Source of the DNA: a virus
Taxonomy: Duplodnaviria; Heunggongvirae; Uroviricota; Caudoviricetes
Direction: 5' to 3' (one strand)
Length of the DNA: 32,000 nucleotides
Virus record (IMG/VR): IMGVR_UViG_3300046542_000616
Below, piece by piece: positions 1 to 32,000 of this stretch. Below the pieces are notes generated by a model. That model made no database searches and was not told the DNA's origin. It saw nothing but the letters and a program-made list of their open reading frames with translations. The translations under genes and the position numbers were made by a program. Within the stretch, counting starts at the first letter, position 1. The number at the start of each line of letters is the position of its first letter.

Positions 1-1
1 C

Positions 2-763
2 ATCACCCCAGTGGCGGTCGCGGAAGGGTGGGCACTTTTTTGTCATGACCTGGATGAAGACCTCCACCACATCGAGCGGGACGATGAAGCCGGGATGTTT
101 GACGATGATGAATCAGCCATCGTGTTCATCCAAAGGCGTGCCAGCGAAGGCAGTCAGATTCATGCACTCGCTTTGGCTGCCCACAACAGCTGTCCGGAGT
201 ACGCCATCAATCCATCGAACCCCGCATTGAGCCAAAACGATCTCGATGCCCAGCACGCAGAAGAATTCCAGCAGTGGGCTGAAGCTGACACCTTGGGCTT
301 CCTCGTCGATCCAGTGTCGGCTGCAACCACCCGTAAAGGGCGCTTGCCACTGACCGGCGAACAGATGCAGATCATCGACGAAATGGCTCAGCGTGAAGGC
401 TGGCTGCTCGCTGAGCATTCGGGCGGAAGATTCAATGCCAAGTTCATGATTGACAAGTTCGACGAAGACCCGCGCTTTGGCAGCGACGACGAAGCCTTGG
501 CCTTTGTTCGCAAACTGGCTGAAGCCGGCAGTGATTATCATCAACTGGCCTTGGCGGCTCATGACAAACTGGCGAGCGAGGTAATCGATAAAACCGTGGT
601 GAAGGTCACTGTGATACTGGAGATCGACTACCGCCTCAATGGCATTGGCCTGCCGGTGGTTCACAACCTGCTTCGCGAGAATCTGCAGGAACTGATTGGC
701 AATGAAGGCCTGGTTGAACACCTCGCGTGTGAGACCACAGGCTGGTCGATCAACTTTAAATAA
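2..763 (+). CDS. hypothetical acidic protein with an internal two-fold domain duplication; possibly 5'-truncated by the window edge
   Basis: The frame is open from nt 2 (the track ORF begins at GTG 11). Third codon positions are G/C-rich. Two ~55-aa segments share the pattern EGW.L...D(E/D)....F..D(D/E).A..F....A..GS..H.LALAAH. A hairpin follows at 775-799. Confidence 0.6.
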   Translation: MTPVAVAEGWALFCHDLDEDLHHIERDDEAGMFDDDESAIVFIQRRASEGSQIHALALAAHNSCPEYAINPSNPALSQNDLDAQHAEEFQQWAEADTLGFLVDPVSAATTRKGRLPLTGEQMQIIDEMAQREGWLLAEHSGGRFNAKFMIDKFDEDPRFGSDDEALAFVRKLAEAGSDYHQLALAAHDKLASEVIDKTVVKVTVILEIDYRLNGIGLPVVHNLLRENLQELIGNEGLVEHLACETTGWSINFK

Positions 764-774
764 GCATTAAAAAA

Positions 775-803
775 CCGCCAGGCCTAAGGGCTCTGGCGGT
801 TTC
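775..803. terminator. bidirectional rho-independent terminator-like hairpin
   Basis: CCGCCAG (775-781) pairs with CTGGCGG (793-799). An A-run lies upstream and TTT downstream. On the minus strand the hairpin is followed by TTTTTTAA, which fits termination of the 831-1043 minus-strand ORF. Confidence 0.6.
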
Positions 804-830
804 GATGTAAAGCTAGCCGGGGAAGGGCGA

Positions 831-1043
831 TCAGGCCGCTTGTTGCACCGCTGGAGCGAACACGCTCATTTCCTTCATGACCCAGGCTGGGCAGTTACGA
901 CTGTTTTTGAGGCCTGGCAAGGCGCTCCAGGCACGAATGTCACGCTCGGATATGATCTGGATAGATTTCGTGGAGAGAAAATCAGCTACTTTGGCTTGGG
1001 ACAGGCGGGACGCAACAACGAGTTCTTTGAATTCTGTGCACAT
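831..1043 (-). CDS. small putative DNA-binding (HTH-like) protein
   Basis: 70-aa ORF with an ATG start. The segment LSQAKVADFLSTKSIQIISERDIRAW resembles a helix-turn-helix. The minus-strand terminator at 775-803 lies just downstream. The ORF is divergent from a palindrome-containing intergenic region. No strong RBS. Confidence 0.4.
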   Translation of the reverse strand: MCTEFKELVVASRLSQAKVADFLSTKSIQIISERDIRAWSALPGLKNSRNCPAWVMKEMSVFAPAVQQAA

Positions 1044-1097
1044 GTGAAGATAAACCCTGATTTTTGTTCGGTAAGGCGGCGAATTCTACGGACGCGC

Positions 1098-1109
1098 TGA
1101 CAATTGTCA
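1098..1109. promoter_or_regulatory. perfect 12-bp palindrome TGACAATTGTCA (operator-like)
   Basis: Read directly. It lies in the divergent intergenic region between 831-1043 (-) and 1243-1821 (+). A related half-site GACAATT occurs at 1132-1138. Confidence 0.4.
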
Positions 1110-1242
1110 ACTAAATAAAGAAACCGTTCATCGACAATTAATCCTTTATTTTCAAGGCTTTCGAGCCTTGATGGTGGCACTATTGGTATCGTTTTGCTAT
1201 ACTGTTTAAATCAAGTCATGGCTAGACGCCAAGGAATGTACA

Positions 1243-1821
1243 ATGACCGACCAAGACCAATCCTGTATCGAATGTGGCACCGCACTGCTGGAGCTCGATA
1301 AAGACCCTGATCGTCGCCAGAATGCGACCTGTGCGCGCTGCCGGGCTGAGCAGGCGCACGACTTTGATGCCGAGCCCAATGCGGTGTTCAGCCGTGCCGG
1401 TGTGCGTACCGACGTGCAGCAAGACGCAAAACCGGAGGTTGCGGATCGCCGGATTGAGCGTCTTCGCTTGCCAAGCGAGCAAAAACGCTTTGTCATCAAA
1501 GATCGAGGCGAGGCAAGCTCGTCAATGTTGGTTATGCACTCAGGTTATCTGGCAGATCTGGTCGAAGAGCTTCAGGCTCAAGGCGAGAGCAAGGCCGCGC
1601 AGGTCGTCAGTGAAATATGGGCCAAAGGTCGTGCCTATATGGATGAGCCGGAGAGCTACATCGTTGACTATCAGTGCTTGCACTGCAAGAAGTACAAGGG
1701 TCGCCATCAGGACGGGTTTTGCCCGATTCCATCGACCAGCCGGACGTTCCTGCACTACTCGAAAACCGACAAGTACGAACCCAACCTGAAGAAGCCTCAC
1801 AAGGTGCCCTTCGTCATTTGA
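1243..1821 (+). CDS. hypothetical protein with two CxxC pairs (zinc-ribbon-like)
   Basis: AAGGA RBS upstream of the ATG. CIEC...CARC sits near the N-terminus and CLHC...C near the C-terminus. Codon bias matches the neighbouring genes. Confidence 0.65.
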   Translation: MTDQDQSCIECGTALLELDKDPDRRQNATCARCRAEQAHDFDAEPNAVFSRAGVRTDVQQDAKPEVADRRIERLRLPSEQKRFVIKDRGEASSSMLVMHSGYLADLVEELQAQGESKAAQVVSEIWAKGRAYMDEPESYIVDYQCLHCKKYKGRHQDGFCPIPSTSRTFLHYSKTDKYEPNLKKPHKVPFVI

Positions 1822-1916
1822 GTGATTGACCTGGAGCAGGCCCTCACGTGCTTGCCGCAGGGGTCGGTGCTTTGACCGAAGGTCAGGCTAGGCTGTCACC
1901 CGAAAAAGGAATCCCC

Positions 1917-2519
1917 ATGAACAAAGAACGCGCCATTCAACTGATGCACCTGCTCACCGCCAGTGTCGGTGGCACTGTTTCCGACATGAAGCTCATGACC
2001 CTGCTGTATTTCGTTGAGCGCAAGGTCTTTGAGAAATACGCAAGCTTCATCGTCCTTGATGAATTCGTCTCCGGTGCCAAGGGCCCCGTCCTGGAATGCT
2101 CCAGCACGATCATCGCCGGTTACGAGGACGTGCGCCTGACCAAGATCTTCAGGCAGCCGGCCAGTGCCGTAAGTCCACTGGGTGTGGCCCTGAAGGTGCT
2201 GAGCCTCAAAGAGCCGGTTCACGACCTGACGACTGAAAACCGCGCCTTCGATTGCTTGAGCGAAGCTGACCACGGGTGCATCAGCGAGGTCTTGGCGACC
2301 CTGGGTCGTTTGGGGGATGATGAGATCATGGCGTACGCCACCGATCCACAGCACTGCCCGGAATGGGTTAAGCCTGAGGTCGAGGGCGTCCTGGTGCCTA
2401 TTGCACCGGAAACATTGATGGGTCATCTGAACTTTAATGAGCAGGACATTGCGTTCTATGCCCAGGAAATCCAGTACTGGAAGTTCATCAATACGCACTC
2501 GCTGTTTGCCACTGATTAA
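1917..2519 (+). CDS. Panacea (DUF4065)/SocA-like antitoxin-domain protein (tentative)
   Basis: The start was moved to ATG 1917, which has an AAGGA RBS at 1906-1910. MKLMTLLYFVERKVFEKYASFIVLDEFVSGAKGPV resembles the Panacea signature (KLxKLLYxxx...F.A...GPV). The family call is from memory of that motif only. Confidence 0.5.
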   Translation: MNKERAIQLMHLLTASVGGTVSDMKLMTLLYFVERKVFEKYASFIVLDEFVSGAKGPVLECSSTIIAGYEDVRLTKIFRQPASAVSPLGVALKVLSLKEPVHDLTTENRAFDCLSEADHGCISEVLATLGRLGDDEIMAYATDPQHCPEWVKPEVEGVLVPIAPETLMGHLNFNEQDIAFYAQEIQYWKFINTHSLFATD

Positions 2520-2582
2520 GGCCTTCTGGCCTAGGTGATAAACCCCAAGGTCGACTTTAGGCGCTAATTAAGGAATACTCGC

Positions 2583-2852
2583 ATGCGTTCCAACTCAGTG
2601 GGCACGTCATTTTTCATGACGGTCACGGATATCAAAGAGAACACGCATGTCAAAACGGTGTTCTTCAGCAGCCTTCTCGAGCTTCAGCTGAACGAAGAAA
2701 GGGTGCGAACCGAATACAAAGACGATCAGTTCATCGTCATGACCCACCCGAGCAAAGACGCGGTGCGGGATAACGAACTGAAAGACGTTTTTCACCAGGC
2801 GCGGATGCAACAAATGATCCTGCATGGCCTGAAACATTCACGAGTAAGCTAG
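2583..2852 (+). CDS. hypothetical small protein
   Basis: 89-aa ORF with an AAGGA RBS 8 nt upstream of the ATG. It lies directly downstream of the Panacea-like gene. Confidence 0.45.
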   Translation: MRSNSVGTSFFMTVTDIKENTHVKTVFFSSLLELQLNEERVRTEYKDDQFIVMTHPSKDAVRDNELKDVFHQARMQQMILHGLKHSRVS

Positions 2853-2891
2853 GGTCTTCGGCAGGACTAGAAGGCTGCCGGAGAACTGAAG

Positions 2892-3263
2892 ATGTTCGTC
2901 ATCAATCGACGTCGGGAGCGAAAGCGCTCCGCGCAGCAAGCCTACAACAAGCGCCAGGGTGCGTTGAACACCACCTGGGCCGCGATTGTCGTGGGGATCC
3001 TGGCGATCATCAGTGAGTCGGCCTTGGGTCACTCAGGCTGGAACCTGGTCGTGCTGGTCGCGGCGCTGGTTACTGCCATTACCTCGCTGGTCGCGGCGCA
3101 CCTGCTCTGGCGTAAAGAAGTGGTGATCCTGGGTCACGCCCTACCAGCCGTCACCGTCCGGGTGAAGTCCGCGACACCCCATCACCGGGTGCAGGACACG
3201 CACCGGCACACTCCGAAAGGTACGGGCGGCAAATCCAGCGGGGCGACCCGGCTGGCGACATAG
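2892..3263 (+). CDS. small membrane protein (two predicted TM helices, basic N- and C-termini)
   Basis: GGAGA RBS. The hydrophobic stretches WAAIVVGILAIISESAL and LVVLVAALVTAITSLVAAHLLW look like TM helices. A terminator follows. Confidence 0.6.
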   Translation: MFVINRRRERKRSAQQAYNKRQGALNTTWAAIVVGILAIISESALGHSGWNLVVLVAALVTAITSLVAAHLLWRKEVVILGHALPAVTVRVKSATPHHRVQDTHRHTPKGTGGKSSGATRLAT

Positions 3264-3283
3264 GGTTAGCTGCACTTGAAAGA

Positions 3284-3316
3284 GGCCACCTCGGTTAATC
3301 CCTGGTGGCTTTTTTG
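3284..3316 (+). terminator. rho-independent terminator
   Basis: GCCACC (3285-3290) pairs with GGTGGC (3304-3309), followed by TTTTTT. Confidence 0.7.
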
Positions 3317-3326
3317 TGTGCGGCGA

Positions 3327-3722
3327 TCAATGACGCGGACGTTTGTACACGCGCTCGTCCAGTGCCGCGAGCGTCCATGCCATGCTCATCAGCAGGTCGG
3401 TTTGCGCCTGGATCAGGTTGTTCATGATATTTGAGCAGACCCGCTCACCATGGGCGCGGGCCGTCGCTTCCATTATCTCTTGAGATGGCTGCCCATCCGA
3501 AAAGTCGACACCGGCTTCCGGATGAATGAGGACTTGAGCGCCCAAAACCCGAATGCCGTTGACGTAGGTTTGCTTGAGCAGGGACATGACGCGGATGACT
3601 CCAGCATTGTCCAGGATGCAGTCGTTGCGCAGGTAGCTGATCAGCTTCTCGGCGATCTCGGTGTCGAATGCGGTGGCCGCAACCTGGGGCTCAAGCGGAG
3701 ATAGGCTGAGGTCGACTTGCAT
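3327..3722 (-). CDS. hypothetical protein
   Basis: The start was moved to ATG 3722 (MQVDLSLSP...), which has an AGGA RBS 8 nt upstream. The longer track ORF begins at a TTG with no RBS. Confidence 0.65.
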   Translation of the reverse strand: MQVDLSLSPLEPQVAATAFDTEIAEKLISYLRNDCILDNAGVIRVMSLLKQTYVNGIRVLGAQVLIHPEAGVDFSDGQPSQEIMEATARAHGERVCSNIMNNLIQAQTDLLMSMAWTLAALDERVYKRPRH

Positions 3723-3861
3723 CGGTTCTATCCTTTTGCACATTACTGTCAATTTATTAAAAATATCTCATCTAATAATTATCAGCAAGTGATGCGCTAT
3801 TTATTGACGGGAAGCCTTGAATTTGAAAGAATTCGGCCACGAACGACACGAGGTCATTCAC

Positions 3862-4287
3862 ATGCGTAAAGCACGAGCCACCCGAGAAGAATTGTTTGAG
3901 GCCGACGAGCACTCAATCTCCTGGGCCGATCATCAGCAGTGGCGCATCGAGCGTCTGATGAGTCTGGAGTCCGAGCGACTGGGCATCCCTTCCGCATCAT
4001 TGCGGCTAGTTTTTGAAGGCCGACAAGTGCTGGAATTGATCAGCCGGGAAGGGCACACCGTACGCTACCGTGCTGAAGGCCTCATCGAGCAGATCAATCT
4101 GCCGAGAACACCGGCACAAACCATGACCTTTGAAGTGAGCTGGATTGATCCGTGGGGTTTCTACCACAGCGATCAGAGCAATTTCTTCGAGTTGAGGCTC
4201 AAGGTTGTTGATGAGCTTTCCTTTCGGCGCTTGCAGCGGCTAGTTTTTAGAGCCCGTGACGCCATGAAAACACGTCTGAATCAATGA
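3862..4287 (+). CDS. hypothetical protein
   Basis: ATG 3862 has a GAGG RBS 8 nt upstream (the track start at 3817 is TTG). A terminator follows. Confidence 0.6.
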   Translation: MRKARATREELFEADEHSISWADHQQWRIERLMSLESERLGIPSASLRLVFEGRQVLELISREGHTVRYRAEGLIEQINLPRTPAQTMTFEVSWIDPWGFYHSDQSNFFELRLKVVDELSFRRLQRLVFRARDAMKTRLNQ

Positions 4288-4318
4288 AATCCGGCTTTTC
4301 CAATTCGGCACGAAGTGC

Positions 4319-4358
4319 GGCTAGCCTTACCATTCATAGGGCTAGCTTTGGTTTTTTT
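4319..4358 (+). terminator. rho-independent terminator
   Basis: GCTAGCC (4320-4326) pairs with GGCTAGC (4340-4346), followed by TTTGGTTTTTTT. Confidence 0.7.
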
Positions 4359-4499
4359 AGAAAAATCGCATAAAATACAAATTTGATCGAAATTTGTGAT
4401 GCACGGGCCTTTTCTCCATTGTTATGTTAATTGCATAGGGTTCTTATTAAAACAAAATAAGCCAACCGAGCTAATCAATTAACACAAGAGGTATGCTTA

Positions 4500-5750
4500 A
4501 TGAGTGGCACCAGTCTTAACTATGACATGCTGTCGAGGCAGCAAAATGGTCGTCTTACCCCCCTGATCCTGGGTGGCCCACCAGGCGCCGGTAAAACGCA
4601 TGCCGCCATGAGCCTGCGTAACAACCTCGGCGAGCCGTTTGCCCGTATCGCGGCAGCAGGCAAAACCAAGGAAGACTTCACGACCTATCCGATTCCGGAA
4701 CAGGACAAAGAGACCGGCATCTGGAAGATTGCTCAGCCAATCACCGAATCCAGCCTGCTGGCCCTGCTCGAAGTCAACATCAAAGATGGCTTCGGTGTTC
4801 TGCTGGTCGACGACGTAACCGCCGCTGACCCAAGCGTACAGAGCGCCCTGCTCGAGATCGCGCAGTTCGGTAAAATTGGTGAGCACCAACTGGGTAAAAA
4901 CGTCGCCATCGTCTTCACCGGTAACGGTGTTTCGGACGGTGCTTACGCTGCTCAGTGGAGTTCGGCACTGATCAACCGCTGCCACTACGTGGAATTCCGT
5001 GCCAGCCTGGACGTGTGGAAAGAACTCGACGAAAACGCCAACATCGACCCGGTCGTGTACGGTTTCCTCGAAGCCAACCCGCAGTTCTTTGCGCCGGAAG
5101 TCACCAACGCCGAAGACAAGAAAAAGTGCTTTGACGATAAAGGTCGCGGCCCATCTGCTCGTCAATGGACGACCCTGGCAAACTCCACTGTGGAGAAATG
5201 GGGCGGCATGGCCGGCTTCAAGCCAAGTGTTCTGTGGAAAAGCCTTCAGGAATACTGCGCATCGCTCGTTGGTAGTCAGACAGCAACCCCGCTGATGACG
5301 TACGCGACCATGATGTTGAAGTACCCAACCGCCAAGGCGCTGATGGACGATCCATCGGTATGGGATCGCGTGTCCGATGTTGACAAGAACCAGGCCGGTG
5401 CAATCTTCGCTGTGGCTCACTCACTGCGTCAGTACGTGACTCAGGTCAACGACCAGATCAATGAGAAGTACCAGCACAAGTACACCAGCAAAGCCGTCGA
5501 GCAGGAAAAAGACGCACTGCTCGACAAGTTCTGCCACGCCACGGCCAAGCTCATGCACAAGAACCGCGAAATGGGCGCTTTCATCGTCCGCTACGTGCTG
5601 CAAAAGTGCCCGGCTGACGACTGCATCAAAGGCCAGCTGGCTGACTACGTGTGGAACCTGGATGACAAGAAGCCAGCGCTGGTTGAAGCCAAGTTCGGCG
5701 ACATCCTCGACAACATCAAGGAAATGAACGAAGGTCTGGACAAGCGATAA
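4500..5750 (+). CDS. AAA+ ATPase (MoxR/AAA_5/CobS-like)
   Basis: - Walker A: GGPPGAGKT (nt 4572-4598).
- Walker B-like: VLLVDDV.
- Sensor-1-like: VFTGN.
- Arg-finger-like: LINR.
- AGAGG RBS upstream.
- About 200 aa of extra C-terminal sequence of unknown function. Confidence 0.9.
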   Translation: MSGTSLNYDMLSRQQNGRLTPLILGGPPGAGKTHAAMSLRNNLGEPFARIAAAGKTKEDFTTYPIPEQDKETGIWKIAQPITESSLLALLEVNIKDGFGVLLVDDVTAADPSVQSALLEIAQFGKIGEHQLGKNVAIVFTGNGVSDGAYAAQWSSALINRCHYVEFRASLDVWKELDENANIDPVVYGFLEANPQFFAPEVTNAEDKKKCFDDKGRGPSARQWTTLANSTVEKWGGMAGFKPSVLWKSLQEYCASLVGSQTATPLMTYATMMLKYPTAKALMDDPSVWDRVSDVDKNQAGAIFAVAHSLRQYVTQVNDQINEKYQHKYTSKAVEQEKDALLDKFCHATAKLMHKNREMGAFIVRYVLQKCPADDCIKGQLADYVWNLDDKKPALVEAKFGDILDNIKEMNEGLDKR

Positions 5751-5773
5751 TCCAGGTCGATCATTCAAGCAAG

Positions 5774-5798
5774 GCCCCTCATTGAGGGGCTTTTCTTT
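5774..5798 (+). terminator. rho-independent terminator
   Basis: GCCCCTC pairs with GAGGGGC (3-nt loop), followed by TTTTCTTT, 24 nt after the ATPase stop codon. Confidence 0.75.
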
Positions 5799-5878
5799 GG
5801 GCCGTAAAAAAGGACGGCTTTGGCTTTTTAGAAAAAAGGGTTTGGCTTTTGCTTTGAGAAGAAGCTTTTGGCTTCAGG

Positions 5879-5906
5879 GCTTTGGAGCTTTGGAGCTTTG
5901 GAGCTT
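5879..5906. repeat. 3.5 tandem copies of the 8-bp unit GCTTTGGA within a CTTTGG-rich tract (about 5812-5960)
   Basis: Read directly: GCTTTGGA GCTTTGGA GCTTTGGA GCTT. The flanks contain GGCTTTGGCTTTTT, GGTTTGGCTTTTGCTTTG and GCTTTTGGCTT. Confidence 0.85.
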
Positions 5907-6134
5907 GGGGCTGTGACGCCACGGAGCATTGTGCTGCTTGCTGTAGCCTAAAAAGCCTTGGCTGGTGGCTAGTGAGGGATTATTTTGCAGGCAAAATCGA
6001 AAAGCTTTTATATCAAGGGTTTTATGATTAGTACCTTAAATGATTGTTATTTATATGAGTCCTATTAAGTGCTGGTCAATGGTCAAGAGCGAAAAGCTGA
6101 TTGGTGGGGTGTGGGGGTTTCGCGACAAAAACGG

Positions 6135-6180
6135 TTGATAGGCGGTTGAGAGGCGGAAGTTTGATGAGGTGGATAGAGGC
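6135..6180. repeat. tandem ~11-bp purine-rich direct repeats TTGA(T/G)AGGCGG
   Basis: TTGATAGGCGG (6135-6145), TTGAGAGGCGG (6146-6156), TTTGATGAGGTGG (6160-6172) and ATAGAGGC (6173-6180). Spacing is about one helical turn. Confidence 0.75.
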
Positions 6181-6421
6181 AAGGTACATAAGCTATCAAC
6201 AACTAGATCAATCCGGTAAAGCCAGATCAGCCAATCGATTAAAACACGAATGAATGTCGAACAACATGGTGTGAAACGAACCAATCGCATGATCAATACA
6301 TGAATGAATGCCGAACAACCGACTGCATTTATAATGAAGAAAAAATCAGTGGTTTTTGTGGTGCGGGCTCAGTCTCCCGTGCCAAAATCAGTTATATGTA
6401 GTTTTTTGCAGAGGGCTCGTA

Positions 6422-8947
<2,526 letters not shown>

Positions 8948-8966
8948 TAGGTTGCTGAACACAAAA

Positions 8967-8989
8967 CCCCCGCACTGCGGGGGTTTTTA
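8967..8989. terminator. bidirectional rho-independent terminator
   Basis: CCCCCGC ACT GCGGGGG, with AAAA upstream and TTTTT downstream. It lies between convergent genes. Confidence 0.8.
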
Positions 8990-9011
8990 TTGCCGGTGAT
9001 CTGGACGAAGT

Positions 9012-9290
9012 CTAGTATTGAGGGTGGCTTTTCAGCAGGTCAAACGCACCTTTGAGGAAGCTTTCGCACTCCGACACGAAGACCTCAATGTCGGCGGCCA
9101 GATTTCCAGTCTCATGAGCGAGCAAAATGTTGAGTGATGCAGAGGATGCCGAAAGAAGATTGTTCAAGGTTGCCTTGTCTTCCTCGGGGATATCTTTTGC
9201 CAACAAAGATTTGATACCAACCGAAAGAATTTCAAAATCACCGGATACAGTTGCGATTTTATTACTGAGCGAAGTATTCATAATGACCAA
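9012..9290 (-). CDS. hypothetical small helical protein
   Basis: 92-aa ORF in a visibly AT-richer segment. It is divergent from 9358-10035. Confidence 0.55.
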   Translation of the reverse strand: MVIMNTSLSNKIATVSGDFEILSVGIKSLLAKDIPEEDKATLNNLLSASSASLNILLAHETGNLAADIEVFVSECESFLKGAFDLLKSHPQY

Positions 9291-9357
9291 TTTATTGTTG
9301 TAATTTTAATTAATGCTAGTGCAATAATGAACAACATACAACTCATTGGTAATTATC

Positions 9358-10035
9358 ATGAAGAAAGATTTTAAAAGTTTCAGTAAGGCCGGGGACAAAC
9401 TGGTTGGCGGATTGATTACTGCGACCTTGGTGGTATTGCTGGCTGACAGGGCCCTGGAAAAAACGGGCTATAAGTCTATCTTCGCAGCAGACCATGAGTA
9501 TTTCAATGGAGCGCTGGACTTCGCTGTTGATGTGCTTAAAAGCCCTACCACTTCGGCTATTATGTGGCCGGTGGTCGTTGGCTTGATCGGCGCAACCATA
9601 GGCAAGCATGTCTACAGTGCTGTTCGACTTTCTCAAGATAAGCATCGTTCTGATACAGACTTCAAAATCATGAGAGCTATATCCACGATCTCTCCGATGC
9701 TCGATGAGAGTGGTATCGATATCTCGGTCAATATTGGAAAAGCGAGCTACAAAGAATTCAAGGCCCTTAATATCGAGATTAAAGAGGTTGAAGCGCAATT
9801 GATCGCCAAGGGCATTGACCAGCCAGAGCGATTCGGCTTGATCCTGGGTAACCTGAAAAACCGCAATCAAGGCCCAATCAGCATCCTTGATGCGGCCAGG
9901 GGCATGCTGGAAGGCATGAAAGACATCGCACTCAACGGTGCGCCGGAAGGCACCATCAATGAGACTTTCCGCAAGATCAAGGAAGACGCCCCGCTGACCA
10001 GAAAGCCGGTCGACAACGGGCCATCGCTAGGCTGA
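9358..10035 (+). CDS. hypothetical membrane protein (two TM segments at the N-terminus)
   Basis: ATG 9358 (MKKDFKSF...). Hydrophobic segments LVGGLITATLVVLLA and IMWPVVVGLIGATIG. A terminator follows. Confidence 0.6.
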   Translation: MKKDFKSFSKAGDKLVGGLITATLVVLLADRALEKTGYKSIFAADHEYFNGALDFAVDVLKSPTTSAIMWPVVVGLIGATIGKHVYSAVRLSQDKHRSDTDFKIMRAISTISPMLDESGIDISVNIGKASYKEFKALNIEIKEVEAQLIAKGIDQPERFGLILGNLKNRNQGPISILDAARGMLEGMKDIALNGAPEGTINETFRKIKEDAPLTRKPVDNGPSLG

Positions 10036-10052
10036 TCTGGACGCATTAAAAA

Positions 10053-10077
10053 CCCCGCCATGGCGGGGTTTTGTTTT
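10053..10077. terminator. bidirectional rho-independent terminator
   Basis: CCCCGCCA pairs with TGGCGGGG, with AAAAA upstream and TTTTGTTTT downstream. Confidence 0.8.
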
Positions 10078-10090
10078 AGTGCTGCCGGTG

Positions 10091-10375
10091 TTACTGGGGA
10101 AGCAAGTCAATCCAGATTGCCATGTAGACCATGAGGATCGAGAACATCACTGCAGCCACCAAGCCTAGCCAGCCACTCTCCTTAAGCGAGACGCCGAAGG
10201 TGGATGCAATGGCTGAGCCCACTGCCGCCGTGAACAGGATGTAGGCTGCACGAGGCGCCATATGCGCGTACTCAACCATCAGGTAGCTGGCCATCGCGCC
10301 CAGTGCAAGCGTCAGGATCACAACGATAAGGTCGCTCAATGTCGGTGTGCGAAGTGCAAGTCTGATGACTCTCAT
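10091..10375 (-). CDS. small integral membrane protein
   Basis: 94 aa and almost entirely hydrophobic (about 3 TM segments). Its start overlaps the stop of the upstream GNAT-like gene by 4 nt. Confidence 0.65.
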   Translation of the reverse strand: MRVIRLALRTPTLSDLIVVILTLALGAMASYLMVEYAHMAPRAAYILFTAAVGSAIASTFGVSLKESGWLGLVAAVMFSILMVYMAIWIDLLPQ

Positions 10376-10863
10376 TTTTTTGGCTCCAGTTCAATCAGTT
10401 TGAGGTAGGAAAGAGCCGGCTCACCTGACTCTTCGTCGATGATTTCAATCGGCGCATCATCAAAGATCTTCGCGGCCACGCGCTGGGAAGCAATGTTCGC
10501 ATGGCCAACTACGGCATCCAGGTGAAAGGCGCCAATACCGTTACGGGTCAGGCCAAGGGTCATCTCCTCAAGGCTCTGCTTGACGATTTCTGAAGCCCAG
10601 CCGCGATTACTGTACGTGTCAGGCACGGCGTAACCCAGGCTGAAGTGCGGCAGGCCACCCACAGGATCGTTCATCAGCAGGATCGCCAAGGCCTTGATGC
10701 GACCGTGTTCGATCCTGGCGTAGGTGTAGCGCAGATAGCCATTGGGTCGATCCACCGTCACACGCAGGGCCGGGTATTTCTCGCAAGGCTGCATTTCAAG
10801 GCCCCTGCGCACTTCGCGCTGCAGGCTTATCAGTGCATCCATGGGGTTGGTCATGTTCGACAC
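10372..10863 (-). CDS. GNAT-family N-acetyltransferase-like protein (tentative)
   Basis: 163 aa. GYAVPDTYSNRGWASEIVKQSL resembles GNAT motif A (V.P...RG.A..L.). Size and predicted strand/helix pattern are compatible with the family. Confidence 0.55.
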   Translation of the reverse strand: MSNMTNPMDALISLQREVRRGLEMQPCEKYPALRVTVDRPNGYLRYTYARIEHGRIKALAILLMNDPVGGLPHFSLGYAVPDTYSNRGWASEIVKQSLEEMTLGLTRNGIGAFHLDAVVGHANIASQRVAAKIFDDAPIEIIDEESGEPALSYLKLIELEPKK

Positions 10864-10892
10864 GATTATTGCTCCTGTGGGGGTCTCAGGTC

Positions 10893-11162
10893 TTAGGCGG
10901 ACTGCTTGGAAAGCTCGAAGCAGCGCATGGCCAGCTTGAAGGTGTAATCGGCGCCGGTGCAGGTGCGTTCAAGGCGCAACACGTCATCCAGTGTGACAGC
11001 TGTATTACCATCGGCATGGATCTGATCCACGAGGGCCAAACAGGTCTTTACAACGTAGCCAGGCGCTTTGTGCTGTTGGTTGATCTTTCGATCTTCGTCA
11101 GTACGGCTGTTGAAAACCTCCTGGATCAATGTGGCATAGGTGCAGCCGGTCGACTTATTCAT
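10893..11162 (-). CDS. hypothetical protein
   Basis: The start was moved to ATG 11162 (MNKSTG...), which overlaps the upstream gene's stop by 8 nt. Confidence 0.5.
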   Translation of the reverse strand: MNKSTGCTYATLIQEVFNSRTDEDRKINQQHKAPGYVVKTCLALVDQIHADGNTAVTLDDVLRLERTCTGADYTFKLAMRCFELSKQSA

Positions 11163-11346
11163 GATCGTTTCCTGACTTTTTAATTTGAACGCGAAACGGC
11201 CAGTTGCAAAAAGTGCAGAAATGGCTGAGAACTTCGCCAGGAACCGCCTTCGCAACATCGATTTGGTTCTTGTTGTAGCAACGGGGGCACTTAGCGAATG
11301 TTTCCGTCCAGGTCACTGCCGGCTGCGAGAAGATCGATTCACTCAT
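11155..11346 (-). CDS. 63-aa zinc-ribbon mini-protein
   Basis: The start was moved to ATG 11346 (MSESIF...). CPRC...CTFC forms a four-cysteine ribbon. It overlaps the upstream gene's stop by 8 nt. Confidence 0.5.
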   Translation of the reverse strand: MSESIFSQPAVTWTETFAKCPRCYNKNQIDVAKAVPGEVLSHFCTFCNWPFRVQIKKSGNDHE

Positions 11347-11614
11347 GAGCGGCCTCTTCGGCCTTAAGCTTAAAAACAGGGTGCATGATTTCTCGTGTGC
11401 CGGAGCTGTCGCAGGCGCGTATGTAACCATCACTCACGAACAGGTCAGAGCGCCGTGCCGAATCCACCACCGCCTTGATGCGATTGAGCGGGTGTTTCAC
11501 TTTGCCGCCGAAGCGCAGGTAAGCGGAGAGGCACAGATCCGGTTCGCCGGCCCACACCTGGGTTTCATTTTCCTTGAGCATCTGAAGCTTCAGGCATTCA
11601 GCAAGCGTCGACAT
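11339..11614 (-). CDS. hypothetical protein
   Basis: 91-aa ORF that starts 12 nt after the stop of the upstream gene. Confidence 0.55.
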   Translation of the reverse strand: MSTLAECLKLQMLKENETQVWAGEPDLCLSAYLRFGGKVKHPLNRIKAVVDSARRSDLFVSDGYIRACDSSGTREIMHPVFKLKAEEAAHE

Positions 11615-11626
11615 AACAAAAGCCTT

Positions 11627-12037
11627 CTAGACGGAACTCGTTGAATTTGATGCCGCAGCTTTGGCCGCTCGCAGGCTTTGCCTTTGCGATTCCCAGTAGC
11701 CAGCCTCAAAGCATGCCTGCAGTTCTGTGTCAGATACTTTGTGAGCATAACTTTGCGCATAGACAGCGGTGCCATCCGCGCAGGGCTTTCGGTTCTCGGG
11801 TTCGTCGCGGTACGCGCAAAAGCCATCCACCCAGGCCTTGGCATCCTTGCGGCGTGCCAGATCAACCGTGCCACTGCGTGTGTTGTTTCCAGAGGTATAG
11901 CCACCGGTGACACGCTTGCCTTCGGCATCGAGCACGTACCAACAAGCCACATGGTTGTGCCCGGCATCTGAACCCCAGCTGTAGATCCGCCAGATGTAGG
12001 CAGGATCATTCTCAATGCGAAAACCTTTGTAGTTCAT
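11627..12037 (-). CDS. hypothetical protein
   Basis: 136 aa with an AAGGA RBS 9 nt upstream of the ATG. I preferred it over the overlapping 11590-12015 frame on composition and RBS. Confidence 0.6.
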   Translation of the reverse strand: MNYKGFRIENDPAYIWRIYSWGSDAGHNHVACWYVLDAEGKRVTGGYTSGNNTRSGTVDLARRKDAKAWVDGFCAYRDEPENRKPCADGTAVYAQSYAHKVSDTELQACFEAGYWESQRQSLRAAKAAASNSTSSV

Positions 12038-12073
12038 GGTGCAGTCCTTGCCGGGGTTTGTTTGACGATCACG

Positions 12074-13393
12074 TTAGATGGTCAGCCGCAGGTTCTTTTC
12101 AATCTGTTCGGCGAGGGATTTAGGCACCTCGTTGTTCTTGGCCAGCTTGCGCCAGGTCGACACGTGCTCGATGGTTTCATCAATGATTGCGTCGATCTTC
12201 TGTTTGGAGAAAATTTTGCTCTGGTTCATGAAGGTGTAGAAGTCAGCACGCTCAAAGTTCTCACGCTTGCCGTTGATGCTCATCCAGTGGCTGTTCACCC
12301 ACTTGCTACCAGGCTTGTAGCTGTAGGCCAAGTCGTAAGCCGGCGCGAGACGCCATTGGTGGTCATCGCCCATCAGGAAGGCAAAGTTCTTTGAGTGGTC
12401 ATCATGGTTTCGGGCCACGACGTTGAACACCATGCGCTTGAAGATCTGTTCAGCTTCCTTGATCGAGAGCTTAAGCTGTCTAGCGAGGCCCAGCAGCTCG
12501 GCGTACGAGTAAGAGCCTGGCTGCTTGTAGTCGACGTGCGCCATGCCGTTGAGGGTTTGCACATGAATCTTGTCATTACCCAAGCGATCAAAACGCTGGG
12601 TGATGAAGTGACGACGGTTGCCTTCGTTAAGCAGGCGGCAGGGCATCATGTCGAGACCGCATTTTTTTGCCATCAAAAAGTAAGCGTATTCCATGGCGCC
12701 GTAGCCCATGGGGTCACCAAAGGTTTCCTTGGTCGTGTTGTGCTCGCTGACCCCGTCGAACTTCATCAGATAGTGCGTGAAGCCTTTGGGCACCTTGGCC
12801 TGGCCCGAGCGCACTTGGGTGAAGTCGTCGTTGAAGGCCAGTACGGCCTTTGGCCGGGCACCCCCGGCGCTCATGCCCACCGTCAGCAAGGCCATCATGC
12901 CTTCGCGATCTGCATGACCGTTGCCGGCCAGCTCCACATTAAAATTTGCGCGATCATCCAGGATCTCCTGGGCGATGCTGACCAGCGATCTGATTTCAAT
13001 CGGCTGCGAAGCATTGAGGCTTCTGACTTGCGTGGCCGGGATGTACTCCAATGCGCCCATACCGCGCTTTCCGGTGTACTGCAGGCGCTGCAAGGGCGTG
13101 ATATCGCCAGGCAAACGGCCCTGGCTGGCCACCCAGGCGTTTAACACCGCATTACCGAAATCATCGGGCAGGGAATCGGCAATCAAGCCAGGAAGGCCCT
13201 TGAAGGTCGCTGTATCGATTTCAGGAAAGGTGTAAATCCGCTTGGACAGCGGCATTTTGATTGGCGAGAGCTCGATTCCAGTCTTGATGAACGCAGGGGT
13301 GTACTCAAAGGCCCCGAGGCCGGTGTCGGTATCAAAACTCACCGCACCCACGTCATGGCCGGCATAAGCGACCTTTACGACTTCCATTACCAT
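12074..13393 (-). CDS. hipA: HipA-family serine/threonine kinase toxin (type II TA)
   Basis: 439 aa. It shows GGARPKA (the P-loop-like motif of HipA), RNHDDHSKNFAF (catalytic D.H.KN) and LAPAYDL. It overlaps the upstream HTH gene by 7 nt. Confidence 0.92.
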   Translation of the reverse strand: MVMEVVKVAYAGHDVGAVSFDTDTGLGAFEYTPAFIKTGIELSPIKMPLSKRIYTFPEIDTATFKGLPGLIADSLPDDFGNAVLNAWVASQGRLPGDITPLQRLQYTGKRGMGALEYIPATQVRSLNASQPIEIRSLVSIAQEILDDRANFNVELAGNGHADREGMMALLTVGMSAGGARPKAVLAFNDDFTQVRSGQAKVPKGFTHYLMKFDGVSEHNTTKETFGDPMGYGAMEYAYFLMAKKCGLDMMPCRLLNEGNRRHFITQRFDRLGNDKIHVQTLNGMAHVDYKQPGSYSYAELLGLARQLKLSIKEAEQIFKRMVFNVVARNHDDHSKNFAFLMGDDHQWRLAPAYDLAYSYKPGSKWVNSHWMSINGKRENFERADFYTFMNQSKIFSKQKIDAIIDETIEHVSTWRKLAKNNEVPKSLAEQIEKNLRLTI

Positions 13394-13740
13394 GTGGGTT
13401 CATCCTTCTCGGGTTTAGCAGGGGCTGATCGGGTGGCCCTCTGGCGTTCTCTACTCTGCAATTTGAGCAACTGCAGGGGTGAAAGCTCCTGTTTGGGCAA
13501 GAACGTATTGAGTTGCTCCACCAAGTCAAGAGCCGTCAGGATGGCCGCCAGGGTATTGAGCTGGACACGACCTTTCTCCGCCGCAACCACGACCTTGCGA
13601 GTCACGCCAATACGTTCCGCCACCTCAGCTTGGGTGAGGCCGGCATTGAGCCTGGCCTGCTGAAGGCGTTGACCGATCTCTTCGGCGATGGCGTCTGGCG
13701 TTAAATCTTTGAACACGTTAATGACCCCTTTATGGGTCAC
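13387..13740 (-). CDS. hipB: HipB-like XRE-family HTH antitoxin/repressor
   Basis: The HTH segment is LTQAEVAERIGVTRKVVVAAEKG. There is no in-frame ATG: the start is GTG at 13740, or possibly GTG at 13716. It is translationally coupled to hipA, and palindromic operators lie upstream. Confidence 0.85.
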   Translation of the reverse strand: MTHKGVINVFKDLTPDAIAEEIGQRLQQARLNAGLTQAEVAERIGVTRKVVVAAEKGRVQLNTLAAILTALDLVEQLNTFLPKQELSPLQLLKLQSRERQRATRSAPAKPEKDEPTW

Positions 13741-13879
13741 TAAGTGCCAAAAGTGGCCTTAATGTCCCCGATAGGGGTCACTATAACAGACGCGTATTTT
13801 TACGCAATGCTGTTAGTGACCCATTTTTGGGTCATTAACTGGTGTTTTATGGGTTAATGACCCATTTTGGGGTCACTAA
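13718..13879. promoter_or_regulatory. hipBA promoter/operator region with three 26-bp palindromic operators and one half-site
   Basis: - Operator 1: TTAATGACCCCTTTATGGGTCACTAA (13718-13743, overlaps the hipB start).
- Operator 2: TTAGTGACCCATTTTTGGGTCATTAA (13813-13838).
- Operator 3: TTAATGACCCATTTTGGGGTCACTAA (13854-13879).
- Half-site: GGGGTCACTAT (13774-13784).
- Minus-strand promoter-like TTGCGT (13802-13807), 16-nt spacer, TATAGT (13780-13785). Confidence 0.8.
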
Positions 13880-13987
13880 CAATAGCCTGCCTGCGGCAGA
13901 AGGGGCGACCTCTCGGCAAAGCAAGTCAGGTTGCTCAGGGAGGTGCGTGTTCCTCGGATACGGGTGCTGAGCTTCGGCGGTGGCAGG

Positions 13988-14200
13988 TTATGGCCTGCGG
14001 GGAAGATCCGACAGGGCCTTTTCGAGGTACTCGCAGGCATTCCAAAGCTCAGAGGCGGGGACATTGCAGCCTTCGCGGATCTGAGCGACGAGATTCAGCG
14101 CGTGGCCGACATTGGCGCGGGCTTTAAAGGTCTTCTCGATGGTCGCCTTAAGCTCTTCGTTTTCGAGCCCAAGGCGTTTCAATTCTTTTTTGTCGCCCAT
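13988..14200 (-). CDS. hypothetical small coiled-coil-like protein
   Basis: 70-aa ORF beginning 5 nt after the stop of the upstream gene. It is the last gene of a packed minus-strand operon. Confidence 0.5.
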   Translation of the reverse strand: MGDKKELKRLGLENEELKATIEKTFKARANVGHALNLVAQIREGCNVPASELWNACEYLEKALSDLPRRP

Positions 14201-14205
14201 CGGTG

Positions 14206-14475
14206 TTATTCGCCTTCGTCGGCCAGGAGTGCGTGAAGCTCTTCGAGCGCGTCCTGTACGGCGTCTTCACCGTGCTTGGCGCACAGGTCAGCCCAGATCG
14301 ATCCATCGCAAAGGGCGTCCTTAGAAAGATCGACAGGAGCGCTTGATGTGGCGCCGGTGAGCATCGAGTCGACCAGGCCGATGATGTCTTCAATGCCGTA
14401 GTGAGCATGCTCATCCACGTCAAGTGCGCGAGATTCACGGGTGTTGCCAGGGAAAAAGTTGATGTAAGCCATCAC
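14206..14475 (-). CDS. hypothetical acidic protein
   Basis: 89 aa with an AAGGA RBS upstream. Confidence 0.6.
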   Translation of the reverse strand: MMAYINFFPGNTRESRALDVDEHAHYGIEDIIGLVDSMLTGATSSAPVDLSKDALCDGSIWADLCAKHGEDAVQDALEELHALLADEGE

Positions 14476-14508
14476 TGTTATCCTTTTCTCGGTGTTTTCA
14501 GGTATGAA

Positions 14509-15111
14509 TTACCAGGTCACTGATCCGGGTTCGATGACAGGCTGAATCCAGTGAGAAAGCTTGGGGTATGCCGGTTTTTCCAGTCCGCGAACCCGCCTGG
14601 CCAGGCAAAAGCCCGCGTGTGCCAATCCATTGATACCTGCGTGGCAGTTCATGGATAGTGCCTGGCGCATGACTGCACCTTCCCCGTCGAACTCGCTATC
14701 CAGGATTCGCAGGTCTTCCGGAATGCCGAGGTGCTCACCGCAGGCCCAGCCCCATGCCTGAACTTCAGGGTCTGAGGCCTGAATCGTTGCCCGGTACAGC
14801 AAGTCGTCAGGGTGAAGGTCGAGTGCTCCAATTTCATCCAGCATGCGGTGCAGACCGGAGCCCACATTGCCGTTGAGGTAGGCGCGAAACTGAGCCGGAA
14901 CCACCGCTAGGTGGCCACCTTCGTGCAGCAAGTCGGAGACGACGCAGTCAGGGCCCACGGCCAGAGTGCCGTTGCGCACGGAAATGCCAGGGAAGAAGCC
15001 GGTGGCCTCATCGCAATAGGTCGTGACCAGGCCGATACTGTTGAAGAAATTGACGGTGACGTCCACCCAGTGTTTCTGGCTTTGCAGTATCACATCATCT
15101 TCTGTGCCCAT
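14509..15111 (-). CDS. hypothetical protein with an HExxH motif (LLHEGGHL)
   Basis: The start was moved to ATG 15111 (MGTEDD...), which has an AAGGAAG RBS. One HEGGH motif is present. I recognised no other family signature. Confidence 0.6.
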   Translation of the reverse strand: MGTEDDVILQSQKHWVDVTVNFFNSIGLVTTYCDEATGFFPGISVRNGTLAVGPDCVVSDLLHEGGHLAVVPAQFRAYLNGNVGSGLHRMLDEIGALDLHPDDLLYRATIQASDPEVQAWGWACGEHLGIPEDLRILDSEFDGEGAVMRQALSMNCHAGINGLAHAGFCLARRVRGLEKPAYPKLSHWIQPVIEPGSVTW

Positions 15112-15137
15112 GTTTCTTCCTTGGCTATTCAGTTCGC

Positions 15138-15356
15138 TTATGGCTGGCACGGAATGATGACGGCCATTTCAGGTAGGCAATCATAGAGCTTCTGGAAGAG
15201 CTCAGCGTTATCAGCGCTGTCAAAAAAGAACTCGCGGACTTCGGCGTTGCTGTAGTCGCAACCACCGGGGATGTACCAGAGGGACACCATATGCGTAGAA
15301 GTGGAGGTCTTATCGACGTAGCCACCGCGCTCTTCAGCGTCCTGGAAAATGCTCAT
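15138..15356 (-). CDS. hypothetical protein
   Basis: 72 aa with an AAGGA RBS upstream. Confidence 0.55.
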   Translation of the reverse strand: MSIFQDAEERGGYVDKTSTSTHMVSLWYIPGGCDYSNAEVREFFFDSADNAELFQKLYDCLPEMAVIIPCQP

Positions 15357-15392
15357 GTTCGCATCCTTTCGTTAAGATTACGGGGCTTTTTG

Positions 15393-15650
15393 TCACTTTT
15401 CAGCCAAGTCTGCCGAGTCTGAGAGCTCCGCCTGAGCAGGCTCTTCGAAGAGGTTGCTGAAGAGAAATTTTCGGATTTTTGGACTAGAGAAGAGGTAGAT
15501 GACAATCCAGCCCAACGCGCCAATCAGCTGGAAGAGCCCCAGCAAAAATGAGGACTTGATTAGGAGACAACCGACCAAGGTCAAAATCATCGCCATCACC
15601 AGGACTAGGATCTGGAATGCCTTCAGGTTGCGCTTGCTCGATGGAGTCAT
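15393..15650 (-). CDS. small membrane protein (two TM segments)
   Basis: It has an ATGA start/stop overlap with the upstream gene. Hydrophobic segments are ILVLVMAMILTLVGCLLI and LGLFQLIGALGWIVIYLF. Confidence 0.6.
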   Translation of the reverse strand: MTPSSKRNLKAFQILVLVMAMILTLVGCLLIKSSFLLGLFQLIGALGWIVIYLFSSPKIRKFLFSNLFEEPAQAELSDSADLAEK

Positions 15651-15886
15651 GCAGCTGCCACCTCAGATTCAATTGGAGTAATCCCGTGACGCAGAAAGCC
15701 GCCAGTGGTTTCGCCGTCATCCCAAAGCACTTCGTACATTTCCTCGTAACGGAAGCGACGATCCGAGCAGTCGTAGCTGCTGTAGACACGAGAGACTCGG
15801 CCATAGCGCAGGCCCTTGGAGGCGTCGTAGATGTCCAGTTCTCGAGAAACCTTTTGGCCTTCACGGTAGGCTTTTGAGAAAGGCAT
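15647..15886 (-). CDS. hypothetical protein
   Basis: 79 aa. Its start codon directly abuts the upstream stop (TAAATG). Confidence 0.6.
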   Translation of the reverse strand: MPFSKAYREGQKVSRELDIYDASKGLRYGRVSRVYSSYDCSDRRFRYEEMYEVLWDDGETTGGFLRHGITPIESEVAAA

Positions 15887-16180
15887 TTATGGTTTGTCCT
15901 TGGTGGCTGGCACAGTCGGCTTCCGGTAGTCCTTGTATTTCTCTGCCCAGGCGGCGACTGATCCGCCGTGATCCTTACAGATGTCTTCAGCGCGTGTGCC
16001 GGTGAAGTCTACGTTGAAGCGCTTCATCGCATCCAGGGCTGTTTGAGCCATGCTGATTTGCCGCTTGAGCTCACTTTTCGGCGCGGATTTTTTCATCGCG
16101 AGGTCGCACACGGTCGCCAGGGTGCAGTCGGTTAGGTAGGAGAGCGCCTGATCGGTAGACGCGATGCGACTTGGGTGCAT
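15887..16180 (-). CDS. hypothetical protein
   Basis: The start was moved to ATG 16180 (MHPSRIAS...), which has an AAGGA RBS. It is the first gene of the 16180-13988 operon. Confidence 0.6.
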   Translation of the reverse strand: MHPSRIASTDQALSYLTDCTLATVCDLAMKKSAPKSELKRQISMAQTALDAMKRFNVDFTGTRAEDICKDHGGSVAAWAEKYKDYRKPTVPATKDKP

Positions 16181-16216
16181 GTTGATTCCTTTGCCGGGTG
16201 GTTGGCTTATGAATTT

Positions 16217-16258
16217 ATTATAGAGTATATTGACAGAATATCCAATTGAAATTATAAA
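16217..16258. promoter_or_regulatory. overlapping divergent sigma70-like promoters
   Basis: - Plus strand: TTGACA (16230-16235), 17-nt spacer, TATAAA (16253-16258).
- Minus strand: TTGGAT (complement of 16240-16245), 17-nt spacer, TATAAT (complement of 16217-16222).
- A palindrome CTGCTGA-N6-TCAGCAG follows at 16264-16283. Confidence 0.6.
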
Positions 16259-16290
16259 CTGCTGACTTAAATCAGCAGGCAACTCATCGG

Positions 16291-16470
16291 ATGCCCTACA
16301 TGCGCTTAATTATGATCATTCTAGGTGTGCTCCTGACCGCCTATTGCTTCAGGGTCATTCATGACTACCTGATGGGCAAAGGCCCGGAAGGCGGGATGCG
16401 CTCGTTCGTAGCAATGGTGGGTGAGGCAGCCGGCATCACCATGATCATGTTTGGCGCCGGGGTGGCGTAG
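16291..16470 (+). CDS. 59-aa small membrane protein (below the 60-aa cutoff of the ORF track)
   Basis: Hand translation gives MPYMRLIMIILGVLLTAYCFRVIHDYLMGKGPEGGMRSFVAMVGEAAGITMIMFGAGVA-stop, with two hydrophobic helices. It lies just downstream of the plus-strand promoter at 16230-16258. No strong RBS. Confidence 0.4.
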   Translation: MPYMRLIMIILGVLLTAYCFRVIHDYLMGKGPEGGMRSFVAMVGEAAGITMIMFGAGVA

Positions 16471-16562
16471 GGTCGTCGCGCAAGCAAAGATCGAGTTTCT
16501 AGCAGTACAGCGTTTTTAAAGGCGGGCCTAGTGCCTGCGCAAACACAAAAAGGACTTTTCCC

Positions 16563-16805
16563 ATGCTCAGTACTGTAAACCCAATCGCCACCCTTGAACT
16601 CATGCTAGATGGTTGTGGTGCACGCCCTGAACAGCTTGCCGCCATGCGAAATCTCGTGCAGATGATCAAGGATGAAAACGAAGTGCTGGTGGCGGGTGTT
16701 ATCAGCCTGGATCCTGACTCACAGATGGCCAGGGAGGCTGAGTTGTTAGATGAGATAGAGACCCTGAAAGCAAGGCTCAAGGCCTACGAGCCGAATCAAG
16801 CATAG
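16563..16805 (+). CDS. hypothetical protein
   Basis: 80 aa with an AAGGA RBS upstream. Confidence 0.55.
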   Translation: MLSTVNPIATLELMLDGCGARPEQLAAMRNLVQMIKDENEVLVAGVISLDPDSQMAREAELLDEIETLKARLKAYEPNQA

Positions 16806-16867
16806 TTTGTAGGCAAAGGTGGTTGAGCCTTTGGTATGCTGCCAGGAATCATGATTGAGGACTGTCC

Positions 16868-17056
16868 ATGTACACCGCGACGATGGATTCCGAAGGCCAA
16901 ATAACCATCCCTGATGAGGTGCTTGAGATTCTCGGCCTAAAGCCTGGGGATGAAGTTGAGTTCGTCGAATTGGAAGGCGGTCAGTTCGCTATTACTGCCG
17001 CAGCCAAGGTGGATGAGCGCGACCGGACATCAGGGCAAGAGCGAGAGGCTTTCTGA
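16868..17056 (+). CDS. AbrB/MazE/SpoVT-family DNA-binding (antitoxin-like) protein
   Basis: GQITIPDEVLEILGLKPGDEVEF is a typical SpoVT-AbrB swapped-hairpin signature. GAGGA RBS upstream. Confidence 0.75.
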   Translation: MYTATMDSEGQITIPDEVLEILGLKPGDEVEFVELEGGQFAITAAAKVDERDRTSGQEREAF

Positions 17057-17251
17057 ATCCTAATTGCAAACGCCTGGTGTGCCACGTAGGATTGATGATG
17101 ACTACGCAGACAGCAGAAAATTTGTCGGTGGTGCTGCGCAGGCCCAAATGGTCGGGTCATATGAGGGGAAATTGGGTGTTTATGGGCTGTTCTGCTTCAG
17201 TGCGGAAGGCTTGCACTCGAAGCCGTCCCTCCTCGTAGTCAACCAAATTCC

Positions 17252-18367
17252 TTAAAGCAGGCTGGCCTGATCAGGCACATCCTCTTGCGTGGCGGAATGG
17301 TCTTCCTGATCATAGTGGGCCACCGGATCCGCCTCGATATAGGTTCCCTTGAGCAGCTCAGACTTGATTTTAAGGGCTGCCGCACCTTTAAGCCCTGTCA
17401 CCATCCAGCGATGATCGCGATTGCGCACTATGGCCCATCCCGGCTCGATGTAGGTCTTGCTCTCATACTCCTGCAGCCGCTTGTTGAAATCAGACTTGAA
17501 CCTGCGCTCGACCGAATCGTAAGTCGACTTGCTGCCTGAAAGGCTGTGGTAGCTCTCCAGGAGCAGGTTAAACACTCCGTCCCGGTGCGAGGCAATGAAG
17601 GGCATCAATTTCTTGCCGTAGGAGTCCAGCGAATCCCATATCTCGAAGGGCACCAGAGTGGTGTTCACTCCATCAAACAGCAGAGCCATCATGTCGTCGA
17701 GCTCCACCATTAGCCGGCGCGACTGGCCCTGGGTCGCATTGCGATTGATAAAGCTCAGCGAGATCTCAAAGGGCTCCTTGTTGTTATAGCAATCCATGAT
17801 CATCGGCAGGTATTCGCTGTAGCGGTTGGTCACGCTCTGCTTGAGGAAGTTGCCATCGGGCAGCAACTCAAGGTCTTTGCGCGTGAGCACGTTGTACAGG
17901 CGGGCCAGCATGGACTTGCTCGCGATCTTGACGCTGCCGGCCTCCAGGTCTTCGAGCATGGTGCGGATGCGCGTGCGGTTGGGCCCCGAGTCCTTGATGT
18001 CCAGCCAGCCCAGCGCTTCGGTCATTAGGAAGGGCACTGGCTTGGTCAGCGAGCGACCTCGAGCCTTCACCAGGATGCGGGTAAACAGCGTCTCGTGGTC
18101 AACGGTCAGCTGCGGGCCCTTGTACTTGACGGTGCCGCCGAGGGAGAAGATGTCAGTCCATTCGTCATAGCGGCCCTTGGACTTGATCGCCGCAAAGAGC
18201 GCGCTGCGGACAATGGGATTGGCCTGCTCGTGAAACTCTTCGTTGGTCAGGGGGAGAACACCCTGGGCCGAGGCCAGGTCGAAGCCTTTGAGAAGCTTGG
18301 TGCGTCGATCACCAATCGTTTGAGTCAACTCTGTCGGATTCAAGATCTTGGTTTCTTGTACCGACAT
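17252..18367 (-). CDS. trfA: TrfA-family plasmid replication initiator
   Basis: - 371 aa with an AGGAG RBS.
- PIVRSALFAA...VKYKGPQLTVDHETLFTRIL...FLMTEALGWL parallels RK2 TrfA (from memory: DIARSALFTT...ITYTGVELRADDDELVWQQVL...FYELCQDLGW).
- ...ALLFDG...KLMPFIASHRD parallels VVLFAG...RMFDYFSSHRE.
- An iteron array lies adjacent. Confidence 0.85.
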   Translation of the reverse strand: MSVQETKILNPTELTQTIGDRRTKLLKGFDLASAQGVLPLTNEEFHEQANPIVRSALFAAIKSKGRYDEWTDIFSLGGTVKYKGPQLTVDHETLFTRILVKARGRSLTKPVPFLMTEALGWLDIKDSGPNRTRIRTMLEDLEAGSVKIASKSMLARLYNVLTRKDLELLPDGNFLKQSVTNRYSEYLPMIMDCYNNKEPFEISLSFINRNATQGQSRRLMVELDDMMALLFDGVNTTLVPFEIWDSLDSYGKKLMPFIASHRDGVFNLLLESYHSLSGSKSTYDSVERRFKSDFNKRLQEYESKTYIEPGWAIVRNRDHRWMVTGLKGAAALKIKSELLKGTYIEADPVAHYDQEDHSATQEDVPDQASLL

Positions 18368-18490
18368 TGGCGGGCTCCTGGTGATCGATGAATGGGTAAC
18401 CGAAGTATATATTTTGAAAGCGCTAGTGAAAGGCTCTGGTTAGATCGGTTTGTTATTTACAGGCCCATGATGCGAGCCAGCGGTTTAAAA

Positions 18491-18552
18491 ATGCGATGTT
18501 CGCTGAACGAATTCCGATGTTTCCTGAGCGGGTTCCGATAACTGCTGAGCAC
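18491..18552 (-). repeat. three reverse-orientation iteron-like repeats between the rep start and the direct iteron array
   Basis: Reverse complements read CGTTCAGCGAACATCGCAT (18491-18509), CGCTCAGGAAACATCGGAAT (18511-18530) and GTGCTCAGCAGTTATCGGAACC (18533-18552). These match GC(T/A)CAGCAAACATCGG. Confidence 0.8.
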
Positions 18553-18661
18553 CCAGGCACGCAGCAGGCCACAGGGAGGGAGACATAAGGAGAAGATCGT
18601 TCATTCGGCCTTTAGGCCGCCTACGGTTTTTCTTCGTATCGCTACAGGCCACGTAATACGT

Positions 18662-19612
18662 GGCGCTCATGGAATATCGGGACAGATTACGGGTGCCGTT
18701 CATCGCCGCCTCGCAGGCGCACAGAAAACATCGGCATCTCAAGGCCTGGGCCAGTCGTCAGAGATCCGTGGCACCCATCCATGAAAGCCTTTAAAACCGG
18801 GGCGCTCAGCAGATATCGGGACATCTATGCGACACCGGCGTCACGGGGTAAATGTGGACAGATACCCGACTTGGGCTGGAAAAGAGGCGCTAATAGGCGA
18901 ACAGCCCTACAAGCAAATGACAGTACAGGCTGAAGGCCACGGAATACGGGGCGCTCAGAGAATATCGGGACACTTATGTGACACATTGAATGGCGGTCAA
19001 ATGAGACGGATCGAGGAAGCACGATGGCTTGGTGGGGCCTTCCACCTGCAGGTGGACAGGCCACTGAGGGCCAAATGTGGACAGATACCGGCACTTTTCA
19101 GCCCAGGCGCACAGCAAACATCGGGATTTACCTGGAAGAAACGAAGGTGAGCAGTCTCCACGACCAGTTATTGAGGGCACCGGCACCTATCGGCTGACTC
19201 GACCAGGTCTTTAATCTGGACAGATTCCGGGTGTCCGGAGGGCCAAAGGCGTCTTTTTGGCCTGTGAGGGGCTTGATCCTGGCTGATAGCAGTCCGATGG
19301 ACGATGTGGTACATGGCCGGAGCCCTTATAAACCGTGGCGCTCAGCTAATATCGGGACAGATTTAGGCCATGACAGAGGGATGCAGGCTAGGGAGGTGAT
19401 TTACATGCTCGTCGGCCTGCCGTCCTGGTGAAAGGTCGCCAAATATGGACAGATTCCATGCCATGACCTGGCTTAAGGGCCAGATAAACTCAGGCGCACA
19501 GCAAATATCGTTCGATTTGAGGCCAAACGAATCCTTCGATCAGGATCCTGGCCGAGGCGCTGTCCATGCAAATGTGGACAGATACCAGACATGCTCAGCA
19601 ACCATCGGCCTT
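18662..19612 (+). repeat. direct iteron array of oriV (two related repeat classes sharing a GGACAGAT core)
   Basis: - Class B, GGCGC(T/A)CAG...A(T/C)ATCGG(GACA...): 18662-18690, 18716-18740, 18801-18829, 18950-18978, 19106-19131, 19337-19366, 19493-19518, 19591-19612.
- Class A, AAATGTGGACAGATACC: exact copies at 18850-18866, 19073-19089 and 19570-19586; variants at 19211-19228 and 19441-19457. Confidence 0.9.
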
Positions 19613-19729
19613 CGCTCATGAAACATCGTGTTTTTGCTGGGCAGAGGCCGGATCGAGAAGAAAAGCCTTATTAATCAGTGCAAAAAGCTGTTTTAGCAGG
19701 CGAGGGGAGGGTGGAAAAAATGACGGATT

Positions 19730-19836
19730 GATCATTATTTAACCAAAATATGGTGGCATTTAAAATTATTGAGAAGAAACAATCGGTTAAGTCACTTATA
19801 CCAATCCATCCACAGTGTATGCACAGCATATCCACA
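19730..19836. promoter_or_regulatory. AT-rich segment and DnaA-box-like sites of oriV
   Basis: - AT-rich tract around 19730-19790: ATCATTATTTAACCAAAATATGGTGGCATTTAAAATTATT.
- CCATCCACA at 19806-19814 (7/9 to TTATCCACA).
- ATATCCACA at 19828-19836 (8/9).
- A further ATATCCACG at 19972-19980. Confidence 0.7.
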
Positions 19837-19866
19837 GCTTTTATACAGTTTTTTCCACTGTTTTTT

Positions 19867-19923
19867 GATGTTTCTTGTGCGGTGACCGATGTTTGCTGAG
19901 CGGTGACGATGACTCCTGAGCAG
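19867..19923 (-). repeat. three reverse-orientation iteron-like repeats distal to the DnaA boxes
   Basis: Plus strand reads GATGTTTCTTGTGCGG (19867-19882), CCGATGTTTGCTGAGCGG (19886-19903, reverse complement CCGCTCAGCAAACATCGG) and GACGATGACTCCTGAGCAG (19906-19923). One more direct copy, GCGCTCAGCAAACATCGGCGGG, lies at 20193-20214. Confidence 0.75.
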
Positions 19924-20062
19924 ACTACGTTATCTGGTGTGCATCTGGCGATGTCTGCCGTGCAAATTTTGATATCCACGGAATCTGGTTCGATGCCTGC
20001 TGTGCAATGTATAACTTTCTAGCCAGGGCTAGCGCGACCTGCGGCCAATTTGGCGATCCTCC

Positions 20063-20162
20063 TAACCCCAAGGTAACCCCGTATCTCTAACCCGCCATCA
20101 CCAGGCTCTTGATCCCGTAGATAATAAAGCAAAGCTTTAACCCTTTTTTTGATGCTTAACCC
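20063..20162. repeat. five dispersed copies of TAACCC within 100 bp
   Basis: TAACCC at 20063-20068, 20074-20079 and 20088-20093; TTAACCC at 20137-20143 and 20156-20162, the last two each followed by a T-run. Confidence 0.6.
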
Positions 20163-20366
20163 TTTTGTCGCGCATCACGCACGCGAGGCAACGCGCTCAG
20201 CAAACATCGGCGGGTGGGAAGCCGGCAAAGCCTTAATTTTGAAGGCAAACCAACGGTTTTAAATTCTCTGCCAGGTCGAATTTGGTTTTAACCTGTGGCA
20301 CAATAAGGCACATATTGACAGTTTCCAGTCTTTCAACTGGACGTTTCATTCCCAAGGATTTGCACG

Positions 20367-20918
20367 ATGCAGAAAAGCGCGGTAACGACGAGCAGGCGAT
20401 CTGCCTCGGCAGCCTTCAGCATTCAAGTAATCAACACGAGCCTGGTCAACATCGCGTTTCGCTTGATGTTTGTCCGGGATATCAGCGGCCTGCTGGTGGT
20501 CGTCAGTCAGGACGACTGCATTCGACAAGTCGCCTTCACCGACGAAGAGGTTGGCGATGACGTGCAAAGCTTCCTTGCCATCCAAGATCCTGCTGCCGTG
20601 GCTGCCAAGGTGATCTCCACCCATCCGGTGCGTGAGCTGGATGATGAGCAGTTCTTTGATAGCGTTGAGCAGAATCTTCGCTCGCTCAATGAGCGGTGCG
20701 TGATTTCCAATGAAGCCTTCGGCGATCACATGTCCATGGTGGATCTATACCGAGAGAACATCAGTTCCGAATGCCTGACCTCGTACCTGATTCTGGAGAA
20801 CCTCCAAGACGTCGTTGAGAACAGTCAGGTGCACCAGATTATTCCGGAGGAGATTCATTTCTGGAAAGCCATCTGGAAACCCATCGTCAACAAGGCTTCT
20901 GCCATGAGCGGCCAATAA
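20367..20918 (+). CDS. hypothetical acidic protein
   Basis: AAGGA RBS 9 nt upstream of ATG 20367. Third positions are strongly G/C-biased in this frame. The N-terminal ~30 aa are of low plausibility, so the true start could be internal (ATG 20466). Confidence 0.55.
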   Translation: MQKSAVTTSRRSASAAFSIQVINTSLVNIAFRLMFVRDISGLLVVVSQDDCIRQVAFTDEEVGDDVQSFLAIQDPAAVAAKVISTHPVRELDDEQFFDSVEQNLRSLNERCVISNEAFGDHMSMVDLYRENISSECLTSYLILENLQDVVENSQVHQIIPEEIHFWKAIWKPIVNKASAMSGQ

Positions 20919-20930
20919 TCAGGGGGTTTC

Positions 20931-21431
20931 ATGAGTACCGTAAGAGCCATTGAAAACGCATACATCAAGACAGCCAAGCGCAAGTGGGACAGGGTGTACT
21001 GGGCCCTGGATCTGCATGACACCTGCATCAAGGCCACCTATGAGGCGAACAAGCCCCACACGTACGAATGGATCAACCCGTACGTCAAAAATGCTCTGAA
21101 GCGCCTGCAGGCTCACCCTGAGACCTGTTTGATTCTGTGGAGCTCCGTGCACGAAGCCGAGAAGGTGCACTACCTGAATTTCTTCGCCAATGAAGGCATT
21201 CATGTGTCGGGCTTCAACCACAACCCGTTTGAGACGGGAAGTGAGTCCTGCTGCGTGGATGAGAAGTTCTACTTTTCGATCCTGGTGGATGACAAGGCCG
21301 GCTTTGATCAGAGTGAGTGGCTGCACATCCCAGACTTCGTCGACTACATTCGTCAGGAATACCCACCAGTCGTGAAGGCTGCGAAGAAGACCATTCCCGA
21401 CGCGGAACTGGACGCCACCACCCTGGCCTAA
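20931..21431 (+). CDS. hypothetical protein, possibly HAD-fold phosphatase/nucleotidase-like (weak)
   Basis: 166 aa. WALDLHDT near the N-terminus, LILWSS and ILVDDKAG loosely resemble HAD motifs I, II and IV, although motif I is non-canonical. AGGGGG RBS. Confidence 0.6.
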   Translation: MSTVRAIENAYIKTAKRKWDRVYWALDLHDTCIKATYEANKPHTYEWINPYVKNALKRLQAHPETCLILWSSVHEAEKVHYLNFFANEGIHVSGFNHNPFETGSESCCVDEKFYFSILVDDKAGFDQSEWLHIPDFVDYIRQEYPPVVKAAKKTIPDAELDATTLA

Positions 21432-21448
21432 CCACTGGAGCTTGACTG

Positions 21449-22048
21449 ATGGATTCATTGAAGGAAGTTCTGGCGGCTGAAAACCAGCAGGTGGCTCGCC
21501 AACTGATCTGTGCCCAGGGGTACAACAAGGCGGTGGCAAACGAGTGGTCAAGCCATCCCGTTGGCGTCATGACCATGGTTGTCATGACCCCTACGGATGC
21601 TGACTTTTTCGGGGACAGCTACCTCAACTGGGTGGCCGTTGCTCCTGCTCGCTGGACGGTGCTGTGGCAGAACGTCTATGACCTGCCCGATGGGCAGAAT
21701 GTGGCGATCAAGCTGCACGAATATCAGTCCTCAACCGACCCTGTCGACAATGCCGTGATCATCGCGAGCCTGGCTATGTCGAGTGCTGAAATCCGTGGGC
21801 TGGTGCTGTTTGCTGTCGACAACGGTGTCCGTCTGGAAAACTGCCGCGTTGACTGCCCGTGGATGAGTCAGAGTGTGTTTGACGCGCTTGCGCATGACTT
21901 TGGCAAGGAGTGGGCCGAGAAAGCCCTGTCCACGGTAGGCGTGGTGCCTGACGAGCTCGTGAAGGGTGTCAGCCTGGGTCGCCTGCTCAACCTGCCGGTG
22001 AAAGACCTCGCTTACATGCCGGCCCGCGTAGCCGCCATGCTGCAGTAA
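21449..22048 (+). CDS. hypothetical protein
   Basis: 199 aa with a GGAG RBS. It is the third gene of a plus-strand three-gene unit. Confidence 0.65.
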   Translation: MDSLKEVLAAENQQVARQLICAQGYNKAVANEWSSHPVGVMTMVVMTPTDADFFGDSYLNWVAVAPARWTVLWQNVYDLPDGQNVAIKLHEYQSSTDPVDNAVIIASLAMSSAEIRGLVLFAVDNGVRLENCRVDCPWMSQSVFDALAHDFGKEWAEKALSTVGVVPDELVKGVSLGRLLNLPVKDLAYMPARVAAMLQ

Positions 22049-22131
22049 CTGACTGGAAGCTATCGGCGACTCACGGACGACTTAAGGATCAGGCATGTCT
22101 GAACTCATTAAAAACAGGATGGTGGCAGAGT

Positions 22132-22923
22132 CTAAGGGGAGGGCCCGTCGTTGATTTCGCACCTTGGTGCGGCAGGAACGGTCACCATCCCCTTGGCGTC
22201 GACCTGTAGCAACGTGACGACCTTGGCTGGATCCAGCGCGTCGTAGTAAAACTCATCACCATTGCTGGCCTTGTACACACGGGAAGCCAGCACCAGGGCG
22301 GTGGTGACGTGTTGCGGTGCAGCTTCGTATATCGCGGTGGTGACGGCGTGATCGAGTGTTAGTCGGAGCATGCGCTCAGTTGCATTACGCGCCTGATTGC
22401 CTTCCTCGTAATCCTTCAGTACCCGACGAGCCGTACTCTTGAGGCTTCGAGCATCGGCCTTGTAGGCATAGTCCATGGGGAATAGGTGATTCACCTCGGC
22501 GCTCATGGCCCTTATCAGTGAATAGCCCAATGCCGATGACGATGCCTTAACGCATTCGCCACGGAAACTCTCGCGGCGCTGTTGATTGATAGCAGGATTG
22601 AGCAGGTGCCCGAACTTCTCTTGCAAGTGGTCTTCGTAAAACCTCGCATTAAGAAGCGTGCCTTTGGCTACAAAAATCTCACCGCTTTCATCTGGATGGC
22701 CAGTGATGATGTCGGCTTCGTCGTAGCTGTAGTCGAGAACCACGTCCTTATCGTCGGTGCCTTCGATGTAGTACTGCAGGAAATCCAGGTCTGTGCCCAG
22801 GTAGAAACCGCCACGCCCGGTGTTCACCGAACCCAGGGTCAAGTCCACCGGCCAGCGCATCTGGAGCGTATGAGCCTGGAGGTTCTGCAGGTTGTAGGAA
22901 ACGATCCTGTGGCCGACTGGCAT
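22132..22923 (-). CDS. hypothetical protein, last gene of the large-paralog operon; lacks the LEDALGL tail
   Basis: 263 aa with a GAGG RBS. It starts 20 nt after the stop of the paralog at 22944-24044. Confidence 0.7.
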   Translation of the reverse strand: MPVGHRIVSYNLQNLQAHTLQMRWPVDLTLGSVNTGRGGFYLGTDLDFLQYYIEGTDDKDVVLDYSYDEADIITGHPDESGEIFVAKGTLLNARFYEDHLQEKFGHLLNPAINQQRRESFRGECVKASSSALGYSLIRAMSAEVNHLFPMDYAYKADARSLKSTARRVLKDYEEGNQARNATERMLRLTLDHAVTTAIYEAAPQHVTTALVLASRVYKASNGDEFYYDALDPAKVVTLLQVDAKGMVTVPAAPRCEINDGPSP

Positions 22924-22943
22924 TTAAAACCTCTGGATGTGCG

Positions 22944-24044
22944 TTAAAGGCCCAACGCGTCTTCGAGCATGTATGCCTTGCTCCATCGCAGGCCAAGCGC
23001 CGTCTCAACAGCGAACACCGTTTTGACGAAGGTGTTTTTATTAATGGGCGTCGTGTTTTTAAGCATCTCATCGATCTCGTTTCGATTGGCGCCCAGCTTT
23101 ATTTTTTCCGCGCAGTCATTCTCAGCACCAAGCTCGTCAAAAACCCACTTGAGCTTGATCCGCTCAGGCGGCTTCTGAGCTATCGTCTTGTCTGCGTCGA
23201 TGCCTTTAACCTCGGCTTTTGCGACAACCAGGCCAGACTGAACAATTTCGCAGTGCCAGAAGTCTGCCTTGTAAAATTCTGATTGGGTTGTGTGAGCGGT
23301 TGCTTTGGCAATCGCCTGAGACAGCGTAGGGGCAGCGGCAATAAGGAATCGAAATCCTTTTGTTAGGTTAGATGAAAATTCGATCCGATATTGGCCGGCA
23401 AAACAATCATCGCGTAGCCAAGTCTTTTGAGCCTCGCTGAAAAGCTCGGTTTTTCCGGCAATTACCCTGGACTCGTATGTTTCCTGAAGGCATTCAGGCA
23501 GTTCGATGTCCTTTCCGGTCAAGTCGATCAGCCAGCCTATGTCGAAACCTTCATAAGCGTGGAAGTATTGGTAGATGGCTTCTTGCTGATCAGGCGATGA
23601 TTCGTTGTACAGAATTGCAATATCGACCCACCTGACGTTTGCAGTCATTTTTGCTTGGAACATAAAGTAGCTGCATAGCTGATCCAAGCTGGATGGCTGA
23701 AATTTTCCATGAAGTTCTTCGAAGCGAGCGTCTTCTTTGGCGGCTATTTCTGCAAGCTCAATTTTTGTCACAAATGGAGCGTTATGGATCCTTGGTTTTA
23801 AGATTGAGAACAGTCGCTCAAAGGTTAGTTCTGACATCGATTTGAGTGGCGCAATTATCTCAGGATGAATGCTGCCAGGAAGGTCGAAGTGGTTCTCGCT
23901 CAGACGATCCAATGCATCGGCGTCGGGCACGACCTCTTCGCCAAACAAGGTGGTGAACCTTGCAGGGTTTCGATAAAACGCACTGTTGATGAATACATGG
24001 CTGTATGCGCTTGGAATTGGCAACATCTCTGGTTTATTTGACAT
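22944..24044 (-). CDS. large LEDALGL-tail family paralog 1
   Basis: The start was moved to ATG 24044 (MSNKPEMLPIPSAYSHVFIN...) by alignment with the paralog N-termini. It shares IAPL..MS..TF, LYN.S.DQQEAIYQYF, WLRDD, AAPTLSQAIAKATAH and KLKW, and ends ...WSKAYMLEDALGL-TAA. Confidence 0.8.
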   Translation of the reverse strand: MSNKPEMLPIPSAYSHVFINSAFYRNPARFTTLFGEEVVPDADALDRLSENHFDLPGSIHPEIIAPLKSMSELTFERLFSILKPRIHNAPFVTKIELAEIAAKEDARFEELHGKFQPSSLDQLCSYFMFQAKMTANVRWVDIAILYNESSPDQQEAIYQYFHAYEGFDIGWLIDLTGKDIELPECLQETYESRVIAGKTELFSEAQKTWLRDDCFAGQYRIEFSSNLTKGFRFLIAAAPTLSQAIAKATAHTTQSEFYKADFWHCEIVQSGLVVAKAEVKGIDADKTIAQKPPERIKLKWVFDELGAENDCAEKIKLGANRNEIDEMLKNTTPINKNTFVKTVFAVETALGLRWSKAYMLEDALGL

Positions 24045-24125
24045 AGTCACTACTTGGATTTGGATTACTTGCATTATCCGACAAGAACATCGATCCGGAC
24101 AAGAAAACCAGTGCATGGTTAAGGC

Positions 24126-25145
24126 TTAAAGGCCCAATTCGTCTTCAAGCCGGCTCACCTTCGACCACTGCATACCAAGTGCTTCTTCGGTGGCATACAG
24201 CGTCTTGAGGAACTCAGTCTTGGTGATGCCGCCCTGGTCGTTCTTTGGGCGAAGGTCAGCATGTCGCCAGGTAATTCTCGGGTCTTTGTCCTTCACGTGA
24301 GGGTGATTGCCGGAGGTGAACTTGACCTCACCCGTTGCAACAAACTGCCCTAGCTGGGCGAGACTGATGTGGGCAAGCGTGCCTTTGAAGTTGATGGCTC
24401 CCTGGATGGCACGAGCAATTGCAAGCTCCAGTGTCGGTGCTGTGCTGATCAACAAGTCGCGATGATAAGAGTCGACTCCATACACCTCGAATTGGTTAAT
24501 AACGAAATCCTCTCTGAGCCACCGGTCTTTGGCCACGTCGAAAGCCTGCTTCTCCCCATTTTCGATTCTGGTTTGCAAGGGCTTGTCGAAGGCGGGCGGG
24601 AGGTCGATAGCCGGCGCCTGGGTCGCTAGAAGGATGGCAAGGTCTCTGTTCTTTACGATACTAAAGTATTGGTACAAAGCCTCCTGCTGGTCGTCTGTGG
24701 ACGCGTTATAGAGATCTGCCAGTCGAGCCCATTCGACATAGCGGTTTACTCGGGCGGAGAGGAGCAGATAGCTCATGACCTGGTCTGTCGAAGCAGGATG
24801 GGATGCCTCAGTAATGTTGCCGTATTCCCTGCGCGCCATATCGGCGAGGTTGTCACGGCTGGTGATGATTTCATTTTGAAACTTAGGCTTGAGCACCGAG
24901 CAAAGCGCCTCAAACGTCTCGCCAGTCATGGCGGCCAGCGGAGCCATGATCGTGGTATCGATTTTGTGAGGGCCGTTTTGGTTTGAGTCATCGAAATCGA
25001 TGTCAGCCACCACATGCGGCCCGACCCTTTCTGAGTCCTTATGCTCATCTGGATGATGGCAGTCGAGGTTTTCGTAGAGCAGTCGAATGTACGGATAGGC
25101 TTCCACGCTGGGTGGCGTGATGTGGTTTGGGCTGGTCGATGACAT
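24126..25145 (-). CDS. large LEDALGL-tail family paralog 2
   Basis: 339 aa with an AGGAG RBS. It shows PPSVEAYPYIR, MAPLAAMTGETF, LYNASTDDQQEALYQYF, WLRED and TAPTLELAIARA, and ends ...QWSKVSRLEDELGL-TAA. Confidence 0.85.
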   Translation of the reverse strand: MSSTSPNHITPPSVEAYPYIRLLYENLDCHHPDEHKDSERVGPHVVADIDFDDSNQNGPHKIDTTIMAPLAAMTGETFEALCSVLKPKFQNEIITSRDNLADMARREYGNITEASHPASTDQVMSYLLLSARVNRYVEWARLADLYNASTDDQQEALYQYFSIVKNRDLAILLATQAPAIDLPPAFDKPLQTRIENGEKQAFDVAKDRWLREDFVINQFEVYGVDSYHRDLLISTAPTLELAIARAIQGAINFKGTLAHISLAQLGQFVATGEVKFTSGNHPHVKDKDPRITWRHADLRPKNDQGGITKTEFLKTLYATEEALGMQWSKVSRLEDELGL

Positions 25146-25220
25146 GGTGAAGCTCCTGGTGGTGCTTTGTTAAGTATCCGTGTTGCGCATACCGCTGGGC
25201 AACTTGCTACGGGGGATAGG

Positions 25221-26315
25221 TCACAGGCCCAGCGCATCTTCCAGGAGTTGCACCTTGCTCCACTGAACGCCCATGGCTTTCTCAACGGTGAAGAGTGTCT
25301 TGATGAAGTCGTCTTTTTTGAGCGGCGTGGTGAATCTCGACAGGGTCTCGATCTGCTGTTCTGTAAGGTTTTGTGTCCTGATTTTCTCAGCAATTTCCTC
25401 CTCACAGCCAAGTTGATCCACAAGCCACAGGGGTTTCACCGGACGTCTGGCAAAATCGATTAAATGGCTGTCATCACCTATGGACTGAAACCTGGCGCCG
25501 GCAATCCTTAGTCCGCCTTGCGTAATGTCGCAGAAACAGAAGTCAAGCGAGTATTCGGTTTCTTTGAGATGGGCAGTGGCTTTGGCCAATGCCTCGCATA
25601 ACGTCGGAGCAGTAGCGACAAGCGTTTTAAATGCGTCATTCACGATGTCTACGCGGTACTGTTGGATATAGGCATCATCGCGCAACCACCGCTGCAGCAC
25701 CTGGCTGTAGTGGTAGTCATTGCCGTTATGCACCCTTGTTTCCAATGGCTCGACGAGTGATTCTGGCAGGTCGAATTCCTTGGCCTTGTGCTCAAGTAAC
25801 CGCGCAAGCTCGAGCCCATGGTAATGATTGAAGTATTGCCAGATGGCTTGCTGCTGGCCTTTCGCAGATCGATTGTAAAAATCGACAAAATTGCCCCAAT
25901 GGATATTTTTCTTTGCGAGCGTTGCTTTCGCAATGGCGAACGACTCAAGCTGCGTTGGCGAATACGTTTCAAGGTGTGGATCAGACTTCAGGAGTTCTAC
26001 CAGGTCATTTTGCGAGAAGCGCTGTAGGCTCTCTCGATTCCTGATTTCATAGTCGTCGTATTTAAAGCTTAGGATTGAGGCCAGGGTAGCGAACGTTTCA
26101 TCGCTCATCGCTTCTAACGGGGCAATGCGGGTCAAGTCAATGTTGCCTGGCGAACCAAATCGGTTGTGCATGATATTGGAATGCAGGGTGCGATCTCCAG
26201 CCGCATCAAGGCCATCAGCAGTGGTAAAGCCAGTAGGATCACCACGGTAAATGATGTTGATGAAGGGATAATCCCTCAAGGCTGGCTTGATCAGCTCGGT
26301 TGGGCCTGCGATCAC
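25221..26315 (-). CDS. large LEDALGL-tail family paralog 3
   Basis: GTG start at 26315 with an AAGGAG RBS 7 nt upstream. It shows YPFINIIY, IAPLEAMSDETF, QQQAIWQYF, WLRDD and TAPTLCEALAKATAH, and ends ...QWSKVQLLEDALGL-TGA. Confidence 0.85.
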   Translation of the reverse strand: MIAGPTELIKPALRDYPFINIIYRGDPTGFTTADGLDAAGDRTLHSNIMHNRFGSPGNIDLTRIAPLEAMSDETFATLASILSFKYDDYEIRNRESLQRFSQNDLVELLKSDPHLETYSPTQLESFAIAKATLAKKNIHWGNFVDFYNRSAKGQQQAIWQYFNHYHGLELARLLEHKAKEFDLPESLVEPLETRVHNGNDYHYSQVLQRWLRDDAYIQQYRVDIVNDAFKTLVATAPTLCEALAKATAHLKETEYSLDFCFCDITQGGLRIAGARFQSIGDDSHLIDFARRPVKPLWLVDQLGCEEEIAEKIRTQNLTEQQIETLSRFTTPLKKDDFIKTLFTVEKAMGVQWSKVQLLEDALGL

Positions 26316-26358
26316 GAAAATGCTCCTTGTGAATTCTTATTGTGGGTATGAGCGTCCA

Positions 26359-27447
26359 TTAAATCCCCAGCGCCTCTTCCATGTGCCTCACCTTGTTCCA
26401 TTGCACGCCCAAGGCCTTCTCAACCGCGAACAGGGTCTTGATAAATTCGTTTTTTTTGAGCGGCGTGGTGTACTTAGTCACTGCCCCGATCTCCGCACCA
26501 GGCTCATACTGAACCCACAGTGGCTTGACTGGGCGAGATGCCCAGTCCAAAAGGCGGTCGTCGCTGGAATTGATTGACTCAAGCGTTGCCCAAGCGACTA
26601 TCCGACCGCCTTGGAGAATATCGCAGTAGTCGGTATCAATCGGATACTCATTGTCCTTCAGGTACGCTGTCGCTTTGGCAAGTATTTGAGCCAGGGTCGG
26701 CGCGGTCGCAATCAGTGTTCGGGTCACCGGGTTTACGATGTCAAAGCGGTACTGCTGCTGATACGCATCATCGCGCAACCACTTCTGAAGAACCTGGCTA
26801 TAGCGGTATTCATTACCTTTATGCGATCTCGACTCAAACGGCTCAATTAGACAATCGGGGATGGTGAGATCCTTGGCTTTGTGCGCGAGCAGAGATTCAA
26901 GCTCAAGACCGTGATATGTCTCGAAGTATTGGCGGATGGCTTGCTGCTGGTCATCGGCAGACTGGTTGTAGAGGCTAACCAGGTTGCCCCAGTGGACGCT
27001 TTTGGAAAACGTGGCCCTGGCCAAGAAGTAGGCCTCAAACTGGGCTCGAATGTAGGGCTCACGACCTTCGTCATTTGGCAGGTGGTAACTGCTGTTTTTG
27101 TATGTGAAATGCTCAAGGCTGCTGCGTTCACGTATGTCCGCGTCGTCACATTTGATGCCGAGGATTGAGGCCAGGGAAGCGAACGTTTCGTCGGTCATGG
27201 CACAATAAGGCGCCAATAGGGTATCAGTGATGTCCGCCGCAGAGCGGAATTGCGAGCTGTTGATCTTAGTTCGTCGCTCAGGATCACCTGCCATGCAGAC
27301 GTCCTCGTAGATGTCATCCTTTCCATCTTCTCCGGCCAGCACACAGTGAACCTTATCCGTAATGAACCGAGTGCGATCCCCTTGAAAGACGATGTTGATG
27401 AAGGGGTAGTTCTTCAAGTCAGGTGCGGTTAACTGGTGGGTGGTCAC
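26359..27447 (-). CDS. large LEDALGL-tail family paralog 4 (variant tail MEEALGI)
   Basis: The start was moved to GTG 27447 (VTTHQLTAPDLKNYPFINIVF...), which has an AAGGA RBS. This removes the overlap with paralog 5. It ends ...QWNKVRHMEEALGI-TAA. Confidence 0.8.
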   Translation of the reverse strand: MTTHQLTAPDLKNYPFINIVFQGDRTRFITDKVHCVLAGEDGKDDIYEDVCMAGDPERRTKINSSQFRSAADITDTLLAPYCAMTDETFASLASILGIKCDDADIRERSSLEHFTYKNSSYHLPNDEGREPYIRAQFEAYFLARATFSKSVHWGNLVSLYNQSADDQQQAIRQYFETYHGLELESLLAHKAKDLTIPDCLIEPFESRSHKGNEYRYSQVLQKWLRDDAYQQQYRFDIVNPVTRTLIATAPTLAQILAKATAYLKDNEYPIDTDYCDILQGGRIVAWATLESINSSDDRLLDWASRPVKPLWVQYEPGAEIGAVTKYTTPLKKNEFIKTLFAVEKALGVQWNKVRHMEEALGI

Positions 27448-27488
27448 GTCTGTGTTCCTTGTCTGTTCTTGTCGAAGGGGGCCAGGCA

Positions 27489-28640
27489 TCAAAGCCCAAG
27501 CGCATCTTCCAGCTTGGACACCCGGTTCCACTGAAGGCCCATGGTCTTCTCTACGAAGAACACTGCTTTGGTAAACTCCTTTTCCGAGACCTTTACCGTC
27601 TTGCTAAGTCGGAGATCGATTTCACTGACCTGCTGTTTAAGCTGACCGATGATCAGTGAATCCTTGGTGTTCTCGATTTCCTGCAGGAGCTTTTCGCCCT
27701 TAGCCCGCAAATTGCCTAGGTCTTCACCCAACTGCTCAAAATTCCACTTAAGCTTGTAGGGGGACATGATCATCTCGAACAAATCGGCATCATCAGGAAA
27801 GTCCTTCGCCATCTTGAACTCACCTTGAGCCAGGTATTTGCCTTGCTGACGCAGGACGATCAGGTCAGACACCATGGAGCCCGTGGCTTTTTCGACATAC
27901 GCGGTAGCCTTGGCAATGGCTTGGTTGAGCGTCGGAGCGGAGCCCAGCAGGAAGATCTCTTGTGTGCTGCGATGATAGGCGTCAACCCTGTATTGCTTGT
28001 GCAGGATGTCTTCACGAACCCATTGTTGCTGTAGATCACTGAATAAAAATTTCTCGCCATCAACGTCCTTGGATTGAAACGTCTCCTGGAGTTTCTCTGG
28101 AATGGTAATGGATACCGGTGGGGTGCTCATCAGCACACTCAGGTCACGGTTCATGCAGCGGAGGAAGTATTGATGAATCGCCTCCTGCTGGCCAGGCTCG
28201 GCGCCGTTGTAGAGCTCGGCAAGATGGCCCCAGTGAATGTCCTGGGTGGTCAGCGCTTTGGACAGGATGTATGTCTGAAGCTGATCGACGGTATACGACT
28301 CCTCATCATGGAATCGATTCAGGTTGCTGGCCGTAATTGTCTCAAGGGTCTGCCGGCTCACGATGTCTGATCCGAAGGCGCGAGGCTGCAGGATTTTCAT
28401 CAGGCGGGCGAAGGTTTCGTCTGACATCGCCTGGACGGCGGCCACGGCGGGATCGCTCACGTAGGAGGGTTCCTGAAAAAAGCTGACCTCGAATTCTTCG
28501 TCAGCCTTTGAATTAGGGGACTGATCTTGCTGTATCACGTTGTGCTTGAACGATACGTTGTGATGGAAATGCACGGCATTGATGAACGGATAGGCGTCCA
28601 GGCTAGGTACGGTAAGGCTGTCCGGTCTGCTCGTGGTCAT
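27489..28640 (-). CDS. large LEDALGL-tail family paralog 5
   Basis: The start was moved to ATG 28640 (MTTSRPDSLTVPSLDAYPFINAV...), which has an AGGA RBS. It ends ...QWNRVSKLEDALGL-TGA. It is the first gene of the minus-strand operon and is divergent from the small-family operon. Confidence 0.8.
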   Translation of the reverse strand: MTTSRPDSLTVPSLDAYPFINAVHFHHNVSFKHNVIQQDQSPNSKADEEFEVSFFQEPSYVSDPAVAAVQAMSDETFARLMKILQPRAFGSDIVSRQTLETITASNLNRFHDEESYTVDQLQTYILSKALTTQDIHWGHLAELYNGAEPGQQEAIHQYFLRCMNRDLSVLMSTPPVSITIPEKLQETFQSKDVDGEKFLFSDLQQQWVREDILHKQYRVDAYHRSTQEIFLLGSAPTLNQAIAKATAYVEKATGSMVSDLIVLRQQGKYLAQGEFKMAKDFPDDADLFEMIMSPYKLKWNFEQLGEDLGNLRAKGEKLLQEIENTKDSLIIGQLKQQVSEIDLRLSKTVKVSEKEFTKAVFFVEKTMGLQWNRVSKLEDALGL

Positions 28641-28765
28641 GTTTGCGATCCTGATCTGGTTTTCCTCATTATCGGCGCTGAGACTGCGCTCGAACAAGCA
28701 ATGATGCAGGGGTTTGATGCGACGGCTGCTCATAAGGGACAATACGTTATGGCCTGGAGTGACTC

Positions 28766-29203
28766 ATGGAATTGCAACAGAAGAAATACGGTTATAACTT
28801 GATTTTTTGCGAGCAGCGCAAAGACCAGACATACCATTGGAAAGATATTACGAATTTTGCGGCAGCCGACACCGCTGAGGAAGCTGTAGAAAATTTGTTG
28901 AAGCTCATGCGTGGATCGACGGAGCTAAAAGACATGTTTAAAACGAATGCAACTGTCTTATTAACCAAGTTTGAGTTAATCGGAAGCGGCAAAAAACTAC
29001 TTAGTTTCGAAACACGCAGGATGGGAACAGTCGTTGATAATTTGGCAAATATACTTATAAGCGGAAGTATGGTTGGAGATCCTTGGAAAAACATCGTCTT
29101 TGACTATGTGGATCGGGAACTTCTAAGTGCCTTGGTGAAGACATTCCCAGATCAAAAGCAGTTCTTTAAAGGCAAGGTTTTAGAAGGCTCCCTAGGTCTG
29201 TGA
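28766..29203 (+). CDS. small LEDALGL-tail family paralog S1 (tail LEGSLGL)
   Basis: 145 aa with a GGAG RBS. It shows FAAADTAEEAVENL and ...LLSALVKTFPDQKQFFKGKVLEGSLGL-TGA. Confidence 0.8.
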   Translation: MELQQKKYGYNLIFCEQRKDQTYHWKDITNFAAADTAEEAVENLLKLMRGSTELKDMFKTNATVLLTKFELIGSGKKLLSFETRRMGTVVDNLANILISGSMVGDPWKNIVFDYVDRELLSALVKTFPDQKQFFKGKVLEGSLGL

Positions 29204-29236
29204 TTGGGCGTGGAGATAAAAGTTAGGAGCATAGCA

Positions 29237-29662
29237 GTGGATTATGACAAAAAGAAATTCGGGTTCACAATTTGGTTCCACGACCGGAACAAGAATCTTA
29301 CGATCAACTGGTATGATTTTCCGGAATTTGCCTGTGCCGACACGGCGGGCGAGGCTATGGCTAATTTGGTCGATATTCTCGATGGATCTATTCCGTTGTG
29401 GCAGTTGCCGGACAAAGGAAGCAAGGCAGAATTGACCAGGATTGAGTTGCACGGTGATGGCAAGAGGCTGTTCAGGCTCAATGGTCTGAAAGAGGTCAAG
29501 AACCAGGCGCAACCTTGGCTTAAGACCATCGTTACTGTGCAGTGGAAATATACGGTATTCGATGACGTAAATCGCGAGCTCCTGGATGCTTTGGTGCAGA
29601 CGTTTCCGGAGCAGCAGCGGATTTTCAAGGGTAAATTTTTGGAAGATGCTCTGGGCCTCTGA
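29237..29662 (+). CDS. small LEDALGL-tail family paralog S2
   Basis: The start was moved to GTG 29237 (VDYDKKKFGFTIWF...), which has an AGGAG RBS 7 nt upstream, by alignment with S1 and S3. It ends ...FPEQQRIFKGKFLEDALGL-TGA. Confidence 0.8.
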   Translation: MDYDKKKFGFTIWFHDRNKNLTINWYDFPEFACADTAGEAMANLVDILDGSIPLWQLPDKGSKAELTRIELHGDGKRLFRLNGLKEVKNQAQPWLKTIVTVQWKYTVFDDVNRELLDALVQTFPEQQRIFKGKFLEDALGL

Positions 29663-29692
29663 CCTGGTGGATTTCTTCTGAGGAATAAAGCG

Positions 29693-30136
29693 ATGGAAAA
29701 CGCGAAAAACAATTTTGGTTATATATTGGCCTTTAATGAGCGACTGAGTGGCGTAGGAAACCTGATAAAACATCACTACGTCTATGATTTCGCCGCCGCA
29801 CAAACGGCTGAGGAAGCTGTCGACAACCTGGCGAAGGTGCTTGAAGGGTCGATTCCGTTTAAGCAGGATCTTGATAAGGGCCTCAGAGACAAAACCAAAC
29901 TTGTCAGCCTTGAGTTAATGGGCGATGGCAAGAAGCTGTTCAAATTGCATTCCATTGAAGGAACGGAGAGCTTGTTCGGTTTGCCCTGGTTCAAGAAGCC
30001 GAGCTTGAGTGTTCACTGGGGTTGGATGGAATTTGAGCGCGTGGATCGGAATCTGCTGGATGCCTTGGTGAAGACGTTTCCGGAGCAGAAGCAGATCTTT
30101 AAGGGGAAATTTCTGGAAGACGCCCTGGGCCTCTGA
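29693..30136 (+). CDS. small LEDALGL-tail family paralog S3
   Basis: 147 aa with a GAGGA RBS. It shows FAAAQTAEEAVDNL and ends ...FPEQKQIFKGKFLEDALGL-TGA. Confidence 0.85.
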   Translation: MENAKNNFGYILAFNERLSGVGNLIKHHYVYDFAAAQTAEEAVDNLAKVLEGSIPFKQDLDKGLRDKTKLVSLELMGDGKKLFKLHSIEGTESLFGLPWFKKPSLSVHWGWMEFERVDRNLLDALVKTFPEQKQIFKGKFLEDALGL

Positions 30137-30175
30137 TTCAATCTAAGTGCCGAAGCATTAAGGAATGCCAGAACG

Positions 30176-30562
30176 ATGAACCAAAGCCGATTTTCTTGCC
30201 GGCTGTATTTTAGCCGAGTGAGCATCACAGGCCGGCGAGACGTCTCCCTGATCCCTAATTACGTAGTCGGTACTTCCCTGGACGAAATTGTCAGCCAAGT
30301 GGCCAAGCTGTTTGATGGTTCCCGCCCGTTAGCAGGTGCAGGAAGCTCGGATGAGGCCCTATTCAGAGTGGTGATCGAAGAGATGGAGGATGAGTTGCTG
30401 ACTCTTTCGGTGTTCGACGATGGCGAGCACTGCCTGATCAACTGGGAGGATTCGACATTCCACGGAGTGGGCAAGGAGATGGTCAATGCACTGACAGCAG
30501 TCTTTCCAGATCATGTGGATCAATTCAAGCGCTTTGCACTGGAAGGGGCGCTCGGTCTCTGA
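30176..30562 (+). CDS. small LEDALGL-tail family paralog S4 (divergent; tail LEGALGL)
   Basis: 128 aa with an AAGGA RBS. It ends ...ALTAVFPDHVDQFKRFALEGALGL-TGA. The central W..(D/E)..F position is conserved with S1-S3. Confidence 0.75.
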   Translation: MNQSRFSCRLYFSRVSITGRRDVSLIPNYVVGTSLDEIVSQVAKLFDGSRPLAGAGSSDEALFRVVIEEMEDELLTLSVFDDGEHCLINWEDSTFHGVGKEMVNALTAVFPDHVDQFKRFALEGALGL

Positions 30563-30588
30563 AAGGGCCGGGAAGGCCTTGTAGTCGC

Positions 30589-31710
30589 CTACAGCCCCAA
30601 AGCATCCTCAAGGTCATGCACCTTAGACCATTGCAGGCCTAAAGCCTTCTCGACGCGATACACGGCCTCTCGGAAGTCTTTCAGGGGCACTGGGATCGGT
30701 TTGTCCAAAAGCGCCTCCAGCCTGGCGACGTTAGCCATGATTTTATCCTCTTCGCTCCTGAACGTATTGAGCGAGCGCATGGCGTCCTTCTTGATGCCTT
30801 GAACGTAGGAACGATCCGCACCCAATTGATCAAGGTTCCACTTGAGCTTGGTGATAATGCCTTTGCCGGCAATCACTTCAGCATGGGCCACGGGTTCGGC
30901 GAACTGAAGGATATCCAGGCGCCATTTGCCAGCCGCATATTCATCATCCTTGAGGCACAGCGAAGCCTTGGCGATGGCCTGGTCAAGCGTCGGCGCACCC
31001 CCAATAAGGTAGCGAGCATTGAGTGACGTGAGCACGATGTCGATGCGGTATTGCTGGTGAAACCGATCCTCTCGAAGCCATTTCTGCATCACCTCACTGA
31101 AGTGGTACGCATCACCGTTTTTGGCCTTGGTCTGGAATTCCTCCTGAACACATCCTGGCAAGGTGATGGCGGGGCCAGTGGTGCCCAACAGGTCTGGAAG
31201 ATCAATGTCGTGATGATTTAAGAAGTATTTCAGGATGGATTCTTGCTGATCGGGGTCTGACTCATTGTATAGGGACGCCACCTTTGCCCACTGCACGCTT
31301 TTGGACATGTCAGCATGGAACATCAGGTAAGTCTGAAGCTGCCCGGCTGTATAGGGCCCGCAATCATCTTCCTCGTTCACGACATAACTCGGCGTTTTTC
31401 GGAAGGCCAGTGCCTCAAGGTCAGCCTTTGTCCTGATTTCAGTGTCGTAGATTGATGGCTTGAGCAGGGTGAAAAGGCTATTGAAAGTGAAGTCGCTCAT
31501 CGCGAGGAGCGGCGCAATGTGATGATTGCGAACACTGGCGGGAAAATCGAAGTATTCACTGGCAACTTTATCGTACGAATCGACGTCAGGCGCCCTGGCC
31601 TCACCGGTAGCGTCGGTGAACCCAGCAAAGTCCCTGTGGAACATCACGTTGATGAACGGATAGTCGCTGAGGCTGGGCGGATTCAGGCGGGCAGGGCGCT
31701 TGGCGGTCAT
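30589..31710 (-). CDS. large LEDALGL-tail family paralog 6
   Basis: 373 aa with an AAGGA RBS. It shows PPSLSDYPFINVMF, IAPLLAMSDFTF, DQQESILKYF, WLREDRFHQQYR and GAPTLDQAIAKA, and ends ...QWSKVHDLEDALGL-TAG. Confidence 0.85.
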   Translation of the reverse strand: MTAKRPARLNPPSLSDYPFINVMFHRDFAGFTDATGEARAPDVDSYDKVASEYFDFPASVRNHHIAPLLAMSDFTFNSLFTLLKPSIYDTEIRTKADLEALAFRKTPSYVVNEEDDCGPYTAGQLQTYLMFHADMSKSVQWAKVASLYNESDPDQQESILKYFLNHHDIDLPDLLGTTGPAITLPGCVQEEFQTKAKNGDAYHFSEVMQKWLREDRFHQQYRIDIVLTSLNARYLIGGAPTLDQAIAKASLCLKDDEYAAGKWRLDILQFAEPVAHAEVIAGKGIITKLKWNLDQLGADRSYVQGIKKDAMRSLNTFRSEEDKIMANVARLEALLDKPIPVPLKDFREAVYRVEKALGLQWSKVHDLEDALGL

Positions 31711-31837
31711 TGAGTGTGTCCTTGTACTGGCATGTGTTCATTATCCAGACTGAGCCAGTGAGCGCACAAGAAAGCCAGCGAGCGCTTTTCCTTTTGAGGC
31801 CAAACAACCACGGCCTTCAAGTCGTTGTTTTTAAACG

Positions 31838-31876
31838 ATTATAGTCAATTATAGACCGATTATAGAGCGACTATAG
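31838..31876 (-). promoter_or_regulatory. four tandem copies of ATTATAG (gene-sense strand: CTATAAT/CTATAGT) at 10-11-bp spacing
   Basis: Plus-strand ATTATAG at 31838-31844, 31848-31854 and 31859-31865, and ACTATAG at 31870-31876. The array sits upstream of paralog 6 and overlaps the stop codon of paralog 7. On the sense strand each copy contains TATAAT (or TATAGT). Confidence 0.6.
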
Positions 31877-32000
31877 ACCAAGGGCATCTTCAAGGAGCAG
31901 GCCTTTGTGCCATTTCACACCAATCGCCTCCTCGGCAATAGCGATGGATTTCTCAAGGCGATCCTTGGTAAAGCCGAGTTTGAGATGATCGGTATCCCAG
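31871..32000 (-). CDS. large LEDALGL-tail family paralog 7 (C-terminal fragment; continues beyond the window)
   Basis: Hand translation of the minus strand gives ...IAIAEEAIGVKWHKGLLLEDALGL-TAG, with the stop at 31871-31873. The frame is open to nt 32000. Confidence 0.75.
   Translation of the reverse strand, partial: WDTDHLKLGFTKDRLEKSIAIAEEAIGVKWHKGLLLEDALGL

Follow-up and report, generated by a model that had tools for sequence, protein, structure and literature searches.

What is the function of a tandem array of related proteins that resemble nothing described, and what do its members have in common? Such an array occupies the 3′ end of a 32,000-nt stretch of DNA (IMGVR_UViG_3300046542_000616; the window), where the original prediction recognised eleven genes of two paralog families. 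All eleven genes are in place: six complete large paralogs of 339-383 aa and a truncated seventh, all on the minus strand, together with four small paralogs of 128-147 aa on the plus strand, fill the region 22944-32000. The features referred to below are:

22132..22923, minus strand: gene for a 263-aa protein, 20 nt downstream of the last array gene and co-directional with it
22944..24044, minus strand: large paralog 1, 366 aa, C-terminus MLEDALGL
24126..25145, minus strand: large paralog 2, 339 aa, C-terminus RLEDELGL
25221..26315, minus strand: large paralog 3, 364 aa, C-terminus LLEDALGL
26359..27447, minus strand: large paralog 4, 362 aa, C-terminus HMEEALGI
27489..28640, minus strand: large paralog 5, 383 aa, C-terminus KLEDALGL
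28641..28765, no strand: divergent intergenic region, 125 bp, defined by geometry, with the minus-strand run on one side and the plus-strand small genes on the other
28766..29203, plus strand: small paralog 1, 145 aa, C-terminus VLEGSLGL
29237..29662, plus strand: small paralog 2, 141 aa from the GTG at 29237 (the ORF opens at 29204), C-terminus FLEDALGL
29693..30136, plus strand: small paralog 3, 147 aa, C-terminus FLEDALGL
30176..30562, plus strand: small paralog 4, 128 aa, C-terminus ALEGALGL, the most diverged small paralog
30589..31710, minus strand: large paralog 6, 373 aa, C-terminus DLEDALGL
31871..32000, minus strand: large paralog 7, 3′ end only, C-terminus LLEDALGL

The five-gene minus-strand run is arranged head to tail as predicted, with spacers of 81, 75, 43 and 41 nt and AGGAG/AAGGA-type ribosome-binding sites ahead of most of its genes, and the conserved blocks initially listed for the large paralogs all appear in the alignment consensus. 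The divergent intergenic region is presumed to be the site of divergent promoters; a search of its 125 bp for the sigma-70 consensus returned no site above chance. For small paralog 2 the GTG, which has AGGAG upstream and gives a protein of the same 141 aa as its homolog P0020, is the more likely start rather than position 29204. Large paralog 6 is convergent with the small genes across a gap of 26 bp, and large paralog 7 is 351 aa long in the related contig L024. Among family representatives, P0042 is an exact match of large paralog 1, P0022 is 100% identical to small paralog 3, and P0006, which equals large paralog 2 in length and termini, led to contigs with the gene order of the window.

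The array is indeed an expanded and diverged tandem family, as in alignments the large paralogs share 33-42% identity with large paralog 1 and the small paralogs 28-50% identical, with profile searches finding family members at E-values down to 1e-161. Whole-gene dN/dS between orthologs is 0.10-0.47, indicating purifying selection, and together with the profile matches this argues that the array genes are not due to chance. The paralogs are old, their dS being saturated. Relative L001, elsewhere 98-99% identical, lacks an ortholog of large paralog 1 and carries a swapped allele of large paralog 5 (63% amino acid identity, dS 1.6) between adjoining genes that are 98-99% identical; the allele of small paralog 1 is likewise swapped (59% identity). 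The family is diversified, as had been proposed, in the sense of long-kept diversity and cassette replacement rather than ongoing gene-wide positive selection.

Both paralog families are present, but contrary to the original prediction they are not independent, as a C-terminal tail and probably a domain are common to the two. The small proteins and residues 221-373 of the large ones have the same order of secondary-structure elements (two strands, a helix, three strands and terminal helices), and each small protein resembles a stand-alone version of the large proteins' C-terminal domain; profile comparison between the families is weak (E 0.002-0.006, probability 4-13%). The AlphaFold2 models of large paralog 6 (pLDDT 88.2, pTM 0.85) and small paralog 3 (pLDDT 80) are confident, and both predict that the tail extends the terminal helix (H361-370 of 373 and H130-145 of 147, respectively; pLDDT 75-84). 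As anticipated, the array members fit no described family, with no match in Pfam, NCBIfam, PHROGs, PADLOC or PDB sequences and none for their models in Foldseek searches of the PDB and BFVD, and an invariant His, Cys or Ser was not found among 24 homologs. The products are soluble, acidic alpha/beta proteins, probably non-enzymatic, whose fold has no known counterpart. Nothing was found pointing to the conflict or anti-defence role that the array had been said to resemble.

The array was correctly seen to fill the region up to position 32000; that it continues past the window end had been missed. A 165-aa gene, a PapB-like regulator gene and seven further large paralogs follow, and in a contig sharing a DNA-identical 373-aa gene with the window the full array spans ~21 kb, with 14 large genes and 4 small ones. 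At its other end the 263-aa gene is probably the last gene of the array transcription unit; it lies directly after the array in L001-L007 and L021/L022, not in L023, lacks the LGL tail, and is 38% identical to a pBASL58 protein that lacks it too. The array adjoins a plasmid origin as predicted (TrfA-like Rep at 17252-18367, iterons at 18495-20213), and we conclude that the window region is one arm of the array on a megaplasmid of at least ~1.1 Mb, distantly related to the Pseudomonas pMPPla107/pBASL58 family. With this family it shares a TrfA-type Rep (48.6% identical), a syntenic AAA-VWA block (31-48% identity), contigs of 1.1-1.3 Mb, HipBA modules, and mostly hypothetical genes with tandem arrays and LGL tails. 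In contrast, the two lineages are deeply diverged (30-50% amino acid identity), in pBASL58 the window's large family can hardly be detected (one gene, E 2e-14), and the acidic pair of the window tail lies one position farther from the end (LEDxLGL versus LxxDLGL). The large family has only 85 representatives among 1.84 billion proteins and none in 185,579 GTDB species genomes, and its plasmid matches are limited to two Pseudomonas megaplasmids. The proposed census therefore restricts it to mobile elements; on the question whether it always occurs as arrays, it is tandem in every contig seen that is long enough to include a neighbouring gene.

The distinguishing feature of the array is its shared C-terminal tag, together with the plasmid-wide spread of that tag in relatives. 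Both families end L-E-D-x-L-G-L-COOH, with a hydrophobic residue at -7 and acidic residues at -6/-5 ahead of x-L-G-L-COOH; the original prediction credited this block to the large family, where it is present, and overlooked that the small family also ends LE[DG]xLGL. Of 44 full-length genes compared, which come from the window and from two relatives, all have L-3 and G-2 (44/44) and nearly all have L-7 and E-6 (42/44 each), and the tail is kept in 74/85 large-family representatives and 22/22 small-family matches. Since these 44 genes use every synonymous Leu, Gly, Glu and Asp codon in the tail and have no DNA conservation 3′ of the stop codon, selection on the tail acts at the peptide level.

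In the complete 904-kb plasmid pBASL58, 128 of 888 proteins end in [DE][LMI]G[LMI], compared to 0.24 expected (counting proteins of at least 100 aa), and 78 end exactly in DLGL. When their last 12 residues are removed, blastp sorts these proteins into 97 clusters, of which 80 have a single member. The tail also marks 20/50 proteins of a pMPPla107 sample and 14/196 in samples of pPL1, a complete 1.17-Mb circle that encodes IcmO and two genuine members of the large family (profile E 4e-64 and 8e-55). It was found in none of three controls, pND6-2, pPniHBP1_1 and a Vibrio megaplasmid sample, all of which have IcmO-type or MPF_I transfer genes. The motif ends at the stop codon in all cases; in pBASL58 conservation extends ~14 residues back and is highest in the last four, with Glu/Asp at -10 and -14 in 56-59% of proteins, acidic residues that are not present in the window's two families. 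Tail proteins are 135 to 641 aa long, many are located in tandem arrays, and those annotated include one TerD family protein and one DUF6685. In pBASL58 they are soluble and acidic, longer than other proteins (median 400 versus 224 aa), seldom have a membrane-like segment (4/128 versus 150/760 others), and are confined to accessory regions, with none in the backbone for replication, partition and secretion. Carried by ~100 otherwise unrelated proteins per plasmid in these relatives, the tail acts like a modular tag for addressing or docking, and looks like one whose reader is specific to these megaplasmids. This spread, like the secondary-structure likeness between small and large proteins, had gone unnoticed in the original prediction.

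If the tail is a recognition peptide for a megaplasmid-specific machine, that machine is most plausibly the DotL-DotM type IVB coupling complex, a reading that we favour tentatively. The tag would be bound in the cytoplasm by a Dot/Icm-like coupling complex (DotL/IcmO and DotM), and the tagged proteins would then be translocated to a recipient or target cell on contact, where they might serve anti-defence, establishment or antagonism. An IcmO/DotL coupling protein is encoded by 3/3 tail-rich plasmids, and pBASL58 has a full Dot/Icm core gene set in which DotM_C (E 2e-33) adjoins the IcmO/DotL gene. The effector class recruited by DotM has Glu-rich C-termini. Type IVB substrates carry a C-terminal signal that combines acidic residues with a hydrophobic one near -3 (PMC9519443), DotM recruits one class of effectors (PMC5802825), and plasmid proteins pass into recipients via conjugative type IV systems (PMC8406263). 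For pMPPla107, 776 of whose 1080 genes are hypothetical, the authors found no known effectors among these and left effector secretion by the Dot/Icm-like system open (PMC3136466). Against this reading, in sample 3300046522 the array lies on contig _0000002 (1.131 Mb) and the DotM-DotL pair on contig _0000001 (1.136 Mb), and the coupling proteins P0183, P0190 and P0140 have no 90%-cluster member on any array contig. Two of the tail-free controls, pND6-2 and pPniHBP1_1, are Pseudomonas plasmids typed MPF_I, the former with annotated Dot/Icm genes; generic DotL/DotM readout would therefore be insufficient, and a family-specific adaptor or another machine needed. Known Dot/Icm signals are also loose compositional biases whereas the tail is rigid, with an invariant Gly at -2, and delivery of >100 proteins by one conjugative plasmid would be unprecedented.

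Other readers of a free C-terminus have to be weighed. A tail ending ...ALGL-COOH is similar to the ssrA tag, which ends ...ALAA-COOH with the last two Ala as key ClpX contacts, and might be a degradation tag recognised by ClpXP or a different protease specific for C-termini, possibly helped by an adaptor that the plasmid encodes. Its position at the very end of each protein is what a free-carboxylate reader requires, and pBASL58 encodes SspB (PF04386, E 1e-10), SmpB and its own tmRNA. However, the tag of that tmRNA ends RLAA rather than LGL, the tail has G-L with its invariant Gly where ssrA has Ala-Ala, other Pseudomonas plasmids sampled lack it though host proteases are common, and there is no obvious reason to mark ~14% of a plasmid's proteins, in 97 clusters, for destruction. 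We consider this rather unlikely; if true, tail-bearing megaplasmid proteins would be short-lived, which would curb cost or control when they are active in a newly entered host. Docking to a cytoplasmic hub, tethering the proteins to the replication/repair machinery or a plasmid scaffold, is unlikely as well. The SSB C-terminal tip (DDDIPF) has the same acid-acid-x-hydrophobic-small-hydrophobic-COOH pattern, Pol IV ends QLVLGL (a sliding-clamp-binding motif) and thus shares ...LGL-COOH, and pBASL58 encodes DnaE, DnaQ, DnaB, DnaG, two SSBs, RecQ, exonuclease I, topoisomerases and RNase H, several of its replication/repair proteins being known SSB-tip partners. Yet the clamp-defining Gln is missing (-6 is Glu in 42/44 in the window lineage, and Gln in at most 7/128 in pBASL58), SSB tips end in Pro-Phe, the pBASL58 annotation has no dnaN, and the tail proteins bear no sign of DNA metabolism. 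Like these tags and peroxisomal SKL, the tail has few free C-terminal residues, acidic then hydrophobic, of the kind that suffice for a dedicated pocket, but it has none of their defining residues (no Gln, Pro-Phe or Ala-Ala), and none of them is spread over 14% of a replicon's proteins.

The tail could instead have no targeting role and simply close a conserved C-terminal helix that was handed down within one very old, hugely expanded superfamily whose bodies have diverged beyond recognition. Its predicted continuation of the terminal helix in both models, the ~14 conserved residues in pBASL58 and the many tandem arrays, as duplication would produce, are consistent with this. The spread of lengths and blastp clusters is not; moreover, peak conservation in the last four residues and the exact end at the stop argue for recognition of the free C-terminus and not core packing, and the TerD and DUF6685 proteins for grafting onto unrelated domains, making a shared helix quite improbable. 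Type I secretion signals and the cargo-loading peptides of encapsulin-like shells are likewise short C-terminal peptides with an acidic residue followed by hydrophobics, and D-L-G-L resembles both the Asp-plus-hydrophobics end of secreted metalloproteases (DVIV in PrtG) and the DLGI core of the Thermotoga encapsulin cargo peptide. Either function is very improbable, as the pBASL58 annotation has an RND pump and an outer-membrane efflux subunit but no type I ABC exporter with a membrane-fusion partner and no encapsulin or capsid-fold shell gene, no such genes lie near the array, and the proteins lack RTX or Gly-rich repeats.

Recognition by a type IVB coupling complex has its closest parallel in the Dot/Icm effectors of Legionella and Coxiella, which are also many soluble orphan proteins, often in paralog families, marked solely by an extreme C-terminus that is hydrophobic near -3 and acidic upstream, and encoded in genomes with DotL, DotM and a Dot/Icm core. 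Here, however, the genes reside on a plasmid whose Pseudomonas-type host is free-living or plant-associated, the putative signal takes the form of a rigid motif (L..[DE]LGL) rather than a compositional bias, and the tail proteins have no homology to any known effector. In the bacteria-killing type IVA effectors of Xanthomonas and Stenotrophomonas one conserved C-terminal module, the XVIPCD, is likewise common to many unrelated proteins and serves as a recognition handle for the type IV coupling protein. The XVIPCD differs in being a folded domain of ~120 aa, compared to a module of 7-14 residues, in belonging to a different secretion system class, and in marking enzymes with adjacent immunity genes, none of which were seen at the array. 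F-plasmid PsiB, SSB and ParB and the IncI Sog primase are exported via conjugative type IV systems and act early in the new host (PMC8406263); these are a handful of proteins of known function with no common short motif, whereas the tail-marked orphans number ~100 per plasmid and lie in tandem arrays. The tail looks like a protein address tag without earlier description, and if a type IVB coupling complex reads it, as we tentatively propose, the array would encode diversified substrates for it, with the small paralogs as either minimal substrates or rivals for the same receptor.

The original prediction placed eleven genes of two paralog families between 22944 and 32000, and the ORF table bears out each of them. 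The conserved blocks listed with it all recur in the six complete large paralogs (339–383 aa, minus strand), which align over their full length at 33–42% identity to the first and share PSLxxYPFIN, IAPLxAMSDETF, LYNxSxPDQQEAIxQYF and WLREDxxxQQYR as well as APTLxQAIAKATA, KLKW and ALGLQWSKVxxLEDALGL. The four small genes on the plus strand (128–147 aa) align as one family at 28–50% identity, the second of them probably starting at GTG 29237 rather than 29204, and the truncated gene at 31871 belongs to a paralog of 351 aa, of which the window has the 3′ end. The predicted run of five minus-strand genes is likewise there, with spacers of 81, 75, 43 and 41 nt and, for most genes, an AGGAG/AAGGA-type ribosome-binding site. 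Between the partial gene and the gene at 30589–31710 lie three direct copies of CTATAAT with 11–12 nt spacing (31826–31870, minus strand; TCGCTCTATAATCGGTCTATAATTGACTATAATCG), which are kept with one change in L001, a related locus on a 1.28-Mb contig, and may be a promoter or operator of the downstream large paralog. A scan for promoter and terminator consensus sequences gave nothing above chance, and Rfam and tRNA scans of the window gave no match.

The full layout was taken from L024, a related locus from SRR26076635 whose 373-aa gene is identical in DNA to that of the window:

L024 array, part 1: seven more large paralogs (330–382 aa)
L024 array, part 2: PapB-family regulator (82 aa, E 1e-16) and a 165-aa gene
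L024 array, part 3: large paralogs of 351 aa and 373 aa
L024 array, part 4: four small genes, opposite strand
L024 array, part 5: five large paralogs, then a 263-aa gene

This amounts to 14 large and 4 small genes within ∼21 kb, compared with 13 and 4 in L001 and 13 and 6 in L021, a related locus on a 1.13-Mb contig; among the contigs seen, each one long enough to include a neighbouring gene has the family in tandem. The PapB-family regulator and the 165-aa orphan gene lie mid-array (L024 16666–17490), to the right of the window end, and may serve in array regulation. Immediately upstream of the array are ∼14 small co-directional genes (59–141 aa; L024 4016–8828), several with signal-peptide-like or membrane-like N-termini, for which the sole Pfam match is HTH_37 in the first gene.

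The two families are not independent, as all paralogs, large and small alike, have the C-terminal sequence L-E-(D/G/E)-x-L-G-(L/I). Counting back from the last residue (–1), 44 full-length genes from three loci have Leu at –7 in 42, Glu at –6 in 42, Asp at –5 in 35, Leu at –3 and Gly at –2 in all 44, and Leu at –1 in 39. The tails draw on all six Leu and all four Gly codons and on both codons each for Glu and Asp, and no sequence is conserved after the stop codon, indicating that selection acts on the peptide. The same observations led us to reject the tail as a by-product of a DNA repeat such as a cassette boundary or terminator, for which neither the use of all synonymous codons nor the unrelated DNA past the stop is expected. 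The tail is kept in 74 of the 85 large-family representatives and in 22 of 22 small-family matches. The 263-aa gene that closes the operon (window 22132–22923) ends ...EINDGPSP, and its L021 version ...ELDDSPSP, faintly like the DDG[LM]S[LP] ends of a few large-family members, among them the database representative P0089 and both pPL1 homologs; as its homolog on the megaplasmid pBASL58 has no tail, a degenerate tail on this gene was set aside and the resemblance is a curiosity only.

That the array matches no described family was also confirmed, with Pfam, NCBIfam, PHROGs and PADLOC all below threshold and a best E of 0.38 in a profile search against PDB sequences. AlphaFold2 models of a large (pLDDT 88.2, pTM 0.85) and a small protein (pLDDT 80.1, pTM 0.75) found nothing close with Foldseek (large model, best E 0.81 against the PDB and 0.11 against the viral structures of BFVD; small model, best E 0.051 against the PDB), and on these models both families are predicted with confidence to be new folds. 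The small model runs in the order two strands, helix, three strands and two terminal helices, which is that of residues 221–373 of the large model. This is suggestive of the small protein being a free-standing C-terminal domain of the large one, a grade we chose because the profile-profile support for a match to the large C-terminal half is weak (E 0.002–0.006, probability 4–13%). A comparison of 24 homologs shows Pro, Trp, Leu, Gln, Asn, Thr and Glu at invariant positions but no His, Cys or Ser, so that a binding or scaffold protein fits better than an enzyme. If the array encoded toxin-antitoxin or effector-immunity pairs, each toxin would adjoin a small neutraliser of a different family in a 1:1 ratio. 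Instead there are 14 large genes to 4 small ones, the small ones form a block of their own on the other strand, and their products have the tail and probably a domain in common with the large proteins, which does not fit such pairs.

Among 1.84 billion representative proteins the large family has 85 relatives. A GTDB scan with the family profile gave none in 185,579 species genomes, megablast of the 9-kb region against plasmids gave no match, and tblastn did not find the family in phages. The only plasmids matched are Pseudomonas silesiensis pPL1 (1.17 Mb), where two adjacent ORFs fit the family profile (E 4e-64 and 8e-55), and, weakly, pBASL58, with one ORF (E 2e-14).

Comparison of the window with its L021 orthologs gave dN/dS values of 0.15–0.21 for six large genes (dS 1.3–2.8) and saturated dS for the four small genes, while comparison with L001 gave dN/dS of 0.10–0.47; among the paralogs synonymous sites are saturated. 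The low dN/dS and the saturation between paralogs mean that the array genes are old and under purifying selection, and no positive selection was seen at the gene-wide level. Most array genes are 95–99% identical between the window and L001, but 27489–28640 and 28766–29203, around the presumed divergent promoter, are only 63% and 59% identical (dS 1.6–2.2), and the gene at 22944–24044 has no L001 ortholog. The array is thus a mosaic, which points to turnover by cassette replacement together with gene gain and loss. The allelic-replacement patch spans window 27489–29203 (L001 12508–14223) and covers the two genes flanking the divergent intergenic region.

The array does lie beside a plasmid origin, as had been proposed, with a TrfA-like Rep at 17252–18367 and a 1.9-kb iteron field at 18495–20213; in this non-coding field a ∼24-nt iteron (GGCGCWCAG....ATCGG) occurs at least 8 times, together with several further families of repeats. 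The Rep is 48.6–51% identical to Reps of Pseudomonas megaplasmids only (48.6% to TrfA of pBASL58), and a number of genes in the window keep synteny with pBASL58, at 31–48% identity. Further genes in the window are:

1848–2519: SocA/Panacea-domain protein
4500–8947: AAA_5 ATPase and DUF2201/VWA metallopeptidase-like protein
12074–13740: HipA-HipB

The AAA-VWA block is syntenic with pBASL58 145–152 kb, just past the two ssb genes of that plasmid. Array-bearing contigs reach 1.11, 1.13 and 1.28 Mb. In its Rep and backbone, megabase size and tail-rich arrays of hypothetical genes the host replicon belongs with the pMPPla107 family, of which it is a distant relative rather than a close member.

The tail is far more widespread on these megaplasmids than the array families themselves. 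Complete pBASL58 (904 kb) was put together from 19 pieces; its non-overlapping ORFs of ≥100 aa number 888, and 128 of them carry a tail of the form [DE][LMI]G[LMI] where composition predicts 0.24; 78 end exactly in DLGL.

C-terminal tails on related megaplasmids and controls
pBASL58, complete (904 kb): 128/888 (14%) end [DE][LMI]G[LMI]
pMPPla107, 50-kb sample: 20/50 (40%) end DLGL
pPL1, 191 kb sampled: 14/196 end DLGL
pND6-2 (annotated Dot/Icm genes including IcmO; 117 kb): tail in 0/88
pPniHBP1_1 (typed MPF_I; 425 kb), sample: tail in 0/50
Vibrio megaplasmid with related coupling protein, 50-kb sample: tail in 0/49

When the last 12 residues are left out, blastp sorts the 128 proteins into 97 clusters, of which 80 have a single member. 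One is annotated as TerD family and one as DUF6685, and the others are 'hypothetical protein' in annotation tables that can be checked against the tail list. Membrane-like segments occur in 4/128 tail proteins versus 150/760 others, and the tail proteins are long (median 400 aa versus 224) and acidic. None lies in the first 100 kb of pBASL58 and none starts beyond 866 kb, these tail-free ends holding the replication, partition and secretion genes. Together this demonstrates a real tag that is selected and modular, is borne by soluble proteins and is restricted to this plasmid family; the window array is one lineage-specific family inside a larger tagged proteome characteristic of pMPPla107-type megaplasmids. 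An argument that lineage-specific tails imply a co-evolving receptor, based on pPL1 tails first thought to be DDGLSL, was dropped once sampling revealed that its main tail is also DLGL.

The leading candidate for a reader of the tag would be the Dot/Icm-like type IVB secretion system. pBASL58 encodes DotA/TraY, IcmT, DotD, DotG, DotH and DotI, and its IcmO/DotL coupling protein is adjoined by a DotM_C-domain protein (E 2e-33). The same coupling protein is present in pMPPla107 (79% identity) and pPL1 (64%), so that in pPL1, given its family matches, a single closed circle carries IcmO together with true members of the family. IcmO-type coupling proteins 46–47% identical to that of pBASL58 also occur on Vibrio megaplasmids of 0.88–0.94 Mb (NZ_CP062152.1, NZ_CP097357.1, NZ_CP015514.1 and CP099927.1). 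Type IVB substrates are recognised at their C-termini, where the features in common use are an EExxE block, FxxxLxxxK and a hydrophobic residue close to the terminus, and P. putida has a type IVB system that carries a toxin into bacteria (PMC9519443); one class of effectors is recruited by DotM (PMC5802825), and conjugative systems move plasmid proteins into recipients (PMC8406263). Taking as the type IVB signal a hydrophobic residue near –3 and acidic, Glu-rich positions at about –10 to –17, we find that the window lineage has Leu at –3 in 44/44 tails but its acidic residues at –5/–6. At –10 and –14 the two families of the window have no acidic residues, unlike the pBASL58 tails, in which Glu/Asp make up 59% at –14 and 56% at –10 of a 14-residue logo that also has Leu at –7 in 124/128. 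The effectors that DotM recruits have Glu-rich C-termini. The motif is far more rigid than known type IVB signals, and neither family nor database searches found homology to known effectors.

Searches with the pBASL58 coupling protein, a look-up of the representative protein P0183 and the cluster members gave no linkage between array and type IVB genes in the replicon of the window, and a metagenome scan for it returned unrelated contigs only. Sample 3300046522 contains two near-equal megabase contigs, Ga0495643_0000001 (1,136,430 bp) and _0000002 (1,131,278 bp), which carry loci L017 and L021. The DotM-DotL pair is on contig 1 and the array on contig 2; ParM, LigA and RNase H accompany the pair, and both contigs are 30–50% identical to pBASL58 genes. 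They may be separate plasmids, variants from two strains or pieces of a single replicon. As two other Pseudomonas plasmids typed MPF_I, one with annotated Dot/Icm genes, have no tag, a family-specific adaptor or a different machine would be needed.

Other functions of the tail have to be weighed against type IVB recognition. For a degradation tag, ...ALGL is similar to the ...ALAA of ssrA, and pBASL58 carries tmRNA, SmpB and an SspB homolog (765169–765563, 764489–764953 and 486734–487135; loci L039 and L033), alongside 46 tRNAs. However, the tag of this tmRNA (ANDNAFEGARLAA) ends RLAA, so the tail does not mimic it; an ssrA-like ClpX tag has a C-terminal L-A-A with free carboxylate where the tail ends L-G-L/M/I; and host proteases do not account for the restriction to one plasmid family. 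Docking to a hub in the manner of an SSB tip or clamp motif would fit the acidic-hydrophobic pattern and a plasmid with its own replisome genes, but the defining Gln or Pro-Phe is missing. For a sliding-clamp motif (QL[SD]LF or QLxLxL) the Gln-equivalent position –6 is Glu in 42/44 window-lineage tails, and on pBASL58 Glu, Gly, Ala and Ser predominate there, while 7/128 tails have Gln. It is possible that the tail is a terminal helix shared through common ancestry, although conservation peaks in the four residues that end the chain, right at its free terminus, and the proteins that bear it span 135–641 aa and 97 clusters. A type I secretion signal or shell cargo peptide, finally, would call for an ABC exporter with a membrane-fusion protein or for a shell protein, and neither the window flanks nor the full pBASL58 annotation contains such a gene.

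We put at a little under even the chance that pMPPla107-type megaplasmids use a previously unrecognised address code, hydrophobic-x-x-[DE]-L-G-L-COOH, on ∼100 orphan proteins per plasmid that is served by a dedicated machine. The machine would be either a different one or the Dot/Icm-like system working through a family-specific adaptor, and the 18-gene array of the window would be one diversified family among the proteins so marked. We describe the finding as a set of substrates marked by a tag for a secretion or recognition machine; that machine is a candidate only, and the true answer could be more novel.

The description of pMPPla107 in 2011 left open whether its Dot/Icm-like system serves conjugation only or also effector secretion, listed 776 of 1080 genes as hypothetical and found no known effectors (PMC3136466); the literature searched does not mention the tail. 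With the tag this question can be put directly to experiment, as it supplies a list of candidate substrates, a 7-residue motif that can be mutated or moved to other proteins, and DotM, DotL and SspB as candidate receptors. If it acts otherwise than in transfer, it would still be a new plasmid-wide code for protein sorting or turnover. Should it drive transfer, conjugative megaplasmids would inject large and diversified arsenals of proteins into the hosts that they newly enter, which would matter for anti-defence biology and for the host range and fitness cost of plasmids. The address code, if true, would mark a repertoire of tagged or exported proteins larger than that known from any other plasmid.

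Follow-up and report, generated by a model that had tools for sequence, protein, structure and literature searches.

Across a family of Pseudomonas megaplasmids 1 Mb in size, about one-seventh of the genes end in the same short C-terminal tail, written …DLGL-COOH on plasmid pMPPla107 and most often LEDALGL in the 32,000-nt stretch of DNA analyzed here (the window). The tail exists on every gene of an 11-gene array in the window, extends across the whole replicon on pMPPla107, is modular with respect to the proteins that carry it, and is under selection as a peptide. No earlier account of a …DLGL-COOH tail was found in the literature that could be searched; to that extent, the DLGL tag is previously unreported.

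All proteins of the window array end in one heptad

All 11 ORFs of the array were confirmed, each with a stop codon immediately after an LE[DGE]xLG[LI] tail, in agreement with the original prediction that one C-terminal heptad is common to all 11 proteins. The array comprises seven "large" genes on the (−) strand, one of them truncated where the window stops, along with four "small" genes on the (+) strand. Five of the large genes lie at 22944..24044 (366 aa from the likely start, in an ORF reaching 24116; tail MLEDALGL at 22947–22967 and stop codon TAA at 22944–22946), 24126..25145 (339 aa; RLEDELGL; TAA), 25221..26315 (364 aa; LLEDALGL; TGA), 26359..27447 (362 aa, with the start set by homolog P0007; HMEEALGI; TAA), and 27489..28640 (383 aa; KLEDALGL; TGA). 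The fifth has a coiled-coil insert ahead of its C-terminal module and a weak BLASTP link to pMPPla107 642406–643572. The four small genes follow at 28766..29203 (145 aa; VLEGSLGL), 29204..29662 (152 aa; FLEDALGL), 29693..30136 (147 aa; FLEDALGL), and 30176..30562 (128 aa, the most divergent; ALEGALGL), all stopping at TGA. A sixth large gene occupies 30589..31710 (−; 373 aa; DLEDALGL; TAG), and the seventh is represented by its 3′ end at 31871..32000 (−; TAG at 31871–31873), the body lying off the window. The C-terminal reading of this last gene is …WHKGLLLEDALGL, its 3′ end is also given as …AIGVKWHKGLLLEDALGL, and over the final 32 residues it does not differ from L001:3389–4444, on a contig with a related array.

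LEDALGL thus occurs seven times among the 11 genes, and LEDELGL, MEEALGI, LEGSLGL, and LEGALGL once each. The four single variants had been listed correctly, but LEDALGL had been counted six times, the tail of the truncated gene having gone unlisted. The aromatic residue described ahead of the heptad is Trp(−13) in the large family and Phe(−12) in the small one, the Lys lying at −11 in both, and the window motif reads K(−11)-V-x-x-L(−7)-E-D-A(−4)-L-G-L-COOH. The neighboring gene at 22132..22923 (−; 263 aa; 45% identical to pMPPla107 831249–832160) had been called tail-less; it has no LGL tail, but its ending, …INDGPSP, carries another recurrent one, …DGPSP, matching a second C-terminal motif that recurs on pMPPla107 (DDSPSP / DxEP).

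Selection acts on the peptide and keeps it terminal

The bodies of the window paralogs have a mean pairwise identity of 0.34 (large family) and 0.32 (small family), rising to 0.50 at residues −14 to −8 and to 0.81–0.83 over the last seven, where the two families are also 0.82 identical to each other. In the 10 complete genes, identical tail residues are encoded by differing synonymous codons; in a pooled tally, approximate because it includes the mis-framed 11th gene, 162 of 257 identical-residue pairs differ in codon. TAA, TGA, and TAG all occur among the 10 complete genes, as had been noted. The proposed protein-level conservation with scrambled codons is therefore borne out (tail ~82% versus bodies ~33% identity), and the kept residues with differing codons support selection on the peptide rather than on the DNA.

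Among 98 relatives, nine of them retrieved by searching 5.8 billion proteins and the others by exhaustive profile searching of 1.84 billion cluster representatives, which gave 90 hits, [LF][ESG]x[DAE]LG[LMIV] forms the final residues in ~85, including the most distant matches (E-values of 1e-4 to 1e-19). Three of the others appear to be fragments, and a few carry the variants DDGFSL, DDSFSL, EDGLSL, DDGMSP, and EFSP. Homologs without the tail, or with residues beyond it, had been named as what would speak against a terminal signal; instead, ~85 of 98 keep it with nothing following, which supports the claim that it must be extreme C-terminal. Related arrays were found on contigs L001 (13 tailed genes), L002/L003 (10, with the variant LE[DSE]DLG[ML]), and L005 (four).

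The tail is a replicon-wide feature of pMPPla107

The tail is not limited to the two families of the window but forms a replicon-wide code of the megaplasmid lineage. On pMPPla107, an exact DLGL ending is present on 142 of 1,147 predicted genes (no other C-terminal 4-mer is used more than eight times), and 160 match [DEN][LIMF]G[LIMV]$, compared with 0.05 expected by chance. These 160 carriers account for 14% of the genes and 22% of the coding residues. Internal DLGL is not enriched (14 observed versus 12.6 expected). The pMPPla107 consensus, R(−11)-[DE](−10)-x-x-Φ(−7)-[GAS](−6)-x-D(−4)-L-G-L-COOH, has the same register as the window motif, with G at −2 in 100% of the sequences, D at −4 and L at −3 in 96% each, and L at −1 in 95%; upstream, −7 is hydrophobic in 98%, −10 is D/E in 90%, and −11 is R in 61%. 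The 142 DLGL genes have 120 distinct 15-nt endings and use all three stop codons. No tail gene was found in the first 174 kb of pMPPla107 (1–174 kb), which holds partition, replisome, T4BSS, pilus, and SSB genes, and no backbone, replication, or T4SS gene of this plasmid bears the tail.

Carriers of the tail are diverse

With the tails removed, the 160 carriers fall into 98 BLASTP clusters. An HMM built from the large family of the window found only two of the 160 and none more on iteration, and hhalign still left at least seven unlinked groups among 11 tested, although profile methods may overlook very old common ancestry between carrier families. No Pfam match was obtained for 95 of 96 cluster representatives. 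A hydrophobic N-terminus is present in 4% of tail proteins versus 20% of non-tail proteins and a transmembrane-like segment in 7% versus 26%, and the median pI of the tail proteins is 5.5. As judged from their sequences, the carriers are predicted to be soluble, acidic, cytoplasmic, Sec-independent ORFans. A same-register tail on 160 proteins of at least seven profile-unrelated groups favors the view, already put forward in the original prediction, that it is a recognition or docking peptide.

AlphaFold2 models were examined for one gene of each window family. The third large protein (pLDDT 88) ends in a helix (334–347), a turn, a second helix (352–361), and an LGL coil, and the third small protein (pLDDT 81) consists of a beta-hairpin, a helix, a beta-hairpin, a strand, two helices, and an LGL coil. 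In both, the tail directly follows a confident helix with no flexible linker and so could be partly buried. The secondary-structure order of the small family is that of the C-terminal half of the large family, with a weak profile match, and the two are thus probably not independent carriers.

These models bear on a reading without any partner, in which the tail acts structurally by closing a helical hairpin at the C-terminus, as a helix C-cap with a hydrophobic staple, and was inherited within one ancient, hyper-diverged plasmid superfamily whose bodies drifted beyond detection. Helices are classically capped by Gly at C′ with a hydrophobic residue after it, the helix-turn-helix-LGL end is modeled with good confidence in both proteins, the penultimate helix of the large family is capped by VEKALGV, which resembles LEDALGL, the two window families appear to have a common domain, and profile comparison joins some of the pMPPla107 clusters. 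We nevertheless consider this reading unlikely. A cap need not be chain-terminal, yet the tail is terminal in >95% of ~250 proteins; nor would a cap outdo core residues as the most conserved segment. At least seven groups, spanning 160 to 670 aa, are unlinked without their tails, and the plasmid-wide concerted change of the motif (DLGL, ALGL, DLGM, DLxL) would be unexpected.

The tail belongs to a megaplasmid lineage and varies between plasmids

By TrfA and AAA+/VWA synteny, the window derives from a Pseudomonas megaplasmid of ~1 Mb, of the pMPPla107/pBASL58/pPL1 kind. Its TrfA-like protein has its top match on pBASL58, distant family members are located on pPL1, pBASL58, and pMPPla107, and window positions 3327–8947 are syntenic with 165.5–173.1 kb of pMPPla107. 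This segment includes an AAA_5 gene (4500–5750) and a DUF2201_N + VWA gene (6356–8947), a pair 37% and 43% identical to its pMPPla107 counterpart.

The sequenced relatives carry a Dot/Icm-like type IVB secretion system (T4BSS). pMPPla107 encodes DotA, DotD, DotG, DotH, and DotI, a DotL-like T4CP, and a DotM_C-domain protein (E = 2e-34). DotA is also present on pPL1 (39% identical) and on the FeN3W plasmid (37%); a DotA-profile scan of the metagenome did not return the window's contig. PLSDB types these plasmids as non-mobilizable but nonetheless calls MPF_I for two, and pBASL58 is typed MPF_I. The plasmids also carry replisome genes (dnaE, dnaQ, dnaB, dnaG, and ssb); pMPPla107 has its own tmRNA and SmpB, with a tmRNA tag that ends in the canonical ALAA, not LGL, and pBASL58 encodes its own SspB.

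The tail motif is uniform inside each plasmid lineage and different between lineages. The FeN3W variant is [KR]R..ΦS.D[LF]x[LI], and pPL1 has DDGLAF and DDGLSL, while its P0082-like gene most likely ends in QDLGL, as does P0082 itself. This combination of uniformity and change points to a plasmid-encoded, co-evolving receptor rather than to a conserved host protein.

A plasmid-encoded receptor probably reads the tail

We consider it probable that the tail, borne by many otherwise unrelated, soluble, plasmid-specific proteins, is read together with its terminal carboxylate by a plasmid-encoded receptor, which would account for both the uniformity within plasmids and the drift between lineages. 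The window heptad would then be the local form of a modular signal, for sorting or recognition, that has to occupy the free C-terminus. More tentatively, the receptor may be the T4BSS coupling complex of the megaplasmids, consisting of the DotL-type coupling protein and DotM. The cytoplasmic domain of Legionella DotM binds acidic C-terminal signals, and among the partners first suggested for the tail, a T4SS translocation signal has the best contextual support. On this view the 11 window proteins, like all others with the tail, would be substrates that enter a recipient or target cell by injection when cells mate or touch, and, if so, this would be a conjugative plasmid with a Legionella-scale arsenal of injected proteins. 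Co-occurrence with the T4BSS cannot single out this machinery, since the backbone is common to every other conserved plasmid gene. Counting against the T4BSS as receptor are the lack of any known T4BSS precedent for a near-invariant tetrapeptide signal, the very large number of injected proteins (160) that a conjugation system would have to handle, and the non-mobilizable PLSDB typing.

Another plasmid-encoded partner is the MoxR-type AAA+ ATPase/VWA-metallopeptidase pair, on which the tail would dock so that the client is remodeled, assembled, or cleaved; the invariant Asp and free carboxylate would ligate the VWA metal site (MIDAS). VWA/MIDAS domains bind an acidic ligand residue in integrin I-domains, CbbQO-type activases, and other MoxR-VWA systems. 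Window and pMPPla107 both have the pair, conserved and in synteny, and on pMPPla107 it lies (170289–173108) 1.2 kb from the first tail-gene array (starting at 174362); on the FeN3W plasmid, too, no more than 4 kb separates a VWA-like gene from an array of tail-like genes. However, the window pair is 14 kb from the array, most tail genes are hundreds of kb from the pair, the adjacency may be mere backbone synteny, and ~160 clients would be without precedent, making this partner improbable.

We assign a similarly low probability to the tail being a degron or a protease-adaptor tether at the C-terminus, akin to ssrA-LAA/ClpX or the SspB ClpX-binding peptide, by which a costly plasmid protein set would be degraded quickly or in a regulated way. 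ClpXP, FtsH, and Tsp classically recognize non-polar C-termini, the non-polar ending needing a free terminus has the format of …ALAA, and SspB (pBASL58) and tmRNA with SmpB (pMPPla107) are at hand. But the plasmid's own tmRNA tag has the ALAA ending, the conserved R/K(−11), D/E(−10), and D(−4) are not known degron features, and 22% of coding capacity spent on constitutively unstable proteins is hard to rationalize. Host ClpX is, moreover, highly conserved across Pseudomonas, which would leave the lineage-specific drift of the motif unexplained.

A signal for type I (ABC transporter) secretion like those of proteases and lipases, acidic then hydrophobic at a non-extendable C-terminus, fits in format, and the tail proteins are acidic and without Sec signals; it is nonetheless very unlikely, given that two or more GGxGxD repeats occur in 0 of 160 pMPPla107 tail proteins and any in 0 of 42 window-family sequences, that Gly at −2 is non-hydrophobic, and that the pMPPla107 annotation examined holds no dedicated T1SS ABC/MFP/OMF operon (a lone HlyD-family gene lies beside an MFS pump). 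Least likely of all is mimicry of a host-hub ligand (beta-clamp motif or SSB tip) or a nascent-chain signal on the ribosome at termination: the last four residues resemble Pol IV VLGL, the plasmids have their own replisome genes and tmRNA/SmpB, the second tail class ends in Pro, and terminal Pro is known to disturb termination, but the clamp requires Gln(−6) and Leu(−5), where the tail has G/A/S (window E) and a variable residue (window D), competition for the clamp among ~160 ORFan proteins is implausible, the tail does not match DDDIPF, host hubs are conserved whereas the tail drifts, and Leu-Gly-Leu-stop, used with all three stop codons, has no known effect on termination. Both the Pol IV and the SSB tips, offered earlier as precedents, therefore fit poorly.

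Comparison with known systems

One close likeness is to the effectors of Dot/Icm in Legionella and Coxiella, where the DotL-DotM-IcmSW-LvgA coupling complex recognizes an uncleaved signal in the last 20–30 residues; a hydrophobic residue at −3 of this signal, reported by Nagai in 2005, is shared with the tail. There, too, hundreds of unrelated, Sec-less, mostly ORFan carriers take up ~10% of coding capacity, and pMPPla107 encodes both the tail and the machinery, DotM included, on one replicon. In contrast, Legionella signals are degenerate, without strict consensus, whereas here four terminal residues are 95–100% invariant in a carboxylate-fixed register, and the carrier is a conjugative-type megaplasmid rather than a pathogen chromosome, with translocation putative. 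Like the tail, Dot/Icm signals are in general rich in acidic and hydrophobic residues (PMC9302130).

Type I substrates (AprA/PrtG-type proteases and TliA lipase) likewise have acidic then hydrophobic residues as their last four or five; AprA-type proteases end in Asp and three hydrophobic residues, and one added residue impairs secretion (PMC2642768). The tail proteins differ in having no RTX/GGxGxD repeats, no T1SS operon in the annotation, and Gly at −2, and in being far more numerous and diverse. The beta-clamp motif (QLxLxL / QL[SD]LF; Pol IV …QLVLGL-COOH) shares …LGL-COOH and a small or hydrophobic −4 residue, but its defining Gln(−6)-Leu(−5) is replaced by E-D in the window and [GAS]-x on pMPPla107.

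Terminal docking peptides include NWETF-COOH of chemoreceptors (CheR/CheB), EEVD-COOH of Hsp70/90 (TPR clamps), SKL-COOH (PTS1), and that of SspB (ClpX). Like the tail, these are short, terminal, and borne by many paralogous or unrelated proteins within a genome, each peptide being read with its carboxylate by a single receptor, whereas the megaplasmid receptor is a candidate; their sequences differ, and none of them matches the tail in scale (14% of a replicon's genes) or in being specific to plasmid lineages. Finally, XVIPCD of Xanthomonadales T4SS toxins and BID of Bartonella effectors are, like the tail, lineage-specific conserved C-terminal modules, in their case of T4SS substrates, but they are folded domains of ~100–140 residues recognized by VirD4, whereas the conserved part of the tail spans ~11 residues.

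Conserved C-terminal tail in the window

Analysis of the window revealed that the stop codon falls directly after L/M-E-[D/G/E]-x-L-G-[L/I] in all 11 tail genes. Six genes of the large family (~340–390 aa) end at the tail on the (−) strand, at 22944–24044, 24126–25145, 25221–26315, 26359–27447, 27489–28640, and 30589–31710, and a seventh, also on the (−) strand, has its stop codon at 31871–31873 and a body that runs out of the window. The genes of the small family (~130–150 aa) that end at the tail lie on the (+) strand, at 28766–29203, 29204–29662, 29693–30136, and 30176–30562. The longest ORFs around large-family genes 4 and 5 (26359–27531 and 27489–28742, respectively) overlap, and both open far ahead of the conserved N-terminus (…P-S-L-x-x-Y-P-F-I); comparison with homologs places the starts of these two genes internally, at 27447 and 28640.

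Identity among the window paralogs was 0.32–0.34 in the protein bodies, 0.50 at residues −14 to −8, and 0.81–0.83 in the last seven residues, over which the large and small families are also 0.82 identical to each other. The same tail residue is encoded by codons that differ from copy to copy, and all three stop codons are represented; therefore, conservation acts on the peptide, as the original prediction had held.

Predicted folds and relatives of the window families

The AlphaFold2 models of the large family (pLDDT 88, pTM 0.86) and the small family (pLDDT 81) both contain a confident helix up to position −4, followed by L-G-L as coil, and the small-family model repeats the order of secondary structure seen in the C-terminal half of the large-family model. 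Segments FAxAxTAEEAV..LAK and IATAPTL..ALAKA of the two families align weakly in hhalign. Judging from the models and this weak match, the two families are probably not independent carriers of the tail. Foldseek returned no match below an E-value of 0.05 against the PDB (both models) or BFVD (large-family model only), and neither predicted fold is like any solved structure. A reading of the last ~20 large-family residues as a helix-turn-helix DNA-binding motif (Cro/Xre-like, VEKALGVQWSKV..LE) was dropped because the small and pMPPla107 families keep the tail without the LGV turn and no HTH model matches.

The window families had no match in Pfam, PHROGs, NCBIfam, or PADLOC, and megablast of the tail region found none in phage and plasmid collections. 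Relatives are very rare: there were 9 matches in 5.8 billion proteins and 90 relatives in 1.84 billion cluster representatives (exhaustive profile search), none among 185,579 GTDB species-representative genomes searched with two family patterns, and a single further protein from a word-indexed search with a 26-sequence alignment. We looked for homologs that lack the tail or carry extra residues after it, which bear on the original prediction of a docking or recognition peptide, and found that the tail closes about 85 of the 98 retrieved relatives with nothing beyond it; the prediction is not refuted by this comparison. It is kept even in members that only a profile can find (e.g., ...FSQDLGL, ...LERDLGL, and ...LEDDLNL).

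Related array loci on other contigs also contain tailed genes. One of these loci, L001, is nearly identical to that of the window, lies on a metagenomic contig of 1.28 Mb (JGI 3300046512, Ga0495610_0000002), and has 13 of them; another (L002/L003) has 10 with the variant LE[DSE]DLG[ML], and L005 likewise holds tailed genes in array. Inside the large-family array of L001 lies a gene for a PapB-like small regulator (~92 aa; L001 2401–2682) that is absent from the window, and a 91-aa gene of similar size, for which no Pfam match was recorded, is found at the array edge in L002 (3076–3351). The PapB-like regulator may act as a controller of the arrays.

Replicon type and other genes of the window

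The flanks of the window are plasmid-like, with a TrfA-like initiator, iteron-like repeats, HipA, SocA, and AAA_5 and DUF2201/VWA genes. The initiator gene (17252–18367) adjoins iteron-like direct repeats at 18641–20213 (GGCGCTCAG..ATATCGGGACA in 4–8 copies and AATGTGGACAGATACC in 6 copies), and the repeats beside this trfA-like gene are likely the vegetative origin. The nearest relative of the TrfA-like protein is that of the ~1-Mb Pseudomonas megaplasmid pBASL58 (48.6% identical), followed by those of IncP-2-type P. aeruginosa megaplasmids. In addition, a four-gene block of the window (3327–8947) is syntenic with 165.5–173.1 kb of pMPPla107, and a search of 72,556 plasmids found large-family relatives on none but pPL1, pBASL58, and pMPPla107, all of them Pseudomonas megaplasmids of ~1 Mb. 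By its common backbone genes and synteny, the window replicon is of the pMPPla107 type.

Within the syntenic block, a gene for an AAA_5 (MoxR-like) ATPase (4500–5750, + strand) is followed by one for an 863-aa DUF2201_N metallopeptidase/VWA protein (6356–8947, + strand). Between its metallopeptidase and VWA domains, the latter contains a ~300-aa acidic, low-complexity Pro/Gly/Gln-rich insert (~7250–8150; PGEGQPGEGEPGEG..., then a GQGQGQ run), which is the cause of an AT-skew spike at 7–8 kb. Elsewhere, the window encodes a HipA-family kinase toxin with HipA_C and Couple_hipA domains (12074–13393, − strand), with a small ORF (13387–13740) that begins just upstream and overlaps its start, and a SocA/Panacea-domain antitoxin-like protein (1848–2519, + strand). 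The HipA-family and SocA/Panacea genes are ordinary plasmid stability modules.

A replicon-wide C-terminal code on pMPPla107

Since pieces of pBASL58 and pMPPla107 contained many ORFs of very unlike size ending in DLGL, we examined the whole of pMPPla107 (all 971,889 bp), for which greedy gene calling gave 1147 genes at 92% coding. DLGL was the exact C-terminus of 142 of these 1147 genes, and the runner-up C-terminal 4-mer occurred 8 times. The broader pattern [DEN][LIMF]G[LIMV]$ was found in 160 genes, or 14% of the total with 22% of all coding residues, against 0.05 expected, while internal DLGL was not enriched (14 observed vs 12.6 expected). The tail is a replicon-wide code. Its logo (n = 160) displays R(−11) in 61%, D/E(−10) in 90%, a hydrophobic residue at −7 in 98%, G/A/S(−6) in 91%, a variable −5 position, D(−4) in 96%, L(−3) in 96%, G(−2) in 100%, and L(−1) in 95% of the tails, and the window sequence K(−11)-V-x-x-L(−7)-E-D-A-L-G-L is in frame with it. 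The 142 DLGL genes have 120 distinct 15-nt endings, in which every synonymous codon and each of the three stop codons appears, and this rules out a DNA-level element at the 3′ ends of the genes.

The pMPPla107 tail proteins range from 162 to 668 aa and are soluble and acidic (median pI 5.5). A hydrophobic N-terminus was scored in 4% of them vs 20% of the other proteins by a crude hydropathy test (not SignalP), and a TM-like segment in 7% vs 26%; the sequences suggest that the tail proteins carry no Sec/Tat signal and are cytoplasmic before any export. A tail gene adjoins another tail gene in 108 of 160 cases. No tail gene lies in the first 174 kb of pMPPla107, a region with genes for partition, a plasmid-borne replisome, a Dot/Icm-like type IVB secretion system (T4BSS), a type IVb pilus, and SSBs.

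With tails removed, the 160 proteins fell into 98 BLASTP clusters. A Pfam scan found no domain in 95 of 96 cluster representatives, and the sole match was a SIR2 protein whose EFGL ending is a chance match. The HMM of the window large family found only two pMPPla107 proteins (tails removed), and iteration added none. Profile–profile comparison (hhalign) of the nine largest clusters and the two window families merged only {cl0, cl1, cl4} and {cl3, cl8}, leaving at least seven groups unlinked. A single superfamily by descent was thus unsupported beyond these small merges by either the iterative HMM search or hhalign. Because the carriers stay unlinked once their tails are removed, the tail behaves as a module on apparently unrelated bodies, which may share very old common ancestry.

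Tail dialects and a second C-terminal motif

The tail motif is uniform inside one plasmid and drifts from plasmid to plasmid. It takes the form xDLGL in pMPPla107 and pBASL58, [ED][DGE][AES]LG[LI] in the window lineage, LE[DSE]DLG[ML] in the L002 lineage, and DDGLAF or DDGLSL in pPL1, in which another gene is 64% identical to that of the distant family homolog P0082, whose end is QDLGL. The DotA-related FeN3W plasmid has [KR]R..ΦS.D[LF]x[LI]. On the Vibrio ~0.9-Mb plasmid, there are faint traces of the tail only, namely the tail-like endings AGLGM, GDLSL, and SELSM in a 50-kb sample of Vibrio vulnificus plasmid NZ_CP015514.1 (500–550 kb; L031). The DotA of the ~0.9-Mb Vibrio megaplasmids shares 33% identity with its pMPPla107 counterpart, and the tail code may or may not reach outside Pseudomonas. 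Because the motif drifts, which a conserved host hub (DnaN, SSB, or ClpX) would not require, we infer a plasmid-encoded reader that co-evolves with the plasmid.

Further, DDSPSP, DSPEP, DDLEP, or DxEP forms the C-terminus of ~25 pMPPla107 proteins (e.g., those encoded at 324922–325800, 574694–575524, 666251–666790, and 714404–714781), and SPSP is the second-commonest C-terminal 4-mer of this plasmid. The window gene at 22132–22923 (− strand), a neighbor of the tail genes that has no LGL tail, ends in ...NDGPSP and shares 45% identity with pMPPla107 831249–832160. Hayes, Bose & Sauer reportedly found in 2002 that a proline just before the stop codon slows termination and provokes ssrA tagging. 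At 837885–838265 and in neighboring genes (37885–38265 of the pMPPla107 piece L026), pMPPla107 has its own tmRNA (tag ANNDNFDAPVALAA) adjoining SmpB. Genes for EF-Tu, sigma factors, Trp- and Ser-tRNA ligases, and a complete replisome are also present on this plasmid, as are two that resemble peptidyl-tRNA hydrolase genes; SspB is found on pBASL58.

Candidate readers of the tail

The best-supported candidate reader is the coupling complex of the plasmids' T4BSS. We found that pMPPla107 encodes homologs of DotA, DotD, DotG, DotH, and DotI, a DotL-like coupling protein (T4CP; 959870–962416), and a protein that has the C-terminal cytoplasmic domain of DotM (DotM_C; E-value of 2e-34; 963007–964374); pBASL58 is typed MPF_I, and DotA occurs on the FeN3W plasmid as well as on pPL1. 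When metagenomes were scanned with a DotA alignment, 7 other contigs were returned, and the window's own contig was not among them. The logo of the 160 tails agrees with the published definition of the C-terminal signal of Dot/Icm substrates (PMC9302130) in D/E(−10), D(−4), and hydrophobic residues at −7, −3, and −1. Co-occurrence of the T4BSS and the tail cannot set the T4BSS apart from the remaining common backbone. With somewhat less than even confidence, we propose that a plasmid-specific C-terminal code, ...RDxxΦGxDLGL-COOH or a variant of it, perhaps joined by ...DDSPSP/DxEP as a second code, routes ~160–185 ORFans via the plasmid's Dot/Icm-like system into recipient or prey cells, or feeds a wholly undescribed plasmid-encoded sorting machine. 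Its users would be a lineage of ~1-Mb conjugative-type Pseudomonas megaplasmids, possibly with relatives in Vibrio, and the routed ORFans would make up a fifth of plasmid coding capacity, i.e., a Legionella-scale effector arsenal on a plasmid.

Alternatively, the MoxR-type AAA+/VWA-metallopeptidase pair could read the tail, with its MIDAS site binding the invariant Asp or the carboxylate. This pair is syntenic between the window and pMPPla107, where it lies directly beside the first tail-gene array (with the VWA/DUF2201 gene at 170289–173108), and a VWA-like gene of the FeN3W plasmid (600–622 kb) is likewise beside a tail-like gene array. A degron or adaptor tether would fit the presence of SspB on pBASL58 and of tmRNA and SmpB on pMPPla107; however, the pMPPla107 tmRNA tag has the canonical ending ALAA (...PVALAA), and the tails end in LGL rather than in an ssrA-like ...(A)LAA-COOH. 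That the tail is connected with this tmRNA was rejected in view of the tag sequence, ANNDNFDAPVALAA. The tail could instead be no more than a structural helix cap, passed down within a single hyper-diverged superfamily, and the cap-like VEKALGV one helix earlier is suggestive of this; its strictly terminal position, conservation far above that of the core, and plasmid-wide co-variation speak against such a reading.

D-L-G-L-COOH also has the acidic-then-hydrophobic format of a T1SS-type extreme C-terminal motif (definition in PMC2642768), but two or more GGxGxD (RTX) repeats were found in 0 of 160 pMPPla107 tail proteins and any such repeat in 0 of 42 window-family sequences, and the pMPPla107 product names, by annotation reading only, include no T1SS operon or ABC exporter. 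L-G-L further matches the class II PDZ pattern (Φ-x-Φ-COOH), and no PDZ protein appears among the pMPPla107 product names. Bacterial PDZ proteases known so far are periplasmic, whereas the tail proteins are without export signals. Finally, clamp or SSB mimicry, for which the original prediction had cited precedents, and an effect at the level of termination are unlikely, the defining residues being missing: Gln(−6)-Leu/hydrophobic(−5) of the beta-clamp motif (QL[SD]LF / QLxLxL) is replaced by E(−6) D(−5) in the window and by G/A/S(−6) (91%) with a variable −5 in pMPPla107, and, where the SSB tip (DDDIPF) has three consecutive acidic residues before I/L-P-F-COOH, the tails have no Pro-Phe and only single acidic residues at −4 or −5/−6.

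Significance and comparison with known systems

C-terminal sorting and docking peptides are a device of a known kind. Our search of the literature on megaplasmids, DLGL, and T4BSS effectors revealed no description of the tail motif, and the comparative paper on pMPPla107 and pBASL58 reports no C-terminal feature and no effectors, using "motif" only for repeated DNA close to the origin. Nothing in the literature searched describes a tetrapeptide that is nearly invariant, stands at the end of 14% of the genes on a 1-Mb plasmid, and has lineage dialects. As an address label, the tail would provide a one-line rule that lists the clients of a plasmid machine (~160 on pMPPla107 and 11 in the window) and a first functional handle on one-fifth of the "dark" coding capacity in the largest Pseudomonas plasmids known. 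pMPPla107 is transmissible and has already served in experiments on laboratory evolution and plasmid transfer (PMC6482414, PMC8544880).

Should the T4BSS be the reader, type IVB systems would have in the tail their first signal with a strict consensus, the engineering of protein delivery would gain a portable tag, and conjugative megaplasmids would prove able to inject effector sets that match those of intracellular pathogens in size. Such injection would bear on the establishment of giant plasmids in new hosts and on their known fitness costs. The Dot/Icm signals known so far follow no strict consensus, in contrast to the near-invariant tail described here, which counts against the T4BSS reading. 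The repertoire of hundreds of Sec-less ORFans in paralog arrays is Legionella-like and speaks for the T4BSS reading.

Follow-up and report, generated by a model that had tools for sequence, protein, structure and literature searches.

Four small opposite-strand paralogs sharing a terminal heptapeptide with a tandem array of large proteins on a Pseudomonas megaplasmid

In the stretch of 32,000 nucleotides analysed here (the window), four short genes, S1 to S4, lay on the opposite strand within a tandem array of large paralogs, at least 13 in number, and small and large proteins ended alike. This raised the questions of how the small proteins are related to the large ones, and of what a common ending would be used for.

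The small genes and their replicon

The window is part of a ~1 Mb Pseudomonas megaplasmid of the pMPPla107 family and adjoins its TrfA/iteron origin. The Rep protein shared 49-51% identity with TrfA proteins from Pseudomonas megaplasmids, iterons adjoined the rep gene, and the best four matches of a MoxR-like ATPase were from pPL1, the FeN3W plasmid, pBASL58 and pMPPla107. Megaplasmids of this family bring Pseudomonas about 1 Mb of DNA, with mostly hypothetical genes. The features of the array were as follows.

22944-24044, 24126-25145, 25221-26315 and 26359-27447, minus strand: large paralogs 1-4, with endings of the form L/M-E-D/E-A/E-L-G-L/I
27489-28640, minus strand: large paralog 5, 383 aa, starting with MTTSRPDSL and ending in SKLEDALGL, divergent from S1
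28641-28765: putative divergent control region of paralog 5 and S1, 125 bp
28766-29203, plus strand: small paralog S1, 145 aa, ending in KGKVLEGSLGL, with GGAG 8 nt 5' of the ATG
29237-29662, plus strand: small paralog S2, 141 aa from GTG, ending in KGKFLEDALGL, with AGGAG 6 nt 5' of the start
29693-30136, plus strand: small paralog S3, 147 aa, ending in KGKFLEDALGL, identical to P0001
30176-30562, plus strand: small paralog S4, 128 aa, ending in KRFALEGALGL, the most divergent of the four
30589-31710, minus strand: large paralog 6, 373 aa, ending in HDLEDALGL, convergent with S4
30589-31065, minus strand: C-terminal module of paralog 6 (residues ~216-373), from AlphaFold2, hhalign and MAFFT
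31871-32000, minus strand: C-terminal end of the next large paralog, ending in LLLEDALGL, cut by the window edge (351 aa in L001)

The four small genes form an operon for paralogous, soluble proteins of ~130-150 residues. Four opposite-strand small genes had been placed at 28766-30562 in the preliminary description, and the ORFs were found at these coordinates, each behind a Shine-Dalgarno-like site, with intergenic gaps of 0-39 bp and no convincing terminator between the genes. The described surroundings were borne out too: paralog 5 starts at 28640, so that the 125-bp region said to be shared with S1 is exactly 28641-28765, and S4 converges with paralog 6, their stops at 30562 and 30589 leaving a 26-bp gap. 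For S2 (P0012), the GTG at 29237 following AGGAG is a more likely start than the alternative TTG at 29204, which would give 152 aa; the length of 141 aa was also obtained by other gene callers. S4 was 25-30% identical to S1-S3, with the invariant Phe and Trp, the FP motif and the tail all retained. In L001, at least seven further large paralogs extended the array beyond the window.

The region 28641-28765 had a mean column identity of 80% over four loci, higher than that of the synonymous sites of the flanking genes. Conserved hexamers were TTGATG (28714-28719) and GACAAT (28738-28743) on the plus strand and GATAAT (28668-28673) on the minus strand, which may be promoter elements. A promoter scan of 28641-28765 made no call, all three hexamers being under its threshold.

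The operon had been judged by eye to be AT-richer than its surroundings, which proved real, although modest: its GC content was 47.7% against 53.1% for the window, within the lowest 1.3% of windows of the same size. S1, with 41% GC the AT-richest of the four, was the main source of this. A foreign origin on the ground of AT-richness was rejected, since GC3 of S2-S4 (0.60-0.62) matched the large genes and S1 alone deviated.

S1-S4 are real genes under purifying selection. dN/dS was 0.13-0.15 where it was measurable (S1 and S3), with S1 being 75% identical to its ortholog in L007 at a dN/dS of 0.15; for the remaining small-gene pairs dS was saturated. S4 gave 0.57 and is very divergent, its orthologs in L006 and L007 being 24-32% identical. 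One to seven small genes were present at the same opposite-strand position of the array in four related lineages (L006, L007, L012 and L010/L011). The small genes are old: a distant lineage with large proteins of only ~28% identity still carried an opposite-strand small gene in its array. Small and large genes numbered 4 and at least 14, 7 and at least 5 (in 12.7 kb of L006), 5 and at least 10, and 1 and 11; toxin-antitoxin or effector-immunity pairing was rejected, since the counts were not one-to-one and the small genes were clustered on the opposite strand.

It is scarcely credible that S1-S4 would be decaying, non-functional remnants of partial duplication in a recombining tandem array. 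Partial copies do arise in tandem arrays, S4 is highly divergent and the GC content of S1 is atypical, but all frames were intact behind their Shine-Dalgarno sites, S1 and S3 had the dN/dS values given above, the control region upstream was conserved, the AlphaFold model of S3 was confident, and the small family was kept even where the large proteins had diverged to ~28% identity. This explanation is effectively refuted.

Small proteins and the C-terminal module of the large paralogs

In the preliminary description, S1-S4 were said to look like separate copies of the module at the C-terminus of the large proteins, which was supported by a colinear profile match together with the same order of elements in predicted structures. 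In profile-profile comparison, the small family was colinear with the C-terminal ~110-150 residues of the large proteins at a probability of up to 87%. The hhalign probability climbed with the depth of the alignments (5%, 17%, 44%, 84%, 87%), and the deep ones gave matches of 92-100 columns at 84-87%. Four motif matches had been noticed by eye, namely a helix start AxT..EA(V/I), a strand hairpin, a block with an invariant Trp, and a terminal helix with LEDALGL; these were recovered in the same register by hhalign and MAFFT independently, and in an unguided MAFFT alignment of mixed sequences the small proteins fell on the module in that register. The helix-cap motifs of the two families were bridged by distant members of the large family (AGARTFEEAVAYAT).

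The AlphaFold2 model of S3 (mean pLDDT 80.7, pTM 0.77) was predicted to contain strands 8-18 and 24-36, helix 39-51, strands 68-77, 80-93 and 101-107, and helices 119-128 and 130-144. In the model of paralog 6 (mean pLDDT 80.6), a helical N-terminal domain (residues 14-215) was followed by the module, which began with strands 221-227 and 232-239, helix 242-255 and strands 263-269, 272-281 and 287-291, and finished, after a variable insert, with helices 343-356 and 361-370. The insert, a variable helical hairpin (residues 300-335), was missing from the small proteins. The order of two strands, a helix, three strands and two helices was thus common to both models, in each of which the first helix was capped by the AxT motif and the fifth strand held the invariant Trp.

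The likeness could alternatively be restricted to the tail: the small family would then be unrelated to the module, a terminal element of ~20 residues would have been shuffled or have arisen by convergence, and the motif matches would be due to chance. The tail is indeed portable across unrelated families, profile-to-sequence HMMER between the families detected the last 12-14 residues only, and shallow profile comparisons reached just 5-17% probability. The control for this reading was tail-free, with 8-27 terminal residues removed before re-alignment in six set-ups. The top match was the same colinear region in five of the six (P 5e-4 to 2.5e-3), and the trimmed score was above all 150 column shuffles and above 149 of the 150 block shuffles. 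The signal left without the tail was weak (P ~1e-3) and modest in probability (12-32%), and one of the six re-alignments failed, but the match stood at the expected colinear place and above the shuffle nulls, the probability rose steadily with deeper alignments, and the eight elements came in identical order with the sequence anchors on equivalent elements. Similarity therefore reaches well beyond the last ~25 residues, so that the copy reading withstood the refutation set for it in the preliminary description, and sharing of the tail alone is very unlikely. The alignments and models support the view that S1-S4 probably represent free-standing versions of the domain which ends the surrounding large paralogs of ~340-390 residues.

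Few relatives were found elsewhere. An exhaustive profile search of 1.84 billion representative proteins gave ~14 true members of the small family, which were 121-155 aa long and carried the tail, except for one member and one fragment. Neither family had a significant match in Pfam, NCBIfam, PHROGs or PADLOC or in a sequence search of PDB, and Foldseek of the models against PDB and BFVD gave no significant match. The models of S3 and paralog 6 did share the same insignificant PDB matches, to 5vrv (DUF2156) and GNAT-like folds (E 0.3-4), which speaks weakly and indirectly for a common fold but gives no evidence that either family belongs to GNAT/DUF2156. Plasmids and phages gave no match to 10 kb in megablast, nor did phages in tblastn; no relatives were obtained by pattern-based scans of GTDB genomes, JGI metagenome contigs and IMG/VR, and a homolog search with a mixed alignment of small and large proteins yielded nothing new among the matches listed. 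The homologs in pPL1 possessed a long C-terminal extension, which distorted the enlarged alignment. No hydrophobic segment was present in S1-S4 or in the large paralogs, and Sec or lipoprotein export was rejected on this ground. For two unannotated families a domain map is gained, consisting of an N-terminal helical domain, an autonomous C-terminal domain of ~130 residues and a terminal tag.

The terminal heptapeptide in the array and on related megaplasmids

Both the small and the large family ended in a near-invariant heptapeptide, L-E-D-(A/E/D)-L-G-L-COOH, which capped the last helix and was the best-conserved part of the proteins. Column conservation over the last seven columns was 0.86 and 0.83 in the two families, versus 0.50 and 0.40 elsewhere, and in the AlphaFold2 model a helix predicted with confidence (pLDDT 86-96) ended in the heptapeptide. 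The tails of 16 paralogs were encoded with six Leu codons, four Gly codons and all three stop codons, and were followed by unrelated DNA. The constraint thus acts on the peptide and not on the DNA, and the idea that the tail is a by-product of a DNA element (terminator, repeat or cassette boundary) was rejected for the same reason.

In ~100 kb of distinct sequence around the array and the origin, the tag was observed on the two families only. Among the cultured relatives, pBASL58 and pMPPla107 carried dozens of otherwise unrelated proteins ending in (LEx)DLGL. In 216 kb of pBASL58, 23 ORFs fitted the strict pattern against 0.04 expected, and ~30 fitted a looser one; its tagged proteins formed 20 BLAST clusters, most of which shared just a tail of 7-15 residues with the families of the window. 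In one region of pMPPla107, six of 24 coding sequences had the tag. It was absent from one 50-kb stretch of pMPPla107, from a 50-kb sample of a P. aeruginosa megaplasmid typed as MPF_I, and from 50 kb sampled from pPL1. In this plasmid, which is the closest relative in culture, a degenerate form only (DDGLAF, DDGLSL) occurred on the two homologs of the large family.

Literature searches returned no match for the LEDALGL ending, nor for DLGL on megaplasmids. The LEDALGL-type ending looks like an undescribed protein address label. Its presence on many unrelated protein families of the megaplasmids favours a recognition machine common to them all, and speaks less for a partner that only the two families would have.

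Possible readers of the tag and roles of the small proteins

The reading preferred here, which is given slightly less than an even chance, is that the heptapeptide and the helix before it would constitute an address tag for a single machine that the megaplasmid encodes. As its reader, the substrate-recruiting coupling complex of a Dot/Icm-like (MPF_I) type IV secretion system would be the best candidate. The large paralogs would then be a diversifying set of translocated proteins, and S1-S4 might be minimal tagged substrates, with only the domain adjacent to the tag, which could also be competitors of the large paralogs at the receptor. Such competition is proposed because the same tag is carried at a different gene dose and under a promoter of its own. 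The two roles suggested in the preliminary description, competition for a partner and minimal cargo, would both fit the data. On pBASL58, a 188-aa protein matched residues 381-561 of its 561-aa neighbour (E 3e-24); the short paralogs here and there may all be C-terminal fragments because only those partial duplicates that kept the tag would stay addressable.

Signals of the Legionella type are degenerate, extend over ~20-30 residues and are thought to be disordered. The type IV system itself was approached through relatives: pBASL58 and pMPPla107 were both MPF_I in PLSDB typing, and secretion-system genes were found neither in the window nor in flanks of 10 kb on either side. A complete Dot/Icm-like system is present on pMPPla107, the protein secretion of which was stated as unknown (PMC3136466), and the transfer of pMPPla107 needs this system (PMC4105467). 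By analogy with these relatives, a Dot/Icm-like system may be carried by the present element as well. Acidic signals at the C-terminus are bound by DotM in Legionella, where transport is lost once the terminal Leu is replaced by Glu (PMC5802825).

The Dot/Icm (type IVB) effectors of Legionella and Coxiella, the signals of which are read by the DotL-DotM-DotN coupling complex, offer a comparison. In both cases the signal is situated at the extreme C-terminus with acidic residues before a hydrophobic end, and it is common to many unrelated proteins of one replicon, as was seen in the window families, pBASL58 and pMPPla107. The differences were that a near-invariant heptapeptide (0.83-0.86) took the place of a loose compositional signal of 20-30 residues, that the tag was predicted to be helical and packed (pLDDT 86-96) instead of disordered, and that the carrier was a conjugative plasmid of free-living Pseudomonas and not an intracellular pathogen. 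A near-invariant heptapeptide on a confidently predicted helix would rather resemble a ligand that fits a specific peptide-binding pocket. The narrower proposal, that (L-E-x)-D/A-L-G-L-COOH serves the Dot/Icm-like system of the pMPPla107 family as its export signal, with S1-S4 as the minimal natural cargo, is rather doubtful. If it were true, a large share of the hypothetical megaplasmid proteins, both families of the window among them, would be injected into recipient bacteria or other target cells, during conjugation or outside it. The question of export by this system has been open since 2011 (PMC3136466), and the tag supplies a candidate list of substrates as well as a seven-residue element that could be mutated in cultured, genetically tractable strains, for which the small proteins, the simplest natural carriers of the tag, would be handy probes.

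The small proteins might instead be regulators. Module and terminal helix would then form a surface for dimerisation or docking, with the tag as part of the interface, and S1-S4, having no N-terminal domain, would titrate the large paralogs or their hub. Eukaryotic microProteins of the Id and LITTLE ZIPPER type are single-domain paralogs which titrate multi-domain relatives in this manner, and S1-S4 resemble them as small, separately encoded proteins derived from one domain of larger paralogs and potentially acting through it; they differ in being bacterial and plasmid-borne, in several tandem copies, and in that the shared element includes a tag also found outside the family. The same conserved patches (AxT cap, invariant Trp, terminal helix) were present on a folded module in both families, the tag was predicted within a well-packed helix and not a floppy tail, the divergent promoter arrangement was conserved, and small genes were always inside the large array, all of which would suit titration. 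The numbers of small and large copies were, however, unmatched, and the tag also occurred on at least 20 clusters without the module, which argues that it is not merely a family-specific interface. Titration is considered unlikely.

A further explanation is that LEDALGL works as a degron or adaptor tag like ssrA, read by ClpXP, ClpAP or another protease, so that the tagged proteins would be short-lived; S1-S4 would be co-degraded, or would act as competitive decoys which stabilise the large paralogs. The ssrA peptide ends in ENYALAA, which the tag may be said to resemble. Like ssrA with SspB and ClpXP, it would be a short C-terminal peptide for a dedicated reader, with polar or acidic residues upstream of a non-polar end bearing the free carboxylate, and it was constrained as a peptide; an SspB-like ClpXP specificity factor was moreover encoded on pBASL58 (486734-487135) amid a tag-rich region. 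This linkage was not conserved, since at the syntenic place of pMPPla107 no SspB-like gene was annotated and the tagged genes were still there. No protease gene was linked to the arrays, we know of no documented ClpX C-motif LGL, and seven near-invariant residues across unrelated proteins exceed the known needs of a degron. The tag is also encoded in the genes of dozens of full-length proteins, whereas ssrA is added co-translationally. A degron is considered quite unlikely. Should the tag be a degron or a docking peptide after all, it would be a plasmid-wide label for post-translational control, of which none was described for plasmids in the literature found.

For the address-tag reading, a second likeness was provided by the Bep proteins of Bartonella, in which a BID domain and a charged tail make up a two-part C-terminal signal for VirB/VirD4. 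Tandem paralogs with variable N-terminal parts, a conserved C-terminal domain of ~100-140 residues and a short tail are common to both systems, and in both some members consist of little beyond the C-terminal domain. The module had no match in Pfam, BID included. BID is all-helical with a positively charged tail and belongs to a type IVA system, whereas the module here was predicted to combine strands and helices and was followed by an acidic and hydrophobic tail.

Organization of the small genes within the large-paralog array

The four small genes S1-S4 were identified as + strand ORFs at 28766-30562, opposite to the tandem array of larger paralogs which encloses them, in agreement with the opposite-strand operon of the preliminary description.

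Genes of the operon and the array (coordinates, strand, feature)
22944-24044, -, large paralog 1, complete
24126-25145, -, large paralog 2, complete
25221-26315, -, large paralog 3, complete
26359-27447, -, large paralog 4, complete
27489-28640, -, large paralog 5, complete
28766-29203, +, S1, ORF of 145 aa
29204 or 29237 to 29662, +, S2, ORF of 152 or 141 aa
29693-30136, +, S3, ORF of 147 aa
30176-30562, +, S4, ORF of 128 aa
30589-31710, -, large paralog 6, complete
31871-32000, -, seventh large paralog, cut by the window edge

A Shine-Dalgarno-like site lay upstream of each small gene, and the GTG at 29237, with AGGAG ahead of it, would be the better start for S2. The gaps within the operon were 0-39 bp, and no convincing terminator was found in them. 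Paralog 5 started at 28640, leaving a divergent spacer to S1 of exactly 28641-28765, the 125-bp shared region that had been described, which was 80% conserved over four loci. S4 and paralog 6 were convergent as had been noted, with 26 bp separating their stops. The operon had also been described as AT-richer than its surroundings, which held overall (47.7% GC vs 53.1% for the window, within the lowest 1.3% of equal-size windows) but came mostly from S1 (41% GC), the GC3 of S2-S4 being like that of the neighbours.

The array goes on in the longer contig L001, with at least seven further large paralogs beyond the seventh. About 2.4-3.2 kb past the right end of the window, a PapB-like transcription regulator of 82 aa (Pfam PF03333; PHROG regulator, E 3e-14; L001 13942-14190) and a conserved 165-aa protein (L001 13366-13863) split the array, at an identical place in three loci (L001, L007 and L012). 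The PapB-like regulator may control the large-paralog array.

The small genes are real. Orthologous clusters were found in four other related lineages from independent metagenomes (seven genes in L006, five in L007, four in L012 and one in L010/L011), and each of them ran opposite to the large array around it. Between the L010 lineage and the window, identity of the large proteins was only ~28%, so the arrangement is old. With unsaturated dS, S1 and S3 had a dN/dS of 0.13-0.15 and the large genes one of 0.13-0.22, and the value was 0.57 for the very divergent S4; that S1-S4 are decaying fragments is highly improbable, and selection maintains the stand-alone C-terminal domains. An exhaustive search with the family profile, over 1.84 billion representative proteins, recovered about 14 true members of the small family, thus the family is very rare. 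Its members were of 121-155 aa and carried the tail, with the exception of one member and one fragment.

Relationship of the small proteins to the C-terminal module

S1-S4 had been proposed to be stand-alone copies of the C-terminal module of the large proteins. The small proteins are probably homologous to this module, which was supported by profile-profile comparison and by the order of elements in AlphaFold2 models. Only the last 12-14 residues were detected between the two families by profile-to-sequence HMMER, while the probability of the hhalign alignment rose steadily as the alignments deepened, from 5% (4 small vs 6 large sequences) to 17% (16 vs 13), 44% (16 vs 20), 84% (27 vs 48; E 7e-6, 100 columns) and 87% (35 vs 51). 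All four motif matches previously picked out between the families were recovered in the colinear hhalign alignment, and unguided MAFFT on mixed small and large sequences gave the same register. The two forms of the helix-start motif were linked by distant large-family members (AGARTFEEAVAYAT).

That only the tail is shared, through shuffling or convergence, is quite improbable, since the same region was kept in tail-free alignments and the order of structural elements matched. After 8-30 terminal alignment columns were cut, this region aligned with a score of 27-28 (P 1.2e-3), above every one of 150 column shuffles (mean 12.3, sd 2.5) and all but one of 150 block shuffles; reversing the alignment gave 11.3. 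When residues were cut before re-alignment, the same region was found in five of six set-ups (P 5e-4 to 2.5e-3). The tail-free profile signal is real yet modest. The models of S3 (pLDDT 80.7) and paralog 6 (pLDDT 80.6) had an identical order of elements.

Secondary-structure elements in the AlphaFold2 models (residues)
S3: strands 8-18, 24-36; helix 39-51; strands 68-77, 80-93, 101-107; helices 119-128, 130-144
Paralog 6: strands 221-227, 232-239; helix 242-255; strands 263-269, 272-281, 287-291; helices 343-356, 361-370

Paralog 6 had an additional helical hairpin (residues 300-335), which was length-variable or missing in other paralogs. In the large proteins, the first ~215 residues were modelled as a separate helical domain, which the small proteins lack, as had been described. 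The architecture is modular: an N-terminal domain is followed by an autonomous C-terminal domain and the terminal tag. Neither family matched any curated family or solved fold.

Replicon identity

Features outside the array (coordinates, strand where assigned, feature)
1848-2519, +, SocA/Panacea-domain antitoxin-like gene
4500-5750, MoxR-like AAA ATPase
6356-8947, adjoining 863-aa protein; N-domain DUF2201 metallopeptidase-like, C-domain VWA-like, and between them a long acidic stretch of low complexity carrying PGEG and GQ repeats (about 7300-7960)
12074-13740, -, HipA/HipB toxin-antitoxin pair, HipA 67% identical to Aeromonas plasmid copies
17252-18367, -, TrfA-type initiator gene, 49-51% identical to TrfA of Pseudomonas megaplasmids
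18490-20215, ~1.8 kb of non-coding DNA adjoining the TrfA gene, with at least 12 copies of the 17-bp iteron CGCTCAGCAAACATCGG in both orientations and longer repeats of 44-54 bp
20367-22923, conserved gene trio (183, 166 and 199 aa, +) and 263-aa gene (-), between origin and array

The iteron region together with the TrfA gene is probably the vegetative origin of a megaplasmid, and the paralog array lay beside such a TrfA/iteron origin in every case (also in L012 and L013). The four highest-ranking plasmid matches of the MoxR-like ATPase, the best marker tying the window to the pMPPla107 family, came from pPL1 (P. silesiensis), the Pseudomonas sp. FeN3W plasmid, pBASL58 and pMPPla107, which are megaplasmids of 0.9-1.17 Mb. 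The 199-aa gene adjoining the array was 53% identical to a pPL1 gene, and contigs with the small and large families reached 0.95-1.28 Mb. Therefore the window comes from an uncultured ~1 Mb megaplasmid of the pMPPla107 family, near its replication origin.

The HipA/HipB pair and the SocA/Panacea gene are typical plasmid-maintenance cargo. The distant L010 lineage also had the gene trio next to its array. For the trio and the 263-aa gene, the one family match was a weak phosphoheptose-isomerase-like PHROG match of the 166-aa protein.

The terminal tag and its possible reader

The small and large families end in a common heptapeptide, L-E-D-A-L-G-L, and its seven columns were the most conserved part of the two families (0.86 and 0.83 vs 0.50 and 0.40 elsewhere). 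Across 16 paralogs of these families, six different codons for Leu and four for Gly encoded the tail, each of the three stop codons occurred after it, and the downstream DNA was unrelated; judged from these sequences, the constraint on the tail is at the peptide level.

The tag survey began from distant large-family homologs on pPL1 and pBASL58. In 216 kb of pBASL58 (NZ_CP032678.1, 394-610 kb) the strict tail pattern, ending (L-E-x)-D-L-G-L, was observed on 23 ORFs and a looser one on ~30, while 0.04 would be expected for the strict pattern from its frequency at internal positions (5.6e-5). These otherwise unrelated hypothetical proteins (135-561 aa, 20 BLAST clusters) had only their last 7-15 residues in common with the window families, with one exception. 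On pMPPla107 (NZ_CP031226.1, 614-655 kb), syntenic with part of the surveyed pBASL58 region, x-x-D-L-G-L ended 6 of 24 coding sequences. The tag is common to unrelated proteins of one replicon family. Its distribution was patchy: it was absent from pBASL58 560-610 kb, pMPPla107 420-470 kb, a P. aeruginosa IncP-2-like megaplasmid sample and a 50-kb sample of pPL1. The literature searched did not mention the motif.

Two tandem large-family homologs (E 1e-63 to 1e-66 against the family profile) were present on pPL1 (NZ_CP143488.1; L015 18389-21020), the closest cultured relative, with no small-family member within ±20 kb. Their drifted, degenerate tails (...LDDGLAF and ...VDDGLSL) were the only forms seen on pPL1, which has no MPF typing in PLSDB.

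Both small and large proteins are soluble, without a Sec signal. The tag may be read by one machine, for which the best candidate would be the coupling complex belonging to the Dot/Icm-like (MPF_I) type IV secretion system of the megaplasmid family, and S1-S4 would then be minimal cargo and also competitors for the receptor. Transfer of pMPPla107 requires its complete Dot/Icm-like system (PMC4105467; PMC3136466), for which protein secretion is stated as unknown (PMC3136466). In Legionella, acidic C-terminal signals are recognized by binding to DotM, and transport is lost when the terminal Leu is changed to Glu (PMC5802825). Several points count against secretion: the tag varies far less than Legionella signals do and is predicted to be helical, whereas disorder and degeneracy are a defining feature of signals of that type; no secretion genes were present in the DNA read for this element, and the tag was absent from the sequence sampled from some MPF_I plasmids. 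An ssrA-like degron is an unlikely alternative function, for which an SspB-like ClpXP specificity factor gene in the tag-rich part of pBASL58 (486734-487135; L017 42735-43136) would speak, but pMPPla107 has no annotated copy of this gene at the syntenic position.

In unrelated tag-bearing families too, short genes were found to match the C-terminal portion of the long paralog next to them. On pBASL58, a 188-aa protein corresponded to residues 381-561 of its 561-aa neighbour (487690-489963, E 3e-24), and a 152-aa protein to residues 256-358 of a 358-aa one (397368-400032). The short paralogs were always C-terminal fragments, which the secretion-tag model would also account for. That S1-S4 are instead domain-only regulators pairing with the large paralogs is fairly unlikely.

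Functionally, the closest parallels are with Dot/Icm C-terminal signals, the two-part signal (BID plus tail) of the tandem Bep paralogs of Bartonella, ssrA-type degrons and eukaryotic microProteins, all of them analogues rather than groups to which the families can be assigned. The whole would amount to a C-terminal address peptide accompanied by domain-only paralogs, and this tag hypothesis is concrete and testable in culturable relatives. One small-family protein of 127 aa (P0032), recovered in the exhaustive search, kept the FPEQK motif and ended ...LKFGAPVFSVSR without the tag; a frameshift may explain this, or the protein may be a natural variant lacking the tag, which would be useful as a control.
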